Assembly: GCA_964574145.1 (NCBI GenBank)
Contig: CAZNKJ010000002.1
Span: 2,075 to 66,074, forward strand
Direction of reading: 5' to 3'
DNA from: an uncultured Candidatus Saccharibacteria bacterium
GTDB taxonomy: Bacteria > Patescibacteriota > Minisyncoccia > Phycocordibacterales > CAZNKJ01
DNA length: 64,000 nucleotides
Shown: positions 1 through 64,000 of the stretch, one piece after another
Layout of the letters: each line of letters begins with the position of its first letter
Numbering within the stretch: position 1 is the first letter of the stretch
The notes under the pieces: generated by a model
What the model was told of the DNA's origin: nothing
Database searches by the model: none
Seen by the model: only the letters and a program-made list of their open reading frames with translations
Translations under genes and position numbers: made by a program

Positions 1-96
1 CCTTTGGAGCTTACCTTTGAAGCAGAAACACTTGCGAGATGAAACCAGTAGTCGCATCTACACAAGCAAGTAAGTGTATTTTAGCATAAAAAAGGA

Positions 97-130
97 CCTC
101 CAACCGAATAAACGGAGGAGGTCCAGATTG
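97..130 (-). terminator. Rho-independent terminator (stem ggacctcc/ggaggtcc, T-run on minus strand) downstream of the 196..549 gene
   Basis: 8-bp GC stem followed on the minus strand by ttttttat, about 65 nt past the stop of the minus-strand ORF. Confidence 0.5.
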
Positions 131-195
131 AGTGAGAGCTTCGCCCAATAAAGGTTCAAGAATACGAGAGGTTCAAGACCTCAAGTATCCAAGGT

Positions 196-549
196 TCATT
201 TCCGAGCAGACGAAACGCCGATGTCACCGAGACGGCAGCCGTCCCAGAAGTAGTTGACGTCGAAACCGTTCTCATCAGGGTTACCGACGACGACGAAGTT
301 ACCGACCGCAGAAATGGAACTGGTGCGAACGTACTTACCACGAAGTAGATAGATGCCACGAACCTTGAAATAGGCGGTGACAGCGTAGCTGACTTCGGGA
401 GCGTTCGGAATGTGCTCAACCTCGGTGATGAGGGCTTGCTGTTCGGTCCCCGTCTTGCTGAACGAGTTAGGCACTTCATCCTTACGGATTGCGAGCCATT
501 TGTCAGCTCGGACAATGTCGTCTTGTGCGAACTTCTCTTTAAGCTCCAA
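196..549 (-). CDS. hypothetical protein in a GC-rich (about 58%) patch; TTG start embedded in a palindromic repeat
   Basis: 117-aa ORF with protein-like composition; GC far above the window background; flanked by the REP-like hairpins; no recognisable family. Confidence 0.35.
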   Translation of the reverse strand: MELKEKFAQDDIVRADKWLAIRKDEVPNSFSKTGTEQQALITEVEHIPNAPEVSYAVTAYFKVRGIYLLRGKYVRTSSISAVGNFVVVGNPDENGFDVNYFWDGCRLGDIGVSSARK

Positions 550-585
550 AGGTTTAACCTTTGGAGCTTACCCTTTGGAGCTTAC
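540..585. repeat. 33-bp perfect palindrome (taagctccaaaggtt-t-aacctttggagctta) plus a tandem extra 14-mer cctttggagcttac
   Basis: Arms 540-554 and 556-570 are exact reverse complements; 14-mer present at 558-571 and 572-585; same element at 1138-1169 and truncated at 1-23. Confidence 0.85.
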
Positions 586-693
586 ATGCCAGACCGCCTA
601 ACTACGTTGAGCCGTCTCGGTTGAGTATGCGTGTGGATAACTATCAACAGCAATAGTCATCAACGGTGGTTGCTCTCCAATCGTATTTATGCT

Positions 694-1095
694 TTACTTA
701 GTGTTGGTTAGAGGTTCTTTCTTGTTCCGATATTTTTTTGCCAGCGTTTTATACAGGCGACGTGTTTTGTCCATGGCGCAAAAGGCCAGCCGATTCTCGA
801 ATTGCGATACAAGGTCAGCGCATTTTTTTTGGATGCGTTTAGGGGTACGAATTAATAGTGCGCCCACAAGGGGAAGTATTCTCAGCACGATTCTAATAAA
901 CAAGAATAGCAATATGGCCTCTGCAATGAATGTTAGCCATGGATGCAGCGAAGCATTGATTATTATGCCGAGACCTGCAAGGAAAACGTGTAGTTCTTCA
1001 AGTTTTGTGATGATTGCTTGCGACATGGGATCGATCCTTTTAAGCAAGTGGTTTTCACAAGCCCTGGTGTTTGTTCGTAGCAAACACCAGGGCAA
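694..1095 (-). CDS. hypothetical small membrane protein (one or two TM segments), possibly starting at an internal Met
   Basis: 133-aa ORF with a hydrophobic stretch LAGLGIIINASLHPWLTFIAEAILLFLFIRIVL; more protein-like than the overlapping plus-strand ORF; lies between two copies of the palindromic repeat. Confidence 0.3.
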   Translation of the reverse strand: MPWCLLRTNTRACENHLLKRIDPMSQAIITKLEELHVFLAGLGIIINASLHPWLTFIAEAILLFLFIRIVLRILPLVGALLIRTPKRIQKKCADLVSQFENRLAFCAMDKTRRLYKTLAKKYRNKKEPLTNTK

Positions 1096-1137
1096 CTCAT
1101 TAGCCGCGAAATTGGGGTAGATTTAAGCAATACTCTA

Positions 1138-1169
1138 TAAGCTCCAAAGGTTTAACCTTTGGAGCTTAC
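1138..1169. repeat. second copy of the 33-bp palindromic hairpin (core CCAAAGGTT-T-AACCTTTGG)
   Basis: Identical 15-bp arms to the 540-570 copy. Confidence 0.85.
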
Positions 1170-1266
1170 TTTTATGTGTTGTTTTTTCATATTTAATTCT
1201 TGACCTTATCGAGTTTCTTGCGAACCTCATATAGCGGATATTGCGTAAGCAATAAACTTGTATGAA

Positions 1267-1291
1267 ATACCAAAGGTTAAACCTTTGGTAT
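1267..1291. repeat. related palindrome ataccaaaggtt-a-aacctttggtat (same AAGGTT/AACCTT core)
   Basis: Perfect 12-bp arms; shares its core with the 540 and 1138 hairpins and with the terminator at 16997. Confidence 0.8.
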
Positions 1292-1334
1292 AGAGGCAAA
1301 TGACAAATTTGTTGTTTATTTTTTCTTCAAGTCT

Positions 1335-1733
1335 CTAAACTACCTCATTTTGAGGTTCTGTTACAGGATTCTGTGCTTCTTTTGGATTTGCTCCAAAACG
1401 ATTTGAACCCTCTTGGCTTTCTAGGATCATAAAGAAAAGGATTACCAACATTCCTATCATTGGTATAAGGTAAATAAGCATCCACCAACCACTTTTGTCA
1501 GTATCGTGGAGTCTGCGTACCGCTACTGCTATACTTGGAAGTAATACCGCCAAGCTGTATATTCCTCCTAGGATGCCCATTCCAAAATGTGAGGAGATAC
1601 CGAACACTCCTTCAATGAGATTTAGAGCTAAAATAATTGTTAGATTAACAAGTGTGAACATCCAAAATTCTTTTCGTCCAGCTCGTCCTTCAAAAACTGT
1701 ATATTTTTTTAAAACATCAAGATACCATTCCAT
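1335..1733 (-). CDS. DUF805 family inner-membrane protein (YhaH/YhaI-like)
   Basis: Signature RRLHDTDKSGWW followed by TM helices, typical of DUF805. Confidence 0.75.
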   Translation of the reverse strand: MEWYLDVLKKYTVFEGRAGRKEFWMFTLVNLTIILALNLIEGVFGISSHFGMGILGGIYSLAVLLPSIAVAVRRLHDTDKSGWWMLIYLIPMIGMLVILFFMILESQEGSNRFGANPKEAQNPVTEPQNEVV

Positions 1734-1938
1734 ACATTTATTTTTTATAATTAGTATTTAATACGTTAATTATGTCATAAAAACAGTTGTAGTATAAGAG
1801 TAAAGTGTTCATAAAAGGATAATGTTTCCAGTAGTTCTAATTTCAAGCTGTTGTTATATGAAGAGTACGTTTTATCTTGTTTAATTATTTTTGTATTGAT
1901 ATTGTAAACAATGAAATAAAAAATAATGTAGTTTTAGT

Positions 1939-2619
1939 ATGGATTATAGAAATACAGAAGAAATTATCTTAATAGACAAACCAAAGGGAATTACATCATA
2001 TGATGTAATTCGTAAGCTTAAATATAAACTTAGTTTGCAATCAGCAGAGTGTCGAATACGTATTGGACACGCCGGTACTTTAGACCCACTTGCCACTGGA
2101 CTTCTTATTATAGGTATTGGGGCTGGAACTAAAAAATTAAATGAGTATTTAAAGCTTCCAAAAATCTATATAACAGAAATTTTACTTGGTATACGTACTG
2201 ATACAGGAGATTTGGAGGGGAAGGTATTAGAACGTAAGGAAATTTTGAAACTTTCTGATACTTGTGTGAAAAAGGTACTTAAAGAAATGGTGGGGAAATT
2301 GGAGCTTCCTGTGCCGGCTTACTCTGCCATAAAAAGGGGAGGGGAAGCGCTTTATAAAAAAGCTCGGCGAGGAGAGCAGATAGAGTTGCCTATTAAGGTT
2401 ATGAAAATAGACCGAGCTAGCTTCTGTGACATGTCGCCAGAATCAGATGGAGGATATGTCGTTGAAGTTGAGTTTGCTGTAGGAAGTGGTACTTATATAC
2501 GTTCTCTTGCCGAAGAGTTTGGTAAGAGGCTAGGATATCCAGCGACAGTTAAAGAGTTGCGTAGAACAAGTGTTGGAGATTTTGATATTAAAGACGCTAA
2601 GAAATTAGAAGATTTCTGA
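1939..2619 (+). CDS. truB: tRNA pseudouridine(55) synthase TruB
   Basis: Catalytic motif GHAGTLDPLATGLL; 226 aa, TruB-like length. Confidence 0.9.
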   Translation: MDYRNTEEIILIDKPKGITSYDVIRKLKYKLSLQSAECRIRIGHAGTLDPLATGLLIIGIGAGTKKLNEYLKLPKIYITEILLGIRTDTGDLEGKVLERKEILKLSDTCVKKVLKEMVGKLELPVPAYSAIKRGGEALYKKARRGEQIELPIKVMKIDRASFCDMSPESDGGYVVEVEFAVGSGTYIRSLAEEFGKRLGYPATVKELRRTSVGDFDIKDAKKLEDF

Positions 2620-2637
2620 TATGTATTAAAAAATAAT

Positions 2638-2668
2638 AGCGGATTCACTTTCTGTGATTCCGCTATAT
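2638..2668. terminator. imperfect hairpin (agcggattcac / gtgattccgct) between convergent truB and the 2663..3040 gene
   Basis: 10 of 11 bp stem located between two convergent stops. Confidence 0.4.
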
Positions 2669-3040
2669 TGTGAAGGCATACTGTCCTTTGCGTTCTAGGA
2701 TCACCTTGCCGACGGTAGATTTTTTTGCCCCTGACCGTTTCTTCTTCTTTGGAGTTTTTGTTTGCGCTCGTGCGCTACGTGTGCGGGCACTCATTATTGA
2801 AAAATATTTTCCTGCCGCACATCTGTAAATCGAACGTTTCTCTTCGTGAAGATATAATTCATTCAGAGAGTATCTGAGGGCCTCTTGAAACTCCATCCTT
2901 TCTTTTTTGTCGTAAATTTTGTAGATAAGGGATTCAAGCAGATCATTTGAAAAGCCATACCCCTTCTTTTTTCCTGCATAGTCGACAGCCTCGTCAAAGG
3001 CTGTTTTTTCGATGGAATACATCACAACCTCCGCTGGCAA
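2663..3040 (-). CDS. hypothetical protein with a lysine/arginine-rich C-terminal tail
   Basis: 125-aa ORF; basic tail KTPKKKKRSGAKKS; no family recognised. Confidence 0.4.
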   Translation of the reverse strand: MPAEVVMYSIEKTAFDEAVDYAGKKKGYGFSNDLLESLIYKIYDKKERMEFQEALRYSLNELYLHEEKRSIYRCAAGKYFSIMSARTRSARAQTKTPKKKKRSGAKKSTVGKVILERKGQYAFTI

Positions 3041-3110
3041 GATTATTACGCAAATGTCTATACACTTTATAACAAAAAAAGACTAGATTGTCAATATTTT
3101 ATTAAAAAAT

Positions 3111-3150
3111 AAAAACTCGTCCGGGAGCATGTTAACGGACGAGTTTTTTA
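3111..3150. terminator. bidirectional rho-independent terminator (ctcgtccg ... cggacgag flanked by A5 and T6)
   Basis: 8-bp GC-rich stem with 12-nt loop, T-run on both strands; sits just downstream of the 3156..3593(-) gene. Confidence 0.7.
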
Positions 3151-3155
3151 TTTGT

Positions 3156-3593
3156 CTAGATAGTTCCTAAGGAAGGGAATGCTCTGATGAAGTCCTTCTC
3201 CCTTATATGTTGCACAGTAAATGATTTGATGTGTCTTTTAATCACTAACTTACAGCGACGGACGAAACTTTCGTTACCGCTGAGACATTTTGGACACACG
3301 ATCATGGCGTGTGCACATCCATTACTGGATACTCGACACACTTCTGTCGTTCCGTCAGTTTTTTTGTTGATTTTTTCGATTTCACACCGAAGGGTATCGA
3401 TTGTTTCATTCGTCACAATGCCTGGTATCCAAATGAATACTTTGCATTTTTCCACCACAAGAATTGCAGCGATGAGAGTTTGATCTTCTTCCATCACGGT
3501 TTCTAGTTTTGGTGGCGGTTGGTCTTTTGAAAAAAAACTTGGAAATAGCTGTTGCAGTATTTCTCGGTCCTGCAGATCATTTTTGGGCATCAT
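3156..3593 (-). CDS. hypothetical protein with a C-terminal CxxxxC...CxxC zinc-ribbon-like motif
   Basis: CRVSSNGCAHAMIVCPKCLSGNESFVRRC cysteine cluster; 145 aa; family not recognised. Confidence 0.4.
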   Translation of the reverse strand: MMPKNDLQDREILQQLFPSFFSKDQPPPKLETVMEEDQTLIAAILVVEKCKVFIWIPGIVTNETIDTLRCEIEKINKKTDGTTEVCRVSSNGCAHAMIVCPKCLSGNESFVRRCKLVIKRHIKSFTVQHIREKDFIRAFPSLGTI

Positions 3594-3675
3594 GACCCCC
3601 TATATCTATAGTTTAAAGAGCTCCATTTAAGAGAATACAACAAAAGAAGCATCTATGCAAATTTCACCAAAAGGA

Positions 3676-4128
3676 TTATATAAATGATTTTTCTACCACG
3701 GATTTAACGTCAGAACCATCTGCTTTTCCTTTAAGTTCTTGCATGATTGCTCCTATAAGTTTACCTATTTGTTCTTTGTCGGATATACCAAGTTCTTCCT
3801 TTTTTGCTAGAACTACTTTTTCTATTTCTTTTATGTTCATCATTTGCGGAAGATAGCCCTCTATGATTTTCAATTCCTCTTTTTCTTTCTCCGCTAGATC
3901 GTTTCTATTACCTTTTTCAAATTGTTCTATGGAATCTTTACGTTGTTTAGCTGCGCGCGTAATTACTACAAGAGCATCTTCATCAGAGAGTTCTTCATTT
4001 GGCTTTCTTTTTTTAGCCACTAGTTCGTTAGTGAATGAGGAAATAAGTCCGCGAATTGTGGTCAAGCGTATAGAGTCTTTGGCACGCATTGCTTCCACCA
4101 TTTCTTTTCTGAGCTGTTGTTGAATCAT
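3676..4128 (-). CDS. GatB/YqeY domain-containing protein
   Basis: 150 aa; YqeY-like pattern (LTTIRGLISSF...EKEELKIIEGYLPQ). Confidence 0.75.
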   Translation of the reverse strand: MIQQQLRKEMVEAMRAKDSIRLTTIRGLISSFTNELVAKKRKPNEELSDEDALVVITRAAKQRKDSIEQFEKGNRNDLAEKEKEELKIIEGYLPQMMNIKEIEKVVLAKKEELGISDKEQIGKLIGAIMQELKGKADGSDVKSVVEKSFI

Positions 4129-4210
4129 GTCTTATGAAAGTATTTAGGTATATTTATTCATGGTATCAAAAAGCTCCATACATTCAAGCTCTTTTGCTAT
4201 ACTTAGAGGC

Positions 4211-6895
4211 ATGATTACAGGAGAGTGGGAGAAATTGGATACAGAGGGAGTACTCAGAGCGCTTTCCAGTACAAGAAAGAATGGATTAAATGAAGATGAG
4301 GTACTGGTTCGTCAGAAACGAGACGGGAAAAATGTACTTCAAGATCAAAAGAGAGAGAGTTTTGTTGGAAAAGTGGCAAGACAATTTAGAAGTCCTCTTG
4401 TTTTTATATTATTTGTAGCTGGAATAGCTACTGTGTTACTTGCTGAATACATTGATTCAACAGTTATTTTCATCGCCCTTCTTATTAATGTTGTTATCGG
4501 TCTTTTCCAAGAGGAGCGTGCTTCTCGAGCTTTTACAAAACTTAACGAATCGCAAGAGTATTATTCTGTGGTTATTAGAGGTGGTGTAAAGAAAAAAGTA
4601 TTGTCTAAAGAATTAGTACAAGGGGATATTGTGGAGATAGAAGGGGGAAAATATGTTTCAGCAGATCTTAGAATTCTTTTAGAAAAAGACTTATCGTTAA
4701 ACGAGGCAGCTTTAACTGGAGAATGGGTTGCCGTTTCAAAAGATACAAAGGAGCTTTTACAAGGAGTACCTCTTGCTGAGAAGCGTAATATGGTGTGGCG
4801 TGGCACTCTTGTGGCTGAAGGGTATGGTGTTGGGATAGTTGTTGCTACTGGAGATAAAACAGAAATAGGGAAAATATCTCGCGAGCTGGGTACTATTGAG
4901 AAACACGCCACACCTCTTCAACAGAATATTCGCAGTATTGCTCGTTTTCTTTCCTATATTGTCATTGGGTCTGTAATAACCATCTTTCTTCTCGGGATCT
5001 TACGTGGGGAGACAATAGGGGAGATGCTTCTTGTGACTATTGCAATAGCTGTTGCGACTGTGCCTTCAGGTCTTCCTGCTGCTGTAACTATAGTTCTCGC
5101 TTTAGGTATGGAAAAAATCTTAGAGCGTGGAGGGTTGGTACGTAATTTGTTGGCTGCTGAGACACTCGGAGCAACTACAATTATCCTTACTGACAAAACA
5201 GGAACTTTAACTGAAGCAAAGATGAAACTCTCTTCTATTTTTGTTTCTGATACGTTAAATAGAAAGAGAAAACTTTTAGGGTGGACTGATGATGAGAGAA
5301 AAGTTTTAGCAATGGCTGTGATGGCTTCAGACGCTTTTGTTGAAGAGAAAAAAGAAGAGGAAAATATTCCTAGTAAATTAGTAGTTCACGGGAGACCTAT
5401 AGAACGAGCTGTAGTATTGGCTGGGCTAGAGGTGGGGATTTCACAGAATGTTATTTCTAAGGAAATGCCACGTCTTGATTATTTGCAGTTTGAATCAAAA
5501 AGACGTTATGGTGGGTCGCTACATAAATTTCCTGAGAAGAAATCTAACCGCTTTTATATAACAGGATCACCAGAAATGTTGCTTGAAAAAGCCACATATA
5601 TTTATTTAGATGGAAAACAAAAAAAACTCACCGATGCTGTGCGGGCTCAATTTACTAAAATTCAACAGAAATATAGTAAAAAAGGAGAGCGTTTTATTGC
5701 AGTGACATATAAGGATGTAAAATGGGACACCATTCCTAATTTAGAAGATGATAAGTTAGACGAGGAGCTTATTAAAGGTATGGTGTTTGTTGGATTCCTT
5801 TCTTTTAATGATCCTGTACGTGCGGATGTACCTGATGCCATAAAAGAGGTTAAACATGCTGGAGCTCGCGTACTCATGGTTACGGGAGATAACCCTCAGA
5901 CTGCGTTAAATATTGCCATAGCAGTAGGTATAGCAGAGAAAAAGAGTGAGGTTAAGACTGGGAAAGATATTGAAAAATGCAATGATGAGGAACTGTATCA
6001 GCTTATAAAAGAAAATAAAGTGTTTGCTCGCACTTTACCAAGTCAGAAATTACGCATAGCCCGTATTTTGAAGAATAAGGATGAAATAGTGGCTATGACT
6101 GGGGATGGTGTCAATGATGCTCCAGCTTTGCGTAGCGCTGATATTGGGATTGCTGTTGGGAGTGGTACGGAAGTTGCGAAAGAGGCTTCGGACATTATTC
6201 TCCTCAACAACAGTTTTTCTATAATCGTTTCTGCTATTGAAGAAGGAAGAAGGATAATAGATAATCTTAAGAAAATCGTAGCTTACTTGCTCTCTACTAG
6301 CTTTAGTGAAATTTTTGTTATAGGAGGAGCTTTGGCTATGGGAGCGCCTCTCCCTTTATTACCGGCGCAGATTTTGTGGGCGAATATTATTGAAGAGGGT
6401 TTGATGAGTTTTTCATTTGCGTTTGAAAAGAAGGCGCCAGGAATAATGCGTCGTGACCCGCGTGAAAGCGCTTCGCGAAACATAATGACTCCTCGTCTAC
6501 GTCAATTGATAGTGATTGTTGGGGTTACTACTGGGATATTTTTAATAGGTCTTTATTTTTTCTTACTTTCTTTTGATCTACCTATAGAAGAGATTCGTAC
6601 TATTATGTTTGTGGCTCTTTCGCTCGACGCATTGTTTTTTTCTTTTTCATTAAAGAGTTTGAATAGACCACTTTGGAAGATAGACTTATGGTCAAACAAA
6701 TTCTTACTCATGGCTTTTTCAATGAGTGTTTTACTTCTTCTTGCTGCTGTTTCTCTCCAGCCACTTAGAACGCTTCTTTCCCTCACGCCACTTTCAGTTC
6801 TTGATATTTCATTTCTAGTAGGAGTGGGGCTTTTTAATCTATTGACTATTGAATTTGCCAAATATTTTATATTTGAGCGGGGTATGCGTAAATGA
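4211..6895 (+). CDS. P-type cation-transporting ATPase (type II, Ca2+/Mg2+-ATPase-like)
   Basis: DKTGTLT phosphorylation site, MVTGDNPQTA and TGDGVNDAPAL hinge motifs, about 10 TM segments; start moved to the ATG at 4211 (agagg SD 4 nt upstream) instead of the ORF-track start at 4160. Confidence 0.9.
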   Translation: MITGEWEKLDTEGVLRALSSTRKNGLNEDEVLVRQKRDGKNVLQDQKRESFVGKVARQFRSPLVFILFVAGIATVLLAEYIDSTVIFIALLINVVIGLFQEERASRAFTKLNESQEYYSVVIRGGVKKKVLSKELVQGDIVEIEGGKYVSADLRILLEKDLSLNEAALTGEWVAVSKDTKELLQGVPLAEKRNMVWRGTLVAEGYGVGIVVATGDKTEIGKISRELGTIEKHATPLQQNIRSIARFLSYIVIGSVITIFLLGILRGETIGEMLLVTIAIAVATVPSGLPAAVTIVLALGMEKILERGGLVRNLLAAETLGATTIILTDKTGTLTEAKMKLSSIFVSDTLNRKRKLLGWTDDERKVLAMAVMASDAFVEEKKEEENIPSKLVVHGRPIERAVVLAGLEVGISQNVISKEMPRLDYLQFESKRRYGGSLHKFPEKKSNRFYITGSPEMLLEKATYIYLDGKQKKLTDAVRAQFTKIQQKYSKKGERFIAVTYKDVKWDTIPNLEDDKLDEELIKGMVFVGFLSFNDPVRADVPDAIKEVKHAGARVLMVTGDNPQTALNIAIAVGIAEKKSEVKTGKDIEKCNDEELYQLIKENKVFARTLPSQKLRIARILKNKDEIVAMTGDGVNDAPALRSADIGIAVGSGTEVAKEASDIILLNNSFSIIVSAIEEGRRIIDNLKKIVAYLLSTSFSEIFVIGGALAMGAPLPLLPAQILWANIIEEGLMSFSFAFEKKAPGIMRRDPRESASRNIMTPRLRQLIVIVGVTTGIFLIGLYFFLLSFDLPIEEIRTIMFVALSLDALFFSFSLKSLNRPLWKIDLWSNKFLLMAFSMSVLLLLAAVSLQPLRTLLSLTPLSVLDISFLVGVGLFNLLTIEFAKYFIFERGMRK

Positions 6896-6907
6896 TAGAA
6901 TTGAGAT

Positions 6908-7993
6908 ATGAATATTTTTCTATTAGTAATACTTTTTCTAATTCTTGCAGCCAATGGTATTTTGATATGGTTTTTTTTGTGGGAAAGAAGGTTAAAAAAT
7001 CCTAAAGGCGATGGTATGGTTTTGCTTCAAAATCAACTCCAAGACCTTTCTCGAGTGCTGGATTCTAGAGTGGGGGATATTTCAAAACAGATGCAAAAGT
7101 CTGTGGAGACCCAGTTCAGTGAATCACAAAGAGTAATAAGGGATACTAACGATCAAATGGTTAGGCATCTAACCAGTGTTGCCAAGGGCGTTGCTGAAGC
7201 TGCAGAGGCGAGTAAACAGGTCTTTACTATTGCAGACCAGCTAAAAAATCTTGAGAGAGTTCTTACTCACCAAAAACATCGTGGAAATTTAGGTGAAGCA
7301 AGCCTAGAGCTTATTTTGAGCAATATTCTTCCAGCTACTGCTTATAAATCACAGTATAAATTTGAAGATGGTGATATTGTAGACGCGGCAATTATGACAA
7401 AAGAGGGGGTAATTCCTGTTGATGCAAAATTTTCATTAGATAATTACAATCGTCTCATAAATGAAGTAGATAAAGACAAAAAAATTCAATTGGAAAGAGA
7501 TTTTAAGAACGACCTTAAAAAACGTATAGATGAGACTGCAAAGTATATAAAACCAAAAGAGAACACTCTCCCGTTTGCTTTTATGTTTATTCCAGCAGAG
7601 GGGATTTATTATGATCTTTTGGTAAACGAAGTAGGGTCAGTCAAAGTAAATACTCGTAGTTTGATAGACTATGCATACAAAGACAGAAACGTTATTATCG
7701 TTTCTCCTACTACATTTGCGGCATATCTACAATCAGTATTGTATGGTTTTCGTGCTTTTAAAATAGAGGAATCGGCAAAACAAATCGGCAAACATGTGGA
7801 AGACCTTTCAAGACATTTAAAGAGTTATGATGAATATTTTAAAAAAGTTGGTAGTTCACTAGGAACTACGGTGAATCATTACAATTTTGCTCAGAAAGAG
7901 CTTGGAAAAATAGATAAGGATGTGGTTCGTATAACTGGGAACTCTATGGAAGTGGAAAATTTGTCACTTGAGCGTCCCGAGAAAGAAGGCTAG
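6908..7993 (+). CDS. rmuC: DNA recombination protein RmuC
   Basis: N-terminal TM and coiled coil, then RmuC core (HRGNLGE ... PVDAKF ... FMFIPAEG). Confidence 0.8.
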   Translation: MNIFLLVILFLILAANGILIWFFLWERRLKNPKGDGMVLLQNQLQDLSRVLDSRVGDISKQMQKSVETQFSESQRVIRDTNDQMVRHLTSVAKGVAEAAEASKQVFTIADQLKNLERVLTHQKHRGNLGEASLELILSNILPATAYKSQYKFEDGDIVDAAIMTKEGVIPVDAKFSLDNYNRLINEVDKDKKIQLERDFKNDLKKRIDETAKYIKPKENTLPFAFMFIPAEGIYYDLLVNEVGSVKVNTRSLIDYAYKDRNVIIVSPTTFAAYLQSVLYGFRAFKIEESAKQIGKHVEDLSRHLKSYDEYFKKVGSSLGTTVNHYNFAQKELGKIDKDVVRITGNSMEVENLSLERPEKEG

Positions 7994-8054
7994 ATCATCA
8001 AATGTCTTGTAAAAAAGATATGATACTTCAAAAGTATCAAAAAATGTCAAAGAA

Positions 8055-8148
8055 ACGTGTCGAAGTCCGCCTTTGACATCTATTGTCAAAGGCGGACTTC
8101 GACACGGAGACGGGCTTCGAAGGCGTGTCAAAGGCGGACTTCGACACG
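8055..8148. repeat. GC-rich composite repeat: 23-bp inverted repeat (cgtgtcgaagtccgcctttgaca / tgtcaaaggcggacttcgacacg) plus a third direct copy
   Basis: Arms 8055-8077 and 8083-8105 perfectly complementary (loop tctat); third copy 8124-8148; T-run at 8172-8177; generates the spurious ORF 8037..8234. Confidence 0.8.
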
Positions 8149-8290
8149 GACATTGATACGTTTCGACATACGTTTTTTGGAAGCGAGTTAACCTTTTTTT
8201 GAAAAAGGGGGTTTATAATAAAAACTATCACCATAAGGACATCCTGCGGTGGCTTGAATTTTTATTAAAATACTGTACTATAGTGCCACT

Positions 8291-8611
8291 ATGCAAAAAA
8301 TTGCTGTTATAGCCACAGGTGGAAAACAATATGTAGTCTCAGAAGGAGATCTTATTACTATTGAGAAACTGAGTGGAGAACCCAAGGAAGGGGATGTGGT
8401 TACTTTTGATAAAGTGCTTCTTATGGATGATGGAAAGGATGCGATTGTTGGAACTCCATACATAGAGAATACTAAGATTTCAGGCACTCTGGTGGGCTCT
8501 GGTAGGGCTTCTAAGATAACTGTCATACAGTTTAAGTCTAAGAGTAGATATTTTAAGAAGAAAGGACATCGGCAGCCTTTTAATAAAGTAAAAATAAATT
8601 CATTCAAATAA
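8291..8611 (+). CDS. rplU: 50S ribosomal protein L21
   Basis: MQKIAVIATGGKQYVVSEGD N-terminus typical of L21. Confidence 0.95.
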   Translation: MQKIAVIATGGKQYVVSEGDLITIEKLSGEPKEGDVVTFDKVLLMDDGKDAIVGTPYIENTKISGTLVGSGRASKITVIQFKSKSRYFKKKGHRQPFNKVKINSFK

Positions 8612-8647
8612 GAATTAAATATTTTGTATTTTCTTTTATTTGAGATA

Positions 8648-8683
8648 CAAAACCGCATGACTTGTATGTCATGCGGTTTTGTG
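8648..8683. terminator. bidirectional terminator hairpin (aaaccgcatgac / gtcatgcggttt) shared by rplU(+) and recR(-)
   Basis: 12-bp perfect stem, 6-nt loop, flanked by A and T runs. Confidence 0.75.
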
Positions 8684-8714
8684 TAATCTATTAGATTTAG
8701 ACTGTAGACTTTGT

Positions 8715-9335
8715 TTAATTACGGTTTTGCAAAGCATTTTTTATGGTTTCAGTATCTGAATATTCAAGTTCGGTACCGGTGGAAAGTCCTCGTCCAAGTG
8801 TTGAGATTTTGAATCCATATTTTTCTCTAAGAGGGGCTAGGAGTTCATTTAAAAAGTTGGCTGTATTGTCGCCATCAGGGTTATTTGAGAGAGCGAAAAT
8901 AACCTCTTCGCACCTTTTGTTTTTGCATTCTTTTTCTATGCGCGATAAAAGTTCTTTACTTCGTATATAACGTTCTGGTTCTTTTTCTAGAATAGGCACA
9001 GTACCCCCTATGACAAAATAGTATCCTTTGTATGCACTACTTCGTTCTATATTTTCCAAGTCAACATCTTTTTCTACTATCATAATTTCAGATAAGTTTC
9101 TGTTTTGGTTATTGCAAATAGCGCAGAGCTTTTCATTTTCACTATGTGTTTCAAAAAAGCGGAAACACTTATTACATAGAGATACTTCATTTCTTAATTC
9201 CTTTAAATTAGAAGAAAGTTCGTCTAGAAAGTGAGAATTACGCGTGAGCAAAAAATATACGAAACGTCTAGCTTGTCTTGGACCAATGCCAGGGAATTGT
9301 CTAAAAGACTCTACCAGTTTTTCTATAGAACTCAT
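8715..9335 (-). CDS. recR: recombination protein RecR
   Basis: FRQFPGIGPRQARR HhH motif, C4 zinc finger, Toprim domain. Confidence 0.95.
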   Translation of the reverse strand: MSSIEKLVESFRQFPGIGPRQARRFVYFLLTRNSHFLDELSSNLKELRNEVSLCNKCFRFFETHSENEKLCAICNNQNRNLSEIMIVEKDVDLENIERSSAYKGYYFVIGGTVPILEKEPERYIRSKELLSRIEKECKNKRCEEVIFALSNNPDGDNTANFLNELLAPLREKYGFKISTLGRGLSTGTELEYSDTETIKNALQNRN

Positions 9336-9357
9336 TTTTGTCTATTGGATTAGATAT

Positions 9358-10758
9358 TTAAAATTCATTTTCTGATGAAGATGGGCTATCAAAATCTCCA
9401 AATTCACTCTTATCAACAGATAGGAATGATACTTTTTGCTCATCAAAATATAGTTCAATTTTGCCAACTGGACCATTGCGGTGTTTTTCAATTAGTATTT
9501 CCGCAATATTGTTATTTTCTACTTCATCATTCATCTTGTCTTCGCGATGAATAAACATGACAACATCTGCATCTTGCTCAATAGAACCTGAGTCACGTAG
9601 GTCAGAGAGTCTGGGGCGTCCTCGTCGTTGTTCTACGGCTCGTGAAAGCTGGGAGAGCGCAAGAACGGGGACCTCAAGTTCTCGTGCCATATGTTTTAAA
9701 GAACGTGAAATTTCAGTAACTTGTTGGACAAGAGAGTCAGATTTACGGCTTGCTGTCGGAGCCATTAATTGGAGATAGTCCACTATTATAAGGCCTAAAC
9801 CTTTTTCGCTTTTTAGTCGGCGGGCGACTGAACGCATTTTCAAGATATCACTTCCTGGTTTGTCATCTATATAAACAGGAGCTTTAGAGAGTTTGTCTAG
9901 TGCTACTCGTATTTGGTCAAATTCTGCGTCCGTTGAAAGATTCCCTGTGCGTAACTTCCAAGCGTTTACTCGTGATTCTGCAGCTAACATTCGGTCTACT
10001 AATTGTTGAGAGCTCATTTCAAGAGAAAAAATACCAACAGGAGTGTTAAATTGAGTCGCAGCTTGGCGAGCTATGTCTAGCGCCAGAGCAGTTTTCCCCA
10101 TTGAAGGGCGGGCGGCCAATATTATCAGGTCTGATTTTTGAAATCCGGCAAGCATATTATCTAAGTCACGGAAACCACTACGAACACCTCGAAGCTCATC
10201 TTTTGTTTTATGTAAATTGTCTAGACGCTCCCAAGCTTCTCCTAATGTCTCTTTTAATTCTACAAATTTATGCAGAGTAGGGGAGTTAGTCACTTCGTAC
10301 ACTTTTCTTTCTGCTTCATCTAGAAGTTCCTCTATGTCCTTACCTTCATCGTACCCAAGTTCTGAGAGGTAATCAGCTGCGTTAATCAAATTACGCATCA
10401 TTGATTTTTTCTGGACTATATTGGCGTAATGCTTAACATTTCCTGCTGAAGGTACGGCGTTAACGAGTTCAGCTAAGTAAGTTCGCCCCCCTATTCTTTC
10501 AAGAAGTTTCTTTTCTCCAAGTTTGGAAGACATAGAGAGTAAGTCTATAGGTTCACTTTTTGCAAAGAGGTCAAGCATGGCTTCATAAATAAGCCTATGT
10601 TTATCTGCGTAAAAAGAGTATGGGGATATAATATCAATGATGTCATGCATTGATTCTGGCTTGATCATAACAGAACCCAAGAGAGCTTTCTCCGATTCTA
10701 TATTATGCGGAGGAATGCGTAGCGTTTGACCACTAGAGAGACGTTCTTTGGTTGTCAT
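9358..10758 (-). CDS. dnaB: replicative DNA helicase DnaB
   Basis: N-terminal DnaB domain, Walker A ARPSMGKT, RecA-like C-terminal domain. Confidence 0.95.
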   Translation of the reverse strand: MTTKERLSSGQTLRIPPHNIESEKALLGSVMIKPESMHDIIDIISPYSFYADKHRLIYEAMLDLFAKSEPIDLLSMSSKLGEKKLLERIGGRTYLAELVNAVPSAGNVKHYANIVQKKSMMRNLINAADYLSELGYDEGKDIEELLDEAERKVYEVTNSPTLHKFVELKETLGEAWERLDNLHKTKDELRGVRSGFRDLDNMLAGFQKSDLIILAARPSMGKTALALDIARQAATQFNTPVGIFSLEMSSQQLVDRMLAAESRVNAWKLRTGNLSTDAEFDQIRVALDKLSKAPVYIDDKPGSDILKMRSVARRLKSEKGLGLIIVDYLQLMAPTASRKSDSLVQQVTEISRSLKHMARELEVPVLALSQLSRAVEQRRGRPRLSDLRDSGSIEQDADVVMFIHREDKMNDEVENNNIAEILIEKHRNGPVGKIELYFDEQKVSFLSVDKSEFGDFDSPSSSENEF

Positions 10759-10837
10759 AAATTAATAATATCATATTTGTAGGTATACAAAAAAACATGT
10801 TTTGTTATGAAATATGTGCTTAAGATGTGTATAAAAA

Positions 10838-10876
10838 AAGACCCTTTGATGTTATCTTAGGGCCTTTTCTCTATAT
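10838..10876 (-). terminator. rho-independent terminator of the small gene 10893..11126
   Basis: Minus-strand reading aaaaggccct...agggtcttttttt: 8-bp stem with one mismatch, then T7. Confidence 0.6.
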
Positions 10877-10892
10877 ATTCAGAGAGAGTTGG

Positions 10893-11126
10893 TTAATGTC
10901 CACAACAATTTAGATTTAAGATGGCGCGAATGCGATTTCCCTGGTCGTCATAAGCACTGAAGATGTCATCTGTGTTACTGGAACGATTCTCATTGTGGTT
11001 ATCGGTAACTCCGCAAGCCTCGTCCTCATCTTGGTAGTCGCCAAACAGATAGCAAGTATTTGTGAAGAGGTCTGTTCCGATCACTCTGGTTTTACCTTCT
11101 GGAGCTTTAAACATTGCAGAATACAT
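10893..11126 (-). CDS. small acidic Cys-containing protein of unknown function (77 aa, C-terminal CCGH)
   Basis: Own SD (aaagggg), TTGACA-like upstream element, own terminator; local GC elevated; no family recognised. Confidence 0.4.
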   Translation of the reverse strand: MYSAMFKAPEGKTRVIGTDLFTNTCYLFGDYQDEDEACGVTDNHNENRSSNTDDIFSAYDDQGNRIRAILNLNCCGH

Positions 11127-11209
11127 AGGTTGCCCCTTTCTTTTTCAAAAAATTTTTTGGAACGATGTCCGCATATAATTGTTATATGACTTCTCTAAGA
11201 TGTCAACTT

Positions 11210-12706
11210 CTAGTATTGCTTAACTGAAGGTCCGTCTGGTGTGTCTAAAACTGTATATCCCGCAGATTCAATTTTCTTTCTTATCTCATCCGCTATTTTC
11301 CAATCTTTATTTTTGCGTGCACTTTCTCTTTTAGCTATTAGTTTGCGTATTTCTGGAGGAGTTTCTGAGACAGATATTTTTTTTTCTATTCCAGTGAGTA
11401 AAGTTTTTAATTTTCTATGTCCTTCAATGAGACCTAGTCCAAGCACTTTATCAAAATCCAGAAGAGTTACACGTTTATCTTTTTTATTTATAGAATTGTC
11501 TTTGATAAGTTCCCATAGGATCACAAGGGCTCCTGGTGTGTCAAGGTTGTCATTTATGCGTTCAAGAAAACGTTTCTTGAATTCCTCATTTATCTTACCG
11601 TTTTTTATACCTAATTCATCAACAAAGATGCGCAATAGTCTTGAAAATGCTACTTGCGCGCCCTCTAGTGCTTCCCATGTAAAGTTCATTGGACTTTGGT
11701 AGTGTCCAGTAAGTACCCAATAACGATAAGCTAGCGGGGTTATTTCTTTTTTTTCAAGTTGTCTAAGTAGTATGCCGTTGTTTGCTGATTTAGATATTTT
11801 TTTCCCGTTCATAGTAATAAAGGCATTATGTAGCCAATATTTTACGTATTGTTTTTTTGTTACAGCTTCGGCTTGTGCAATCTCGTTGTTGTGGTGAATA
11901 GAAATATGTTCGATACCTCCTGTATGAATATCTATTTGTTTTCCAAGTTTTGAAAAAACCATAGCTGTACATTCTAAATGCCAGCCAGGGAAACCAACAC
12001 CCCAAGGCGATTCCCATTCTTGTTGACGTCTACTATTTTTCTTTTGTGAAAATTTCCATAAGGCAAAATCAGTGGGGTTTCTTTTTTCTTTATTTATTTC
12101 AACACGAGCTCCTTCTTTTAGAGATTCGATATCTATATTTCCTAGAGCTCCATAGGATGGGAAAAGGGAAGTGTCATAGTATATTCCGTCTGTTGTTTTA
12201 TAAGCGTAACCTTTTTCTTCTAGGGTTTCTACAAGAGCGATCTGTTCTTTTATAAAGTCTGTAGCGCGTGTAAAAATAATAGTTTCTGTATGTACATTGA
12301 GCTTATTGAGATCTTTTTTCCATGAGTCGGTTATTAAAGTGGCAAGTTTTTTAGCGCTTACACCAGCACGAGATGCTCCTTTTTCCATCTTATCCTCTCC
12401 GCTGTCGGCATCTGACGTAAGATGTCCAACGTCTGTAATATTAATTACTTGTTTAACGGTATAATTGTTGTAAATAAGAGTGCGTTTGAGTATGTCGGCA
12501 AAAATATAAGCGCGGAGATTGCCTATATGTTGATAGTCATACACAGTAGGGCCACAGTTATACATCTTCACTATACGTGGATTAATCGGAACAAACTCCT
12601 CCTTTTTTTTAGTTTGAGTATTAAAAAGAAAAAGAGAGTTTTTTCTCTTTATATTTTTTTCTTTAAAATATGTATTTTTGAATAGTTTGAAAAAGCTGAA
12701 AGTCAT
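11210..12706 (-). CDS. cysS: cysteine--tRNA ligase
   Basis: MYNCGPTVYDYQHIGNLR (HIGH region), KISKS (KMSKS-type); true start is probably about 25-30 codons inside the ORF. Confidence 0.95.
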   Translation of the reverse strand: MTFSFFKLFKNTYFKEKNIKRKNSLFLFNTQTKKKEEFVPINPRIVKMYNCGPTVYDYQHIGNLRAYIFADILKRTLIYNNYTVKQVINITDVGHLTSDADSGEDKMEKGASRAGVSAKKLATLITDSWKKDLNKLNVHTETIIFTRATDFIKEQIALVETLEEKGYAYKTTDGIYYDTSLFPSYGALGNIDIESLKEGARVEINKEKRNPTDFALWKFSQKKNSRRQQEWESPWGVGFPGWHLECTAMVFSKLGKQIDIHTGGIEHISIHHNNEIAQAEAVTKKQYVKYWLHNAFITMNGKKISKSANNGILLRQLEKKEITPLAYRYWVLTGHYQSPMNFTWEALEGAQVAFSRLLRIFVDELGIKNGKINEEFKKRFLERINDNLDTPGALVILWELIKDNSINKKDKRVTLLDFDKVLGLGLIEGHRKLKTLLTGIEKKISVSETPPEIRKLIAKRESARKNKDWKIADEIRKKIESAGYTVLDTPDGPSVKQY

Positions 12707-12718
12707 ATGTATTTTTTT

Positions 12719-13636
12719 CTACAACCATTTTTTATATTTGAAAAATATAAAGAAAAATACAGCAGCCAGCAACATAATTCCAAGAATTACCCAGAAATCG
12801 CCGTAAAAGCCAGTTAAGGGTAATGTTTTTGTATTCATGCCAAAGATGGAAGCAAACAGGGATAGTGGAAATGTGACAAAGGCCATTATTGTCAGTACTT
12901 TTATAGTCTCATTTTGTTTTGTTGTAAGAAGTGAATTATTTGTTGCGCGTAGTTCTCTCAGTAAATCCATTTTAGCTGCGACCGAATTTTGTATTCGAAA
13001 ATATTCATTGATAATTTTTTTTGATTTGTTCATATACTGTTCTTCAAAAAACTTCTTGGAAATTGCTTCAAATGTTTCAAGAATCTCGCGATGTGCAGAA
13101 AGAGTTTGTTTAAAATCCAAAAGCTCTCGGCTGATTTTTGAGAGATCAAAAACCATTTCTCTTTCCCGCTCTTCAAAGACTTTTTGTTCTATCTCTCTAA
13201 GTGAATCACCAATATATTCTAATTCATGTTCAATGGCGTGATAAAGTTTTTTGATCATATAGTAGAACACATGTCCAGCGTGTTTATCGGTGTTATTTTT
13301 GTCTAAGATTGAATCAACTTCAAAAAGTTTTGCAAATTTGTGTATGGGGTCAATCGTGTCATATCTGGTAGTAATAAGAAAATTTTTACCTATTATAAAA
13401 TCTACTTCTTGGTTTTTTTGAGAAGTGTGAGTATGTTTGAAAGCGGGGAAGTGCAGAATTAAGTAGATTACAGAGTTCCCCCAAAATTCTATATGTGGTT
13501 TTACAGAAGGAAGTAAGAGCTCTTCAGCTACATGTGGATGAATTTCATATTCTTCCATTATTTTTCGCACCTCTTCGTTTGTTGGAGATTCAAGATCTAT
13601 CCAAGTGACGTTATTGTGTTTATATCGGGTGAGCAT
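12719..13636 (-). CDS. corA: CorA-family Mg2+/Co2+ transporter
   Basis: FGMNTK (GMN motif) followed by two C-terminal TM helices. Confidence 0.85.
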   Translation of the reverse strand: MLTRYKHNNVTWIDLESPTNEEVRKIMEEYEIHPHVAEELLLPSVKPHIEFWGNSVIYLILHFPAFKHTHTSQKNQEVDFIIGKNFLITTRYDTIDPIHKFAKLFEVDSILDKNNTDKHAGHVFYYMIKKLYHAIEHELEYIGDSLREIEQKVFEEREREMVFDLSKISRELLDFKQTLSAHREILETFEAISKKFFEEQYMNKSKKIINEYFRIQNSVAAKMDLLRELRATNNSLLTTKQNETIKVLTIMAFVTFPLSLFASIFGMNTKTLPLTGFYGDFWVILGIMLLAAVFFFIFFKYKKWL

Positions 13637-13755
13637 TACATAAGACAGTATAACATGCAGTAATTAAGGTGTAATATTTTGTCCACCATTTTCGGGATAA
13701 TAAATATTAAGTACTGGATATATCAAACTTTACCATTTAGACAAAACCTGCGATA

Positions 13756-15021
13756 ATGGTTTTAAATTTTAGAGCCATGAAAGAAAAATTTCTAGACATG
13801 ATAAATAAGCGCAGATTTATATTTTTTAGTGTTATAACAGTTTCTCTTCTGCTCTCTTTTTGGTTAGGCTTGAATGTAGGATATACAAATAGCAGACAGA
13901 TTGAATCTCTGGCTATTTTGAGCAACAAAGATTCTTTACCCCCAGAAAATATAGATTTTACGCCGTTGTGGAAGGCCTGGAATGTGTTGGAGGATAGATT
14001 TGTTCCAGCAACAACAACTTTATCAAAAACTAACCAAGATTATCTATGGGGAAGTATTAGAGGGCTCGCTGCTTCTTACGGAGATCCTTATACAGTATTT
14101 TTTCCACCCGCAGAAGCAACGATTTTTGAGGAAGATATAAATGGGTCTTTTGGAGGAGTTGGAATGGAGATTGGTGTTAGGAATGGAGTATTAACAGTTG
14201 TATCTCCTTTGAAAGGTACGCCGGCAGAAAAAGCTGGCGTAAAGAGTGGAGATTGGATAATGGAGATAGACAGTAAGAGTACTGATAAAATGTCAGTGGA
14301 CGAAGCTGTACAAAAGATTCGCGGGGAAGTGGGGAAAGCTGTAGTCCTTACAATCTCACGAAAGGAGGATAGTGAGTTAAAAACTATAGAAATTACCCGA
14401 GCTATTATAAGTATCCCTACTATTGATACAAAAATGAGAAAAGATGGGGTTTTTGTTATAAGTCTTTATAATTTTTCTGCTCTGTCACCAAATTTATTTC
14501 GTACCGCGCTTAGAGAGTTTGTTCAGTCAAACAGCAATAAACTTGTTCTTGATCTGAGAAATAATCCTGGAGGTTTTCTAGCAGCTGCTATTGATATGGC
14601 AAGCTGGTTTTTGCCTGCGGGGAAGGTTGTTGTCACGGAAGATTTTGGTAAGGGGGTTGAGCCAAAAATTCACAGAAGTAAGGGATATAATATTTTCACA
14701 AAACAGCTCAAAATGGTAATTTTGGTTAATGGAGGAAGTGCTTCTGCTTCTGAGATTTTGGCGGGAGCATTGCAAGAACAAGGTGTAGCAACACTTGTTG
14801 GACAGAGTACCTTTGGTAAAGGGTCAGTGCAGGAGGTGATAAAGATTACTCCAGATACTTCGCTTAAAGTAACAATAGCGCGCTGGTTGACTCCAAACGG
14901 AATCTCCATTTCAGATGGGGGTCTTACTCCAACAGTGGAGATAAAAATGACTGCAGAAGATGTTGAAGCTGGTAGAGATCCTCAGCTGCTGAAAGCAGTT
15001 TCTGTATTGTTAGAAAACTAG
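13756..15021 (+). CDS. ctpA: carboxy-terminal processing protease (peptidase S41, Ctp/Prc)
   Basis: N-terminal TM, PDZ domain (GVKSGDWIMEID), S41 serine motif ILVNGGSASASEILAGALQ. Confidence 0.9.
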   Translation: MVLNFRAMKEKFLDMINKRRFIFFSVITVSLLLSFWLGLNVGYTNSRQIESLAILSNKDSLPPENIDFTPLWKAWNVLEDRFVPATTTLSKTNQDYLWGSIRGLAASYGDPYTVFFPPAEATIFEEDINGSFGGVGMEIGVRNGVLTVVSPLKGTPAEKAGVKSGDWIMEIDSKSTDKMSVDEAVQKIRGEVGKAVVLTISRKEDSELKTIEITRAIISIPTIDTKMRKDGVFVISLYNFSALSPNLFRTALREFVQSNSNKLVLDLRNNPGGFLAAAIDMASWFLPAGKVVVTEDFGKGVEPKIHRSKGYNIFTKQLKMVILVNGGSASASEILAGALQEQGVATLVGQSTFGKGSVQEVIKITPDTSLKVTIARWLTPNGISISDGGLTPTVEIKMTAEDVEAGRDPQLLKAVSVLLEN

Positions 15022-15051
15022 AATTAGTAGATGTATTAATTAAAGTAATAT

Positions 15052-15501
15052 TTGAAAATGAAAGTTATACTTCTCAATGATATTCCAAAGATTGGAAGAA
15101 AGGGTGATATAAAAGATGTAGCAAGTGGTTATGCTACAAACTATCTCTTGCCTCGCGGGTTAGTGGAGGTTGCGACTGAGAAAAAAATACAGGAATTGGA
15201 AGAAAGGAAAAAAGAGTCAGTCGTAGAACAAAAAATACAAGAGAATTTGTTAGAAAAAAATATACAGGCTTTGAAAGGAGTAGTGGTCGAAATATCTGCA
15301 AAAGCAAATGAAAAAGGACATCTTTATGAGAGTGTTCATATTCTAGAAATACTACATGCTCTTAAAAAACAAGAACATGTAGATCTTAATGAAGAGAGTC
15401 TTTCTTTAGATGGTCCGATTAAGGAAATAGGTGAGCAGACTATTTCAGTAAAAGAGGGAAATTTTGTCGGATCTTTTGTTGTGTCTGTGAAAGCTCAATA
15501 A
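15052..15501 (+). CDS. rplI: 50S ribosomal protein L9
   Basis: MKVILLNDIPKIGRKGDIKDVASGYATNYLLPRG. Confidence 0.9.
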   Translation: MKMKVILLNDIPKIGRKGDIKDVASGYATNYLLPRGLVEVATEKKIQELEERKKESVVEQKIQENLLEKNIQALKGVVVEISAKANEKGHLYESVHILEILHALKKQEHVDLNEESLSLDGPIKEIGEQTISVKEGNFVGSFVVSVKAQ

Positions 15502-15529
15502 TTTTAACAAGATAAACAATTAACTAACT

Positions 15530-15814
15530 ATGTCTTCAGTAGACAAAAACAAAGCTTTAAGTGTTAAAACTCAAGACATGAATAGAGCTATCGACTCGTT
15601 AAATGAAGAGATGAAAGCTGTAGACTGGTATCAACAAAGGGCTGATGTTACAACAGACGAGAACCTTAAAGGTGTCTTATTGCACAACATGAATGAAGAG
15701 TTGGAACATGCAGCGATGTTGATAGAGTGGATACGTCAACAAAGTCCTCAATTTAGTAAGGAACTAAAGAAATATCTTTTTAGTGATTCTGAGGATATTT
15801 CTAAAATGGAGTAG
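15530..15814 (+). CDS. EncFtn-like (encapsulated-ferritin-like) small four-helix protein
   Basis: 94 aa; EEMKAVDWYQQRADVTTDENLKGVLLHNMNEELEHAAMLIEWIRQQ resembles the Glu/His metal-site region of encapsulin cargo ferritin-like proteins, from memory only. Confidence 0.5.
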   Translation: MSSVDKNKALSVKTQDMNRAIDSLNEEMKAVDWYQQRADVTTDENLKGVLLHNMNEELEHAAMLIEWIRQQSPQFSKELKKYLFSDSEDISKME

Positions 15815-15825
15815 ACAAAAAACGC

Positions 15826-15872
15826 AAAATAAAAACTTCTCGTGTCGAGTATCGAGAGGTTTTTATTTTGCG
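15826..15872 (+). terminator. imperfect hairpin downstream of the EncFtn-like gene (cttctcg...cgagagg + T-run)
   Basis: Stem-loop followed by tttttatttt. Confidence 0.4.
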
Positions 15873-16162
15873 TCTATTGATTTTAATTTCCGAGTAGCTT
15901 CTTCGAGTTTGTTTTGATGTTCGTGTATTTTGCGTTTCAGTTCATCTTTTTCTCTTACCAGCCTACGCTTACTGTCTTCTTTTTTTGGAACAATGCTTCG
16001 TGACAGATTTTTTATTTCGCGTTCAAGTTCATCGATCTGTCTTTTATCTGTAGATATTTCTTGCTCGGTCTGAGATATTTGAGACTCCTTTGCCCGTAAG
16101 TCATTTTCCAACTGTTGAATTTCTCTATTGAGAGAGTTTAAGAGGTTGTTTATATCAGACAT
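15863..16162 (-). CDS. coiled-coil protein, unknown function
   Basis: 99 aa, heptad-rich and E/K/R/Q-rich. Confidence 0.4.
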   Translation of the reverse strand: MSDINNLLNSLNREIQQLENDLRAKESQISQTEQEISTDKRQIDELEREIKNLSRSIVPKKEDSKRRLVREKDELKRKIHEHQNKLEEATRKLKSIDAK

Positions 16163-16239
16163 ATTGTAATGTATTCACAAGAGATAATCTCTTTCTTTAA
16201 TTTTTTATTCTTGCGCAAAAACCATTGTATTTATGGAGG

Positions 16240-16518
16240 TTAAGATGTGACAATGTTCACACATTTTTTGAGGTTAGTGGTGCCATCAAATTTCTTTTTG
16301 CGATGTTGTGTGAATTTAACTATCCCATCCTTAAGAGCAAAAAGCGTATGATCCTTACCCATCCCCACGTTGTTTCCTGGGATAATGCGAGTGCCTCGTT
16401 GACGTATGATGATAGAGCCTACCTGAGCTGTTTCTCCATCATAAAGTTTTGTACCCAAATATTTTGGATTGGAATCCCTTAAGTTTTTTGCTGATCCTCC
16501 TGCTTTTCTGTGTGCCAT
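16240..16518 (-). CDS. rpmA: 50S ribosomal protein L27
   Basis: [30 protein letters not shown]-terminus. Confidence 0.9.
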
Positions 16519-16574
16519 AGATGTATTATTTTATAGTATATTCTGTATATCTTTTGATATACTAGTGAATACAG

Positions 16575-16958
16575 ATGAGGAGAAGTATACCAGAGGTTAT
16601 AGATATGATCAAGAGATTTTTGCTAGGAGATTTTTTCATGGTCTTAGTTATTGTCTTAGTTGGGACTGCCAGTTTTGGTTTAGGGAGATTGTCTGTAAAA
16701 GAGGAAAGACGAGAGCCAGTAAGGATTGAATATCCGAATGTTTCAAATACTACCCCAGTAAGTTCAGATACTCAAAATACTTTGAAAAAACCTGCTTCTG
16801 AAGAATATTTTGTCGGGTCTAAAAATGGAAATAAATACCATTATCCTTGGTGTTCCGGAGCTAAACGTATAAAGTTAGAAAATCTTGTACGTTTTGCTAC
16901 TCAAGCAGAAGCTGAAAATGCCGGCTACACTCCAGCGGCAAACTGCAAGGGTTTATAA
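16575..16958 (+). CDS. membrane-anchored protein with an Ada-N-terminal-like metal-binding domain
   Basis: N-terminal TM; C-terminal KYHYPWCSGAKRIKLENLVRFATQAEAENAGYTPAANC matches the Ada Zn-binding pattern but with fewer cysteines. Confidence 0.45.
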   Translation: MRRSIPEVIDMIKRFLLGDFFMVLVIVLVGTASFGLGRLSVKEERREPVRIEYPNVSNTTPVSSDTQNTLKKPASEEYFVGSKNGNKYHYPWCSGAKRIKLENLVRFATQAEAENAGYTPAANCKGL

Positions 16959-16996
16959 AAAAGAAGAGTAATTAATATAAATTAAAACTTTACGTT

Positions 16997-17028
16997 TAAT
17001 AACGAAGGTTTAACCTTCGTTATTTCCT
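16997..17028 (+). terminator. palindromic terminator taataacgaaggtt-t-aaccttcgttatt (same AAGGTTTAACCTT core as the 1-1300 repeats)
   Basis: 14-bp perfect arms, 40 nt after the stop of 16575..16958. Confidence 0.65.
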
Positions 17029-17056
17029 CTGAATATTTCGTGTCATAGAAAGAAAA

Positions 17057-17671
17057 TTGCGGTATACTTATTTTATGATAGTTGTTGACGTAGAAGCGAG
17101 CGGAACTGAATATCACAAGCACTCTATTGTTTCCATTGGAGCGCTTGACCTTGATAATCCACAAAACCAGTTTTATACAGAATGCCGTATTTGGGATGGT
17201 GCGCATATAATGGAGGAAGCTTTGGGAGTAAATGGTTTTACTAGGGCTGAAATTACTGATCCTGGTAAAAAAGACGAAGCGGAATTATTTCGGGAGTTTG
17301 TTGCATGGGCAGAAGATATAGAAGACCGCACTCTTGCCGGACAGAATGTTTCTTTTGATAGAGATTTTATCAAAGCTGCTGCAGAGCGCGCGGGGGAAAA
17401 TTATTCTTTTGCGTATCGTACCATCGACACTCACACACTCGCTTACATGCATATTATTAAACGCGGGAAGAAACCTCCGTTTGATAAAAAAACACGGCAT
17501 AGCGCTTTAAATTTAGATGCTGTGTTGAATTATACGGGTATTCCTGATGAACCAGAACCACATAACGCACTTACGGGAGCATTTTCACATGCCGAGGTAA
17601 TTTCACGGATTTTGTATGACAAACCGTTATTACCAGAATTTGAAAAGTATCCAATTCCGTGGATAGAGTAA
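17057..17671 (+). CDS. DnaQ-like 3'-5' exonuclease (DEDD family)
   Basis: Exo I VVDVEASG, Exo II GQNVSFDRDFI, C-terminal HNALTGAFSHAE. Confidence 0.75.
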   Translation: MRYTYFMIVVDVEASGTEYHKHSIVSIGALDLDNPQNQFYTECRIWDGAHIMEEALGVNGFTRAEITDPGKKDEAELFREFVAWAEDIEDRTLAGQNVSFDRDFIKAAAERAGENYSFAYRTIDTHTLAYMHIIKRGKKPPFDKKTRHSALNLDAVLNYTGIPDEPEPHNALTGAFSHAEVISRILYDKPLLPEFEKYPIPWIE

Positions 17672-17781
17672 ACAAAAGAAAAATGAGTAAACTTACTCAC
17701 ATACGAACAGTATGTTGTTTGGTAGTTTTTAACGTACAATAATACAGTACTAGAAAAATTTGAATAATAAAGATATTTATC

Positions 17782-18540
17782 ATGCATGATGAAAGTGAAG
17801 AAAAAAAGAAAACTCCGCATAATAATGAAAATAGACAGATAGAAAAAGCTCTTTTATGTGAAGAAAATAATGCAGTGGAATCTTGGCGAATTTTTAAAAT
17901 CATGGCAGAGTTTGTTTCTGGTTTTGAGGTGTTGCGACGGTATGATCTTGCTGTAACTTTTTTTGGATCAGCTAGAAGTGAATTAGGTGATAGAATTTAT
18001 GAACATACAACAGAGTTAGCATACAAACTGTCCAAATCAGGCTTTACAGTTATTACTGGAGGTGGTGGGGGAGTTATGGAAGCTGCTAATATTGGTGCTA
18101 CTAAAAACGCAGGTAGTAATTCAGTCGGTCTTAATATTAAACTGCCAAAAGAACAAATCCTAAATAAGTATGTGACTGACTCTGAAGGATTTCATTATTT
18201 TTTTACACGTAAGGTAATGCTAGCCTTTGCTTCAGAAGTATATGTTTTTATGCCGGGTGGTTTTGGTACATTAGACGAACTTTTTGAATTAGTAACTCTT
18301 ATTCAGACTAAAAAAATTAAAAGATTGCCCATAATTCTTTTTGGACGTGACCATTGGGAGCCATTGATTTCTTGGGTAGAGAAAGAACTATATTCTCACT
18401 TACATGCTGTTGATAAGGAAGATATGGAAATTTATCATCTAGTTGATTCAGTTGAAGAAGCATATGATGTAATAATGGAATTGACCGAAGGTGCTCGAAA
18501 AAAAATAGGAGGGAGACGTAGGCAAACTGGGACAGAATAG
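17782..18540 (+). CDS. LOG family protein (TIGR00730 Rossmann-fold, YgdH-like)
   Basis: FFGSAR ... GGGGGVMEAAN ... PGGFGTLDELFE motifs. Confidence 0.85.
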   Translation: MHDESEEKKKTPHNNENRQIEKALLCEENNAVESWRIFKIMAEFVSGFEVLRRYDLAVTFFGSARSELGDRIYEHTTELAYKLSKSGFTVITGGGGGVMEAANIGATKNAGSNSVGLNIKLPKEQILNKYVTDSEGFHYFFTRKVMLAFASEVYVFMPGGFGTLDELFELVTLIQTKKIKRLPIILFGRDHWEPLISWVEKELYSHLHAVDKEDMEIYHLVDSVEEAYDVIMELTEGARKKIGGRRRQTGTE

Positions 18541-18570
18541 TCGCTTATTTTTTTTTAGTTTAAATTTATC

Positions 18571-18687
18571 ATGTTACGAGTGACAAAAGAAAAACGATGG
18601 TATAAAGATAGACAAAATATTGCATTGATAACGGGGTTTATCAGTACTATAGTAACTCTTTTGAATTTTTGGATTTCAGTAAATTAA
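18571..18687 (+). CDS. putative 38-aa single-TM peptide (MLRVTKEKRWYKDRQNIALITGFISTIVTLLNFWISVN)
   Basis: Hand-translated; charged N-terminus then about 20 hydrophobic residues; followed immediately by a 20-bp perfect hairpin; no homology support. Confidence 0.25.
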   Translation: MLRVTKEKRWYKDRQNIALITGFISTIVTLLNFWISVN

Positions 18688-18695
18688 ACAGTGAA

Positions 18696-18741
18696 CCCAA
18701 AGCCTTTCTACGGCTGAGATGAGCCGTAGAAAGGCTTTGGG
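18696..18741 (+). terminator. 20-bp perfect inverted repeat (cccaaagcctttctacggct / agccgtagaaaggctttggg, 6-nt loop)
   Basis: Exact complementarity over 20 bp; GC-rich relative to surroundings; T-run only 12 nt further on. Confidence 0.55.
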
Positions 18742-18804
18742 GTGAGAGCCTTGCTTTTAAATTTCTTAGTGTGTTACGCTAATGTGACGTTGTGGTATGT
18801 GATA

Positions 18805-18833
18805 TTGACATAGTCGATTTGACGTGCTATGAT
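18805..18833 (+). promoter_or_regulatory. consensus sigma70-type promoter TTGACA-17 nt-TATGAT
   Basis: Perfect -35 with 17-nt spacer and near-perfect -10; about 150 nt upstream of the 18980 gene. Confidence 0.55.
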
Positions 18834-18979
18834 AGAAACAAGAATTCGGTACTGCCGGATTTTTCTTTTTGTTATTTTTTCTGTATTTAAATAAGTATAG
18901 AGAAAGAGCAAAAAGTTTGTCATCTAATAATTAGCTTATTTTACACATAGCATTTGCAATAAGTGCCATTCTGTCAACA

Positions 18980-19357
18980 ATGTTTGTTCCTGTGTCTGAC
19001 GGAATGGTAGTAGAAACATCTTATACTTTTTCTGAGTCACCAACGATAGAGGAGTATGTACAAGAGTATTATAAAGAAACCCCTATACTTGCTGATATAG
19101 CGCGGTGTGAGTCTCGAAACCGACAGTTTACAAAGAACGGTGATATTTTTCGTGGGGAGGTAAACGACAGAGATGTCGGAGTTATGCAAATCAATGAGGA
19201 TTATCATCTTAAGACATCCAAAAAACTAGGGTACGATCTGTATTCTTTGGAGGGGAACCTTGCATATGGTCAATATCTCTACAATAAAAAAGGAGTGGCT
19301 CCATGGAAAGCTTCATTTAAGTGTTGGAAAAAGAGTAATCATTTGGCGCGTAAATAA
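18980..19357 (+). CDS. lysozyme-like / lytic transglycosylase (SLT) domain protein, no signal peptide
   Basis: ARCESRNRQF ... DVGVMQINEDYH ... NLAYGQYLY fits the SLT/goose-lysozyme ES...GLMQI pattern. Confidence 0.5.
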   Translation: MFVPVSDGMVVETSYTFSESPTIEEYVQEYYKETPILADIARCESRNRQFTKNGDIFRGEVNDRDVGVMQINEDYHLKTSKKLGYDLYSLEGNLAYGQYLYNKKGVAPWKASFKCWKKSNHLARK

Positions 19358-19380
19358 AAAAGAATGAAAATAGAAGAATA

Positions 19381-19416
19381 CAACACCCACCAGTCTAGCC
19401 AGACTGGTGGGTGTTG
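19381..19416 (+). terminator. 16-bp perfect hairpin caacacccaccagtct-agcc-agactggtgggtgttg
   Basis: 24 nt downstream of the 18980..19357 stop. Confidence 0.65.
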
Positions 19417-20150
19417 TATATGTATTTGGTTTTAAACAAATGACTTTTGACGTAGTCGCTTTCTAGTTTTTAATAGGGGAGTATACCCAACTTTCTTTCT
19501 TAGCAGAATCAGTAATCTTTTAAATAAGGTTCGCACAATATATCTTTTGCGACACTTATGCAAACACTTTGGACTTTAAATATAAAAAATAAAATACTCA
19601 GACTTTTGCTTTTGCTACTATGTGTGTATAGTTAGTTTTTTATACACCACCTTCCTTCTCTGTCCGAGATCTCAGTTAGACTCCTTACAGTTTTTTCTAT
19701 AAATCTTATTAAAAAATGAACTCTGTCCCCTACTGATACTAGATTAGAACATTTAAGTAAATGGTGTCAATAAAATCTATTTGGTATCAATTAAAATACA
19801 AAGAGACTGTCCGTTTTAACTTTAACAGGCAGTCTCTATATTCTATGGTATTCCTTTAATTAATCCAATGTACAGTTCGCTGGTCGAGTCTTGTGCGGAC
19901 AGCGATGTTTGGGGCAACAACACACCCCACAACACAGAGTTAGCGCATCCCAACCATTATCAAATTCATACTGTTCTCCTAGTTTAAAAATTCTCGGGAA
20001 GGTAAAAAAGAATTTCTTTTGTCCCACTGACTCTTGTTTAAAAAAATCAGTTCTTCTTCTTAAGAAAATTTTCTTATACATGAGAATCTTTCCTTCTATT
20101 CGTTAGGTTACTACTTAGAGCTTAACACGTTATCCTTTATTTATTAGTTG

Positions 20151-21452
20151 TCAACGAAGAGTGTCGGCATCTCGTAAGTAGTCTAATGGATTGAGATAAG
20201 CTTCGTATGGGGCTATTGGTATAGTAACTACTTTTCCGTTACTTTTACAGGTGTATTTTGTTAACACAACAGCGTCTGCTATGTAGGTGGTAAAGTGTAG
20301 ATGAGGACCTATTGAGTATCCTGTATTACCGGAAAATCCTATAACATCTCCAGTACTAACTGTCTGTCCAGCTTTTACACTAACTACTGATAGGTGCGCG
20401 TACAGAGTAGAAAGTCCATTGTTGTGTTGTATTAGTATCCATTTCCCATACTGGCAATAGCGCACAGAGCCAAGATTTATAGCCTTAACTGTCCCCCCTA
20501 AGGATGCATATACAGACGTTCCTTCTGATGCTCTCAAGTCAACACCGTTATGTCCCTTCCCATTGTATCCTCCAGATCGGGCAAATGGAGTATTTCCAAA
20601 GTACTGAGTAACCCTGAGTCTATTAAGAGGCCATCCGAGTACCCCCTGACCTACAGAAGGAATGGAGTTTGGGTTAAGTGTGAATTTAAGTTGAGATTCC
20701 AGGTCTTGCAAATCTTTTTCAAAACGTTTTTGTGCAGCGCGTTTTGTAGTAAGTAACTTTTGATAGGAGGTCTCTTTGCTTTTGGTAATGGTCAAGAGCT
20801 GGTTTTTTTCAGAACGGTTGTTGTCCAGCACCTTTTTCTTGCCAGCAAGTTCTTTTTTATAAGTAGAAAGTTTGGAGCGCTGTCTCTCAGATTCTTTTTT
20901 CCTTGTTTCTAACTCTTTTTTAAGTAGAGTTAGTTTTTTAACATCTTCTTGCATAACCAATTGAAAACGTTCCATAGTTGTTACTTGGTCCCAGGTTTCA
21001 GAAAGATTCTTATTGGCAAGAATTGTTTCTATAGGTGAATTAGATTCTATTTCATAAATAGTACGTATGGTTTTAGCTATAGCTTTCTTGTTTTGAATTA
21101 CTGTTTTTTCTTTATTAACAATTTCAGTCTTAATTTCTTCTAAAGTAAGATCCGTTGTTTTGATTTTATATTTTGTCAAAGAAATATCTGTTGAGATTTT
21201 TTTTCTGGAGAGATCCAAAGTTTTAATTGCTCTTTGTAAAGTTTTCTTTTCTTTCCCTACTATTCGCAGATCAGCTTCATGTTTATTAATTTCACCTTCT
21301 AGTTTTTTGATTAATTCATTTCTGTTCTCTATCCTTTCTTTTATCTCTTTTTCTGTTGCTGGTTGGGCAAATACATAGTTATTTACCCATACAAATTGTG
21401 TAAATAGAATAATAATAACTATATATATAGTTTTGTTGAGTTCAATTTTCAT
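20151..21452 (-). CDS. M23 family metallopeptidase with N-terminal coiled-coil (EnvC-like)
   Basis: Signal/TM, long coiled coil, HNGVDL and GNTGYSIGPHLHF M23 motifs. Confidence 0.85.
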   Translation of the reverse strand: MKIELNKTIYIVIIILFTQFVWVNNYVFAQPATEKEIKERIENRNELIKKLEGEINKHEADLRIVGKEKKTLQRAIKTLDLSRKKISTDISLTKYKIKTTDLTLEEIKTEIVNKEKTVIQNKKAIAKTIRTIYEIESNSPIETILANKNLSETWDQVTTMERFQLVMQEDVKKLTLLKKELETRKKESERQRSKLSTYKKELAGKKKVLDNNRSEKNQLLTITKSKETSYQKLLTTKRAAQKRFEKDLQDLESQLKFTLNPNSIPSVGQGVLGWPLNRLRVTQYFGNTPFARSGGYNGKGHNGVDLRASEGTSVYASLGGTVKAINLGSVRYCQYGKWILIQHNNGLSTLYAHLSVVSVKAGQTVSTGDVIGFSGNTGYSIGPHLHFTTYIADAVVLTKYTCKSNGKVVTIPIAPYEAYLNPLDYLRDADTLR

Positions 21453-22833
21453 TTTTTAATAATTCGTGGGCAGACAGGAGTCTTTTAAGTGTCTCTTGTT
21501 TCCCTATGATAGCTGCAATAGTAAATGGGTCTGAGGATCTTTCTTTACCTGAAAGAGCTACTCGCATAGGCCAGAGAACCAACCCCCTTCCCTCTTCGCT
21601 AGCATAATCCCATAAAGCATCTTTAATTTTTTCTTTATTGAAGTGTTCTGTCGGAATAGTTTTTATGTATTTCTCAATTACGAGTAGTCTCTTTTTAGTG
21701 TTCTCCACATTCTCTTCTTCTTTTTTAGGAAGTAAAAGATTAGAGCTACTCAATAAAGGAGCTTCGAAGTAATAATCTAATTCCCCCTCGTCTGTCGATT
21801 TTTTAATCTCACTGAAGTGAGTTATTCGTTCCCTAAGAACAATGGCTACTTCCTTAAGTCTTTCTTTAGTATATGTTCTTTTTTCCTTTATGAGATCAGG
21901 CATATGTTCTTCAATGTTTTTTATGAGTTTCTCTATTGGCATGATTTTAATATACTCAGAGTTAAACCAATTAAGTTTTTCTATGTTAAACACAGCTCCT
22001 CCTTTTTGTATATGTTTTAGAGAAAATTTTTCGATGAGATCGTCCAATGTAAAAAATTCTTGTTCTGTTCCAGGATTCCAGCCTAACAGTGCTAAGTAAT
22101 TTATCAAAGCCTCTGGAAGATATCCTTCTTTTTTATATTCTTCAATACTGACTGTGGTATTTTTTCGTTTTGATAATTTAGAACGGTCTGCGGCCAAGAT
22201 AAGAGGTATGTGAGCATACAGATGTCTTTCTATGCCTAATGCCTCTTGAATTAAAATTTGACGGGGGGTATTTGAGATATGATCTTCTCCACGAATTATA
22301 TGAGATACATTCATGTCATCATCATCTATTACTACAGCCAAATGGTACAATGGTTCATTTATACTCCTAGCTATAACAAAATCTCCTAACTCAGATGTGT
22401 TGAATGTAACATCACCACGAATAATGTCTGTAAAAGTTATATTTTTATTTTGATTGCGTAAGCGCACTACTTCTACCTCATTTCCAGACCCATCTTTACT
22501 TATTTCTTTTGAAACAAATGCTTTGTCTGTGTCTAGTAATTTTTTTATAGCGCTGGTATAAATATCTGCTCTCTCACTCTGTCGATAAAATTCATCGTGA
22601 GTGAGTCCTAACCAAGCGAGCCCATCTAATATTTCTTTTTCATATTTATCAGAACTTCTTTTTACATCTGTATCTTCTGAACGAATGATAAATTTGCCTT
22701 TATTTTGTCGTGCGAAAAGAAAATTAAATAAGGATGTGCGAGCCGTTCCTATGTGTAAATTTCCAGTAGGGCTGGGGGCGATTCGTGTTACTACTTCGGT
22801 AGATTTTCGCATTGTAATTTTATTTATTTTCAT
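21442..22833 (-). CDS. gltX: glutamate--tRNA ligase
   Basis: APSPTGNLHIGTARTSLFN (HIGH region), KLSKR (KMSKS-type). Confidence 0.9.
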   Translation of the reverse strand: MKINKITMRKSTEVVTRIAPSPTGNLHIGTARTSLFNFLFARQNKGKFIIRSEDTDVKRSSDKYEKEILDGLAWLGLTHDEFYRQSERADIYTSAIKKLLDTDKAFVSKEISKDGSGNEVEVVRLRNQNKNITFTDIIRGDVTFNTSELGDFVIARSINEPLYHLAVVIDDDDMNVSHIIRGEDHISNTPRQILIQEALGIERHLYAHIPLILAADRSKLSKRKNTTVSIEEYKKEGYLPEALINYLALLGWNPGTEQEFFTLDDLIEKFSLKHIQKGGAVFNIEKLNWFNSEYIKIMPIEKLIKNIEEHMPDLIKEKRTYTKERLKEVAIVLRERITHFSEIKKSTDEGELDYYFEAPLLSSSNLLLPKKEEENVENTKKRLLVIEKYIKTIPTEHFNKEKIKDALWDYASEEGRGLVLWPMRVALSGKERSSDPFTIAAIIGKQETLKRLLSAHELLKNEN

Positions 22834-23956
22834 GATTTAGAGCTATTTCCATTACCGCTTCGGCAATAGAACGGGCTGCTCTTGGTGTAGCGAATTTTTT
22901 TGCGGCTTCCGACATTTCTTTCTGTAATTCATTATTTTTCATAATACGTTCAATTTCTGAAAGAAGAAGATTTGGAGTAAGGTTTCTTTCTTCAATAACG
23001 TCGGTTGCTCCTCCGCGCGCGTAGGTGTAAGCATTTTTTTGTTGATCATGAGAAATTTCTTCTGGAATTGGGACAATTATTGACGGTAGTCCCCAAGCAG
23101 CTATTTCAAAAATAGCCACCGATCCTGCTCGTGATATAACCAAAGTTGAAGCTCCTGCAGCCATACGCATAGCTAAAAGATCTAAGTAGTTAAAAATATT
23201 ATATCTATTTTTGTATTTATTTTCGCGAAGAATAAATTCTGATGTCCTCTGAACTTCTTCAAAGTTTTTCTTTCCGGTTTGATGGATAATTTGGTATTTT
23301 TCGATTAATTTAGGTAAAGCGTCTAATATAACATCATTGATACGCACGGCACCTTGTGAGCCCCCAAGTATTAAGATAGTAGGTATTTTTTGGTCAAGTT
23401 TTAAAAATTCTTTCCCACCTTCTTTGGCTACTGTATAAAGTGCATGTCGAATCGGCTGGCCTGTTAAAGCAACGTTCTCATTTCCTTTGAAATACTCTGC
23501 GGTTTCAGGGTATGAAATGGCTATTTTTTTAGCAAATTTACCTGCCCAGGCGTTAACTCTGCCTGGCTTCACATCTGATTCATGGATAACTACAGGTATA
23601 CGCAAGATTCGCGCGGCAACAAGAGTTGGAAAGCTGGCGTAACCTCCTTTACTGAATACAACATCTGGATATATTCTATATAGACGTAATATTGAGCGTA
23701 TGACTCCGTACATTGTTTTTAGCAGGTCAAATAAATTGAGAATTGAGAAATATCGACGTATTTTCCCTGCAGAACTTTGTTGAAATTTAATATCATTTTC
23801 ATACAGAGCTCTAGGGTCAAAAGGTTCTGGACCAATATAGTAAAGTTTAGGTTCTAGAATCTTTCTTTCCTCTACAATAGAATGTATCTCCTCCGCAACT
23901 GCTATAATAGGGTAAAAATGCCCCCCACTACCTCCTCCTGTAAAAACGATTTTCAT
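22820..23956 (-). CDS. murG: undecaprenyldiphospho-muramoylpentapeptide beta-N-acetylglucosaminyltransferase MurG
   Basis: MKIVFTGGGSGGHFYPIIAV N-terminus, GT28 fold. Confidence 0.9.
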   Translation of the reverse strand: MKIVFTGGGSGGHFYPIIAVAEEIHSIVEERKILEPKLYYIGPEPFDPRALYENDIKFQQSSAGKIRRYFSILNLFDLLKTMYGVIRSILRLYRIYPDVVFSKGGYASFPTLVAARILRIPVVIHESDVKPGRVNAWAGKFAKKIAISYPETAEYFKGNENVALTGQPIRHALYTVAKEGGKEFLKLDQKIPTILILGGSQGAVRINDVILDALPKLIEKYQIIHQTGKKNFEEVQRTSEFILRENKYKNRYNIFNYLDLLAMRMAAGASTLVISRAGSVAIFEIAAWGLPSIIVPIPEEISHDQQKNAYTYARGGATDVIEERNLTPNLLLSEIERIMKNNELQKEMSEAAKKFATPRAARSIAEAVMEIALNHENK

Positions 23957-23971
23957 TACATTTTTTATTTA

Positions 23972-25090
23972 CTAAGATGATATCTTATTTTTTGTGGCAT
24001 ATCGTGACACATTCAGGATAATACCAACCCCAATTAAGGCAAGAAATAGTGCACTACCTCCGTGACTTACGAACAATAGAGGTAGCCCTGTTAATGGAAA
24101 TATTCCAACTAGTGATCCTATGTTTATAAATGATTGAGATGTGATAAGTATAACAATTCCGACCACAATGAGTCCACCAAATTTATCAGGAGCACGGCTT
24201 GCTATTCTCATTCCTCGCAAGGTAAAAAATATAAAAAGAGATATCAAAAAAGTTACTCCAATAAATCCAAATTCTTCTGCAAAGACTGCAAATATGGAGT
24301 CTCCTATTGGTTCTGGTAGGTAATTAAATTTTTGTACACTTTGACCAAACCCTCTGCCGAACATTTGACCTGATCCTATGGCTATTAATGCTTGTTGTAT
24401 TTGGTAGCCACTGCCTAGAGGGTCTAGGGCTGGATTTAAAAAAGTCAAAAGTCTATCCATAACGTAGGGTCTGACGCTTGCTACTACTGCAAATGCACCC
24501 ACTGATAGGACTCCAAGTCCTACTATGTCGCGAACACGAGCGCCAGCTGCCACAAACATAGCCAATGCTGTAGAAAAAATTACTAATACGGTTCCTGTGT
24601 CTGGCTGAAGAAGTAAAATGATGCTTGGTAAGCTTAATAAGCCGACAAACGGCAAGATCCCTTGTTTCCAGGAATAAAGTTTTTCTTTAAGAGAAGATAG
24701 AAAAGATGCTAAGTAAATAACAAAACCAAGTTTTAATAATTCAGCTGGTTGAAATGTCGTGAAGCCAATGTTAATCCATCGAGTTGCTCCACCGTAGCTA
24801 AATCCTATACCTGGTACAAAAACTAAAAGTGTGATACCTAAAGATATAAGAAATATATAAGGAGCGTATCGACGATATATACGATAATGAATACGTGTGG
24901 CGAACAGAAGTCCAATGAAACCCCCAATAATTCCAAGAAAAATTTGGCCGAGTGCTACAGAGGTAAATGTAGCCCCGTTACGCGCTAAAAGTCCCAAAGA
25001 AGCTGATGAAAAAATTAAAAAACCGACAAATACTAGGACTATTACAGAGATAAGAAAGGTACGGTCAGTACTATTACGTGGGCGTAACAT
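23972..25090 (-). CDS. ftsW: SEDS-family peptidoglycan glycosyltransferase FtsW/RodA
   Basis: 10-TM FtsW/RodA pattern; sits between mraY and murG. Confidence 0.85.
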   Translation of the reverse strand: MLRPRNSTDRTFLISVIVLVFVGFLIFSSASLGLLARNGATFTSVALGQIFLGIIGGFIGLLFATRIHYRIYRRYAPYIFLISLGITLLVFVPGIGFSYGGATRWINIGFTTFQPAELLKLGFVIYLASFLSSLKEKLYSWKQGILPFVGLLSLPSIILLLQPDTGTVLVIFSTALAMFVAAGARVRDIVGLGVLSVGAFAVVASVRPYVMDRLLTFLNPALDPLGSGYQIQQALIAIGSGQMFGRGFGQSVQKFNYLPEPIGDSIFAVFAEEFGFIGVTFLISLFIFFTLRGMRIASRAPDKFGGLIVVGIVILITSQSFINIGSLVGIFPLTGLPLLFVSHGGSALFLALIGVGIILNVSRYATKNKISS

Positions 25091-25094
25091 ATAC

Positions 25095-26150
25095 TTATCC
25101 TATAAAAGCAAGAATTATTCCTGACAGTGCAAAAACAACAGAAAGGATCCAATATCTCATTACTACCTTAGGTCCAGACCACCCTATAGCTTCAAAATGA
25201 TGATGAATCGGAGCAACTCGAAAAATCTTTTTTCCGCGGATTTTTTTTGAAAGTACTTGCAAGATATTTGAACCTACTGTGATGACTAAAAGAAAAGCAA
25301 TGATAGGAAGAACAGCTATTCCAATCCCCCCTCCAAGGGAATCTGTCATAAATGCTATGACAGCTATGGTAAGTGTGAGTCCCATTGTTCCCGTTTCTGT
25401 CATGTAAAAACGTGCAGGAGGAATATTAAACCAAAGAAAAGCAAGAATAGCGCCTGTGATCATCGCAGAGAAGGCTGCCAAATTAATTTGATCTTGACTG
25501 AAAGCTATAGCAGAGTATGCAGCAAAGATGCTCGCGAATACTCCTCCAGAGAGTCCGTCTATCCCATCTATTACACCACTTGCATATAATGCTAAGGAGA
25601 CTGTGATAAAAAATGGAATAATAAGCCAACCAATTTCAAAAATACCACCAAAAGGAATTCCTATACCTGTAATATCAAGTTTTGTATAAAACCACCATCC
25701 TATAAAGCCGGATATTAATGTGATGAAAATGAGTCTACGTTGTAGTGAAAGTCCGTCTTTTCCACGTATGTCCATTAGATCATTGAACAGACCCACTAAT
25801 GCTCCGAGTATTAGTGTAAATAAAGGTATCCAAGTTTGTTCTCGTGACAGAAAACTTAATTTTATAGTAGCAGTGCTTGGAAAAAGTTGAGCTAAAAAAG
25901 CAATGCCTATGATTGTAATAATAGCGCTACCCCAAATAACAATCCCCCCCATTCTAGGTATATAGCCTTCTTTTTCTCTATGTAGTTTGTTAAATTCTTG
26001 CGCGTCTGTTCCATCAAGGGCTATTTTCCCAGGTATCTTTTTCCAAGCTTTATATTTATAGAGATAGTGAGTTAGTATTGGTGTAATTAAAATACCCACT
26101 AAAAAAGCAGTAGTGGCTGGAAGCATTATTTTAACAACGTCAATTATCAT
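25095..26150 (-). CDS. mraY: phospho-N-acetylmuramoyl-pentapeptide transferase MraY
   Basis: VAPIHHHFE motif, polytopic membrane protein. Confidence 0.9.
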   Translation of the reverse strand: MIIDVVKIMLPATTAFLVGILITPILTHYLYKYKAWKKIPGKIALDGTDAQEFNKLHREKEGYIPRMGGIVIWGSAIITIIGIAFLAQLFPSTATIKLSFLSREQTWIPLFTLILGALVGLFNDLMDIRGKDGLSLQRRLIFITLISGFIGWWFYTKLDITGIGIPFGGIFEIGWLIIPFFITVSLALYASGVIDGIDGLSGGVFASIFAAYSAIAFSQDQINLAAFSAMITGAILAFLWFNIPPARFYMTETGTMGLTLTIAVIAFMTDSLGGGIGIAVLPIIAFLLVITVGSNILQVLSKKIRGKKIFRVAPIHHHFEAIGWSGPKVVMRYWILSVVFALSGIILAFIG

Positions 26151-26176
26151 TTTGTTTAGTATAGTCTAACGAATCC

Positions 26177-27169
26177 TTATTCTTTCTGCAAAGCAAAAAA
26201 ATCTAACGTTTTTTGAACTAATAGTTCGACATCTTTGAAGCGTCCTTCAAAGGTTGACCCTAGGACTGAAATTAAAATCGGGCGATTAATTCCAGCGTCA
26301 AATGCCACAACTAAATTTCCACCAGCAAGATCTGTAAAACCTGTTTTTGAAGCAATAAGGCCGGGAATATTTTTGATAGATTTATTAGTGTTATCTCCAT
26401 CATGTAATTTGTTGTCAAGGGATAGATAATATACAGAGGTCTCACGAGTTGCATCTAACGAAACCGGGGTGTGCAAGAGAGAGTAATAAAGTAGAGTAAC
26501 TACATCTTTTGCGGATCCATAACCTCCGCTTATGTATTTGTTTGTATCAAGTCCTGTTGGATTGAGAAAATAGGTTTGAGTTAATCCTATTTTCCCCGCT
26601 TTTTTATTCATCAGATTCACAAAAGCTTTTCCGGCTTTTATGTTTGGATTTTTGTCTATAGATCCAGCGGCATAAGCAAGTGCTCGCGCCCCATCGTTAG
26701 AAGAAACAAGAAGGGTAAAACTTATTAAATCTTTTACTTTCCATTCTTCTCCTTGTATAAGTCCGCTGTCCCCTTCCGCAGATAGCGCTTGTTTGTTTAT
26801 TAGTATCTTACTTTCAGGAGATAGCTTTTCTGTTGAAATAATAGCTGTCATGAGTTTTGTAAGAGAAGCTAGAGGTAGTTGTGTTTCTTTATTTTTACTA
26901 TAAAGAATTTTCCCACTTTGCGCATCAAATACATATGCTGCTTTGGCAGATATAGAAACTGAATCAAAAGGATTAGATTCCAGAGAAGTTTTCTCTGCAC
27001 GTTTGGTTTTTCCTCCTCCTTCAATTTTTTGTGAAGAAAATGAGAGGGTGTAAATTGTAATTATTGTAAGAAAAAGAAAACTAGAAATAATCAAAAGAAA
27101 AAGAAAACGTTTAGAAAAAACTTTATCTTCCTTTTCTATGGGTGTTGTTGAATTTACTTCTTCGTACAT
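26177..27169 (-). CDS. D-alanyl-D-alanine carboxypeptidase (peptidase S11, PBP5-like)
   Basis: SxxK (ASLTK), SxN (SSND), KTG motifs; N-terminal TM. Confidence 0.8.
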   Translation of the reverse strand: MYEEVNSTTPIEKEDKVFSKRFLFLLIISSFLFLTIITIYTLSFSSQKIEGGGKTKRAEKTSLESNPFDSVSISAKAAYVFDAQSGKILYSKNKETQLPLASLTKLMTAIISTEKLSPESKILINKQALSAEGDSGLIQGEEWKVKDLISFTLLVSSNDGARALAYAAGSIDKNPNIKAGKAFVNLMNKKAGKIGLTQTYFLNPTGLDTNKYISGGYGSAKDVVTLLYYSLLHTPVSLDATRETSVYYLSLDNKLHDGDNTNKSIKNIPGLIASKTGFTDLAGGNLVVAFDAGINRPILISVLGSTFEGRFKDVELLVQKTLDFFALQKE

Positions 27170-27197
27170 ATTTATTTAATTTAATAAGCTTTCCTAT

Positions 27198-27752
27198 CTA
27201 TGAAATGGTCATTGAGTCAGTATCCAAACTTTCCGATTCAAATTTTTTCAGTTCGGATAATATTTTTTGGTATTCTGGAAGATCTGTAACAGAAGTTACT
27301 CCAAGAAAAGAAAGAAGTTCTGTGGTGGTTTTATATATATAACTCCTGCTGTCATTAGGGTTGGATGTTTTTTCTATGAGTCCGCGTATAAGCAAGTTAC
27401 GGAGTATAAAGGTGGAATTAACTCCGCGGATGTAGTCTATCTCGCTTCGGGTTACATGGCCTTTATATAGGATGATAGCAAGCACTTCAGACCCAGCTTT
27501 TCCTAGGTCGCGAGAAAGCTCTTCTCTACGAATATTCTCTATTAGATTCGCCTCTTCAGACGCTGTGCGAAGCTCTAGTTTGTCTCCAGAAATAACGAGA
27601 TTGATACCGCGATTTTCAAGATTTTTTCCTAGTATTTCCACAGATTCTTTTATCTTTTCTTCAGAAGATTGTAGAAGTTTAGAAAGTTCTTTTATTTTCA
27701 TTGGCTCAGCTTTATAAAACAGCAGAGCTTCTATTTTTTGTTCTAATCGCAT
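27198..27752 (-). CDS. scpB: segregation and condensation protein B
   Basis: ScpB winged-helix pattern (ALLFYKAEPMKIKEL ... ILYKGHVTRSEIDYIRGV). Confidence 0.85.
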   Translation of the reverse strand: MRLEQKIEALLFYKAEPMKIKELSKLLQSSEEKIKESVEILGKNLENRGINLVISGDKLELRTASEEANLIENIRREELSRDLGKAGSEVLAIILYKGHVTRSEIDYIRGVNSTFILRNLLIRGLIEKTSNPNDSRSYIYKTTTELLSFLGVTSVTDLPEYQKILSELKKFESESLDTDSMTIS

Positions 27753-27766
27753 TTTATTAACTTGAT

Positions 27767-28513
27767 TTAAGTATAGCGCGGTGTGCTGACTGTTTCAGTT
27801 TTCATGTTTATCTCTCCAAACTGAGAATCTTGCTTGACTTCCAAGATCCCTCGTTTAACAAGTTCTAGCATCGCAAGAAAACTTATAATTATCGTCGCCT
27901 TTTTTTCTTTTGTTATTTTCTCACTTCTGCCAGCAAAATCATGGAAAGAGATAGAAAGATTTCGTGAAATTTTATCCGATAATTTTTCTATCATTTCCTC
28001 TAAACTAATTATTTTTTGTACTACCGTTTTTGCCAAAAGTTCCTTTTTTGGCAAATTTGTTAAGACTGATGAAATATGTGCATAAAGATAAGGAACAGAA
28101 CAAGTTTTATATGGAGAAAATACAGGCTCAACTTTTTGTAAGGATGATCTGGAAAAAAGAATAGTCTTGCCAAAATTTTGAATTAAGAACGGAGTAGTCT
28201 GCTTGAAGAGTTTATACAATTTAAGTCGTCTCTCCAGGTTTTCTATATCACCTTGTTCTTCTTCTGTGAGAGAGAGATTAGGTAATAAAGATTTGGACTT
28301 AATTAATAGAAGAGTAGATGCTACTAGAATAAAATGAGCAGACTCCCCTACTGGCATTTCTTCTTTTTCCTTAATGTGTGAAATATAATCATCTGTAACC
28401 GTAGCAAGAGAGATGTCGTTGATATGGAGTTTCCTTTTTTCTATTAGATGGAGGAGAAGTTCAAGAGGGCCTTCAAACACTTCAGTTTTTATCTGAAAAT
28501 TTTCCAAATCCAT
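27767..28513 (-). CDS. scpA: segregation and condensation protein A
   Basis: N-terminal FEGPLELLLHLIEKRKL kleisin motif; adjacent to scpB. Confidence 0.85.
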   Translation of the reverse strand: MDLENFQIKTEVFEGPLELLLHLIEKRKLHINDISLATVTDDYISHIKEKEEMPVGESAHFILVASTLLLIKSKSLLPNLSLTEEEQGDIENLERRLKLYKLFKQTTPFLIQNFGKTILFSRSSLQKVEPVFSPYKTCSVPYLYAHISSVLTNLPKKELLAKTVVQKIISLEEMIEKLSDKISRNLSISFHDFAGRSEKITKEKKATIIISFLAMLELVKRGILEVKQDSQFGEINMKTETVSTPRYT

Positions 28514-28612
28514 ACATAAACTATACGTTTTTTGTGGCTTTGATTCAAGGGATAAAAGATCAAGAAAACCTTCTTAAGAAAGTTTTGAATAATAAACATA
28601 AGAAAATTAAAT

Positions 28613-28642
28613 AGCGCGGATTCTTATTGGAGAATCCGCGCT
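28613..28642 (-). terminator. terminator hairpin agcgcggattc / gaatccgcgct downstream of the lipoprotein gene
   Basis: 11-bp perfect stem, 8-nt loop, AT-rich tail. Confidence 0.6.
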
Positions 28643-28663
28643 ATGGAAGCTTGAAACTTCCAT

Positions 28664-29167
28664 CTAGTTTGCAACCAGGCGCCATGTCCCGTTGGACTCT
28701 TGGCATGCTGTGGATGTGACATCCACAGATTTGTTGTCTCTGGACGAATTTTGTCCGAAGAAAAAGGCGTGGCTGTGAACTTTTTTACACGTTTTGCCTG
28801 AGGCAGAACGTCCTTCGTCAATTGTCCTGGAATTTCCATAAGAGCCCGTACGTGGGTTTTTCCACGTGATGTTGTTTCCAACGGAGGATTTGTAGGCTCT
28901 TTCCGCCGTTTGTTGGGCGTACAAGGCATCCGCCTTGTCGAGGGTATCTCCAACAGAGTTACCTATGCCAGCACCCAAGAGGGTCCCGATGGCGACTCCG
29001 ACCAACTGACCTTTTCCGCCACCGATGAAAGAGCCAGCAACAGCTCCACCGACAGCTCCTAAGACAGTTCCGACAGTTTGTTTTTGGCCCCAATTAGAGC
29101 CTTCATTTGCGCATCCTGCCAAAAAAAATGCCAAAATGCCAACCATCAAAAAACCAGACTTTTTCAT
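28664..29167 (-). CDS. lipoprotein with glycine-zipper domain (17-kDa surface-antigen-like)
   Basis: Lipobox LAGC; GAVGGAVAGSFIGGGKGQLVGVAIGTLLGAGIG glycine zipper; local GC about 60% against a roughly 35% background. Confidence 0.6.
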   Translation of the reverse strand: MKKSGFLMVGILAFFLAGCANEGSNWGQKQTVGTVLGAVGGAVAGSFIGGGKGQLVGVAIGTLLGAGIGNSVGDTLDKADALYAQQTAERAYKSSVGNNITWKNPRTGSYGNSRTIDEGRSASGKTCKKVHSHAFFFGQNSSRDNKSVDVTSTACQESNGTWRLVAN

Positions 29168-29257
29168 CTCCTTATCCTTTCATTTCATTTCAACCCAGAA
29201 TCAAAAAACTCGAGTACCGTTCAATAGCTTGCCATATTTAACATGAAAAGTCAATAC

Positions 29258-29578
29258 TTATGGTCTTATTAGAATGTCCTGAAAAAAAATAATCCTATCT
29301 TTCTTATCCAGCTTTATCCCCTCTTGCTGATAGAGTTTTAAACGTTTTTTGCGATATTTTTCATTCATCCAAACACGTCCGTCTGCATATACGATTCTAT
29401 GGAACGGAATATCATGTATTCCTCCATCATACGCTTTCCCAAGGATGGTAGTGATACTCTGTGCCGCCATAGCTCCTCCACCAGCAGCTCTCGCAATACC
29501 ACCATAAGTCATCACATGTCCCCGTGGAATAGATAGTGCAATTTTCAGAATATTTTCGGTAAAGGATTTTTGTTTCAT
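29258..29578 (-). CDS. alkyltransferase-like (ATL) protein: MGMT DNA-binding fold without the catalytic Cys
   Basis: MTYGGIARAAG ... IPFHRIV in place of PCHRV; 106 aa. Confidence 0.65.
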   Translation of the reverse strand: MKQKSFTENILKIALSIPRGHVMTYGGIARAAGGGAMAAQSITTILGKAYDGGIHDIPFHRIVYADGRVWMNEKYRKKRLKLYQQEGIKLDKKDRIIFFQDILIRP

Positions 29579-29614
29579 TCGGTGAATACTTATTTAGGTT
29601 GCCTTGAAATCTTT

Positions 29615-31279
29615 TTATATAAACAAGCGCGCTAGGCGGAGGTCTTCGTAGCTATATTTACCTTTTAGTTTTTTGTGTGCTGGAGAAAGTTTTGTTTCTT
29701 TTAAAGATTTAAATACCGACCTTATCGCCTTCAGGTCGGCCAGCTTTGGTGTATGTGGTTTTAGATCCACATCGTACTTCCCTACTTTTAGTTTTTCTAG
29801 GTGAGAAATAACAGTTCCCAAAGTCATCCCTCTTTCTTTTGCTACTTCTTTCAGACTTTTTCCTTCTTTTAAAAGAACGAGAGTTTTCTCATGTGATGGA
29901 ACTTTAGGCGTTAGCTTCTCAGCGCTGGATGTTTTGTTTTTTTCAATTTCTTTTTTGTCGTTTGTTCCGCTATTTTTCGTTATAAAATCCTCATGCATTT
30001 TCTGAAAATCTTCGGCACTAAATTTTTGTATCACTTTAGACCATTTTGTAGATTCGCGAATAAGCCGTTTGTTTAGTTCCAAAACGTAAGGGTCTACAGA
30101 GAGTGCCATATTGTTTAAACCAAGTAAAGTAAGCCCATCCAAGCTTTTTAAACGTGAAAGAGCCACATAACCTTGCCCGGGTACAAAAGATTTAGAAAGG
30201 TCAATTTCTGCCGCATCAAGGCTCATTCCTTGGCTTTTATGAACTGTAATAGCCCAAGCAAGACGTAGTGGCAGCTGCTCGGCTGAAGCAAGTACCTTGC
30301 CATCTTCTTCTATTTCCCATGTAGCTTGTGTTACAGATATTTCCTTTCCAGAATGAGTCTCAACCACAGGTACTCCGTGCTTCAAAGAGGTTACTATACC
30401 CAGTGTGCCATTTACATACCCCTCTTCAAAATTATTTTTAACAAACATAACAACAGCCCCCTCTTTAAGCTTCAAAGTTTCAGGTGCTAAAATGCTTTTA
30501 CAAAGTGAAGCTACTAGACTGGATTTCCCTCTTGTAGACATTTGGTATTCAAATTCCTCTTCCTCAAGTTTTTCTAATTCCTTTTCATTTACAGAATCAA
30601 CGTCAATGTTATGTGTGTACAAACGTGTGGGAGTTACTTTTGATTTTTTTCGCACACCCCTCATCTCTTCAAATATTTTTCTAGTAGTAGATGAGACAGC
30701 ACCGGAACGTATTTCATTTAAAATCTTTTCAAAAGAACGATCATCATTTTGCCGATATTGTTCCTCTAAGTAACATATACGTGCATTCATTTTCTTCCAT
30801 GCTTGTGAGCTGTCTACGTAAAAAACAGCATCTTCTCCCTTCACGATAGGTGGAAGTTGGAAGAAGTCTCCAGAAAGCACAATTTGCATACTACCAAATG
30901 AGTCATCATTTCCTTTCATAGCTCTGGCTAGTCTATCCAGCGCATCAAACATCCTTGGATTTATCATAGAAGTTTCGTCTATAATAAGAACTTTTGTTTT
31001 GTCGTATCTTTTCCAGAGATGTTCTTTTTGGGTGAGCATCTCAATATCGTAGTCAGACAGGTCGCTTTTTATTCCAATCCCACTCCATGAGTGAATAGTC
31101 ATACCATTGAGATGCGTAGCTGCAATACCTGTGGAAGCTGTCACGGCCACAACCACCCCTCTATCTTTCAAATATTCGGTATATTTGTTTAGTACGTGAG
31201 TTTTACCACTTCCTGCAGCGCCAGTAAGGTATACATTACGCCCAGCTTTAAGGATATCAAGAGCTTCTTTTTGTATCAT
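29615..31279 (-). CDS. PIF1-family 5'-3' DNA helicase with C-terminal helix-turn-helix domain
   Basis: Walker A GAAGSGKTHVL, VTASTGIAA, DETSM, PIF1-signature SGDFFQLPPI; C-terminal LKEVAKERGMTLGTVISHLEKLK HTH. Confidence 0.85.
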   Translation of the reverse strand: MIQKEALDILKAGRNVYLTGAAGSGKTHVLNKYTEYLKDRGVVVAVTASTGIAATHLNGMTIHSWSGIGIKSDLSDYDIEMLTQKEHLWKRYDKTKVLIIDETSMINPRMFDALDRLARAMKGNDDSFGSMQIVLSGDFFQLPPIVKGEDAVFYVDSSQAWKKMNARICYLEEQYRQNDDRSFEKILNEIRSGAVSSTTRKIFEEMRGVRKKSKVTPTRLYTHNIDVDSVNEKELEKLEEEEFEYQMSTRGKSSLVASLCKSILAPETLKLKEGAVVMFVKNNFEEGYVNGTLGIVTSLKHGVPVVETHSGKEISVTQATWEIEEDGKVLASAEQLPLRLAWAITVHKSQGMSLDAAEIDLSKSFVPGQGYVALSRLKSLDGLTLLGLNNMALSVDPYVLELNKRLIRESTKWSKVIQKFSAEDFQKMHEDFITKNSGTNDKKEIEKNKTSSAEKLTPKVPSHEKTLVLLKEGKSLKEVAKERGMTLGTVISHLEKLKVGKYDVDLKPHTPKLADLKAIRSVFKSLKETKLSPAHKKLKGKYSYEDLRLARLFI

Positions 31280-31342
31280 GAAAGATATTTTAACATATTA
31301 GACAAGGACCCAACTTAACAGGTTTCCAAATAAGTAAGTTCT

Positions 31343-31891
31343 TTATACGGGTTTTTGTTGTGAGATGTTCTTATCTTGAGATAAATTTGTTACGTCTTTT
31401 ATTAGTCCATTTGATATATAATATGTCTCTCCTTCCTCATTTCTTAACACTGTTGAACGCATAGTAATTCTGGATACTTTTCCTTCGAAACTTCCTATTT
31501 TCACTGTGTCTCCAATGCCATATTGGTTTTCAACTAAAATAAATAGTCCTGAAACAAAATCTTTTACCAATGACTGAGCGCCAAAACCAATAGCTAAACC
31601 TATCACACCAGCTCCTGCCAAAATTGGTCGTATATCTATTTTGAATAGACCCAAGACCATTAGTAAAACTATTCCGTAGATAATTATGTTTCCAGTTGTA
31701 ACAATAATTTCTCCAAGAGTTTTAGCCCTTTTTTCTTTTTGTGAAGTGTGAGAATCATCACCGTCGTCCACTATTTTAACAAGGCGGTTTACTACTAGTC
31801 TCAATAGAACTCTACCAAGAAAAAATAGAGTGGAAATTCCAATAATATCTACTGCATTTGCTTTAACAATATTGATTATAATTTCTTGCAT
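31343..31891 (-). CDS. small-conductance mechanosensitive channel (MscS family)
   Basis: GFGAQSLVKDFVSGLFILVENQYGIGDTVKIG ... ITMRSTVLR. Confidence 0.8.
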   Translation of the reverse strand: MQEIIINIVKANAVDIIGISTLFFLGRVLLRLVVNRLVKIVDDGDDSHTSQKEKRAKTLGEIIVTTGNIIIYGIVLLMVLGLFKIDIRPILAGAGVIGLAIGFGAQSLVKDFVSGLFILVENQYGIGDTVKIGSFEGKVSRITMRSTVLRNEEGETYYISNGLIKDVTNLSQDKNISQQKPV

Positions 31892-31908
31892 AGTATTTAA
31901 TTTATTTA

Positions 31909-33288
31909 TTAAAAATTCTCAACCAATTTAAGTAAAAACCGCACGGGCTCGCCTGCGGCGCCGGGAGCTAAATTGTCGCTTGGAATACTTTCCATACGAG
32001 GCGCGATATCAATATGTACCCACGGTAAGTCTCGTGCAAATTCATGTAGAAAAATTCCGCCATTTATAACACCGCCATATCTAGATCCCTTATGATTGAG
32101 GTTAGTCACATCTCCCCTGTTTCCCTTTACCTCTTCCTCATATTCTTCCCAAAGAGGAAAAGGCCACATGTAATCCCCTGTTTTTTCTCCGAGGTCTACG
32201 AACAGTTCTTCCAGTTTTTTATTTTTTGTCATTAAAGCATTTGTGCGTTGTCCTAAAGCAACAAGAGCAGCTCCTGTGAGGGTTGCCACATCTACAACAA
32301 GCCGTGGTTTGTATTTTCGAGAATAAGTAAGAGCGTCTGCGAGGATCACCCTTCCCTCTGCGTCTGTGTTCATCACTTCAATTGTCTTTCCGGACATTGA
32401 TTTGAGAACATCTCCAGGTCGATAGCTTTCCCCTCCTGGCATATTTTCAACAGCAGGAATAAGACCAATAATATTTTTCTTTACTTTCAATTTCGCAGCC
32501 AGAGTAATAGCGTTTATAACAGCAGCTCCACCTGACATATCTAAATGCATACCAAGCATGGAATCTCCTGGTTTTAAACTTAACCCCCCTGTATCAAAAG
32601 TGACCCCTTTCCCAATCAAGACTATTGGCTTTTCTTTACTCCCACCGTCGTAGTCCATGATTATTAAACGTGGCTCTTCTTTAGAACCCTTAGAAACGCC
32701 CAAAATGGCCCCCATTTTGAGCTTTTTAAGCTCTTTTGGTCCAAGCGAGGTTACCTTGATCTTGGTGCCTTTTACCGCCTTTTTAGCTTCTTCGGCGAGG
32801 ATTTTCGGAGTCATGTCACTTCCTGGAGTGTTTGCCAATTCTCGACAATTATTAACGCTGTTTCCAATTATTTGTCCCTTTAGGAAACCTGTTTTTATGA
32901 AGTCGCTTATTTTGCCAGTTACTACAATTTCCAATACTGTTGGCCAGCCGTCTTTTGGTTTTGTGCGAAATGTTGTAAATTCAAAATTCGCCATTTCAAA
33001 GTTTTGGGCAAGGAGAGATGCAATTTCTGTTTTATCAATTTTCTTGAGTTGAGGAAATAGAAAATCATCAAACGAAATGGCGATTCTCTTAATCTTATTT
33101 TGTTTCGCAGTTCGAATTATTTGACGTGCCAGCAGGCGTAATTTTCTGTATGTTATTTTCTCCTTTTTCTCTACGTTAATCTGTAAAACCGTCTGATCAT
33201 TTTTCTCAATGAGTTGTGTGTTACCACTTTCTGTTATTTTTACAGCAGGGATGTTTTTAGTTTTTTTATTAGAAAATAAGATTTTCAT
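31909..33288 (-). CDS. pepA: leucyl aminopeptidase (peptidase M17)
   Basis: NTDAEGRVILADALTY signature. Confidence 0.9.
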   Translation of the reverse strand: MKILFSNKKTKNIPAVKITESGNTQLIEKNDQTVLQINVEKKEKITYRKLRLLARQIIRTAKQNKIKRIAISFDDFLFPQLKKIDKTEIASLLAQNFEMANFEFTTFRTKPKDGWPTVLEIVVTGKISDFIKTGFLKGQIIGNSVNNCRELANTPGSDMTPKILAEEAKKAVKGTKIKVTSLGPKELKKLKMGAILGVSKGSKEEPRLIIMDYDGGSKEKPIVLIGKGVTFDTGGLSLKPGDSMLGMHLDMSGGAAVINAITLAAKLKVKKNIIGLIPAVENMPGGESYRPGDVLKSMSGKTIEVMNTDAEGRVILADALTYSRKYKPRLVVDVATLTGAALVALGQRTNALMTKNKKLEELFVDLGEKTGDYMWPFPLWEEYEEEVKGNRGDVTNLNHKGSRYGGVINGGIFLHEFARDLPWVHIDIAPRMESIPSDNLAPGAAGEPVRFLLKLVENF

Positions 33289-33289
33289 A

Positions 33290-34696
33290 CTACTCTTTTT
33301 CTTTTAAGTTCTCATCTATGCTAATACCAAGCTCAGTTAAATGTTTTTGTAATACTTTAGAAGGTCCTTTCATCACAGAAGTGTGACCACTTCGTGTCAT
33401 CGGGAAAGCCTGAACCTCTCGTAAGGAATTTTCTTCAGTTAAATTCATTATGATACGCTCTATCCCAAGAGCTAGACCTCCATGAGGGGGTGTGCCGTAT
33501 TCATAAGCCTCAATCATATGTCCCACACTTTTTTCTACTTCTTCATCGCTATAACCCATTGTCTTGTAAACTGCACGTAAGATATCTGGATCATGTGAGC
33601 GAATACTACCACCACCTATTTCGTAACCATTACATACTAAGTCGTATTGTGACGAAATTATTTTCTCAATATTATTCCCATTCTTAAGCCATTCTATATG
33701 ATTCTCTTTTGGCATTGAAAAAGGATTATGACTAAAAGTCCACTTACCTTCGTCTGTTTTTTCAAAAAGAGGAAAGTCCACCACCCACGCATACGCCAAT
33801 ACCTTATTTTTCTTTTCATCTTCTGTGCGCAGATCAAATTTATCAGCTCCATATTTTTTTATTGCGTCACTATATGGAATTTTTGGAAAAGGTTTTTCTT
33901 TTATAACATAACCCATATTTTCTACCGTTTTGGTGATCATGTCTTCAACTAGATCCATCACATCTTCTTCTTTCACGAATGACATTTCTATGTCTATCTG
34001 TGAATGCTCGAACCCTCGATCTGCTCTAAGGTCCTCATCACGTATAGCACGGGCTATTTGAAAATATTTTTCAAAACCAGATGTCATTAGTAGTTGTTTA
34101 TACTGTTGAGGAGATTGAGGAAGAGCATAAAATTTACCAGGATGAAGACGTGAAGGCACTATGAAGTCGCGTGAACCTTCAGCAGTGGATTCGGTGAGAA
34201 GTGGTGTTTCTATTTCTGTGAAATTTTCTTTAAACAAATATTCCCTACACTTTTGTACAAAGGAACTTCGTATCTTGATATTTCTTTGCATACGTTTTGT
34301 TCGCAAATCGAGATATCTATATTTTAAACGTGTTGTTTCCTCTACATCCTTAGTGTCCTCGGTAATTTCAAAGGGTGGGGTTTTTGATTTATTAAGTACA
34401 GAAAAAGAAAGAGCTTCTATTTCAAATGAGCCATTAGCTTCATCTTTGTTGACCATTTTTTCTGGACGTTCATTTACTTTTCCAATAATTTCTATTACCC
34501 ATTCAGGACGAACGGAGTTTGCTGCTTTGTGAGCTTCTTCGTGGTTAGGAAGAACAACTATCTGCACTTTTCCGCTCATGTCACGCAAGTCAATAAAGAT
34601 GAGTTTACCGTGGTCACGACGAACATCTACCCATCCTGCTATAGCTATCTCTTTGCCTATATTATCTTTCAGATCTTTTATATACGTTCGTTTCAT
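33290..34696 (-). CDS. aspS: aspartate--tRNA ligase, short form lacking the GAD insertion
   Basis: OB-fold N-terminus; class IIb motif IRDEDLRADRGFEHSQIDIEMSF; 468 aa. Confidence 0.8.
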   Translation of the reverse strand: MKRTYIKDLKDNIGKEIAIAGWVDVRRDHGKLIFIDLRDMSGKVQIVVLPNHEEAHKAANSVRPEWVIEIIGKVNERPEKMVNKDEANGSFEIEALSFSVLNKSKTPPFEITEDTKDVEETTRLKYRYLDLRTKRMQRNIKIRSSFVQKCREYLFKENFTEIETPLLTESTAEGSRDFIVPSRLHPGKFYALPQSPQQYKQLLMTSGFEKYFQIARAIRDEDLRADRGFEHSQIDIEMSFVKEEDVMDLVEDMITKTVENMGYVIKEKPFPKIPYSDAIKKYGADKFDLRTEDEKKNKVLAYAWVVDFPLFEKTDEGKWTFSHNPFSMPKENHIEWLKNGNNIEKIISSQYDLVCNGYEIGGGSIRSHDPDILRAVYKTMGYSDEEVEKSVGHMIEAYEYGTPPHGGLALGIERIIMNLTEENSLREVQAFPMTRSGHTSVMKGPSKVLQKHLTELGISIDENLKEKE

Positions 34697-34708
34697 AGAG
34701 TTTATTTT

Positions 34709-35656
34709 TTATAGAATGACGCCTATTTTTTCACGCACCTCTTTCATTTTCTTTGCAGCAGCTTCTTTTGCTTTTTCCCCACCTTCTTTTAGTACTCTTC
34801 TTGCTTCTCCCTCATTAATACTTTTTCTTTTTTCACGAAATGGTGTGATGTAAGAGTCAATGTCTTCAATGAGAGCTTCTTTTAATGCTTTGTAATTATT
34901 TTTATTATCTTTATAAAATGATTTTAATTCTTCTTCACTTTTAAATAATTTATGGATAGCATATACGTGTTCTGGAAAATCTCCAGAAGAGTCAGTTTTT
35001 ATACTCATAACTTTTTTTTCTATTTCTTCTCTTTTTGCGAAAAGAGGAATTGTGTTTCCATAACTTTTACTCATTTTTTGTCCGTCAGTCCCTGGGACAA
35101 TAGAGGTGTCATTTAGTATTATTTCTTTTGGTAGTTTGAAAGTGTTTCCATACGTTCTGTTAAATTTTTCAGCAGTATCCCTTGCGTATTCTATATGTTG
35201 TTTCTGATCTTGTCCGACAGGGACAAGATCAGTGTTATAGAGAAGGATGTCGGCTGCCATTAGCATAGGGTAGTTAAATGTCCCGACAGAAACTTCATTT
35301 CCCTTAGCTTCAGCATCTTTATAGGCATGCGCGCGCATTAGATAGGGCATAGTTGTTATTGTTTCAAAAATCCACGCAAGTTCAGTATGTTCTGAAATAT
35401 CAGATTGTTTAAATAAAATTGTCTGTTCAGGGTCGAGTCCTATGGCTAGATAATCTATGGCTACATTCAATATATTTTCCTTTAATTCATTCTTGTCTTG
35501 AATAAAATTAAGAGCATGGTAGTCAGCTATAAAAATATAACCGACATGTTTTTTTTGGAGGTCAACAAATTGGCGCATGGCACCAAAATAATTACCAATA
35601 TGCGGTCGTCCAGTTGGTTTAACACCTGAAAGCAGAATAGATACTTGTTTTACCAT
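34709..35656 (-). CDS. trpS: tryptophan--tRNA ligase
   Basis: GVKPTGRPHIGNYFGA (HIGH region), KMSKS present; start set to the internal ATG at 35656 because the longer ORF-track start overlaps the histidine kinase. Confidence 0.9.
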   Translation of the reverse strand: MVKQVSILLSGVKPTGRPHIGNYFGAMRQFVDLQKKHVGYIFIADYHALNFIQDKNELKENILNVAIDYLAIGLDPEQTILFKQSDISEHTELAWIFETITTMPYLMRAHAYKDAEAKGNEVSVGTFNYPMLMAADILLYNTDLVPVGQDQKQHIEYARDTAEKFNRTYGNTFKLPKEIILNDTSIVPGTDGQKMSKSYGNTIPLFAKREEIEKKVMSIKTDSSGDFPEHVYAIHKLFKSEEELKSFYKDNKNNYKALKEALIEDIDSYITPFREKRKSINEGEARRVLKEGGEKAKEAAAKKMKEVREKIGVIL

Positions 35657-35676
35657 TCTCAAAATAGTACCAAGAT

Positions 35677-36651
35677 TCAGGATGTTTTCAAAGTGGCTCT
35701 TTCTGAGGCATCTAGAGGAATTTCTATGTTGAATATAGACCCCTTCCCCTCTCCTTCCGAGGTTGCCCATATACGCCCACTGTGTGCTTCTATAAAGAAG
35801 TGTGCTACATACAAACCAAGTCCAGTTCCCATAACATTCACCTCTTTGGCTCCTGGTGCTCTGTTGTATTTTGTAAACAATTTAGCGATATCTTGATGAG
35901 TAAGTCCTATTCCTGTATCTGAAATACTGATATGCACAGTTTTTTTGATATTATCTCGTTTTAACGAAACAGTAACTTTTCCCTTCAAGGTATATTTAAT
36001 GGCGTTATCAATGATATTACTAATTACTTGTTTTATTTTATTTGAGTCGCCAATTATTGTGCAAGACTCTTCACTTTTTATAAAATTAACAACAGTGCCT
36101 CTTTCTTTGGCAATGTACATTTGTTCTTTTATAATGGATTCTATTAATCGTTCAATATCAAATTCACCCATTGAGTATTCCATTCTGCCTTCTTCTATGC
36201 GAGAGACATTCAAGAAATCTTCCACTGTGTTGGCTAGAGATGTGCTCGCTTTTAATATGCGACCAACAGCTTCTTGAACCCCTATGGGCACTCCACCAAA
36301 AGAACCTTCCAAAATCATAGAAGCGTATCCTTTAATGGCAGTAAGAGGGCTTCTTAGTTGATGGGAGGCTAGAGATACAAATTCTGATTTTTGTTTTTGA
36401 TCCCAAGCGTCATGAAGTTTACTTTCTGCTAATGAAAGTTCTGCTTTAAAAGCATCGCGTTCATTTTCCATTTTTTTCTTCCACTGTATAACTACATAAA
36501 CTGTGGCTATGGATACAAGTAAAATCCAAAAGAATAGTAAAGAAGTTAGTTCCTTACTAACAGTAGATTCCGGGAAAAAAATTTTGACAAAAACAGACGT
36601 TACTAAAATAGCAATTGTGGAAATGAGTGTGTAGAGAAAAGAGCGATGCAT
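35677..36651 (-). CDS. sensor histidine kinase (two-TM, no extracytoplasmic sensor domain)
   Basis: HisKA H-box LASHQLRSPLTAIKGYASM; HATPase_c N, G1, G2 boxes; no response regulator in the window. Confidence 0.85.
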   Translation of the reverse strand: MHRSFLYTLISTIAILVTSVFVKIFFPESTVSKELTSLLFFWILLVSIATVYVVIQWKKKMENERDAFKAELSLAESKLHDAWDQKQKSEFVSLASHQLRSPLTAIKGYASMILEGSFGGVPIGVQEAVGRILKASTSLANTVEDFLNVSRIEEGRMEYSMGEFDIERLIESIIKEQMYIAKERGTVVNFIKSEESCTIIGDSNKIKQVISNIIDNAIKYTLKGKVTVSLKRDNIKKTVHISISDTGIGLTHQDIAKLFTKYNRAPGAKEVNVMGTGLGLYVAHFFIEAHSGRIWATSEGEGKGSIFNIEIPLDASERATLKTS

Positions 36652-36663
36652 ATAAATAATATA

Positions 36664-37194
36664 TCAGCGTTTAGCTAAAAAGAGAATACTTAAAAGAGGT
36701 ACTGAAAGCCACCAGAAGAAAAAATCAGAAGAAGAAAACAAAAGTTTTATAGGTGGGGCAAAAGAATAAAAACTAGCTATAGGTAATACATTATAAGCAA
36801 AAGCAATAAGTAAAGAAGTTGCAGCTAGAGATAATAACGATGCTTCAATAAAACGCCTTATTCCTCTATCTGGATAATCAGTAAATATTACACGTTCAAT
36901 GATTATATATACTCCAATAACAAATGCGAAAAAAATTATAGCATTTGATAATAATATTTTAATATCTGACCCTGTGAATAGAGAAAATTTGTCAGTATAT
37001 GGGAAGTGTATATAGATAAGAAGACTAATATATAGAGAAAAAATAAGGGCTATCATCCGATCTTTTCCATATCTAATCGCAAAGACAAAAAGAGCTGTTG
37101 CTGTTAGGATGGCGACCAAACTAGCTATAGAAAGCTCAGAAAAGAAAAACGAAAATTCTTTTATGTATGAAGAAACAGTACTCACTATATTCAT
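36664..37194 (-). CDS. polytopic membrane protein of unknown function
   Basis: 176 aa, about 5 hydrophobic helices; just upstream of the histidine kinase. Confidence 0.4.
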   Translation of the reverse strand: MNIVSTVSSYIKEFSFFFSELSIASLVAILTATALFVFAIRYGKDRMIALIFSLYISLLIYIHFPYTDKFSLFTGSDIKILLSNAIIFFAFVIGVYIIIERVIFTDYPDRGIRRFIEASLLSLAATSLLIAFAYNVLPIASFYSFAPPIKLLFSSSDFFFWWLSVPLLSILFLAKR

Positions 37195-37205
37195 GATAGC
37201 TTTTA

Positions 37206-38270
37206 TTATATACCTTCATCACGAATATCTTCAATCAATTTCTTCACTTTCTTAGATAATTTTTTTGGAAGCGTAATTTCTATTGTGATTAAAAGATCGC
37301 CTCTTTTGTTTTGTCCAAGAGACACGCCTTTTCCTTTTACGCGTAATATTTCACCATGAGAAATGCACGCAGGTGTTTTTACAAGAATAGTCTCACCTAA
37401 TACCTCTATGCTTTGTTCGCTACCTAACAGAGCGTCTGAAAGTTTAAGTGATAATGTCATACGCAAGTTGGCTCCTTCTTTTGTAAATACAGAATCTTTT
37501 TGCACATGAAGTTTTACGTATAAATCACCAGGGACTCCTCCAGGCACAGCTTCTCCAGCTCCAGTCAAACGTATCATTTCTCCATTATTTACTCCTGCGG
37601 GGACAGTTATTGAAATTTCTTGTTCCTTACGTGCAACTCCAGCCCCTTTACAATCATTACATTTAACTTCGGGTACCTTCCCGGATCCGTGACATATTTC
37701 ACATGCTCTAACGCTGGTGAAAGCTCCAAGTATTGAGTTTTTAGTTTCGTGTATTTTACCACGGCCATTGCATGTTGAGCATGATTTTAATTTAGTGTCA
37801 GGTTTTGCACCACTTCCTGAACATGTTTTACAAGTGGATGATTTTGTTAAAAGTACTGAACGAGAGGTTCCAAGTACAGATTCTTTAAAAGAAACCTCAA
37901 TGTCTATTGAAATATCTCTTCCCCGGCGAATAGAATTTCCGCCCTGGCCTCGAAAAAAATCACTAAACTCGCTGAAAATATCGCTGAAATCCCAATCTGG
38001 TACTGATCCGCCCTGAGAAGAAAATCCTCCAAATCCTGAAGGACCTCCTGTTTGGCCGTCACTAAACACCCGACCATAAGCATCGTATTCGGCACGTTTC
38101 TTTTCATCACCTAATACGCTATAAGCTTCACTGGCTTCTTTGAATTTTTCAACATTTCCTCCAGGCTTATCTGGATGATATGAGTGTGCTAATTTTCTGA
38201 ATGCTTTTTTAACATCTTCTTTGCTAGCACTTTTAGTTATACCAAGTATTTTGTAGTAATCTTTTTCCAT
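37206..38270 (-). CDS. dnaJ: chaperone DnaJ
   Basis: J domain with HPD, G/F region, four CxxCxGxG repeats. Confidence 0.95.
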   Translation of the reverse strand: MEKDYYKILGITKSASKEDVKKAFRKLAHSYHPDKPGGNVEKFKEASEAYSVLGDEKKRAEYDAYGRVFSDGQTGGPSGFGGFSSQGGSVPDWDFSDIFSEFSDFFRGQGGNSIRRGRDISIDIEVSFKESVLGTSRSVLLTKSSTCKTCSGSGAKPDTKLKSCSTCNGRGKIHETKNSILGAFTSVRACEICHGSGKVPEVKCNDCKGAGVARKEQEISITVPAGVNNGEMIRLTGAGEAVPGGVPGDLYVKLHVQKDSVFTKEGANLRMTLSLKLSDALLGSEQSIEVLGETILVKTPACISHGEILRVKGKGVSLGQNKRGDLLITIEITLPKKLSKKVKKLIEDIRDEGI

Positions 38271-40180
38271 TAAGCGTTTGGTTTGTCATTGTCTTCTTTT
38301 TTCTCATCCTCAGCTTCCACATCATGTATTTTTTCTTCAGTTTTCTGAGAAGAGTCATCCGCTTGCTTTTGTTCAGGTGTATTTTTTGCAACTTCTTCAC
38401 CTATTTTTTGCATAGTGACAGAGAGCTGCTCAGTTTTTTCTTTAAGTACTGATAAATCATCTTTATCTTTAACTTCTTTAACTTCTTTAACTTTTTCTTC
38501 TACTTCTTTTTTGACTTCGTCTGAAATTTTGTCTGAATTGTCTTTAACAGCTTTTTCAGCTGTGTAAATAGCTTGATCAGAGAGGTTGCGAGCTTCTGCA
38601 AGTTCGCGTCGTTTTTGGTCTTCGTCGCTGTGTGCTTCGGCATCTTTTTGCATCTTTTCGATGTCCTCTTCTTTTAATTCGGAAGATGCTTCTATGCGGA
38701 TGGATTGAGTTTTGTTTGTCACTTTATCTTTTGCTGTTACGTTTAAGATTCCGTCTGCATCAACATCAAAACTAACTTCAACTTGAGGAACTCCTCGTGG
38801 TGCAGGAGGGATACCGTCTAAGATAAAACGTCCGAGACTTTTATTATCAGTCGCCATTGCCCTTTCTCCTTGTAGTACATGGACTTCAACAGAGGTTTGG
38901 CTATCTGCTGCAGTAGAAAATACTTGGGTTTTTGACGTGGGTAAAGTGGTATTTCTCTCTATAAGTTTAGTATTCACTCCGCCCATAGTTTCAATTCCTA
39001 GAGAAAGAGGTATAACATCGAGAAGAAGAACATCTTTCACGTCTCCTTGAAGGATCCCGGCTTGAATGGCTGCGCCCATAGCTACCACTTCGTCTGGGTT
39101 AATAGAACGATTGGCTTCTTTTCCAAAAAAGTCTTTCACTGCTTTTTGAATAGCTGGCATTCGAGTTTGTCCTCCAACAAGTACAATTTCATCAATATCT
39201 TCTTTTTTGAAACCAGAAGCTTCTAAAGCGCGTTTTGTTATACTCATAGACTTCTCTACAAATTCACTAGCTAATTCCTCTAATTTAGCGCGATTAAGTT
39301 TCAGTAATAGATGTCGAGGCCCTGTTGAGTCAGAGGTAATAAACGGTATATTTATTTCTGTTTCTGTTGTAGTAGAAAGTTCTAGCTTAGCTTTCTCCGC
39401 TGCTTCATCTAAACGTTGGAGTGCTAGTGGGTCTTTAGAAACGTCTATTCCGCTTTCTTTTTTAAATTCGTCAGCGATCCAATGAATAATTTTTTGATCA
39501 ATGTCTCTGCCTCCCATATGAGAATCTCCATCTGTAGATTTTACTTCAATTACGTTATCTCCGACTTCAAGGATAGAAACATCAAAGGTCCCTCCACCAA
39601 AGTCATAGACGGCGATTTGTTCATTTTTCTTTTTATCAAAACCATACGCAAGAGCAGCTGCGGTTGGTTCATTTATAATTCTTTTTACTTCCAGTCCTGC
39701 TATTTTCCCTGCATCTTTGGTCGCTTTTCGTTGAGCATCATTAAAATATGCAGGAACGGTAATAATTACTTCGGAAATAGTTTCTCCTAATTTAGCCTCA
39801 GCATCTTTTTTAAGTTTCTGTAAGATCATCGCGGAAATTTCTTCAGGACGATAATCCTTATCTCCCATAGTAACCACCACTCCCCCACTTTTACTAGAGT
39901 TTATTTTAAATGGAACTATTTTCTTATCATCTTTGATAATATCTTCTTCATAAGAATGTCCAACGAAACGTTTTATACCAGAAATTGTATTTTCTGGGTT
40001 GGTAACTGCTTGACGTTTTGCGAGAAGCCCGACTAAACGCTCTCCTGTCTTGGACATTGCAACAACGGAAGGAGTTGTGCGAGCCCCTTCATCATTTTCA
40101 ATGATAGTAGGGTCAGAACCTGTCATTACCGCCATTGCAGAGTTAGTTGTTCCTAAATCTATTCCTAGTATTTTTCCCAT
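38270..40180 (-). CDS. dnaK: chaperone DnaK (Hsp70)
   Basis: [17 protein letters not shown] and the other Hsp70 signatures. Confidence 0.97.
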
Positions 40181-40226
40181 AATATTTTGTTTACTAAATT
40201 ATATTCTTCTAAAATAAAATAAGCAC

Positions 40227-40838
40227 TTATTTAATTTCTTGTTTACTATAGACCATCACTTTTACCTTTGCTGGTCGTATAATACTATTGTTTGTGCGGT
40301 ATCCTTTTTGTAGCACGCTTACTATCTTTCCGTCATTTTTTTTCTCTTGAGTTTCTGTGGTTTCTAAAGATTCGTGTTCACTTGGGTTAAACAACTCCCC
40401 TTCTTTGGGTTGAAATGTTGTGAACCCATTTTGGGTAAGCACAGAAAGTAAGTGTGAGTGTATATATTCTATTCCAGTACGCCATGTTTTGTCCACTTTT
40501 TTCCAAGCTTCTTTATTAGCAAATGCCATATCAAAACTATCTAAAGTTGGAATAAGGTCTATTAAGAAACTTTCTTTAGAAGCGGAAGAGATACGAGAGC
40601 TTTTTTTTTCAAAATCTTTACGTTCGTTTATTAAATCAGCTCTAGATCGTTGCCACCCTAAGAGATACTCCTGGCGCTCTTTTTTGCATTCCTGTAATTC
40701 TTTTTGAATTTTTTTGATTTTACTGGAGATTTCGTTAGAATTTGCATCAATTTCTTCATCTCCCATTGTGTAATCAATATCTGTATCTGCACAAATATTT
40801 TGTTCGTTTTTAGAAATTTTCTTGCTCTTATTTTTCAT
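40227..40838 (-). CDS. grpE: nucleotide exchange factor GrpE
   Basis: Position in grpE-dnaK-dnaJ; coiled-coil plus C-terminal beta domain. Confidence 0.85.
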   Translation of the reverse strand: MKNKSKKISKNEQNICADTDIDYTMGDEEIDANSNEISSKIKKIQKELQECKKERQEYLLGWQRSRADLINERKDFEKKSSRISSASKESFLIDLIPTLDSFDMAFANKEAWKKVDKTWRTGIEYIHSHLLSVLTQNGFTTFQPKEGELFNPSEHESLETTETQEKKNDGKIVSVLQKGYRTNNSIIRPAKVKVMVYSKQEIK

Positions 40839-40906
40839 AGTAAACAGGTATTACAAAACGGTTAAGACAAGAACGCGCTGCGATTTCAGTTACGTGGAAA
40901 AAACGG

Positions 40907-41317
40907 CTAACGTTTTGACCATTGTGGTGCACGCCGAGCCTTACGTAATCCAAATTTCTTACGTTCTTTTTTTCTTGCATCGCGCGTTAGATATCCTTCT
41001 TTTTTTAATATCAACCTCAGGTCTTCTTTATACTTAATTAAGGCACGAGCTATTCCGTGTCGGATAGCATCCGCTTGTGCAGCTACTCCTCCTCCTCGAG
41101 TGTGTACCTTAACGCTAAAAAGTGTTGATAATCCAGCAGTGGAGAATACATCAGTGACAGACTTTCTTAATTCGTCTGTTGGAAAATATTTTTGAAAATC
41201 TCGTTCATTAACTTCTATTTTTTGGGCAGAACTTTCAGTTATACGAACTCGAGCGGTAGCTCTCTTTCTTCGCCCGACGGCCTCATGGTATTTAGTTGTT
41301 TTTTGTGTAGTAGTCAT
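40907..41317 (-). CDS. rpsI: 30S ribosomal protein S9
   Basis: C-terminal RKARRAPQWSKR. Confidence 0.9.
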   Translation of the reverse strand: MTTTQKTTKYHEAVGRRKRATARVRITESSAQKIEVNERDFQKYFPTDELRKSVTDVFSTAGLSTLFSVKVHTRGGGVAAQADAIRHGIARALIKYKEDLRLILKKEGYLTRDARKKERKKFGLRKARRAPQWSKR

Positions 41318-41319
41318 AA

Positions 41320-41676
41320 TTATTCATGTATAGAAAGAAGCTTCATTCTTTGGCTTCGTAATTTATTTGAAGGAAGCATTCCATATATCGCTCTTGAAAG
41401 AACTTCAGATACCCCTTTGTCTTTTATTACTTTTTCTAGCAATTCTTTTTTTAATCCACCTGGGTATCCAGAATATCTCGTGTATTCTTTTTGCTTTATT
41501 TTTTTTGGATCAATAAGCATTAGCCCAGCGTTAGTAACAGAAACCCCCAAAGAAGTAACCTTATTTCGGACAAAAGAAGGATCATCTTTCCCCATTAAAA
41601 CATGAGCTGCTTCGGAAGCCACTCTTCCTAATCGTTTTCCTTTTGCGTCTATGGTTTGTATATTTTTAATTTCCAT
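41320..41676 (-). CDS. rplM: 50S ribosomal protein L13 (compact form)
   Basis: L13 N-terminus (IDAKGKRLGRVASEAAHVLMGK). Confidence 0.9.
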   Translation of the reverse strand: MEIKNIQTIDAKGKRLGRVASEAAHVLMGKDDPSFVRNKVTSLGVSVTNAGLMLIDPKKIKQKEYTRYSGYPGGLKKELLEKVIKDKGVSEVLSRAIYGMLPSNKLRSQRMKLLSIHE

Positions 41677-41681
41677 AAGTT

Positions 41682-42035
41682 TTAAACAAATTCTATTTGA
41701 GCTGTTGAACGAGCATCATCTGAGTAAGATGTAAGTTTTGTAATACGAGTGTATCCTCCAGATCTATTTTTGTATTTAGGTGCCAGTGTTGTAAACACTT
41801 TAGTTATGATTTGTGGTTTACCATTAAATTCTCTTTCCAAAATACGCCTATTTGAAAGAGTGTCATTTTTACCACGAGTGATCATTTTTTCAATGTATGG
41901 ACGAAGCTCCTTTGCTTTAGCTTCTGTTGTTTGGATTTTTTCATGAAGGATTAATGCATAGGCAAGAGAACGCATCAATGCTTTGCGTTGGCTTCGTGGA
42001 CGTCCTAATTTTCTATTTGAGTTATGATGCCGCAT
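41682..42035 (-). CDS. rplQ: 50S ribosomal protein L17
   Basis: MRHHNSNRKLGRPRSQRKALMRSL. Confidence 0.9.
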   Translation of the reverse strand: MRHHNSNRKLGRPRSQRKALMRSLAYALILHEKIQTTEAKAKELRPYIEKMITRGKNDTLSNRRILEREFNGKPQIITKVFTTLAPKYKNRSGGYTRITKLTSYSDDARSTAQIEFV

Positions 42036-42042
42036 ACGTTTG

Positions 42043-43011
42043 CTATTTTAGAGTTATTCCGTAGTTTGAAAGAGCTCGCTTTATCTCTTGCAGTCCTTTT
42101 TGCCCAAGTCCCTCTATGTCTAGTATATCTTCTTCCTTTTTACGTGCCAGTCCTCCGACAGTACGTATATTAGCTGTATCAAGAGCGTTGACAGTTCTAG
42201 GTGAAAGGTCTAGAGACTCTACTCGAGTTTTCAAAAACTCTGTATCCACCTCCGTTTTCTTTTCAGTATCTTCAGTATCTTCTTTTATTATATCTTCCTC
42301 AATTGTCTCGGGTTCTTCTTCCTTAAAACCAACAATAGCTTTCAATTGCATAACCATTATTTCGATAGATTTTTCTAAAGCTTCTTTTGGCAGAAGGGTA
42401 CCATCAGTTTCAATAAATAAACGCAGTCGATTAAAATCAGTACGATCACCTACACGCATATTTTCAACTTCATAATTTACCCTTCTTATAGGGGTAAAAA
42501 TAGCATCTAATGTAATGATTCCAATATTTACCTTATCTTTTTCTAACACGTCTCGTGAGACATAACCAAGCCCTCTTTCCACCATTATTTCTATTGAAAG
42601 TTCCGCATTTTTTTCTGTTAAAGTAGCTATTAACTGTTCAGGGTTTAATATTTCTACTTGTCCAGAAGCGGTAATGTCACCAGCTGTAACATTTTTTTCT
42701 CCTTTTATAGAGAGAGTAAGAGTTTGTGGCTCTTCTGACAGTAGTCTAATACGTACCTTTTTTAGATTAAGAAGTATAGTCACCACATCCTCTTTGATAC
42801 CCTTGATTGTAGAAAATTCATGCGAAACCCCCTCAATTTTTACAGAGGTAATGGCTGCTCCAGGAAGAGAAGAGAGGATGATTCGACGAAGTGAATTTCC
42901 TAGAGTGTGTCCATATCCAGGATATAGCCCATCTATTTCATAAATTCCTGTGAATTCTTCTTCTCGTATAATACGAGGCTTAGATGGCAATGTAATATTA
43001 TTTTCTATCAT
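42043..43011 (-). CDS. rpoA: DNA-directed RNA polymerase alpha subunit
   Basis: N-terminal dimerisation domain and C-terminal alpha-CTD. Confidence 0.95.
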   Translation of the reverse strand: MIENNITLPSKPRIIREEEFTGIYEIDGLYPGYGHTLGNSLRRIILSSLPGAAITSVKIEGVSHEFSTIKGIKEDVVTILLNLKKVRIRLLSEEPQTLTLSIKGEKNVTAGDITASGQVEILNPEQLIATLTEKNAELSIEIMVERGLGYVSRDVLEKDKVNIGIITLDAIFTPIRRVNYEVENMRVGDRTDFNRLRLFIETDGTLLPKEALEKSIEIMVMQLKAIVGFKEEEPETIEEDIIKEDTEDTEKKTEVDTEFLKTRVESLDLSPRTVNALDTANIRTVGGLARKKEEDILDIEGLGQKGLQEIKRALSNYGITLK

Positions 43012-43049
43012 AATTCTTCTTTAAAATGATTAGTAGCGAGTTATTAAAA

Positions 43050-43664
43050 TTAACGACTATAGTATTCAAGCACTGTACCCAAATCAAACGGCATTAGAGT
43101 TATGTCAATGTCCGGAGTTCCTGTTATTGTACCTTCCATTTTTTTTGAATCAAAATTTATCCACTTAGGCGACTGATGTTCTTTCAGTTTTTCGTCTAAA
43201 TTTTCAAATAATATCTTTGAACGACTTCCTTCTCGAACAGCTATTACATCTCCTTCAGAGAGACTGTATGAAGGTATAGTCACCTTTTTCCCATTTACTG
43301 TAATGTGTCCATGAGAAGCTATCTGTCGTGCCAGGGATCGTGTAGAAGCGAGACCTGAGCGATAAATAGTGTTATCTAATCTAGCTTCTAACTTCTTAAT
43401 AAGGACTCTGTCAGGCCTTTGTTCTTTTTGAGAAGTTGATTCTTTTACATACCTGGCAAGTTGTTTTTCAGCCAGTCCATAAGTAAAACGAACTTTTTGT
43501 TTTTCTAAAAGTTGTCGTCCATAGTCAGATAAAGCTCGTGGACGTGAACGACCTCGGACACGTCCACGACGCTCTTCTGCAAGTAAAAATTTTTGTGTTT
43601 GGCATTTTTCAAATACACCACTGCCTAATCTTTTACATATTTTATATTTTGGACCTGTTTTCAT
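43050..43664 (-). CDS. rpsD: 30S ribosomal protein S4
   Basis: S4 N-terminus and S4 RNA-binding domain. Confidence 0.95.
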   Translation of the reverse strand: MKTGPKYKICKRLGSGVFEKCQTQKFLLAEERRGRVRGRSRPRALSDYGRQLLEKQKVRFTYGLAEKQLARYVKESTSQKEQRPDRVLIKKLEARLDNTIYRSGLASTRSLARQIASHGHITVNGKKVTIPSYSLSEGDVIAVREGSRSKILFENLDEKLKEHQSPKWINFDSKKMEGTITGTPDIDITLMPFDLGTVLEYYSR

Positions 43665-43676
43665 AAGATAATATTT

Positions 43677-44111
43677 CTATACTCTACGAGGTTTAGGTGG
43701 TTTTGGACCATTGTGCGGTACTGGAGTAGCATCTTTTATACTCATAACCTCAATTCCTTTTCCAGAAAAAGCCCGCAAAGAAGACTCCCTACCACTTCCG
43801 ACACCATTAATGACTACTTTTACATCTTTTACACCCATACGCAAAGCTTTTTCAGCTACGATCTCCCCCACTTTAGCTGCTGCAAAAGGTGTCCCTTTTT
43901 TAGCCCCCTTAAAACCCAAAGACCCGCTAGTAGACCAAACAACAACTCCCCCCTTAAGGTCAGTTAAACTTACGCGAGTATTATTATAAGTTGCCTCTAT
44001 ATGGAGAATTCCTCTCTCTAGCTTTTTTTTAGGAGTTCTGGCAAGAGAGCGGGATTTTAGTCCCGAATCAGCTTCTCCTCCAGATTTTCGTATAATTCTT
44101 TTTTTACCCAT
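43677..44111 (-). CDS. rpsK: 30S ribosomal protein S11
   Basis: GILHIEATYNNTRVSLTD and C-terminal S11 motifs. Confidence 0.95.
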   Translation of the reverse strand: MGKKRIIRKSGGEADSGLKSRSLARTPKKKLERGILHIEATYNNTRVSLTDLKGGVVVWSTSGSLGFKGAKKGTPFAAAKVGEIVAEKALRMGVKDVKVVINGVGSGRESSLRAFSGKGIEVMSIKDATPVPHNGPKPPKPRRV

Positions 44112-44113
44112 AT

Positions 44114-44491
44114 TTATTTTTTCTCAACCTTACGTCTGCCGGACCCCATAGTTTTCTTAGCCCCCTTGAGAGTACGAGAATTTGTTTTAGTTCTTTGTCC
44201 GCGAGCAGGTAATCTTTTGGCATGTCTTGAGCCACGATAGCTTTTAATATCCTTTAGGCGTTTTATATTTGTTGAAATTTCGCGGCGAAGATTTCCCTCT
44301 ATTTTCTCTGATTCCACAAGTTGTCGAAGTTTCCCCTCTTCTTCAGTTGTAAGTTCCTTTGCTTTCTTTCCCATATCTACAGATGCCTGAACTAAAATAG
44401 CCTGAGCTTTTACACGTCCAATACCATAGACGGCTGTTAGTCCGATCTCTAGTCTTTTTTCATCTGGAATGGTGATTCCTGCAATACGCAT
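44114..44491 (-). CDS. rpsM: 30S ribosomal protein S13
   Basis: MRIAGITIPDEKRLEIGLTAVYGIGR. Confidence 0.95.
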   Translation of the reverse strand: MRIAGITIPDEKRLEIGLTAVYGIGRVKAQAILVQASVDMGKKAKELTTEEEGKLRQLVESEKIEGNLRREISTNIKRLKDIKSYRGSRHAKRLPARGQRTKTNSRTLKGAKKTMGSGRRKVEKK

Positions 44492-44509
44492 AATTAAAAT
44501 TGAATGATA

Positions 44510-44623
44510 TTAACCTTGTCTTTGTTTGTGCCGAGGATTTGAACATATAACATAAACGTACCCTCTTCGTCGTACTGTTTTACATTTCGCACACATTTTT
44601 TTTACTGAAGATCTTACTTTCAT
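44510..44623 (-). CDS. rpmJ: 50S ribosomal protein L36 (37 aa)
   Basis: Hand-translated from the minus strand: [37 protein letters not shown]; expected position between infA and rpsM; below the ORF-track length cut-off. Confidence 0.85.
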
Positions 44624-44689
44624 GACACATCTAATTGACTATAAGAAAAAGCCACTGGATACAGCGCTTTTGAGCTGTAGAAACGAATA

Positions 44690-44908
44690 CTACAGACGTT
44701 TAGTAATTCTTGCTTTCCCTCCGTAGGGATCAAGGACTAATCTAACCTTGTCTCCTACCAGAACCTTTATTCTATACATTCTCATCTTTCCTGCAAGGTA
44801 CGAAAGTATGACCTCTCCAGATTCAAGTTTTACTCGAAATAACGTGTTTGGCAAAGACTCTTCTACCACACCTCCCACATCTTCTATATCTTGTTTTTTA
44901 TTTCCCAT
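44690..44908 (-). CDS. infA: translation initiation factor IF-1 (72 aa)
   Basis: S1-like OB fold ... VLDPYGGKARITKRL; start set to the internal Met (MGNKKQ) giving canonical length. Confidence 0.9.
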   Translation of the reverse strand: MGNKKQDIEDVGGVVEESLPNTLFRVKLESGEVILSYLAGKMRMYRIKVLVGDKVRLVLDPYGGKARITKRL

Positions 44909-44968
44909 TACAAATCGGAGTTCATTTGGAATACTACAAAACATTAAGTTGAAAGTCAACCTGATACT

Positions 44969-46261
44969 CTATTTTTTTAGCTGTATTTCAACTAAAATCT
45001 TCTCTGGGTCGTTTCCAAATGATTGTCTCCAGAATGGATTTATGGAGGCATGAGCTTTGTAGATAGCTGGATAGCCTTTTAATATAGTATTGACTGCTGA
45101 TTTAGGACGATTCCTCAAGTCTTCTTTCAGTCTACTTTCATCAAAAGTCCATACTATGCTGGCCGTACCCTTAAGTGAAAAGGTAAAAGAATCTTCTTCC
45201 CATGGTTGAGAGATTTCTCCTGTGGGTTTTTTTAGAGTTAAATCTTTTGTAGATAAGATATACACTGGGAGACCTTCATAATCTGATATAGTTTCTTGAG
45301 CAATATATTGTGCAAAATCTTTTCTTTTAAAAATAACAGCGTACACTATTCCACTACTTTCTATGCGCGCCTTGTTGTCACCGTCATCAAAAATTTGCGG
45401 CTCCGAAAAATTAAAGAAAGTTCCACCTTCAAAAAAATAAAAATCTGATGGAATGTCTGTATAGACCTGATTAAGCATTTCCTCACGTAACTTTTTTTCT
45501 AAAGATTGTTTTGTTTTAGAAAACAAACCATCTTCAACCTTGAGTCTCTCACCAGCAAAACCTCCAGTCATAGGAGTCTTTGATCGAGCGTAAAATTTAC
45601 TATATTGAGGAGAACCTTTAAAACCAGGAATAGTAAAATCTTTAAGAGGAATATTATATTTTTCTCCTGGCTCATCTCCGTAAACGGTCACTTCCACACT
45701 ACCTGGGGTTATGCTACCATCTGAATTTTTTTTCTGTCCTGGAATAGATACCGACTCATTAATTCTGTAAATTAGCCCTTCCGGAGTTTCAAAACGAGTA
45801 TTAGTCACTAGTCGCTGTTTTTTAGAACTGAAATTATTGAAGATTAAAATTTTTCCAGAAGATTTTTTCTCAATTTGCTCTTTGTCAGTAGCAGAAACAA
45901 CTTTAGATACGGTTTTCTCAATTTGCATTATTTCATAAGAAAGTTCTCCTATCTCAGGCTCTCGTAAGGCCGTAAATTGACCATCCACAGTAACTTCCTT
46001 TTGTTTTGGGTTCACTATGATTTTAGAGTAAGAAAAAATAAGAGAAAGAATTATTACAGCAACAACTAGCAACACTACTGAGATGATCCACGTACCATAT
46101 TTTGAAAAGAAATTAGTTTTACTGCGATCGGGTGGAATTGGAGGAGTGTTATTGTACTCATAAGACTGCCCTACTTTGGACTTTGGGACATTAGAGCGAC
46201 TTATATTGCGAATACTTCTGCGTTTAGGGGGTACTATATCGTTGAATGAATTCTGTGACAT
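44969..46261 (-). CDS. single-pass membrane protein, unknown function (about 55-aa cytoplasmic N-terminus, TM, about 350-aa extracytoplasmic domain)
   Basis: TM WIISVVLLVVAVIILSLIFSY; no family recognised. Confidence 0.5.
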   Translation of the reverse strand: MSQNSFNDIVPPKRRSIRNISRSNVPKSKVGQSYEYNNTPPIPPDRSKTNFFSKYGTWIISVVLLVVAVIILSLIFSYSKIIVNPKQKEVTVDGQFTALREPEIGELSYEIMQIEKTVSKVVSATDKEQIEKKSSGKILIFNNFSSKKQRLVTNTRFETPEGLIYRINESVSIPGQKKNSDGSITPGSVEVTVYGDEPGEKYNIPLKDFTIPGFKGSPQYSKFYARSKTPMTGGFAGERLKVEDGLFSKTKQSLEKKLREEMLNQVYTDIPSDFYFFEGGTFFNFSEPQIFDDGDNKARIESSGIVYAVIFKRKDFAQYIAQETISDYEGLPVYILSTKDLTLKKPTGEISQPWEEDSFTFSLKGTASIVWTFDESRLKEDLRNRPKSAVNTILKGYPAIYKAHASINPFWRQSFGNDPEKILVEIQLKK

Positions 46262-46332
46262 GCGATTTTTAAAATCTATGACCTAAGTACTTTCTAGTGT
46301 AGCACAAGAAATATCTACAACAAGTAGAGAGA

Positions 46333-47538
46333 TTACGAGGATTTATTAATAAGTGATAGATGAATTATTTGAAGTAAAAGAGAAGAATCGGGAGCTATTT
46401 TTTGATCAAAAGAGAAAAAATTTCCCATCATCCCAGCAGTTAGTACCGTAATGGTATGATAATCCTGTTTATCTTCATTGTCATTATTAAGATATGACTC
46501 TAATAATGATTTAAACCAATAAGAGGTGTCAGACGGTGCCGTAATATAGATATGTTTAGGAAGAGGTGCTGTGGAAATAAATTTTCCGAGGGTTTGGTTT
46601 AACTCAACACTCCATTCCTTACTTACTTTTTGGATCAATTTGTATTCTTCAGAAGTTTTGTTGAGGTGGGATTCTTTTTCTGTCATCATACGTATTAAAG
46701 AAAGAGCTTCCGCTGGAGTACTGTTGCGTTTTTCGGATATTATTCGAGCCAGGGTTAATACTCCTATAGGAAAGGGTATCGTCTCTTGTATGACATCTTT
46801 TAACACAAGAGTTAAGTTACTAACTTCCCCACTTATATTTATAAGTAAAAACTTGTCAGATTTTGAGTAACAATCCCTAACTACTGTATAAGTAGAGAGA
46901 GAACGTGAATAAAATGTTACGTTTATATTTCTAAAATGGTTGTCTAGAACGTCACAGATATTTTTTTTAACCAAGGCAGACATAAAAGCCATATGAAGAG
47001 ATAAACTAATGTGTTTTGCTTTTTTCCCATAGGGATTGGCAGTTCTGTAACCATTTAAATCAACACTAAGTAGTTTTTTATCAATTAGAGAAGGTTCTTT
47101 GATATGTTTGTTTTGCCACAACTTACCTTTTTCTTTCTTCGCATGATCTTCTGTACGTTCTAGCATCTTTTCAATAAAATGCGGAGAAATCACAAAAGAT
47201 TCTTTTCTTTGAAATGAAAGAAGATGTGTTTTTGAGACATACCAGATAGAAGAAAGTCCACAAGAAACGGTCTTTATATGAAAATTAACAGAAGAATTTG
47301 CTATAAATCTATTTACTTCTTCACTTATCTCTATCAAACCTCTAAGCATTTCTTTTATGAAACGATCATATCTTAGGTGGGATTGAAAGATGAGCTGAAC
47401 TCTGGTAGAAAAATATATATGTATTTTCCCATCTTTCTTAAAGCCAGAAATTGAACATCCTATTGATGAGCTCCCTATATCAAAAACAATATCAACTTTT
47501 TTACCAGATCTTTTGTGCCACGACGATATCCATCTCAT
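46333..47538 (-). CDS. divergent actin-fold ATPase (FtsA/PilM-like)
   Basis: N-terminal VDIVFDIGSSSIGCSI (phosphate-1-like), later INISGEVSNLTLV (phosphate-2-like); 401 aa. Confidence 0.4.
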   Translation of the reverse strand: MRWISSWHKRSGKKVDIVFDIGSSSIGCSISGFKKDGKIHIYFSTRVQLIFQSHLRYDRFIKEMLRGLIEISEEVNRFIANSSVNFHIKTVSCGLSSIWYVSKTHLLSFQRKESFVISPHFIEKMLERTEDHAKKEKGKLWQNKHIKEPSLIDKKLLSVDLNGYRTANPYGKKAKHISLSLHMAFMSALVKKNICDVLDNHFRNINVTFYSRSLSTYTVVRDCYSKSDKFLLINISGEVSNLTLVLKDVIQETIPFPIGVLTLARIISEKRNSTPAEALSLIRMMTEKESHLNKTSEEYKLIQKVSKEWSVELNQTLGKFISTAPLPKHIYITAPSDTSYWFKSLLESYLNNDNEDKQDYHTITVLTAGMMGNFFSFDQKIAPDSSLLLQIIHLSLINKSS

Positions 47539-47603
47539 GTACTTAGTATAGATTTATATGCGTCAAATAGGAATAGGATACGGTCATAAACTGTTGAATT
47601 CTT

Positions 47604-49448
47604 TTATTCAAGAATCGCTTTTATTCGACGAACACCTGCTGAACTTGCTTCTTCCTTTTTAATTTTAAAATGTCCAAGTATTTTTGTGTTTTCTACGTGA
47701 GGACCACCACAACATTCTATACTGTAGTTTCCAATCTTATATACTTTAACAATATCGTCATATTTTTCTCCAAACAAACCTATTGCACCAAGAGACCTTG
47801 CTTTTTCTAAAGACATTTCCTCGCAAGTAACTTTAAGGTTGTCAGAAATTTTTTCATTAACAATGTTTTCTACTTTTTGTTTTTCTTCCATAGTTAATTT
47901 TTTCTCATGAGAAAAATCAAAACGTAGACGTAAGTCGGTAATATTACTGCCACGCTGTTCAACAGTGTCCCCAAGTACATCTTTTAAAGCTTGGTGTAGT
48001 AAGTGTGTAGCAGTGTGATATTTTATAGACATTTCTTCATGATCTGCTAGACCTCCCTTGAATTTTTGTTTAGCTCCTAATCTTGAAGTTTCTTGATGCT
48101 TGAGCATTTCTTTTTTGAAACCTTCTTCATCAACTTTTATTCCCTTTTCTTGTGCTAATTCTCGAGTTAATTCAAATGGAAATCCATAAGTTGAAAAAAG
48201 TATAAAGGCGTTTCTGCCCGTAATATCTGAATTTGAAAATTTATTAAACTGTTTTAACCCCAGATCTAGTGTGATAGAAAATCTTGCTTCTTCTTCTGAT
48301 ATAATTTTATTTATTTTAATTTCTTGGTCACCAATATTTGGATACTGTTTTTTGTATTCTTCAGCTATTACATTTACAAATGAACCAATAGTTATATCTG
48401 GTTTTAACTTATGCAATTGAAGAATCGCTCTTCTCAGAAGTCTACGTATAAAATACCCTTGTTCCGTATTGCTTGGATACACACCATCTCCTATCATAAA
48501 AACAGCTCCACGAATATGGTCTGCGATTACTCTGAAGGCAAATTTGTTGTCAGCATACTCTTTGCTTGTTAATTCTTCTATTTTTTTTATTATATTCCAC
48601 AAGCTATCTACTCTAAAAACATCCCCGTCATTATTTGCAGCCGCTGTGATCCGTTCTAGACCTCCTCCAAAATCAACATTTCGTTGTTTCATTTCAGCAA
48701 ATGAATCATTTTTATTTTTTATATATTGCATAAAAACAGAATTTCCTATCTCCATAAACCTCCCACAATCACAATTTGGATGACAGTGTTTGCCGAAAGA
48801 TTTATCGTGAGGAATATCAAATTCATAGAAAATCTCAGAATCTGGCCCTCCTGGTTCTCCTGCAGGCATATTTTCAGGAACCCCAGTTCTTGACCACCAG
48901 TTTTTTTTAGCATCATAGTAAAAGATACGTTCTCCTTCTTTCATTCCCCGATCTCCACCATTTTTTTCACTTCCTATATAGATGTCTTTTGCAACAATCC
49001 CTTTACTGATGAATAATTGTTTCCAGATAGAGGCTGATTCAATATCTCTTGGTATATTATTTGATTTATCTCCAGCAAAGACGGTTACATAACACCTGTT
49101 TGGGTCTAATGAAATTTTTTCAATTAAAAATTCAAAACACCAACTAAGTTGATCTTCTTTAAAATATTCTCCTAAAGACCAGTTGCCAAGCATTTCAAAA
49201 AAAGTTGTGTGACGATTATCCCCCACTTCCTCTATGTCTTCCGCTCGAAAACATTTTTGTGAATCTACCAACCTTTTTCCTTGAGGATGTTCTTTACCCA
49301 ATAGATATGGTAATAAAGATTGCATACCAGATCCAGTAAATAAAGTGGTTGGGTCGTTTTCTGGCACTAAAGAGGCTGATGGTATTACAACATGTTTTTT
49401 TTCTTTGAAGAAATCTAGATATAATCTTCTTATTTCATTTGTTTTCAT
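47604..49448 (-). CDS. alaS: alanine--tRNA ligase, compact form lacking the C-Ala domain
   Basis: TLFTGSGMQ class II motif; editing-domain HxxxH (HTATHLLHQAL) and CGGPH; 614 aa. Confidence 0.9.
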   Translation of the reverse strand: MKTNEIRRLYLDFFKEKKHVVIPSASLVPENDPTTLFTGSGMQSLLPYLLGKEHPQGKRLVDSQKCFRAEDIEEVGDNRHTTFFEMLGNWSLGEYFKEDQLSWCFEFLIEKISLDPNRCYVTVFAGDKSNNIPRDIESASIWKQLFISKGIVAKDIYIGSEKNGGDRGMKEGERIFYYDAKKNWWSRTGVPENMPAGEPGGPDSEIFYEFDIPHDKSFGKHCHPNCDCGRFMEIGNSVFMQYIKNKNDSFAEMKQRNVDFGGGLERITAAANNDGDVFRVDSLWNIIKKIEELTSKEYADNKFAFRVIADHIRGAVFMIGDGVYPSNTEQGYFIRRLLRRAILQLHKLKPDITIGSFVNVIAEEYKKQYPNIGDQEIKINKIISEEEARFSITLDLGLKQFNKFSNSDITGRNAFILFSTYGFPFELTRELAQEKGIKVDEEGFKKEMLKHQETSRLGAKQKFKGGLADHEEMSIKYHTATHLLHQALKDVLGDTVEQRGSNITDLRLRFDFSHEKKLTMEEKQKVENIVNEKISDNLKVTCEEMSLEKARSLGAIGLFGEKYDDIVKVYKIGNYSIECCGGPHVENTKILGHFKIKKEEASSAGVRRIKAILE

Positions 49449-49538
49449 TTTTAACTTTCTATAATTTTCTAAAAAAGAAAGACTCTTATTTGCACAGAGT
49501 ATAACGAAATGGTTATTTTTTCAACAATTTTATTTTGG

Positions 49539-51326
49539 TTAAAGTAGTTTGTCTAATTTTTTGATATCGTTTTCTATACTCTCTATTCCTTTTTTGAAAA
49601 AATTTGGATTTCTGGTGTCTATTCCAATATTCATAAAAATTTCTTCTGGTGAGGTACTCGCTCCAGCAGATAAGAAAGATTTTATTTCATTTTTGAAATT
49701 TTTATTTTCTCTATATTTTTCTACCATAGCTCTACTTATTATTTGACCGTAAGCATATGAATATACGTAAAAGAATCGTCGAAAATGAGACACAGCTACA
49801 AAAAAATATCCATCCAAGTCTTTTAAAGAAAAAAGAGGACCTAGGTATTCTTTCATGTGTTTATTTAGTGTCTTCGCTATCTTTTCTTTAGACATGAACC
49901 CCTCCTCTCTTATTTTTACATGTAATTCCTCTTCAAAATTAAAAAAGGCTATTTGTCTAAAAATAGAATTGACATCATCACTTATTTTGTCATGTAAAGC
50001 TATCTTTTTTTCTGAATAAGACAAGTTTTTAAATATTGCATCAAAAGCTAATTGTTCAAAAAGAGTACTTGCTGTCTCTGCGACAGAAGTGCTGTGTCCT
50101 TGGTAGAAAGCAGGCTGTTTTTTAGACATCTCAGCGTGTATAGCATGACCCATCTCGTGTGCGAGAGTTGTGTAAGATCTAAAATCATTTGTATGATTAA
50201 GTAGCACCATAGTTGGTACTCCAACAGAACTAGAACAATAAGCTCCACCTGTCTTCCCTTTTTGTGGGTACACATCTATCTGCCCCTTTTTTAGAAAAGA
50301 ATTAAATATATCTAGATACTTAGGATCAATGTCTTTTAATACGTCTCGATAAAGATCACAAGCATCTTTGAATAAAATTTTATGTTTTGTTTTTCCTACA
50401 GAAGCATTTCTATCAACATATTTCAGTTTTTTTAAGCCCAACATTTTACTTTTTACTTCGTAGAAACGATGTGCAACATTGTTCATTTCAGTTACACACT
50501 TTACAAGACCAATTACACTTTTTTCTTCATTTTCGTAACCTAATATAGTAGAACTATATGGTTTTTTAAAACCGCGCAATTCGTCATCTGTCTTTTTATT
50601 TAATACCACTGCATTTAATTCACTTTCAGCAAAATCACTGATCTCTTTAAACTTACCGAGAATAGAATCGTGCAGACTATGTCGATCTTTTGTTTTTAAA
50701 GAAGGGAGGATACCCATTGCTTCTGCAATAGGTAATTTTTTTTTCTTGTAAGTAATTATTTGAGTAGAAATCAATTTATCAACTCCATCTACCCATAAGG
50801 AGTAACTGGTCTGTGATTTTAGGTTTAAGATTTTCTCTTCAGGTTCGGATAAATCATATTTACTTTCTTCAAAAATTCTTTTCAGGAAATAACGATACTT
50901 GCCCAGAGTTGGATTGTTTAGAAAACTTTTTTGTAACTTGGAATCAATACGACCAAGCCTTAACAGAAAAAACAAAATTTTATTACCTAATTTTGTAAAC
51001 TCATCTTCCAGTTTAGTAAGTTTGGAGACAGCGTCCGAATCCGATGAATTAAGTTCTTTTAAATATAGATAATAAAACAAAGCACGCTCCCCAGAGGAGT
51101 CTGCTTCTAGTTTTTCATAATCCTCTAAAGCATGTAACAGTTTATTTGCATCTTTAAGATAGTCTGTTTTTGGTTTGTACTTTTTTTCAAAAGCAATAAT
51201 TATTTTTTTCTCTTTTTCAACGTCACTCTTTATATCTTTAGAATTTCGTGAATTATAAAAAAGCTGTAAATTCCACTTTGTTTTCATATTAATATCTGCT
51301 GTATTATGTATTAATAGATCTGACAA
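49539..51326 (-). CDS. pepF: oligoendopeptidase F (peptidase M3B)
   Basis: HEMGHAIH zinc motif, 595 aa. Confidence 0.9.
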   Translation of the reverse strand: MSDLLIHNTADINMKTKWNLQLFYNSRNSKDIKSDVEKEKKIIIAFEKKYKPKTDYLKDANKLLHALEDYEKLEADSSGERALFYYLYLKELNSSDSDAVSKLTKLEDEFTKLGNKILFFLLRLGRIDSKLQKSFLNNPTLGKYRYFLKRIFEESKYDLSEPEEKILNLKSQTSYSLWVDGVDKLISTQIITYKKKKLPIAEAMGILPSLKTKDRHSLHDSILGKFKEISDFAESELNAVVLNKKTDDELRGFKKPYSSTILGYENEEKSVIGLVKCVTEMNNVAHRFYEVKSKMLGLKKLKYVDRNASVGKTKHKILFKDACDLYRDVLKDIDPKYLDIFNSFLKKGQIDVYPQKGKTGGAYCSSSVGVPTMVLLNHTNDFRSYTTLAHEMGHAIHAEMSKKQPAFYQGHSTSVAETASTLFEQLAFDAIFKNLSYSEKKIALHDKISDDVNSIFRQIAFFNFEEELHVKIREEGFMSKEKIAKTLNKHMKEYLGPLFSLKDLDGYFFVAVSHFRRFFYVYSYAYGQIISRAMVEKYRENKNFKNEIKSFLSAGASTSPEEIFMNIGIDTRNPNFFKKGIESIENDIKKLDKLL

Positions 51327-51353
51327 AGCAATGGATTGCTAATATCATAGATA

Positions 51354-51917
51354 TTAAATTTTGCGTAAAAAGAATTTATAATCACTGAAAACTTTTTCTA
51401 GTTTTTTTACGATAGGTGATTTTAATTTTGATTTAATTATCTCTATTATTTCTTCATAAAATTCTATTCGGGTTTCAACAGTTCCTGAAAATTCTTTAAG
51501 AAAAGAAGAAGGTACTTCCTTGTACCCAATTAGAATAGAAGCAAAATTATGTATTTTATCCGCCGAAGCAACAAGCAAGGATTCTGTAGGCGCAGACTTT
51601 AATCCTGTGATATATCCCTTTTTTCTCTTCCCCCAAGACTTTGCATTTTTAGGTTCAGTAACACCAACCACTATATTTCTTACTTTAGCTCCAAAATCCT
51701 TCAACATTTTTTCTTCTGTATATTCGGTGTCTTCTAAGGTGTCATGCAAAAGTGCTGCGATAATGATATCTTCATCATTGGTGTAATTAGAGACTATCAA
51801 AGCTACAGAAAAAAGGTGGGTAATATAAGGAAGCTGAACAGAACCCTTACGTTTCTGTCCTTTGTGAAATTCTCCTATAACACAAATAGCTTTTTCTATT
51901 CTGTCGGAATATTTCAT
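51354..51917 (-). CDS. small HD-domain (p)ppGpp hydrolase (RelA/SpoT hydrolase-domain-only, Mesh1/SAH-like)
   Basis: HKGQKRKGSVQLPYITHLFSVA ... AALLHDTLEDT ... ADKIHN matches the RelA/SpoT HD consensus. Confidence 0.75.
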   Translation of the reverse strand: MKYSDRIEKAICVIGEFHKGQKRKGSVQLPYITHLFSVALIVSNYTNDEDIIIAALLHDTLEDTEYTEEKMLKDFGAKVRNIVVGVTEPKNAKSWGKRKKGYITGLKSAPTESLLVASADKIHNFASILIGYKEVPSSFLKEFSGTVETRIEFYEEIIEIIKSKLKSPIVKKLEKVFSDYKFFLRKI

Positions 51918-52522
51918 TAGCCCACCTTGTTAAGAGTGGCTAATACTTTAAAATCTTTCTCCAGAGTAGTTATTAGATCTCTATTATATATAGCTGCCGC
52001 AGGATGATATTGAGGTGCTATGAGTACAGGTCCATAAGATGTTTTAGTTTTATATATTTTGCCATGAGCTGTGCTGATTGGTTCAAGTTCAGACTCAAGA
52101 TCAAATTTCTTCATGATATAAATCATTGAATAACGACCTAGGGTTGCAATAACAGAGGGTTGAATTATCTCTATTTGCCTATCTAGGAAAGGTCCGTATA
52201 TCTCTATTTCAGAAGGAAGTGGGTCTCGGTTTTCAGGAGGACGATCTTTTACTATATTAGTTATATAAACGTCTTCTCGCGCAATTTTTATAGAAGCGAG
52301 CAATCTATCTAAAGTTTTTCCAGCCGCGCCGCAAAAAGGTTTCCCTTGTTTAGCCTCATTTCTTCCTGGCGCTTCACCAATAAACATAATATTTGCATTA
52401 TGATCACCTTCTCCAAGGACAGGATAGTAATTATTTTCTGTACGAAAATTATATAGCGGAGATTTGTTTAAAGTAAAAACCTCATCTCGTATAGATTCCA
52501 TCTCTTTTGTTTTGTTTTTCAT
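51917..52522 (-). CDS. uracil-DNA glycosylase family 4
   Basis: GEGDHNANIMFIGEAPGRNE and FCGAAGKTL motifs. Confidence 0.85.
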   Translation of the reverse strand: MKNKTKEMESIRDEVFTLNKSPLYNFRTENNYYPVLGEGDHNANIMFIGEAPGRNEAKQGKPFCGAAGKTLDRLLASIKIAREDVYITNIVKDRPPENRDPLPSEIEIYGPFLDRQIEIIQPSVIATLGRYSMIYIMKKFDLESELEPISTAHGKIYKTKTSYGPVLIAPQYHPAAAIYNRDLITTLEKDFKVLATLNKVG

Positions 52523-52803
52523 AGAGCTTTTTCTTTTTTAAGCATCTCTATTTTCTTTTGTCTACCACCATTATATCCTCCTGGGGTGCCATTCTTACGT
52601 ATGACACGATGACATGGTATATCTGGATTGTGGTTCGCTTTCATTATATTTCCAACAGCTCTGTGTGCGAGAGGGTTACCTGCTTTCTCAGCAACTTCTT
52701 TGTAAGACATTGTTTCGCCTGAAGGAATAGCTTTTACTATAAAAAGTACCCTGTCTTTAAACCCTAGCTGATCTAAATATTTAAATATCTTACTCATAAT
52801 CAA
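52519..52803 (-). CDS. ogt: methylated-DNA--protein-cysteine methyltransferase (short, C-terminal-domain-only form)
   Basis: SYKEVAEKAGNPLAHRAVGN ... IPCHRVI active-site cysteine. Confidence 0.8.
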   Translation of the reverse strand: MIMSKIFKYLDQLGFKDRVLFIVKAIPSGETMSYKEVAEKAGNPLAHRAVGNIMKANHNPDIPCHRVIRKNGTPGGYNGGRQKKIEMLKKEKAL

Positions 52804-52813
52804 TTAGGTTGTA

Positions 52814-53698
52814 TTAAAACAAGGTTGGAGTATCGCTCAAACTTTCTCTACACACGTCTTTTCTTTGTCTTTTCTGCTTGGTTCGACCTTGATCCAGATA
52901 CATTTTTTGTAATTTTTTCCCGGAAGCCTCTCTATAAGAACAAAATTCACAATTATTACCTGAGATGGGAATATTATTACTCTCAAGACATTTTTTGATT
53001 TTCTCCAAAGTTGGTTCTATCCATTCTGTTTGTCCATCACATGGAACGACTGTTATTTCAAATTTTAATTTTCCATCAAAAACATCCTCTTCGGCACGAG
53101 CATTAGCATAAACAAAATATCCAGTTTTACTTACAGGAAAATTATTTTGAAGAAGAAGCCATTGATATACTCCTATTTGTCTCTTGTATTGATCTTCCCA
53201 AGAAGAATCAGATAAAGATTCTATTCTTCCTTTTTTAGAAGTTGATTTATAATCAACTACAATCAGCTCCCCTCTTTCATTTTGCCATATATCATCTACG
53301 GCTCCTGAAACAATAAAACCTGTAGGTTTATGTGTAAACTGTAAACCTTTAAAATTTTCTCTCCAAATATCCATATCTTTATGTTCATACGGTATTGCTT
53401 TAATAGAGTTTTGTGTCATTAGAGGGTGTGATTCCTTTTTTGCACGATAAATATCAAACTCTTTTTTAAAGAGAGTATCAACTGCTATATTTATAGTAAA
53501 AGCAGGCCCTCTTGGGCGGGCTGTGCCTAATTTATTGTTCAAATAGAAACAACGAGGACATTCTATAAAAAGATCTATTTTTGATCGAGAAAGCCTCCAT
53601 TTTTTACCTCCATAATTCCAATCTGAAGAACGGTTTGGGTTATATGCCATTGGCAATACTATATCACAGACATAGCAACATCTGGTATAGAGATTCAA
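52814..53698 (-). CDS. Cas4-like PD-(D/E)xK (RecB-family) nuclease with Fe-S cysteines, standalone
   Basis: SKIDLFIECPRCFYL (Cas4 N-terminal Cys motif), VVDYKST, QYKRQIGVYQWLL (QhxxY), C-terminal C-x12-C-x2-C. Confidence 0.7.
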   Translation of the reverse strand: MNLYTRCCYVCDIVLPMAYNPNRSSDWNYGGKKWRLSRSKIDLFIECPRCFYLNNKLGTARPRGPAFTINIAVDTLFKKEFDIYRAKKESHPLMTQNSIKAIPYEHKDMDIWRENFKGLQFTHKPTGFIVSGAVDDIWQNERGELIVVDYKSTSKKGRIESLSDSSWEDQYKRQIGVYQWLLLQNNFPVSKTGYFVYANARAEEDVFDGKLKFEITVVPCDGQTEWIEPTLEKIKKCLESNNIPISGNNCEFCSYREASGKKLQKMYLDQGRTKQKRQRKDVCRESLSDTPTLF

Positions 53699-54195
53699 TC
53701 TTCGTCTTCAAAATCATCATCTACTACACGAGTATGGTTTCCATCATAGGAAAAAAACTTCAAACGACTCTCGACAAACCAAAGAATAGAAAAAACAAAA
53801 AGAGTTAAAATGGTTGTGAAAGTTGCTAAAATATATAATTTATAACCAGTAGCTACTCCAACACCTGCAGCTACCCAAAGACCTGCTGCTGTTGTAATTC
53901 CGCGCACTGATGATTCTCTGACAATAATGAGCCCTGCTCCGATAAAGCCAACCCCTGTAATAATTCCCGACATGACACGAAGAGGGTCCACATTCGTAAT
54001 ACCTATCAAAGTTTGTGCAACTACAGTTGAAATTATAATAAACAAACAAGCTCCTAGAGAAACGAGTGCGTATGTACGCATTCCCGCAGTTTTTCCAGCT
54101 ATTGCTCTTTCGGCTCCCAAAGACATACCTAATATCATAGCGATAAGTAGTTGTAAAAAGAGAGATATTTCTGAGCTAATGGATAATATTTCCAT
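53695..54195 (-). CDS. MgtC/SapB family membrane protein
   Basis: GMSLGAERAIAGKTAGMRTYALVSLGACLF. Confidence 0.8.
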   Translation of the reverse strand: MEILSISSEISLFLQLLIAMILGMSLGAERAIAGKTAGMRTYALVSLGACLFIIISTVVAQTLIGITNVDPLRVMSGIITGVGFIGAGLIIVRESSVRGITTAAGLWVAAGVGVATGYKLYILATFTTILTLFVFSILWFVESRLKFFSYDGNHTRVVDDDFEDED

Positions 54196-54221
54196 TGTAT
54201 TTTTAATTTAATCTAATGCTA

Positions 54222-54731
54222 CTAAATAGTTTCAAATGTAGCCATTATTGGTTGCTGGTCTTTATCAATAAGAATAGAATCCACACCTAACTCAAAAGCT
54301 CTATCTCCATTGTCGCTATAAAGTACAGCATAATATATATTACCGGGGGTAGTGTCTCGAAGAAGCTCTACACTACCTCGCGAAACACCCTCTGGGAACA
54401 AGTAAGCCCCTAGTACGTTACCTAACTTACCATTAAGGTCTTCATGTATAGCAACCCATCCTGAGTGTTCAAGAATTACATTAGAAACACGAACATAACT
54501 TCCCGCCTCTTGATTAACAATATCTACTCGTGCTGTTTCGCCAGAGAGAACAGGAAAACCTTTCTTTGTTAATGTTCTTTCTTCTTTTGTTATCACCTTT
54601 TCTTCCTTTTGGTATTTTTCAGAATTTTTAACTTTAGTATCGATATTCCATATTAAAACAGTACCGATTCCTATAGTAAATCCAACAAAAGCAGAAATGA
54701 GAATTTTTTGATTTATTGAAAGTGTATACAT
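54222..54731 (-). CDS. membrane-anchored protein of unknown function
   Basis: N-terminal TM then about 130-aa soluble domain; no family recognised. Confidence 0.4.
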   Translation of the reverse strand: MYTLSINQKILISAFVGFTIGIGTVLIWNIDTKVKNSEKYQKEEKVITKEERTLTKKGFPVLSGETARVDIVNQEAGSYVRVSNVILEHSGWVAIHEDLNGKLGNVLGAYLFPEGVSRGSVELLRDTTPGNIYYAVLYSDNGDRAFELGVDSILIDKDQQPIMATFETI

Positions 54732-54781
54732 AATTCACATTTTTTTAGACTTGATTAAAATATTTTCTTCTACGAAAGTCA

Positions 54782-55609
54782 TTATACCCCTTTTGGAGTC
54801 TTACACAACAAAAGCCCCTCAGCTACAACTTTTTCTAATTTTTTCTCCGAAAAAACCTCTTTTAGTACTTCGGGCTTTGTGTGCAGCTGTTTACATAGGA
54901 TAATTCCTTTTTCAAGCAGAAGTTTTTTTTCTTGATTAGTAGGACTAACAAGAGCTGTGACTGGCTGGATACCAGTTTCTTCAATGAGATCTTGTAAAGA
55001 TCCACCCTCAGGGTAACTCCAAGACATCATGGTTAATCCACGACAAGTACCATATTCAACAGCATCTTTTGTAAAACGTGTATTGGTGATAAGCCATCCT
55101 TCGTCAACAACTTTTGGTTTTAAGTCAACGAAACGGGCATCTACATAAAGAGCTACTTTTAAATCGGAAGTTAGAGAAAGAGAATTATGAAATTTCATTT
55201 CTGCACCTATTCGCACACCATCTTTTTCTGCAATAAGATCTACTTCATGATTAGCGCACTTACCATTTGTAATAACTCCTGTTTTTGTACTATATCCCCG
55301 CGCTTTAAAAATTTCAGCGACAAAATCTTCAAAAGGAAATCCACTTGGACCTAGCTCTTGAACTGCTCTCTTCATAGAATAGCGAGCTGCAGGAATATGT
55401 GCTTTTCTTTTTTTTAGAAGAGAGAAGGCGTGTTTATATATATGAGAAGTGGTATCATTTTCTTGTACCTCTTTTTTTACATGCGCAACTATTGCATCAG
55501 AAATTGTAGGATCAGCCCCAGATCGTCTGAGAGAAGATCGGAGTTTTTCTGGAATAAACGGTTCAGTGTCACCATTCTGTTTTTTAATATTAGGATACTG
55601 ATTATTCAT
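54782..55609 (-). CDS. ATP-cone domain fused to an Mrr-like restriction-endonuclease catalytic domain
   Basis: N-terminal KKQNGDTEPFIPEKLRSSLRRSGA (ATP-cone, NrdR-like); C-terminal FEDFVAEIFKARGY ... HEVDLIAE ... AEMKF (Mrr_cat D/ExK). Confidence 0.6.
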   Translation of the reverse strand: MNNQYPNIKKQNGDTEPFIPEKLRSSLRRSGADPTISDAIVAHVKKEVQENDTTSHIYKHAFSLLKKRKAHIPAARYSMKRAVQELGPSGFPFEDFVAEIFKARGYSTKTGVITNGKCANHEVDLIAEKDGVRIGAEMKFHNSLSLTSDLKVALYVDARFVDLKPKVVDEGWLITNTRFTKDAVEYGTCRGLTMMSWSYPEGGSLQDLIEETGIQPVTALVSPTNQEKKLLLEKGIILCKQLHTKPEVLKEVFSEKKLEKVVAEGLLLCKTPKGV

Positions 55610-55642
55610 TGTAACTATTAGTATAACGTGAAATTAAATATT

Positions 55643-56743
55643 TCAGACAATAATACCTCCCCCTAAACACCTTAATCCTTTGAAACCCTTAACTGACCCT
55701 TCTTCATATAACACCACAGATTGTCCACTTGAGACCAGAGGAAGAGTGTCTTTAAAGCATACTTTTGCAGTATTTTCGTCTTTTATAGCTATCAAAACAC
55801 TAAGCAAGTTACCTCGTAATCGTACCCTTGCTTTATATAGTTTATTTTTTTGCGGGATATCACCTATCCAATTGGTGTTCTTTATATTCAATTCATCAGA
55901 TTTTTTATTCAAAGATACTGGTTGGTTAGAAACTATTAAGATGTTTTCTTTTATATCCTTACCAACCACATAGAGAGCTTTGTGTAAAGATGTATCAGTT
56001 ATATGAAAACCGTGTCGCTCCCCCAAAGTAAAAAACTCAACTCCGTCATGTGTACCAACCTTCTTACCTGTCTCAGAGAGAACCACACACCCTTTTTTAC
56101 CAACAATGTAGTGGTGTAAGAAGTCTTTCATATTTATTGACCCAATAAAACATAACCCCTGACTATCTTTTTTCCGGGCAGTAGGTAAAGCATGCTTTAC
56201 AGCGATTCGGCGTGTTTCTTTTTTATTCATTCCACCAACAGGAAACTGCATAGACAGGAGGCTAGCATTTTCAACCGCCCACAGAAAATATGATTGATCT
56301 TTCTCCTTATCAACAGATTCCCAAAGAGTTGGAGTTTCGTTATTAAAAATTTGAGCATAATGCCCTGTAGCAACACCATCAGCCCCCATCTTTTTTGCCC
56401 ACTCAAGAAAAGCTCCAAATTTCACTTCCTTATTGCACAAAACATCAGGATTAGGAGTAAGTCCTTTATTATAACATTGCAACATTACCTCTATCACGCT
56501 TTTTTTATATACAGCCTCCAAGTCCAATGTTTTAAAAGTTATTCCAAGGTGAGCACAAACACGCATTGCGTCAAGTCTATCTTCTTTCCATGTACATTGA
56601 ATAAAATCAGGTTGCCATACTTTTATGAACACACCAACTACCTCATAATCCTGTTTCTTCAAAAGTAACGCGGAAACTGAACTATCTACTCCACCAGAGA
56701 GTCCGACATATATCTTTTTTCTTTTCTTATCCGAGTTAGTCAC
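55643..56743 (-). CDS. mnmA: tRNA-specific 2-thiouridylase MnmA
   Basis: PP-loop IYVGLSGGVDSSVSA, MnmA cysteines. Confidence 0.9.
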   Translation of the reverse strand: MTNSDKKRKKIYVGLSGGVDSSVSALLLKKQDYEVVGVFIKVWQPDFIQCTWKEDRLDAMRVCAHLGITFKTLDLEAVYKKSVIEVMLQCYNKGLTPNPDVLCNKEVKFGAFLEWAKKMGADGVATGHYAQIFNNETPTLWESVDKEKDQSYFLWAVENASLLSMQFPVGGMNKKETRRIAVKHALPTARKKDSQGLCFIGSINMKDFLHHYIVGKKGCVVLSETGKKVGTHDGVEFFTLGERHGFHITDTSLHKALYVVGKDIKENILIVSNQPVSLNKKSDELNIKNTNWIGDIPQKNKLYKARVRLRGNLLSVLIAIKDENTAKVCFKDTLPLVSSGQSVVLYEEGSVKGFKGLRCLGGGIIV

Positions 56744-56784
56744 ATTTGAGAGAATAGCAAAATTTTTTATTAAAATAAAGAAAA

Positions 56785-57816
56785 TTATCTCAGATAAAGA
56801 AATTTTTTACCCCTGTGCTCTTTGAAAGTAACGCTATAGTGCACATTCCCTTTCTTATCTGCAAGAAAATACAAATAATCTGTTTTTGTTGGAAAGATTG
56901 CAGCTTCTATGGAATCCAAGCTAGGACTTCCGATCGGCCCAGGAGGTAATCCTGTATATTTGTATGTATTATATAGCGAGTCAATGTCCAAATCTTTTTG
57001 TGTTAATTCAAACGTATTTTTACCGTTTATATAATCAAAAGTAACATCAACCTGCAAAGGCATCCCTATTTTTATTCGTTCCCACAATATACCAGAAATA
57101 ATACGACGAGACTTTGAAGTGTACGCTTCTTTCTCAATGAGAGATGCCATTGTGATTATATCCTTAAGTGAACGCCCTGAATTTTCTATATCTTTTTGAT
57201 ATATTTTTATTTTTTTATAAAAAGTTTTTTCTAAAGAATCCGCTATTTTTTTTTCGGAAATATTGGGTAAAAAATAATAAGTATCTGGAAAAAGATACCC
57301 TTCTTTGTTTTTAGTCAAATTTAAAAATTTTTCAGAATTAAAATTTCTAAATCGCTTAGCTAGTTTAGTGGCCATATCAACTCGAGAAACTCCTTCCTGA
57401 AGCCTTACTTTAAGTGGCTTTAATCCGAAATCACCTACCGTGACCATATAAGCTATCTTAGGAATACCATATGGATGGCTAAAAAAATAATCTCCTGCAG
57501 AAAAAGAACGCTCACCTCCCATAATTCTTACCAAAACAGAAAACCAAAAACTAGAGCGGATTACATTTTTTTGTTTAAAAGAATCGGCTGTTTCTTGAAG
57601 AGAAGCTCCTTTAGGTATGGATATTATTTGTTCATCTGGGAAAGACAAAGGTGGTATAAAAAATACTAAAAAAATATACAGAAAAAAAGCAGATATTGCT
57701 GTTACAACATAAATATGATTTGTACGTTTTTTATTTTTATATAATAGTAAAAATATCCTACTAAAATAGTTAAAATATTTTTTATATATGCGAATGGCTT
57801 TCTGCAAAAAATTCAT
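56785..57816 (-). CDS. mltG: endolytic murein transglycosylase MltG (YceG family)
   Basis: N-terminal TM, YceG domain. Confidence 0.8.
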   Translation of the reverse strand: MNFLQKAIRIYKKYFNYFSRIFLLLYKNKKRTNHIYVVTAISAFFLYIFLVFFIPPLSFPDEQIISIPKGASLQETADSFKQKNVIRSSFWFSVLVRIMGGERSFSAGDYFFSHPYGIPKIAYMVTVGDFGLKPLKVRLQEGVSRVDMATKLAKRFRNFNSEKFLNLTKNKEGYLFPDTYYFLPNISEKKIADSLEKTFYKKIKIYQKDIENSGRSLKDIITMASLIEKEAYTSKSRRIISGILWERIKIGMPLQVDVTFDYINGKNTFELTQKDLDIDSLYNTYKYTGLPPGPIGSPSLDSIEAAIFPTKTDYLYFLADKKGNVHYSVTFKEHRGKKFLYLR

Positions 57817-57821
57817 ATGAC

Positions 57822-59105
57822 TCAGAGTGGTATGTCCGGGGGAGCTATTTTCTGCCGAGAAGTAATTCTAGGAATTGTCGGCGTTTGTACAACTTGTCCA
57901 GGTAAATGAAATACTGTGGCTAGCTCCTCGGAACTCAAGACAAAATAGTCACGCTCATACGGAGGTGAGAGATAGGAGCGTAAACGGTATCCTTCATAAA
58001 GTTCATGTTTTGCAGCTTTAGCACGCCAACCAAACGGATCCTCCCAAGGATATTTAAACATTGTGGGAAATTTTGGTTTAAAGTTATTAAGTGAATGAGA
58101 CTGAAATGTTCGCATGATAGTAGGAAACCCATTACGTTTTCTGCCATCAAAATGTTCCTTATCAGCCATATAGATCATGCGAATGCCAGTATCAAAAGGT
58201 TTTTTACTAGTATTTCGTTCAAGAGCCTCAATTGTTTTTTGTTCACTTTCCGTAAACATACGGAAAGAAGATCCTTCGCCTCCCTGAGCTTTACTTATAA
58301 TATTCTCAACTTCCCTTTTTGCTTCATCCTGCCAATCTTCAGTTTGAAACCAAGTACCATGTTTATGTTTTTCCGCCTGATGAGCTCTAATAATAATTTG
58401 AAAAAAACCATATTCTCCTTTTCCAAAAGATCCAAAAAATTCAATGATAGCCGCCATAGGATCTACTTTGTATTCTTCGTCTGTCTCTTTATCCAACCCC
58501 CAATCCACATAGGTTTTTATTGGATATGGATCAGGTTTTGCCAAAACCTGATACAACCCAAACAACTCTTGTTTATCAGGATTGTAAGGAAGACGAGTAA
58601 TATAATCAGGTACTTCCTGAATTTCAATTGTTGGATATTGACTATAAAACTGTGATTCTACAACAGGTTTTATTTTTGAAGGAATGCGAATATAAAAATG
58701 AATCTCTCCCTCTAAAGAAACTATTTCTAGTGAAGATTGCTCGCGTAATTTTCCTTCTACATACTTTTCATAACTATGTTTAGGAGTACCTGTGTGGAAA
58801 AAAGCATTCAAAGCTGTTTCCATCGCAAGAGGAGACTGAGTTATCTCCTCTGGTAATTTTATCTCCAGAAGAATATTTTCAATTTGCATGAAAGCCTTCG
58901 TCCGCACATAGTGCATCCATAAATGTCCGAAAATAAAAATAAAAATAACAGTGAGCCATAATGGTGCGTAAGGTGTTAAAGTCTTATATACATCAGATGC
59001 AACCATAATGGGAAAGAAAAAATAAGCCCCAATGGCTATGGTAATCAAAAGTAATCCAACTGAAACTTCAGAACCAGTTAATGTTTTTAGTATTTTATCA
59101 AACAT
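57822..59105 (-). CDS. membrane protein of unknown function (two N-terminal TM, about 340-aa soluble domain)
   Basis: No family recognised. Confidence 0.45.
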   Translation of the reverse strand: MFDKILKTLTGSEVSVGLLLITIAIGAYFFFPIMVASDVYKTLTPYAPLWLTVIFIFIFGHLWMHYVRTKAFMQIENILLEIKLPEEITQSPLAMETALNAFFHTGTPKHSYEKYVEGKLREQSSLEIVSLEGEIHFYIRIPSKIKPVVESQFYSQYPTIEIQEVPDYITRLPYNPDKQELFGLYQVLAKPDPYPIKTYVDWGLDKETDEEYKVDPMAAIIEFFGSFGKGEYGFFQIIIRAHQAEKHKHGTWFQTEDWQDEAKREVENIISKAQGGEGSSFRMFTESEQKTIEALERNTSKKPFDTGIRMIYMADKEHFDGRKRNGFPTIMRTFQSHSLNNFKPKFPTMFKYPWEDPFGWRAKAAKHELYEGYRLRSYLSPPYERDYFVLSSEELATVFHLPGQVVQTPTIPRITSRQKIAPPDIPL

Positions 59106-59194
59106 AAGATTTTATACATCGCTTTATAATAATACACAAAATAAAGCGCTTGCGCGCTTGTATTTATTCACAAAACCAATTGAATTGTTTATAT

Positions 59195-60238
59195 TTACTT
59201 AGAAATGCTGTAAATACCTTTTTGATCTCGTTTAAAATAAGCAGAGTCTTGAAGATTTACCAAAATAGTATTGTCTTTCACGTATCTTTCTTTTTTTACC
59301 AAGTCTATAATTTCCTGCCTAGAAAGAGGTCCGTGTTTTTCTAAGACATCTGAAATTACATCTTTGACTACTCCACGAGAGTATCCCCATTCTGAAAGAG
59401 CATACAACCCTCGTCCAACCAATACAAAACGTTTATCTTTAATTAGCTCATTATGACATGTTGCAACATGAGCTCGTTTTTTGAAAAGCTCGGTAATAGT
59501 TTCCGCAACTTCAGTAAAGTGCATAGGAGACCCATGGTGTTTAATTACAAGATAAGCATAGTCTCGCATCCCCTTTACACGAACGTTTGCAGAAGTCGCC
59601 ACTCCCCATTCTCCTAGAGGATTTTTTCCCAATTGTTTTGAAAGAGAAAGCCATCGACGTGCAATTTCTTCATTTTTATACACTTCATTAAGTTCAGAAA
59701 CTTCTTTCAAAAATCTTTGTATAAGCTCTGACTCCGGTATCAGATCATCATCTGAAAGAGAAGCGTATAAATTCTGTAGAGCAGAATGTACAGTATCTGC
59801 TATTTTTTTATCTACATACCATCGGTGATGAAATTCTGCATTTTCTTTTTCGCGCACAAACATTTCTCCTAAAACAAGAAGAAAATTAATATGACTACGA
59901 ACATCGAGATCTTTGCCGAAAATTTCCAAGAGATCGTTCTCAGTAACTATGCCTCCTATTTTAGCAACAGCCTCTTCAAGCTCTTCAAAAACAAACTGCT
60001 CTTCCTTGAAAGTGTCCGATTTTCGTATATTCGCCAATCCGTAATTTTCAATCTGACGAACTCTCTCTCGAGTTATCCCATAGATATTTCCAATAGCCTC
60101 TAAAGTCTTAGTTTTTCCTCCTTTTTCAAGCCCATACCGACTAATCAAAATTTCACGCGCTCGATCTGATAGTACGGATAGTAGGCGTTTTGTTACTTGT
60201 TTTGGTTTAAAACTTAATGTTGTCATAGACTTTTGCAT
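59195..60238 (-). CDS. sigma-70 region-4 (HTH) domain protein with about 270-aa C-terminal extension
   Basis: LSDRAREILISRYGL ... KTLEAIGNIYGITRERVRQIENYGLANIRK aligns with sigma region 4.2; no regions 2 or 3. Confidence 0.6.
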   Translation of the reverse strand: MQKSMTTLSFKPKQVTKRLLSVLSDRAREILISRYGLEKGGKTKTLEAIGNIYGITRERVRQIENYGLANIRKSDTFKEEQFVFEELEEAVAKIGGIVTENDLLEIFGKDLDVRSHINFLLVLGEMFVREKENAEFHHRWYVDKKIADTVHSALQNLYASLSDDDLIPESELIQRFLKEVSELNEVYKNEEIARRWLSLSKQLGKNPLGEWGVATSANVRVKGMRDYAYLVIKHHGSPMHFTEVAETITELFKKRAHVATCHNELIKDKRFVLVGRGLYALSEWGYSRGVVKDVISDVLEKHGPLSRQEIIDLVKKERYVKDNTILVNLQDSAYFKRDQKGIYSISK

Positions 60239-60296
60239 TCTATTGATATATGTAGTTTAATTTTTATCATTATTATCGTCTTGAGTCAAGCTCTTT

Positions 60297-62717
60297 TTAA
60301 ATTGACTGCGTAACAAAGTTAATTAATCTATCTGGAACGTAAATTATTTTCAAAATATTCAAACCCCCTATCCATTTTTTTACATGTGGAACGTTTTGTG
60401 CAACATTCTCAATATCCTCTTTTTTACCTCCACGACTCATTTCTATCTCTCCACGAACCTTGCCATTTACTTGTATAACGATAGTCACAATGTCTTCTAT
60501 AGTAAGAGCTTCTTCGTACGCAGACCAAGTCTCAGTGTGTATAGATTTTCTCTCTCCGACCTTCTCCCAAAGCTCATCTGCTAAGTGAGGTGCAAAAGGA
60601 GCAAGTAATTTAAGAAAAGTCTTATACGTTTCAATACTAATTTTTGTCTTTTCTGCCATATTAATAAAAACCATCATTGAACTAATAGCAGTATTAAATT
60701 TGTACTGCTCTATATCTCCACTTACTTTCTTAATAGTTTTATGAAGTTGTTTAACTATCTCTATTGATTCAACATCAGATACACATGAAGAAAGTATGTA
60801 TACGTGTTCTAGAAATCGCCTGATTCCCGCTATACCACCCATATTCCACGGATAATTAGCTTCTTCTCCATATGGTCCCATAAAAGCCAAGTACATTTTT
60901 ACTGTATCGGCCCCTATGCGTTCGACTTGTTCGTCAGGATCAATAACATTACCTTTTGATTTACTCATTTTGTTTCCATCAGGTCCAAGCACTAACCCTC
61001 TATTGATACGTTTCTTATAAGGTTCATTCTCCGTCACCAAACCTAGATCCAATAATGCTTTACACCAAAACCGTGAGTACAAAAGATGCATAGTAGTATG
61101 TTCCGCTCCTCCAAAATAAATGTCTACAGGCATCCATTTTTTCTGAGACTCTATTGATGAAAATTCTCTATTATTTTTATTATCAAAATAACGCAAAAAA
61201 TACCAAGAGGAGTCAACAAAAGTGTCCATAGTTTCAACTTCTGGTTTCCAACCTTTCCCAAAAGTTTTTTCAGTGCGCTGCACAAGCTCTTTACTTTTAG
61301 CAAGAGGTGGTTCGCCTGTTGGTTTGAAATCAACATCATTTGGTAGTGTCCAGGGTAAAAGTTCCTTAGGAATAGAGTGAGCTTTTCCATCAGGGTCATA
61401 CACAATAGGTATAGGCACCCCCCAATATCTTTGACGTCCCACAGACCAGTCACGTAGACGATAATTACTTGTGATCTCACCACCAACAAATTCAGTGATT
61501 GCTTTCTTTGCCTCTTCACTATTCATTCCGTCAAATTTGCCGGAATTAACTAACTCGCCATTTCCTGTATAGACATTTCTATCATTATCTACGCTTGAAG
61601 ACAAAGTCTGGAAACTTAAACGTTTGATCACATTTTTTACTGGCAAATTAAACTTCTCCGCAAATTCAAAATCACGCTCGTCGTGTGCAGGGACTGCCAT
61701 TATTGCTCCCGTACCATATTCTGCTAATACATAATCAGCAATAAATATTGGAATCTCTTCTTTATTAACTGGATTAATTGCTTTTATACCCTCAAGCTTA
61801 ACTCCTGATTTTTCTCTACCTTCGGCTTTTCTTTCTATCTCAGACCGTTTACTTGTGTTTCTCACATATTTAACTACTTCGTCCCAATTCTCTATTTGTT
61901 CTTTCAGCTCACTAACAAGTTTGTGTTCTGGCGCCAGAACACAATACGTAGCCCCAAATAGAGTATCTGGCCGTGTTGTAAAAACTGTAAAATTTTTATC
62001 AAGATTTTTTATTTTAAAATCAATCCTAGCACCTCTTGAACGACCTATCCAATTTTTTTGAGACCGCTTAATATTTTCTGGCCAATCTAAGGTGTCAAGA
62101 TCATCAATCAGTCTGTCTGCATATTTTGTAATACGCATTTTCCACTCGTCCATTTGTTTTTTTTCAACAGTATTACCACAACGTTCGCAAGTGTCATCAG
62201 GAAGAAGTTGCTCATTTGCGAGAACAGTATTGCAGCTGGGACACCAGTTCACTATTCCCTTACCACGATAAGCTATATCTTTTTCAAAAAATTGAGTGAA
62301 CATCCACTGTGTCCATTTGTAATATTCAGGGTCTGTTGAACTAGTAGTTTTGTCCCAAGAAAAAGCATTGCCCATACTTCTAAGTTGTTTCTTCATGTAC
62401 TCAACATTTTTTTCTGTCCACTCTTTAGGATCTAAACTCCTCTTAATAGCAGCATTTTCAGCAGGTAACCCAAAAGCATCAAAACCCATTGGAAATAAAA
62501 CCTGTTTCCCTTGCATTCTGTGCGCACGAACATATATATCAACAACAGCAAAAGCAAACCAATGCCCTATATGAAGGTTTCCAGAAGGATACGGCCACTC
62601 TACGAGGACGTATTCTTTTTCTTTAGATTCGTCTCTATCTCCTACATTATAAATTCCACTTTCTTCCCATTTCTCTTGCCACTTTTTTTCTATTTTTTTA
62701 TGATCGTAAAATTCCAT
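60297..62717 (-). CDS. leuS: leucine--tRNA ligase
   Basis: PYPSGNLHIGH (HIGH), KMSKSKGN, CP1 editing domain. Confidence 0.95.
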   Translation of the reverse strand: MEFYDHKKIEKKWQEKWEESGIYNVGDRDESKEKEYVLVEWPYPSGNLHIGHWFAFAVVDIYVRAHRMQGKQVLFPMGFDAFGLPAENAAIKRSLDPKEWTEKNVEYMKKQLRSMGNAFSWDKTTSSTDPEYYKWTQWMFTQFFEKDIAYRGKGIVNWCPSCNTVLANEQLLPDDTCERCGNTVEKKQMDEWKMRITKYADRLIDDLDTLDWPENIKRSQKNWIGRSRGARIDFKIKNLDKNFTVFTTRPDTLFGATYCVLAPEHKLVSELKEQIENWDEVVKYVRNTSKRSEIERKAEGREKSGVKLEGIKAINPVNKEEIPIFIADYVLAEYGTGAIMAVPAHDERDFEFAEKFNLPVKNVIKRLSFQTLSSSVDNDRNVYTGNGELVNSGKFDGMNSEEAKKAITEFVGGEITSNYRLRDWSVGRQRYWGVPIPIVYDPDGKAHSIPKELLPWTLPNDVDFKPTGEPPLAKSKELVQRTEKTFGKGWKPEVETMDTFVDSSWYFLRYFDNKNNREFSSIESQKKWMPVDIYFGGAEHTTMHLLYSRFWCKALLDLGLVTENEPYKKRINRGLVLGPDGNKMSKSKGNVIDPDEQVERIGADTVKMYLAFMGPYGEEANYPWNMGGIAGIRRFLEHVYILSSCVSDVESIEIVKQLHKTIKKVSGDIEQYKFNTAISSMMVFINMAEKTKISIETYKTFLKLLAPFAPHLADELWEKVGERKSIHTETWSAYEEALTIEDIVTIVIQVNGKVRGEIEMSRGGKKEDIENVAQNVPHVKKWIGGLNILKIIYVPDRLINFVTQSI

Positions 62718-62723
62718 TATTAC

Positions 62724-63668
62724 TTACTGTTTAGGTAGCGAGGGATAAAGATCAGGGTCTATTTTTCTTTCAAAACATTGATACCCTTTTTTATGTTGCC
62801 AGTTATTTTGTTTTGAACCAAAATAAATACTGGACGGTTCAGAACGCTGCGGATCCCATTCTTTCTTGCTTTCAAGATTAAATGTGGCACAAAGTTCAAA
62901 TGTTAGAATTTCTAAAGTCTTGTAAGAATATTCTTCATCGTTCTGTTTGTCTCTCGGAATACGAAATCCTAAAATAGAATCATTTAAATTAGAAAGATTT
63001 TGTGGTAGTTTTTTCTTCTGCTGCCAATACTGCACTATCTGCCACTGTATATTACTAAGATCATTTATCTTCGCTTGATCAAACCGCAAAAGTCGTTGTG
63101 ATTGAGGAGATCCTATAATAAAAAATCCGGAAAATACTGAAACTAATACAATACTTGAAATCACCCATCCAATGTTTTTGGATAGCTTTTCATTTTTCCA
63201 CCATTTCCCCTTGATATCATAAAAATAATATGCAAAAGCTCCTCCTATAACAATAAGTACAGTTGCGGACTTAAAAACAAATCTCGCAGTTATATCTCCA
63301 TTAAGAAATATATTTATAAGAGCAATAAAATCTATTACTAAAGTAAGCCCAGCAACAAACAAAGTTAAAAAAATTAACCATCTATGGATACCAGATTCGC
63401 GTTTTTCAGGATTTTTGCGAAAATCTTGATTCAAGATACGAGTAAGAAAAATAAAGATTGGAAAGACAACAATAAGCGAAGCTATTGAAAACCTCATTGC
63501 CCCTGAATAAGAACCCGTATAACGAATAAATTCATCTGGGAAAAATATATTTATATACTCGAATAAGAGAATGAGTAAAGTCACAACGCTAACATACATT
63601 GATACAAAAACAGCTAATTGTAGAAAAAAATCTTTAGGTGAAAATCGTACAGACATATTTTTTAGCAT
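62724..63668 (-). CDS. polytopic membrane protein of unknown function
   Basis: About 6 TM helices in the N-terminal two thirds, hydrophilic C-terminus. Confidence 0.45.
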   Translation of the reverse strand: MLKNMSVRFSPKDFFLQLAVFVSMYVSVVTLLILLFEYINIFFPDEFIRYTGSYSGAMRFSIASLIVVFPIFIFLTRILNQDFRKNPEKRESGIHRWLIFLTLFVAGLTLVIDFIALINIFLNGDITARFVFKSATVLIVIGGAFAYYFYDIKGKWWKNEKLSKNIGWVISSIVLVSVFSGFFIIGSPQSQRLLRFDQAKINDLSNIQWQIVQYWQQKKKLPQNLSNLNDSILGFRIPRDKQNDEEYSYKTLEILTFELCATFNLESKKEWDPQRSEPSSIYFGSKQNNWQHKKGYQCFERKIDPDLYPSLPKQ

Positions 63669-63839
63669 TTATTTTAAAATTATTAACTACTTAAATAACA
63701 AGATACCATGCAAATAAGAGTGTGTATATAAATCTAAATTTTATCTCTCAGATAAACATAAGTTCAAAAATCATTAAATTAATTTAGTTTTGTTTTAGTA
63801 CTTGAGGACTTTTAGGTGAGAAAATATCTTATTGTCTTT

Positions 63840-64000
63840 CTATATCCTGAATTCTATAACGTCACCATCTTTTACTATATATTCTTTTCCTTCTGTTCTA
63901 GCCCAACCTCTTTCTCGCGCCTGCCCGTATGAGCCAGCCTCCATTAGTTTATTATAACCAATCACTTCTGCTCGTATAAACTTATCTTGAAAATCTGAGT
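63840..64000 (-). CDS. ychF: ribosome-binding ATPase YchF, 3'-terminal TGS-domain fragment truncated by the window edge
   Basis: Minus-strand translation ...FIRAEVIGYNKLMEAGSYGQARERGWARTEGKEYIVKDGDVIEFRI* matches the YchF C-terminus. Confidence 0.7.
   Translation of the reverse strand, partial: SDFQDKFIRAEVIGYNKLMEAGSYGQARERGWARTEGKEYIVKDGDVIEFRI

Follow-up and report, generated by a model that had tools for sequence, protein, structure and literature searches.

The gene block at positions 51354-53650 of the window (the whole 64,000-nucleotide stretch of DNA analysed here) lies on the minus strand and contains four open reading frames in the order Cas4L-Ogt-UDG-HD (Table 1). The domain calls given for them in the initial annotation proved right with Pfam and NCBIfam. 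The window is part of the core chromosome of an ultra-small bacterium of the Paceibacteria (Patescibacteria/CPR), with genes for ribosomal proteins, RpoA, DnaK/J, DnaB, RecR, MraY/FtsW/MurG and aminoacyl-tRNA synthetases, and all annotated genes at about 5-29 kb and 34-64 kb are housekeeping genes. No match was found in the window with Rfam or ARAGORN. Upstream of Cas4L lie genes for MgtC, a DUF7282 protein and an Mrr-like protein, whose ATP-cone score (20.5 bits) is under the cutoff.

Table 1. Features of the Cas4L-Ogt-UDG-HD block and its upstream context (window positions).
Feature	Position	Strand	Remarks
ATP-cone + Mrr_cat (AF1548-like) protein	54782..55609	-	context; Mrr_cat 30.4 bits; 1y88, E 1e-32
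DUF7282	54222-54731	-	context; Pfam; variable insert between Mrr and Cas4L
MgtC	53695-54195	-	context; Pfam; variable insert between Mrr and Cas4L
Cas4L, stand-alone PD-(D/E)XK (RecB/Cas4/Dna2-type) nuclease	52814..53650	-	278 aa; start ATG 53650
Cas4L N-terminal CPRC (C31, C34), metal site	53549..53560	-	invariant among close homologues; Cys in 121/124 and 119/124 family representatives
Cas4L catalytic (D/E)xK motif, D133-Y-K135	53246..53254	-	D in 120/124, K in 123/124 family representatives
Cas4L C-terminal CEFC (C234, C237), metal site	52940..52951	-	Cys in 119/124 and 118/124 family representatives
Cas4L C-terminal peptide PTLF	52817..52828	-	end of disordered Lys-rich tail; conserved short linear motif
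Minimal Ogt (O6-alkylguanine-DNA alkyltransferase), C-terminal domain only	52519..52797	-	92 aa; PF01035, TIGR00589
Ogt/UDG stop/start overlap, ATGA	52519..52522	-	sequence and database gene call
Family 4 uracil-DNA glycosylase (UDG)	51917..52522	-	201 aa; motif A GEAPG (52364-52378); TIGR00758
UDG/HD one-base stop/start overlap, TAATG	51917..51917	-	AGGTGG upstream; sequence and database gene call
RelH/Mesh1-type small alarmone hydrolase, HD_4 only	51354..51917	-	187 aa; H58-D59 codons 51741-51746; PF13328

Against Pfam, Cas4L matched PDDEXK_1 (PF12705) with 53.4 bits, which passes the gathering score, and it has the PD-(D/E)XK fold. The nuclease motifs that had been claimed for it (SRSKIDLFIECPRCFY, VVDYKST and RQIGVYQ) are present and conserved. 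When residues were counted over 124 diverse family representatives, D119/D120, D133-x-K135 and Q158-xxx-Y162 were each kept in 96-99% of them. The conserved cysteines C31, C34, C234 and C237 form a CxxC...CxxC (2+2) arrangement, retained in 95-98% of the same representatives. To judge from the sequence, these four residues are compatible with either an Fe-S cluster or zinc, and the metal site presumably staples the N- and C-terminal helices of the protein. The three C-terminal cysteines of the initial annotation were not borne out, as most family members have Tyr or His in place of C204, and the KKCLES cysteine is not constant even between close relatives.

In canonical Cas4 proteins, the cluster is held by one N-terminal and three C-terminal cysteines, C...CxxCx5C. 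Cas4L lacks this 1+3 pattern and has instead one CxxC at residues 31 and 34 and another at 234 and 237, with no conserved third C-terminal cysteine. The description of a full Cas4 signature set was also overstated with respect to the profile score, which is 35.3 bits for TIGR00372 (cas4) against a cutoff of 65. The PF01930 model gave no match to Cas4L at E<=0.01, and the Cas4 models of PADLOC matched it weakly (about 39 bits). As the initial annotation had stated, the 64 kb hold no CRISPR array: TRF and a repeat finder showed no CRISPR-like array in the window. Over 80 related loci, the genes conserved around Cas4L are those for MnmA, Mrr, Ogt, UDG and AlaRS, and neither cas1 nor cas2 nor an array is among them.

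At E<=1, Cas4L has no sequence match in the PDB, so that only fold searches were informative. Their matches are all DNA-end-processing nucleases, namely Dna2, Cas4, RecE, AdnA, MGME1 and Exo5. The possibility that the reading frame is a fragment of a RecB- or AddB-like protein was not borne out, as Cas4L is a complete, stand-alone protein. Its gene is the best conserved of the neighbourhood, is under strong constraint and is common throughout the class, with at least 576 GTDB species representatives carrying it; its median identity over the GTDB loci (60%) is the highest in the block, compared with 56% for AlaRS and 45% for MnmA. The extreme C-terminus (residues 267-278) has a pLDDT below 50. 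The tail ends in xLF or LG(L/I) in all 11 long-tailed close homologues, and the endings (D/G)(T/Q/S)LF or (T/S)LG(I/L) are seen in roughly half of 69 GTDB orthologues.

The two genes that follow encode DNA-repair enzymes. Ogt scored 95.6 bits with PF01035 (DNA_binding_1; cutoff 27) and 76.4 with TIGR00589 (cutoff 46.4). Its active site PCHRV (IPCHRVI in the window, Cys62 codon at 52612-52614) is found in all 31 orthologues examined; since it is intact, the protein is not an ATL protein, in which this Cys is missing. The one-domain form is the rule in related loci, where Ogt measures 81-114 aa. The UDG reached 110.9 bits with the Pfam UDG model and 187.4 with TIGR00758 (UDG_fam4; cutoff 125.3), while its score with the archaeal equivalog NF040953 (208.8) is under the cutoff of 250. 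In the window and in orthologues, NIVKDRPPENR stands in place of the ...KCRPP... motif: among the 10 orthologues in which the motif was matched, eight have KDRPP, as in the window, and two have KYRPP. Each of the 12 Paceibacteria orthologues contains 0-5 cysteines in total.

The HD protein matched PF13328 with 57 bits (cutoff 27.2) and has no synthetase domain. Among PDB entries, RelH of C. glutamicum matches it best (7QOC, E 1.7e-27, residues 4-165), and R23, H34, H58, D59, E62, D63, D120 and N124 correspond to R24, H34, H58, D59, E62, D63, D122 and N126 of RelH_Cg. The orthologues retain HDxxED and ADKxxN. The product is thus synthetase-less and most similar to an experimentally active (p)ppGpp hydrolase, so that its designation as a (p)ppGpp-hydrolase-only HD protein appears sound. 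The further proposal that the operon degrades an alarmone was put too firmly and is a prediction from homology. Small alarmone hydrolases are promiscuous and hydrolyse pppApp and NADPH as well (PMC9765508).

The initial annotation had described the genes as translationally coupled through three stop/start overlaps. Two of these are real, as the ATGA between ogt and udg and the TAATG between udg and the HD gene were both read in the sequence and agree with an independent database gene call. The third, between MgtC and Cas4L at 53695-53698, is a longest-ORF artefact that needs an extension to an upstream TTG. The true start of Cas4L at ATG 53650 leaves a 44-nt spacer to MgtC; the database protein (P0001) has exactly 278 aa, and the same start point is found in 19 homologues. 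Likewise, Ogt starts at ATG 52797 and not at TTG 52803. The genes belong to a 44-gene co-directional run in which the median spacer over 43 junctions is 17 nt; six junctions are overlaps, 22 have a spacer of <=20 nt, and another pair of consecutive overlaps lies at 21442/22820. Since short spacers and overlaps are found genome-wide, those of the Cas4L-Ogt-UDG-HD block are not special. A sigma-70 promoter scan of 47-60.5 kb gave 39 promoter-like sites against 50.7 expected from shuffled sequence, and a scan of the same region for intrinsic terminators found none at gene boundaries within the cluster. Both scans were uninformative and cannot define an operon; co-transcription is therefore something that we infer.

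Synteny was counted by tblastn over 80 GTDB loci, with denominators that vary by gene; greedy longest-ORF gene picking was noisy, antisense ORFs having displaced real genes, and was therefore not used for the neighbour counts. The syntenic block reads MltG-MnmA-Mrr/ATP-cone-(DUF7282)-(MgtC)-Cas4L-Ogt-(UDG)-(HD)-(peptidase)-AlaRS. Upstream, the Mrr/ATP-cone gene is the most constant neighbour (64/75 loci), MnmA is kept in 60/70, and MgtC and DUF7282 occur in 37/80 and 33/80, respectively. Downstream, Ogt lies within 400 nt of Cas4L in 47 of 75 loci, a UDG within 3 kb in 32 of 69, and HD within 3.5 kb in 18 of 66 Paceibacteria loci. The UDG behind Cas4L is of family 1 in 23 loci and of family 4 in nine, never both. 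The slot after Ogt also holds peptidases of four families, polyamine genes and transporters. Thus the order proposed for the four genes is conserved in part: Cas4L-Ogt-UDG recurs, but the UDG/HD slot is variable, Ogt with any UDG and HD being present together in five of the 80 loci and the exact set with a family 4 UDG in one (L027).

In six loci the backbone synteny is broken. Ogt remains beside Cas4L in one of them, a family 4 UDG is found in two, 3.5-5.4 kb off and on the other strand, and HD in none. In L044, Ogt adjoins Cas4L in an otherwise unrelated context. A comparison of Cas4L identity with neighbour identity, as a test of vertical versus horizontal descent, was discarded: all relatives lie at similar distances and Cas4L similarity had guided the choice of loci, so that the weak negative correlations obtained are selection artefacts. 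A dedicated four-gene operon is not supported by these counts, as the conserved unit is the larger MltG-to-AlaRS housekeeping block and unrelated neighbours are kept at least as often. For the same reason, synteny alone is no proof of a module.

What is shown here is the identity of the genes, their catalytic residues, two of the overlaps and the synteny counts. We favour, with moderate confidence, the explanation that the locus is a segment of a co-directional, tightly packed housekeeping array holding a loosely conserved DNA-maintenance neighbourhood anchored by Cas4L. Because the Cas4L, Ogt and UDG genes recur together in relatives, the locus looks like an ordinary neighbourhood of this kind and not like a new system. 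The repair genes are co-directional and probably co-transcribed, and they are new members of known families; as it stands, the locus shows enzymes of known families in a compact genome, and the "module" largely reflects synteny passed on by descent. Under this explanation, the four genes would be transcribed with their neighbours, ribosomes ending on ogt would re-initiate on udg at the ATGA, and those ending on udg would do so on the HD gene at the TAATG. The four proteins would act independently, with no mechanistic interdependence. Ogt, a suicide alkyltransferase, would move O6-alkyl groups onto Cys62 and UDG would remove uracil. Cas4L would thread and trim 5' single-stranded DNA ends or flaps arising from repair or recombination and may be tethered to a partner via its C-terminal xTLF peptide, while the HD enzyme would strip the 3'-pyrophosphate from (p)ppGpp-like nucleotides.

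Several observations speak against this favoured explanation, among them the six loci with broken synteny and the uninformative promoter and terminator scans. A further one is that MnmA, MltG and AlaRS, which have no plausible repair role, accompany Cas4L no less often than Ogt does, so that background synteny could explain the adjacency. It leads to an account of pure hitch-hiking, in which the four genes share neither function nor regulation and stay together only through genome compaction and slow rearrangement. The genome-wide overlaps and short spacers and the mixed contents of the post-Ogt slot fit this account. We nevertheless consider it unlikely: family 1 and family 4 UDGs share the place after Ogt in a mutually exclusive manner, all products but one act on DNA, Ogt has kept its place beside Cas4L in the rearranged context of L044, and fusions of Cas4L to HD exist elsewhere.

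These fusions, and others to NUDIX, also tell against the favoured explanation, as they hint at a tighter link between nuclease and nucleotide hydrolase than independent enzymes would need. Two diverged Cas4L::HD_4 fusions, P0142 (415 aa) and P0291 (459 aa), are 57% identical to each other, and their HD_4 domains are 35-36% identical to the HD protein of the window. Both are complete genes and the last of restriction-modification (R-M) operons, which gives independent support for a nuclease-HD link. In P0291 the HDxxED and ADRxHN motifs are intact. A Cas4L::NUDIX fusion with 46 cluster members is a second fusion to a nucleotide pyrophosphatase, and a NUDIX gene also lies in the region downstream of Cas4L in at least one locus (L041). 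Cas4L and the RelH-type HD protein could accordingly form a two-component module, also existing as one fused polypeptide, while Ogt and UDG would be mere passengers. The substrate of the HD domain would be a nucleotide or a nucleic-acid end bearing a 3'-(pyro)phosphate, and its processing would license or complement cutting by the nuclease. This proposal seems improbable to us even with HD downstream of Cas4L in the 18 loci mentioned above, as HD is missing from about 73% of Cas4L loci and two genes separate it from Cas4L in the window. Moreover, the HD_4 fusions are rare, with only two clusters among thousands of Cas4L family members, and in P0142 the HD residues are YD. No Cas4L lies near six HD homologues that were retrieved independently (42-46% identical); the HD-centred scan of metagenome contigs gave seven loci (a small sample), none with Cas4L, Ogt or UDG nearby, which weakens an obligate link. 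A more elaborate version, in which Cas4L and HD are an undescribed functional pair, fused in some R-M operons and encoded separately here, the nuclease of Paceibacteria is recruited to the replisome by its clamp-binding-like xTLF/TLG(I/L) peptide and the cluster is a dedicated lesion/end clean-up unit and no chance neighbourhood, is quite unlikely.

The relatives of Cas4L also raise the question of an island for defence against phages, perhaps in domesticated form, in which the Mrr_cat/ATP-cone protein, Cas4L and HD would attack invading DNA and Cas4L would take the role of RecBCD in post-restriction degradation in a CRISPR-less lineage. At a greater distance (about 45-55% identity), members of the family occupy the final position in type I and type III-like R-M operons, and in a Chlamydiales genome one of them is carried by an element with an integrase. 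Other relatives are fused to TIR and GYF domains, and further ones come from contigs that are phage-like or belong to IMG/VR. The gene kept most often upstream of Cas4L encodes a protein with a restriction-endonuclease fold, and the weak matches to the PADLOC Cas4 models point in the same direction. A defensive role at this locus is very unlikely in our view, because the Paceibacteria Cas4L is widespread, strongly conserved and in fixed housekeeping synteny, which is the opposite of patchy, fast-turnover defence genes. There is no methyltransferase or specificity subunit nearby, HD, Ogt and UDG gave no PADLOC match, the match of the Mrr-like protein is marginal (19 bits), and the closest partners of Cas4L, Ogt and UDG, belong to DNA repair.

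That Cas4L is a bona fide Cas4 of CRISPR adaptation, with a CRISPR-Cas locus elsewhere in the genome, is almost certainly wrong: some sources label close homologues "CRISPR/Cas system-associated exonuclease Cas4 (RecB family)" and the fold resembles that of Cas4, but the assignment was rejected on the HMM score, the 2+2 cysteine pattern and the missing cas1/cas2/array context in the window and among the conserved neighbours in the 80 related loci, and pfam12705 branches are not CRISPR-associated (PMC5704561).

Patescibacteria have minimal genomes and their DNA maintenance is poorly understood. A nuclease that is more conserved class-wide than alanyl-tRNA synthetase and lies beside Ogt and UDG could well serve these organisms as a core enzyme of end processing, and the rare RelH-type HD and NUDIX fusions offer a testable lead on stand-alone Cas4-like nucleases outside CRISPR.

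Each product of the block departs in some respect from its known counterparts. Cas4L is only 9-20% identical to the nuclease domains of Dna2, AddB, AdnA/AdnB and Exo5, which are of the Fe-S "iron-staple" RecB-like type and process 5' ends, and its locus has neither a helicase domain nor a helicase partner. Ogt differs from other Ogt/MGMT proteins in lacking the N-terminal (Methyltransf_1N-type) domain, PF01035 alone covering residues 15-92. In family 4 UDGs four cysteines bind a [4Fe-4S] cluster (PMC5295032); the window UDG shares motif A GEAPG with the UDGa type but lacks these four residues, having a single Cys in total. The HD protein has the same single HD_4 domain as the RelH/Mesh1 small alarmone hydrolases, with all metal and catalytic residues, whereas its gene adjoins DNA-repair genes and neither lies beside a toxSAS nor is an orphan.

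For Cas4L itself, the closest precedents are in the 2017 catalogue of Hudaiberdiev et al. (PMC5704561), since which the role of solo-Cas4 outside CRISPR has been a standing question. UvrD-Cas4 fusions were described there in type III R-M operons; distant Cas4L relatives likewise close type I/type III-like R-M operons, but they are unfused or fused to HD_4 and not to UvrD, and the window copy lies outside an R-M context. Solo Cas4-like genes in CPR genomes without CRISPR have been known since that work. The conserved Ogt/UDG neighbourhood is not mentioned there, nor are the HD_4/NUDIX/TIR fusions and the xTLF/TLG(I/L) C-terminal peptide. The catalogued solo-Cas4/pfam12705 nucleases are over-represented in small-genome CPR bacteria without CRISPR, and relatives occur in phages and beside R-M genes, with "uncharacterised defence or repair" as the proposed role (PMC5704561). 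Cas4L differs from them in its CxxC...CxxC cysteines and in scoring under the Cas4 HMM cutoffs, and it shares with them the stand-alone PD-(D/E)XK architecture, the four metal-binding cysteines and a location outside CRISPR-cas loci.

The gene cluster lies within a run of 44 consecutive genes, all on the minus strand, that spans positions 20151-63668 of the window. An independent database gene call on the identical contig contains the same genes with the same starts. The remainder of the window is core chromosome and encodes ribosomal proteins, RpoA, GrpE-DnaK-DnaJ, DnaB, RecR, RmuC, ScpA/B, MraY-FtsW-MurG and several aminoacyl-tRNA synthetases. Its GC content is 32-40%, and the homologues are annotated as Patescibacteria, Paceibacterota or Parcubacteria. 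No CRISPR-like repeat array was found in the 64-kb window; no tRNA gene was detected by ARAGORN and no Rfam match at the gathering threshold anywhere in these 64 kb, although they are rich in ribosomal-protein and aminoacyl-tRNA synthetase genes. The intergenic segment 8058-8150 (plus strand), between RmuC (end 7993) and the L21 gene, bears a perfect GC-rich 22-bp inverted repeat (8058-8079 / 8084-8105) and, after it, a second exact direct copy of 25 nt (8126-8150). Lying between convergent genes, this structure could be a terminator acting in both directions or a repeated palindromic element.

Genes of the cluster and its flanks in order of transcription, identified with Pfam and NCBIfam models
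Gene product	Position	Strand
MltG/YceG	56785-57816	-
MnmA	55643-56743	-
ATP-cone + Mrr_cat protein	54782-55609	-
DUF7282	54222-54731	-
MgtC	53695-54195	-
Cas4L, PD-(D/E)XK nuclease	52814-53650	-
Ogt	52519-52797	-
Family 4 UDG	51917-52522	-
HD_4 protein	51354-51917	-
M3 oligoendopeptidase (PepF)	49539-51326	-
AlaRS	47604-49448	-

The initial annotation regarded the stand-alone Cas4-like nuclease (Cas4L), Ogt, UDG and HD genes as a translationally coupled module. Two of the overlaps on which this was based are present in the sequence: the UDG ATG overlaps the stop codon of Ogt (start ATG 52797) as ATGA at 52519-52522 (...GCT CTA TGA), and UDG and HD share base 51917 in TAATG (GGC TAA TG), with AGGTGG a few bases upstream. 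The overlap proposed between MgtC and Cas4L arises only if the ORF is extended to TTG 53698. The database protein P0001 is exactly the 278-aa product from ATG 53650 (100% identity and coverage), 19 Cas4L homologues begin at the equivalent Met-Ala, and a 44-nt spacer separates this ATG from the MgtC stop. With corrected gene starts, the 43 junctions of the run have a median spacer of 17 nt; the spacer is at most 20 nt in 22 of them and six overlap, among these a further consecutive pair at 21442/22820 and the DnaK/DnaJ junction. Tight packing is general across the 44-gene run. Translational coupling would fit the overlaps seen in the cluster, but they do not set its genes apart.

Conservation of the gene order was examined in 80 loci from GTDB species representatives with a Cas4L orthologue (51-69% identical). 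Neighbours were located by tblastn and counted over the loci with enough flanking sequence. The syntenic block is MltG-MnmA-Mrr/ATP-cone-(DUF7282)-(MgtC)-Cas4L-Ogt-(UDG)-(HD)-(peptidase)-AlaRS. Upstream of Cas4L, the most constant neighbour is the Mrr-like/ATP-cone gene (64/75 loci, directly abutting Cas4L in about ten), and MnmA is found in 60/70. Downstream are AlaRS (49/64), Ogt within 400 nt (47/75), any UDG within 3 kb (32/69) and HD within 3.5 kb (18/66). Neighbours without a repair role are kept around Cas4L at least as well as Ogt. Ogt, a UDG of either family and HD occur together in five of the 80 loci (L008, L027, L034, L045, L046), and the exact window order Cas4L-Ogt-UDG4-HD-PepF only in L027. 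The proposed order is therefore not confined to the window; what is conserved, however, is a large syntenic block of housekeeping genes that includes a variable slot. Clustering of the ORFs left unassigned resolved the UDG slot after Ogt, which holds a family 4 UDG in nine loci, a family 1 Ung (motifs GQDPYH and HPSPFS) in 23, and both in none. L034, L046 and L062 have the Ung gene in inverted orientation, yet it still abuts Ogt. The space before AlaRS is occupied by peptidases of four families (M3, M16, M13, S9), polyamine genes (carboxynorspermidine synthase and decarboxylase, homospermidine synthase-like), a NUDIX gene or transporters. The M3 peptidase is PepF, which usually follows HD directly where HD is present.

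On balance, we favour the view that the genes form a DNA-maintenance neighbourhood set in a compact array of housekeeping genes and that the four enzymes act independently. The neighbourhood is probably co-transcribed, and translational coupling of Ogt, UDG and HD is plausible. Ogt would directly reverse alkyl damage, UDG would excise uracil, Cas4L would process 5' ends or flaps, and the HD enzyme would hydrolyse nucleotide 3'-pyrophosphate. We consider it unlikely that the adjacency is pure hitch-hiking of genes without a regulatory link. Backbone synteny is lost in six loci; Ogt is directly beside Cas4L in one of them (L044) and HD in none of the six. Four of the six (L020, L042, L057, L073, upstream of 6001) share another context, with a PolB-exonuclease-like 3'-5' exonuclease upstream of Cas4L and YchF downstream.

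Ogt (92 aa) has the C-terminal DNA-binding and active-site domain alone; its IPCHRVI motif is intact, and PCHRV is kept in 31/31 orthologues examined. UDG scores 187 bits with the family 4 model, above its cutoff of 125. Family 4 UDGs have been described as [4Fe-4S] proteins (PMC5295032). The window protein has one Cys in its whole length and reads NIVKDRPPENR at the usual cluster-ligand site, so that Asp stands where the Fe-S ligand Cys of the KCRPP motif normally lies. Of the Paceibacteria orthologues (loci L011, L027, L032, L041, L048, L059, L065, L074, L077 and L079), most show the same replacement and have 0-5 Cys; they look like a cluster-less clade of a [4Fe-4S] family. HD_4 is the only domain of the HD protein, which has all metal and catalytic residues. 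Among proteins of solved structure it best matches RelH of Corynebacterium glutamicum (7QOC, E 1.7e-27, residues 4-165), an experimentally active (p)ppGpp hydrolase (PMC9293644). As RelH-type hydrolases can also cleave pppApp and NADPH (PMC9765508), its substrate in vivo may be other than (p)ppGpp.

That Cas4L and HD form a genuine functional pair is also improbable. The Cas4L family is very large, with at least 8000 significant candidates (all 8000 scored being significant; the best 120 of them are 61-73% identical to the query), and it is carried by at least 576 GTDB species representatives. Clustering at 50% identity gave 2267 representatives at E<1e-3 and 353 at E<1e-30, and among these more distant relatives fusions were identified. 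These join Cas4L to a C-terminal NUDIX domain (P0124 cluster, 46 members, Planctomycete-like context), to N-terminal GYF and TIR domains (P0153), to GYF alone (GYF::Cas4L, P0143) or to DUF2779 (DUF2779::Cas4L, P0175); the non-HD_4 fusion loci are L083-L085, about 5800-7180. A fusion to HD_4 (Cas4L::HD_4), P0142, has YD in place of HD. A second search gave another, P0291, 57% identical to P0142, whose HD domain is 35% identical to the window HD protein with HDxxED and ADRxHN intact. These fusions give independent, though rare, support for a functional link of the nuclease with an HD_4 or NUDIX nucleotide hydrolase. An obligate link is weakened by six independently retrieved metagenomic HD homologues (42-46% identical), whose flanks lack Cas4L, Ogt and UDG alike.

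P0142 and P0291 are complete genes that stand last in restriction-modification operons, with the order SNF2-N6_N4 methylase-ResIII-DUF4357 in one case and hsdM-hsdS-hsdR in the other. An unfused relative ends the same SNF2-methylase-ResIII-DUF4357 operon on an integrase-bearing element of a Chlamydiales genome; this element has integrase/RepB-primase genes. The relatives ending such operons are at L082 8001-9248, L088 7001-8380 and L089/L090 6001-6750, and further members lie on phage-like contigs and nine IMG/VR contigs. Part of the family thus works in defence or mobile-element contexts. The Mrr-like protein of the window (275 aa) has an Mrr_cat/AF1548-like restriction-endonuclease fold (1y88, E 1e-32) and a weak N-terminal ATP-cone match. 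A domesticated defence locus involving this gene nevertheless seems quite doubtful to us in a block made of housekeeping genes.

Cas4L matches PF12705 (53 bits) and, weakly, the Cas4 equivalog model (35 bits, cutoff 65), with no match to PF01930 at E<=0.01. In 124 diverse representatives, the catalytic D119/D120, D133-x-K135 and Q158-xxx-Y162 are kept in 96-99%, and four Cys are likewise conserved as CxxC (31, 34) and CxxC (234, 237). Conservation does not extend to the third C-terminal Cys once read as part of a Cas4 signature: most members have Tyr or His at the position of C204, and the KKC Cys varies even among close relatives. Cas4 and AddB have a 1+3 arrangement, which the sequences indicate is replaced by 2+2 in Cas4L. 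The AlphaFold model (pLDDT 79.7) fits DNA-end-processing RecB-like nucleases about equally, with AdnA, Cas4 and Exo5 ranked top by Foldseek, so the name Cas4-like is correct at the superfamily level and does not extend to the CRISPR Cas4 family. That Cas4L is a true CRISPR Cas4 is, given its model score and 2+2 Cys, hardly credible. An assignment as a RecB or AddB fragment was rejected. No other gene of the block is as well conserved as Cas4L: median identity is 60% for Cas4L, 56% for AlaRS and 45% for MnmA. N-terminal residues 3-15 form an invariant clade-specific peptide, YNPNRSxDWNYGG, of low pLDDT.

After the C-terminal CxxC follows a variable Lys/Pro/Ser/Thr-rich tail, predicted to be disordered, which in the window ends ...SDTPTLF (terminal peptide at 52817-52828, minus strand). 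Of the 120 closest homologues, 11 are long-tailed, and every one of these terminates in xLF or LG(L/I); about half of 69 GTDB orthologues terminate in (D/G)(T/Q/S)LF or (T/S)LG(I/L), some with one extra residue. The C-terminus therefore bears a conserved short linear motif, attached through a variable linker. Bacterial beta-clamp-binding motifs have two known forms, QL[S/D]LF and QLVLGL, usually at the extreme C-terminus (PMC3716654). The last three positions of the Cas4L peptide resemble these two forms, but the conserved Gln is absent. Clamp binding is a lead rather than a result; if real, it would speak for Cas4L acting in replication or repair rather than in defence.

Literature searches returned no earlier description of the Ogt/UDG neighbourhood of Cas4L, the replacement of family 1 by family 4 UDG in one slot, the HD_4, NUDIX and TIR fusions, the 2+2 Cys pattern, the C-terminal peptide or a cluster-less family 4 UDG. 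Solo Cas4 genes and Cas4-like genes of pfam12705 have been on record since a 2017 catalogue, so a stand-alone Cas4-like gene in a CPR genome lacking CRISPR was already known; they are over-represented in CPR and DPANN genomes without CRISPR, were suggested to have 'uncharacterised defence or repair functions', and Cas4-like domains beside type III restriction-modification genes were also reported (PMC5704561). Compared with these known families, the new features are incremental additions.

Follow-up and report, generated by a model that had tools for sequence, protein, structure and literature searches.

Gene T, the subject of this analysis, lies on the minus strand of the window (the whole 64-kb stretch of DNA that was analysed), between a tRNA-modification gene and two genes for membrane proteins. 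The features in and around it are given below in the direction of transcription.

55643..56743, (-): mnmA (tRNA 2-thiouridylase), upstream of T (Pfam tRNA_Me_trans, 239 bits; 33-nt gap to T)
54782..55609, (-): gene T, an open reading frame (ORF) of 275 aa (the end coordinate counts the stop codon)
55355..55597, (-): ATP-cone domain of T, aa 5-85 (Pfam, superposition on NrdR and ribonucleotide reductase (RNR) cones, contact mapping)
55328..55351, (-): linker GPSGFPFE of T, aa 87-94, between the final helix of the ATP-cone and the first of the nuclease
55010..55354, (-): Mrr-type PD-(D/E)xK nuclease core of T, aa 86-200 (Mrr_cat match, catalytic tetrad)
55328-55330, 55238-55240, 55199-55201 and 55193-55195, (-): codons of the catalytic residues E94, D124, E137 and K139, respectively
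54803..55009, (-): C-terminal helical domain of T, aa 201-269 (AF1548-like_C, (HhH)2-like)
54222..54731, (-): DUF7282 protein of 169 aa, membrane-anchored by an N-terminal TM helix (35.4 bits; 50 nt downstream of T)
53695..54195, (-): MgtC-family membrane protein, downstream of T (Pfam MgtC, 110.7 bits)

An initial annotation of this DNA had placed the gene at 54222-55609, a range that also spans the separate DUF7282 ORF; the motifs that it quoted (here within FPFEDFVAEIF, GY, HEVDLIAE and AEMKFHN) all fall inside the 275-aa ORF of T. T is not a chance ORF, since two database searches returned thousands of homologues (3,486 and 7,274). It is single-copy within the window, where a search for a second ATP-cone or a T paralogue found none. 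The genes around T in the window all run in one direction, separated by -4 to 89 nt; shuffled sequence contains more promoter-like sites than the window does, and neither side of T has a terminator-like site. Because the genome is compact and its genes co-directional, operon inference around T is uninformative, and for the same reason adjacency to mnmA or to repair genes says little.

Domain architecture and conserved residues

T comprises three domains: an ATP-cone, an Mrr-type PD-(D/E)xK nuclease and an AF1548-like_C helix-hairpin-helix (HhH) domain. The first two had been proposed in the initial annotation and were both borne out by the evidence described below, while the third had been overlooked. 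The predicted structure of T has a pLDDT of 88.6; T showed similarity to the solved structure 1Y88 with an E-value of 1e-32, as well as full-length likeness to members of the AF1548-like three-domain family.

For the N-terminal domain, the Pfam ATP-cone profile (PF03477) scored 20.5 bits on T against a gathering score of 25.8, as a partial match covering aa 7-52 only, and 36-41 bits on orthologues at 50-55% identity, where it covered profile positions 1-84 of 88. The modelled fold of this region has a lid formed by a β-hairpin and then a cone of four helices, and its superposition on the NrdR cone gave 1.8-2.1 Å over 81-83 residues (23-24% identity). The inner-site contacts of E. coli NrdR are V51, K53, E59, P60, F61, K65, L66, R72, S105 and I108 (bioRxiv 10.1101/2025.03.28.645925), and the T residues aligned to them are, in the same order, I8, K10, E16, P17, F18, K22, L23, R29, T54 and I57. 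K10, E16, F18, K22, L23, T54, I57 and Y77 are kept in 70-78 of 78 orthologues; the counterpart of NrdR Y131 is ambiguous between K80 and the conserved Y77, which sits in the last cone helix. Because orthologues reach 36-41 bits and the NrdR inner-site contacts match residue for residue, we regard this sequence-based ATP-cone assignment as secure despite the sub-gathering score of T itself. The canonical ‘K-R’ pair of ATP-cones is K-Q in T and K-A or K-S in most orthologues. We considered that the missing Arg might mark a dead sensor and rejected this, given that E. coli NrdR has K-S at these positions and binds nucleotides.

The Pfam Mrr_cat profile (PF04471) matched aa 90-188 of T with 30.4 bits (gathering score 21), and the Pfam search of T gave no match to the Mrr_N winged-helix domain, the N-terminus being the ATP-cone. 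The catalytic tetrad is intact, with E94, D124, E137 and K139 each present in 78/78 orthologues. Across Patescibacteria, Bacteroidota, Chlamydiota and Archaea, D124, E137 and K139 do not vary and E94 hardly does; H141, R159, D162 and N176-T177 are also invariant across these deeply diverged lineages. The predicted catalytic residues of AF1548 are D38/E51/K53 (PMC1821046). Structural neighbours of the T nuclease fold are 1Y88, NucS, Can2/Card1 and type II/IIS restriction enzymes. In the linker, G87, P88, G90, P92, F93 and E94 are each present in 78/78 orthologues, the last being the first residue of the catalytic tetrad, and we infer that this segment may act as an allosteric coupling element. 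With ligand-contact and catalytic residues invariant or nearly so, the nucleotide gating of a nuclease that had been suggested for this gene is a reasonable proposal on sequence grounds. C118, C189 and C239 are conserved in 76-77 of 78 sequences of the bacterial set, and C269 mostly; a universal four-Cys metal site was rejected, as several archaeal members lack C239 and C269, which leaves C118 and C189 as the cysteines shared by the whole family.

DNA binding by HhH modules does not depend on sequence, and the C-terminal domain of T, which resembles the HhH modules of the Rad51 N-terminus and of PolX, probably binds the DNA backbone in this manner. The AF1548-like_C profile (PF22357) gave no report for T at E <= 0.1 and scored above gathering in the orthologues P0029, P0034 and P0036; region aa 201-269 of T falls within the 1Y88 alignments.

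Among the orthologues of T is Archaeoglobus AF1548 (PDB 1Y88, PF22357), for which the record consists of a truncated structure from 2004. Two short forms of AF1548, namely the crystallised protein (199 aa, tag included) and the one annotated in the type strain (174-187 aa), have neither the ATP-cone of T nor its GPSGFPFE segment with the first catalytic Glu. A 265-aa form that is 99% identical over the solved part and has a canonical ATP-cone is encoded in other Archaeoglobus genomes. At 50% identity, the T family falls into 611 clusters, all of about 270-300 aa, with hosts in Patescibacteria, Bacteroidota, Chlamydiota and Archaea and an identity of 47-80% within the lineage of the window. T is an ordinary member of this large, uncharacterised, chromosomally fixed family, for which databases hold generic names only and NCBIfam has no model. 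A literature search, outside which lay Aravind, Wolf and Koonin (2000), reportedly the work that defined the ATP-cone, retrieved no functional study of the T family, of this fusion or of the cassette described below; a paper on the Pseudomonas iron metalloproteome was rejected as a chance co-occurrence of terms.

Genomic contexts of T homologues

In 66/75 Patescibacteria loci, T occupies a shared backbone (LeuRS ... YceG-MnmA-T ... AlaRS-IF1-S13-S11), in which mnmA, immediately upstream, serves as the syntenic anchor. T is a chromosomal gene that is vertically inherited. An MgtC gene is a frequent neighbour, found downstream of T in 32 loci, and the DUF7282 gene follows T in only 15/81 surveyed loci. 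The segment after T in Patescibacteria often carries genes for a Cas4-like PD-(D/E)xK nuclease (36 loci), UDG (24) and Ogt (16), and in 8 Patescibacteria loci an HD_3/YfbR-like 5'-deoxynucleotidase is encoded a few genes downstream. The repair genes, inserted variably between T and alaS, are missing in many loci that keep T; what had been described as a Cas4-like/Ogt/UDG/HD module holds up as a variable but conserved DNA-repair/maintenance segment of the backbone and is no defence island.

Transporters of several types (CorA, MscS, MgtC and P-type ATPases) recur beside T, and the function that we propose below leaves them unaccounted for.

Outside Patescibacteria, T heads a conserved cassette encoding a β-CASP RNase, an AMP-phosphorylase-like enzyme, a PRPP synthetase and PPK2, to which Usp is often added. 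Among the non-Patescibacteria loci, 42 had 8 kb or more of sequence downstream of T; of these, 34 have the β-CASP nuclease, 22 the phosphorylase, 20 the PRPP synthetase and 18 PPK2. Where the β-CASP gene is the next gene, its gap to T is mostly -4 to +21 nt, and one plasmid each from Criblamydia and Pontibacter carries the four genes in the same order. The partners matched a TTHA0252-type RNase (E-value of 1e-71), the 4GA5/4GA6 phosphorylase (E-value of 3e-103) and a PRK07199-type PRPP synthetase. In Bathyarchaeia, the order is an IF-2B-family gene (ribose-1,5-bisphosphate-isomerase-like), an AMP-phosphorylase-type gene and then T, with an 11-nt overlap; among Archaea, the phosphorylase linkage was seen in only 1/9 sampled contexts. 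Such neighbours suggest that nucleic acids are recycled under energy stress and do not speak for phage defence. In Patescibacteria, no salvage partners were found within 10 kb of T (74 loci) or within the 64-kb window, so that a salvage role for the T of the window is extrapolated from orthologues at about 45% identity.

PADLOC, run on T and ten neighbours, returned no system and no meaningful match, the weak partial matches of T being to the candidate PDC-S02 (E-value of 1.2e-4, aa 42-131) and to the ZorD nuclease tail (E-value of 0.019). T was present in 0/50,697 phage records and on only 2/72,556 plasmids, and a CRISPR array search found none. Among about 180 loci, only 1 had a restriction-modification neighbour (an archaeal locus with a divergent MjaI-type R-M pair). 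A survey of homologues for a defence-island setting, as advised in the initial annotation, instead found them essentially uniformly housekeeping-associated, with one Patescibacteria backbone between mnmA and alaS. The suggested ‘stress or anti-phage effector’ is thus not supported in its defence part, there being no defence context, and keeps its stress part in another form, as an energy-stress/nucleotide-salvage island outside Patescibacteria.

Candidate functions of T

We tentatively favour, at close to even confidence, a reading of T as a soluble, non-sequence-specific endonuclease that is set by adenine-nucleotide status and serves nucleic-acid turnover and salvage. The N-terminal ATP-cone would bind ATP, ADP or dATP. 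ATP-cones are oligomerisation switches driven by ATP/dATP (PMC9110341), and by analogy with RNRs and NrdR, ligand binding may shift the conformation or oligomeric state of T. This shift would be relayed via the invariant GPSGFPFE linker, with its catalytic E94, to a putative Mg2+-dependent PD-(D/E)xK site formed by E94, D124, E137 and K139, while the C-terminal (HhH)2-like domain would hold the nucleic-acid backbone. Its most likely role would be a controlled breakdown of nucleic acid that, when the cell runs short of energy or nucleotides, passes nucleotides to salvage. In Bacteroidota, Chlamydiota and Bathyarchaeia, T would do so in linkage with the β-CASP RNase, the AMP-phosphorylase-type enzyme, the PRPP synthetase or IF-2B-family gene, and PPK2; in Patescibacteria, it would act alone within the housekeeping backbone. 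For DPANN and CPR organisms, nucleases are thought to degrade imported DNA and so feed the AMP-phosphorylase pathway (PMC7414124). Besides the absence of salvage partners around T in the Patescibacteria loci and the single archaeal phosphorylase linkage, one further observation sits against this reading: the cassette partners act on RNA or ribonucleotides, whereas a PD-(D/E)xK core with an HhH domain suggests duplex DNA as the substrate.

A broader proposal, which we hold as possible but doubtful, is that T would be the founding example of a new functional class among ATP-cone proteins, the third beside RNRs and NrdR, namely an endonuclease that is switched by the balance of ATP, ADP and dATP and gates the entry to nucleic-acid recycling. 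Its products would feed the β-CASP RNase, the NMP-phosphorylase-type enzyme and then the PRPP synthetase or IF-2B-family enzyme, with PPK2, in Bacteroidota, Chlamydiota and Bathyarchaeia, and Patescibacteria and possibly DPANN archaea, for which a dependence on scavenged nucleotides is assumed, would keep T among their core genes. In the literature searched, ATP-cones are almost wholly regulators of deoxyribonucleotide synthesis (RNRs and NrdR), and the T family joins this sensor to an intact nuclease; in the RNR subunits NrdA, NrdB and NrdD the regulated enzyme is a reductase, in T a nuclease. Should the gating be true, it would show how a potentially lethal nuclease can be harboured safely by minimal-genome cells (Patescibacteria and DPANN archaea) and by Bacteroidota under starvation, and how nucleic-acid breakdown is coupled to energy charge. 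Some hosts of the T family are Bacteroidota that can be cultivated (Cyclobacterium marinum, Algoriphagus, Roseivirga and Pontibacter), which opens the proposal to direct testing.

Alternatively, T could be an endonuclease that cuts DNA in repair or recombination, recognising particular structures or lesions as do NucS/EndoMS, Hjc or XPF/Mus81 (nuclease with HhH2); the dATP/ATP ratio would then tune cutting to the dNTP supply for repair synthesis. We consider this unlikely. The Rad51- and PolX-like C-terminal domain is consistent with it, as are the Cas4-like, UDG and Ogt genes after T in Patescibacteria and a Korarchaeota gene for 3-methyladenine DNA glycosylase 1.4 kb upstream of T; repair genes are, however, missing from many T-bearing Patescibacteria loci and from the surroundings of T in Bacteroidota, Chlamydiota and most Archaea, and tight overlapping-ORF linkages were seen only with nucleotide-catabolic or transport genes. 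Some sources name the homologues ‘Holliday junction resolvase’, but these names are automatic labels, and a Geoglobus locus holds a separate Hjc gene. T also differs from NucS/EndoMS in having no NucS N-terminal DNA-binding domain, and from XPF/Mus81, which are not among its top structural matches, in having no ERCC4 signature.

It is more improbable still that T is a non-cutting, nucleotide-responsive DNA-binding regulator analogous to NrdR that represses the downstream island, with the ATP-cone controlling oligomerisation and the nuclease-fold and HhH domains binding DNA. The position of T as first gene of the island in Bacteroidota and Chlamydiota is typical of a regulator, and the pairing of a DNA-binding module with an ATP-cone parallels NrdR, whose cone has the same fold and the same inner-site contacts. 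NrdR, however, has an N-terminal Zn-ribbon and no nuclease, whereas T has no Zn-ribbon, an N-terminal cone (starting at residue 5) and then a catalytically intact PD-(D/E)xK domain. Retention of the catalytic tetrad together with H141, R159, D162 and N176-T177 across domain-level divergence is unexpected for pure binding, T persists in Patescibacteria with no island to regulate, and nrd genes were linked to T in none of the annotated loci. The sequence-independent DNA binding of HhH modules also counts against a regulator.

The salvage reading of T also has to be set against that of an anti-phage or abortive-infection effector degrading DNA when infection disturbs the (d)NTP pool, which would follow the sensor-plus-PD-(D/E)xK-nuclease logic of Can2/Card1/Cdn1, NucC and Cap4 and could draw on the resemblance of the T core to Can2/Card1, on the weak match to PDC-S02 and on the MjaI-type pair adjoining T in one archaeal locus, but which we judge very improbable in view of the housekeeping backbone kept in Patescibacteria, the metabolic rather than defensive island elsewhere, the absence of any system recognised by PADLOC and the phage and plasmid counts given above. 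The uniform length and architecture of the family and its high identity within the lineage fit purifying selection on a core gene and do not fit arms-race diversification. Compared with the CARF/SAVED nucleases (Can2, Card1, Cdn1 and NucC), whose sensors read cyclic oligoadenylate alarm signals, T has a predicted ATP-cone for housekeeping adenine nucleotides and no CRISPR or CBASS context. With Mrr, a type IV modification-dependent restriction enzyme, T shares the catalytic family by HMM and the D...ExK motif, but it has no Mrr_N, different N- and C-terminal partner domains and no restriction or defence context. For genome scanning, a sensor-plus-nuclease architecture alone is accordingly no sign of defence, a reading that synteny and mobility tests reversed here.

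Domain architecture and family of the T protein

The range 54222-55609 given in the initial annotation holds two ORFs, and only the first encodes the protein described there (T):

54782-55609, minus strand, T, 275-aa ORF
54222-54731, minus strand, separate membrane-anchored DUF7282 protein, 169 aa, 50 nt downstream of T

All four quoted motifs (FPFEDFVAEIF, GY, HEVDLIAE and AEMKFHN) were found within T, which is present as a single copy, and no ATP-cone ORF besides T was found in the 64-kb window. The Mrr nuclease domain was recovered by Pfam (Mrr_cat, aa 90-188, 30.4 bits for a gathering score of 21). The ATP-cone call is upheld by orthologues 50-55% identical to T, which match the whole profile at 36-41 bits, and by the alignment of NrdR nucleotide contacts, whereas T alone scores 20.5 bits over aa 7-52, under the gathering score of 25.8. 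The inner-site contacts of E. coli NrdR (V51, K53, E59, P60, F61, K65, L66, R72, S105 and I108; 10.1101/2025.03.28.645925) are matched in order by I8, K10, E16, P17, F18, K22, L23, R29, T54 and I57 of T, with K10, E16, F18, K22, L23, T54 and I57 kept in 70-78 of 78 orthologues. T lacks the Arg of the classical ATP-cone "K-R" pair, and E. coli NrdR lacks it too. The orthologues at 50-55% identity also matched a third domain, AF1548-like_C (PF22357), which had been missed. AlphaFold, given 35 orthologues, returned a confident model of T (pLDDT 88.6, pTM 0.81), and the nuclease core is also structurally near NucS, Can2/Card1/Cdn1 and type II/IIS restriction enzymes.

The PD-(D/E)xK residues E94, D124, E137 and K139 were each found in 78/78 orthologues, as were H141, R159, D162 and N176-T177. 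After adding Bacteroidota, Chlamydiota and seven archaeal lineages, D124, E137 and K139 were still invariant and E94 nearly so. T is a three-domain protein with sensor and active site intact. Between cone and nuclease lies the segment GPSGFPFE, which ends on catalytic E94, has six positions conserved in all 78 sequences and presumably serves to couple the one domain to the other. Four cysteines are also conserved, and could form a disulfide, a metal site or mere core packing:

55256-55258, minus strand, C118, invariant family-wide
55043-55045, minus strand, C189, invariant family-wide
54893-54895, minus strand, C239, kept in bacterial branches (76/78)
54803-54805, minus strand, C269, kept in most aligned bacterial members (not tallied over the 78)

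Conservation of C239 and C269 does not extend across archaeal members.

In a 90%-clustered database, T had 3,486 homologues and a Bacteroidota orthologue 7,274. HMMER, run over the complete set of 1.84 billion representatives (E <= 1e-30), yielded 611 clusters, the best 150 of which were all ~270-300 aa and nearly all aligned full length. Bacterial members come from Patescibacteria (Paceibacteria-type lineages), Bacteroidota (including cultured Cyclobacterium, Algoriphagus, Roseivirga and Pontibacter) and Chlamydiota (Criblamydia), and archaeal members from Archaeoglobi, Korarchaeota, Bathyarchaeia, Aenigmarchaeota, Nanoarchaeota and Altiarchaeales. The gene in the window is an unremarkable orthologue in this catalogued family, whose members carry unspecific database names ("ATP cone domain-containing protein", "restriction endonuclease", "ATPase", "Holliday junction resolvase").

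The Archaeoglobus fulgidus orthologue AF1548 was predicted in 2007 to have a restriction-type nuclease fold, with D38/E51/K53 as its catalytic residues (PMC1821046); we found no functional work on AF1548 or the T family in the searchable literature. The type-strain gene AF_1548 is annotated at 174-187 aa. The crystallized chain (PDB 1Y88) starts after GPSGFPFE; missing from it are the ATP-cone and this segment, which carries the first catalytic Glu. A 265-aa version, with 99% identity over the solved part and a canonical VRKRDG ATP-cone, is encoded in other Archaeoglobus genomes. The structural-genomics target is a truncated form of the T family, perhaps through a frameshift or a mis-called start in the type strain.

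The Patescibacteria locus

ORFs were called in the window and in 80 genome loci (81 in total), and the proteins were clustered; 75 loci, window included, make up the Patescibacteria set. These share a co-directional backbone, DUF5671-LeuRS-sigma70_r4/HARE-HTH-427-aa unknown-YceG-MnmA-T, continuing beyond T as [variable segment]-AlaRS-two unknowns-IF-1-S13-S11. MnmA lies upstream of T in 66/75 loci, the exceptions being mostly truncated contigs. The variable segment supplies a Cas4-like PD-(D/E)xK nuclease (36 loci), MgtC (32), UDG (24), Ogt (16), DUF7282 (15) and an HD_3/YfbR-like 5'-deoxynucleotidase (8), as well as HD_4, M3 peptidase, PCMT and EamA. Because the Patescibacteria loci draw on this set, the Cas4-like/Ogt/UDG/HD module in the window represents one variant of a maintenance segment found across the lineage. 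The 5'-deoxynucleotidase is the sole nucleotide-metabolism neighbour of T seen in this lineage; in its eight loci (L002 10846-11451; also L042, L051, L055, L057, L067, L077 and L079) it sits no more than a few genes beyond T on the downstream side, immediately next in five, and it is absent from the window.

Other genes of the window locus are as follows:

59195-60238, minus strand, 347 aa, N-terminal sigma-70 region 4 plus HARE-HTH, next to leuS, 47 loci; an unusual sigma-fragment architecture in one protein
57822-59105, minus strand, 427 aa, hydrophobic segments at the N-terminus, between the sigma-like gene and yceG, no Pfam or PADLOC match, kept in 56/81 loci
52814-53698, minus strand, Cas4-like nuclease (PDDEXK_1 53 bits, PADLOC Cas4 E = 1e-10) with a C-terminal Cys motif
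52519-52803, minus strand, Ogt homologue, 94 aa, C-terminal DNA-binding/active-site domain only, PCHRV motif kept
46333-47538, minus strand, ~400 aa, 37 loci, no Pfam match
44969-46261, minus strand, ~430 aa, 40 loci, no Pfam match

The last two lie between alaS and infA-rpsM-rpsK. No CRISPR array was found near the Cas4-like nuclease; since 36 Patescibacteria loci keep it, it probably works alone, as a repair nuclease of the RecB family, and does not belong to a CRISPR system.

Islands and transporter neighbours in other lineages

In Bacteroidota and on a Criblamydia plasmid, T is the first gene of a conserved island, for which no description was found in the searched literature. Its full order is (Usp)-T-β-CASP RNase (TTHA0252-like)-AMP-phosphorylase-like-PRK07199-type PRPP synthetase-DUF3108-like-PPK2-heavy-metal-type P-type ATPase-MFS, with Usp frequently the immediate upstream neighbour; among the flanking genes are PFOR, PPDK-like genes, glycogen phosphorylase, phosphoketolase and acetate kinase. 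The loci concerned are L040 9980-19394, L054, L071, L081-L084, L087 6995-11602 and L088 1972-6597, together with 80 from a metagenome scan (L089-L168).

Genes within 8 kb downstream of T, in the 42 loci that extend 8 kb or more beyond it on that side
β-CASP nuclease, 34/42
Heavy-metal-type P-type ATPase, 30/42
DUF3108-like gene, 26/42
"Thymidine phosphorylase family" gene, 22/42
PRPP synthetase, 20/42
PPK2, 18/42

The β-CASP gene directly follows T in 30/69 loci that extend 1.5 kb or more beyond T on the downstream side, mostly with a gap of -4 to +21 nt, and a Criblamydia and a Pontibacter plasmid both carry T - β-CASP - phosphorylase - PRPP synthetase. The β-CASP protein is nearest to Thermus RNase TTHA0252 (E = 1e-71), and the phosphorylase to PDB 4GA5/4GA6 (E = 3e-103, N-terminal extension included), which we take to be Thermococcus AMP phosphorylase. 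NCBIfam places the island phosphorylase in the archaeal-type phosphorylase family, with an AMP-phosphorylase score of 489.6, just below the cut-off of 535. The PRPP synthetase, third after T, is of the PRK07199 type. The island resembles a regulon for energy stress and nucleotide recycling.

In Bathyarchaeia, a 514-aa island-type phosphorylase gene shares its last 11 nt with T, and the gene before it belongs to the IF-2B family, which includes ribose-1,5-bisphosphate isomerase. Tight linkage of T with RNA and NMP-catabolic genes is thereby seen in three lineages that are unrelated to one another. Transport genes take the place of the phosphorylase link in the other eight archaeal contexts, as CorA-T-DUF389 (overlapping), MscS-T (overlapping) or amino-acid-permease/Usp fusions, and at one of these loci there is a divergent R-M pair. 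Membrane ion/solute transport genes recur beside T, often as overlapping ORFs (L085 6958-9721; L175 5186-6840; L086 5722-8807; L173 6001-9144; window 53695-54195), with MgtC in 32 Patescibacteria loci and the P-type ATPase in 30 of the 42 Bacteroidota-type loci.

Possible functions of T

We tentatively read T as an adenine-nucleotide-gated nuclease for controlled nucleic-acid turnover feeding salvage. T would cut nucleic acid and adenine nucleotides would gate it; NrdR ATP-cones are ATP/dATP-driven oligomerisation switches (PMC9110341). Its role would then be turnover that supplies nucleotide salvage, in line with a proposed scheme in which CPR and DPANN organisms break down imported DNA and feed the AMP-phosphorylase pathway (PMC7414124). 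The main weakness of the salvage reading is that none of the island's salvage partners was found near T in Patescibacteria; there is also a mismatch, in that the partners act on ribonucleotides and T has the features of an enzyme acting on DNA. Two things may be new, the functional reading as an ATP-cone-gated nuclease and the conserved salvage island; neither was found in the searchable literature. The family is widespread and testable in cultured Bacteroidota, and would take ATP-cone biology past dNTP synthesis.

A repair nuclease tuned by dATP/ATP, to which the NucS-like core and the repair genes beside T point, seems rather unlikely to us. The invariant catalytic residues argue against a non-cutting, NrdR-like regulator, which we consider improbable. 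The (d)NTP-gated anti-phage effector first proposed is the least probable reading, given the conserved backbone around T, no meaningful PADLOC match for T or ten neighbours, no CRISPR array in the window, and tblastn matches in 0/50,697 phage records and 2/72,556 plasmids. Homologues keep housekeeping company in the Patescibacteria backbone, the outcome that the initial annotation had named as speaking against its own defence proposal, and T shows vertical, syntenic inheritance without a defence or mobile signature. Among ~180 loci, the only defence-type neighbour is an MjaI-type restriction enzyme with an N6/N4 methyltransferase, divergent and just upstream of T on one archaeal contig (L173 4163-5807).
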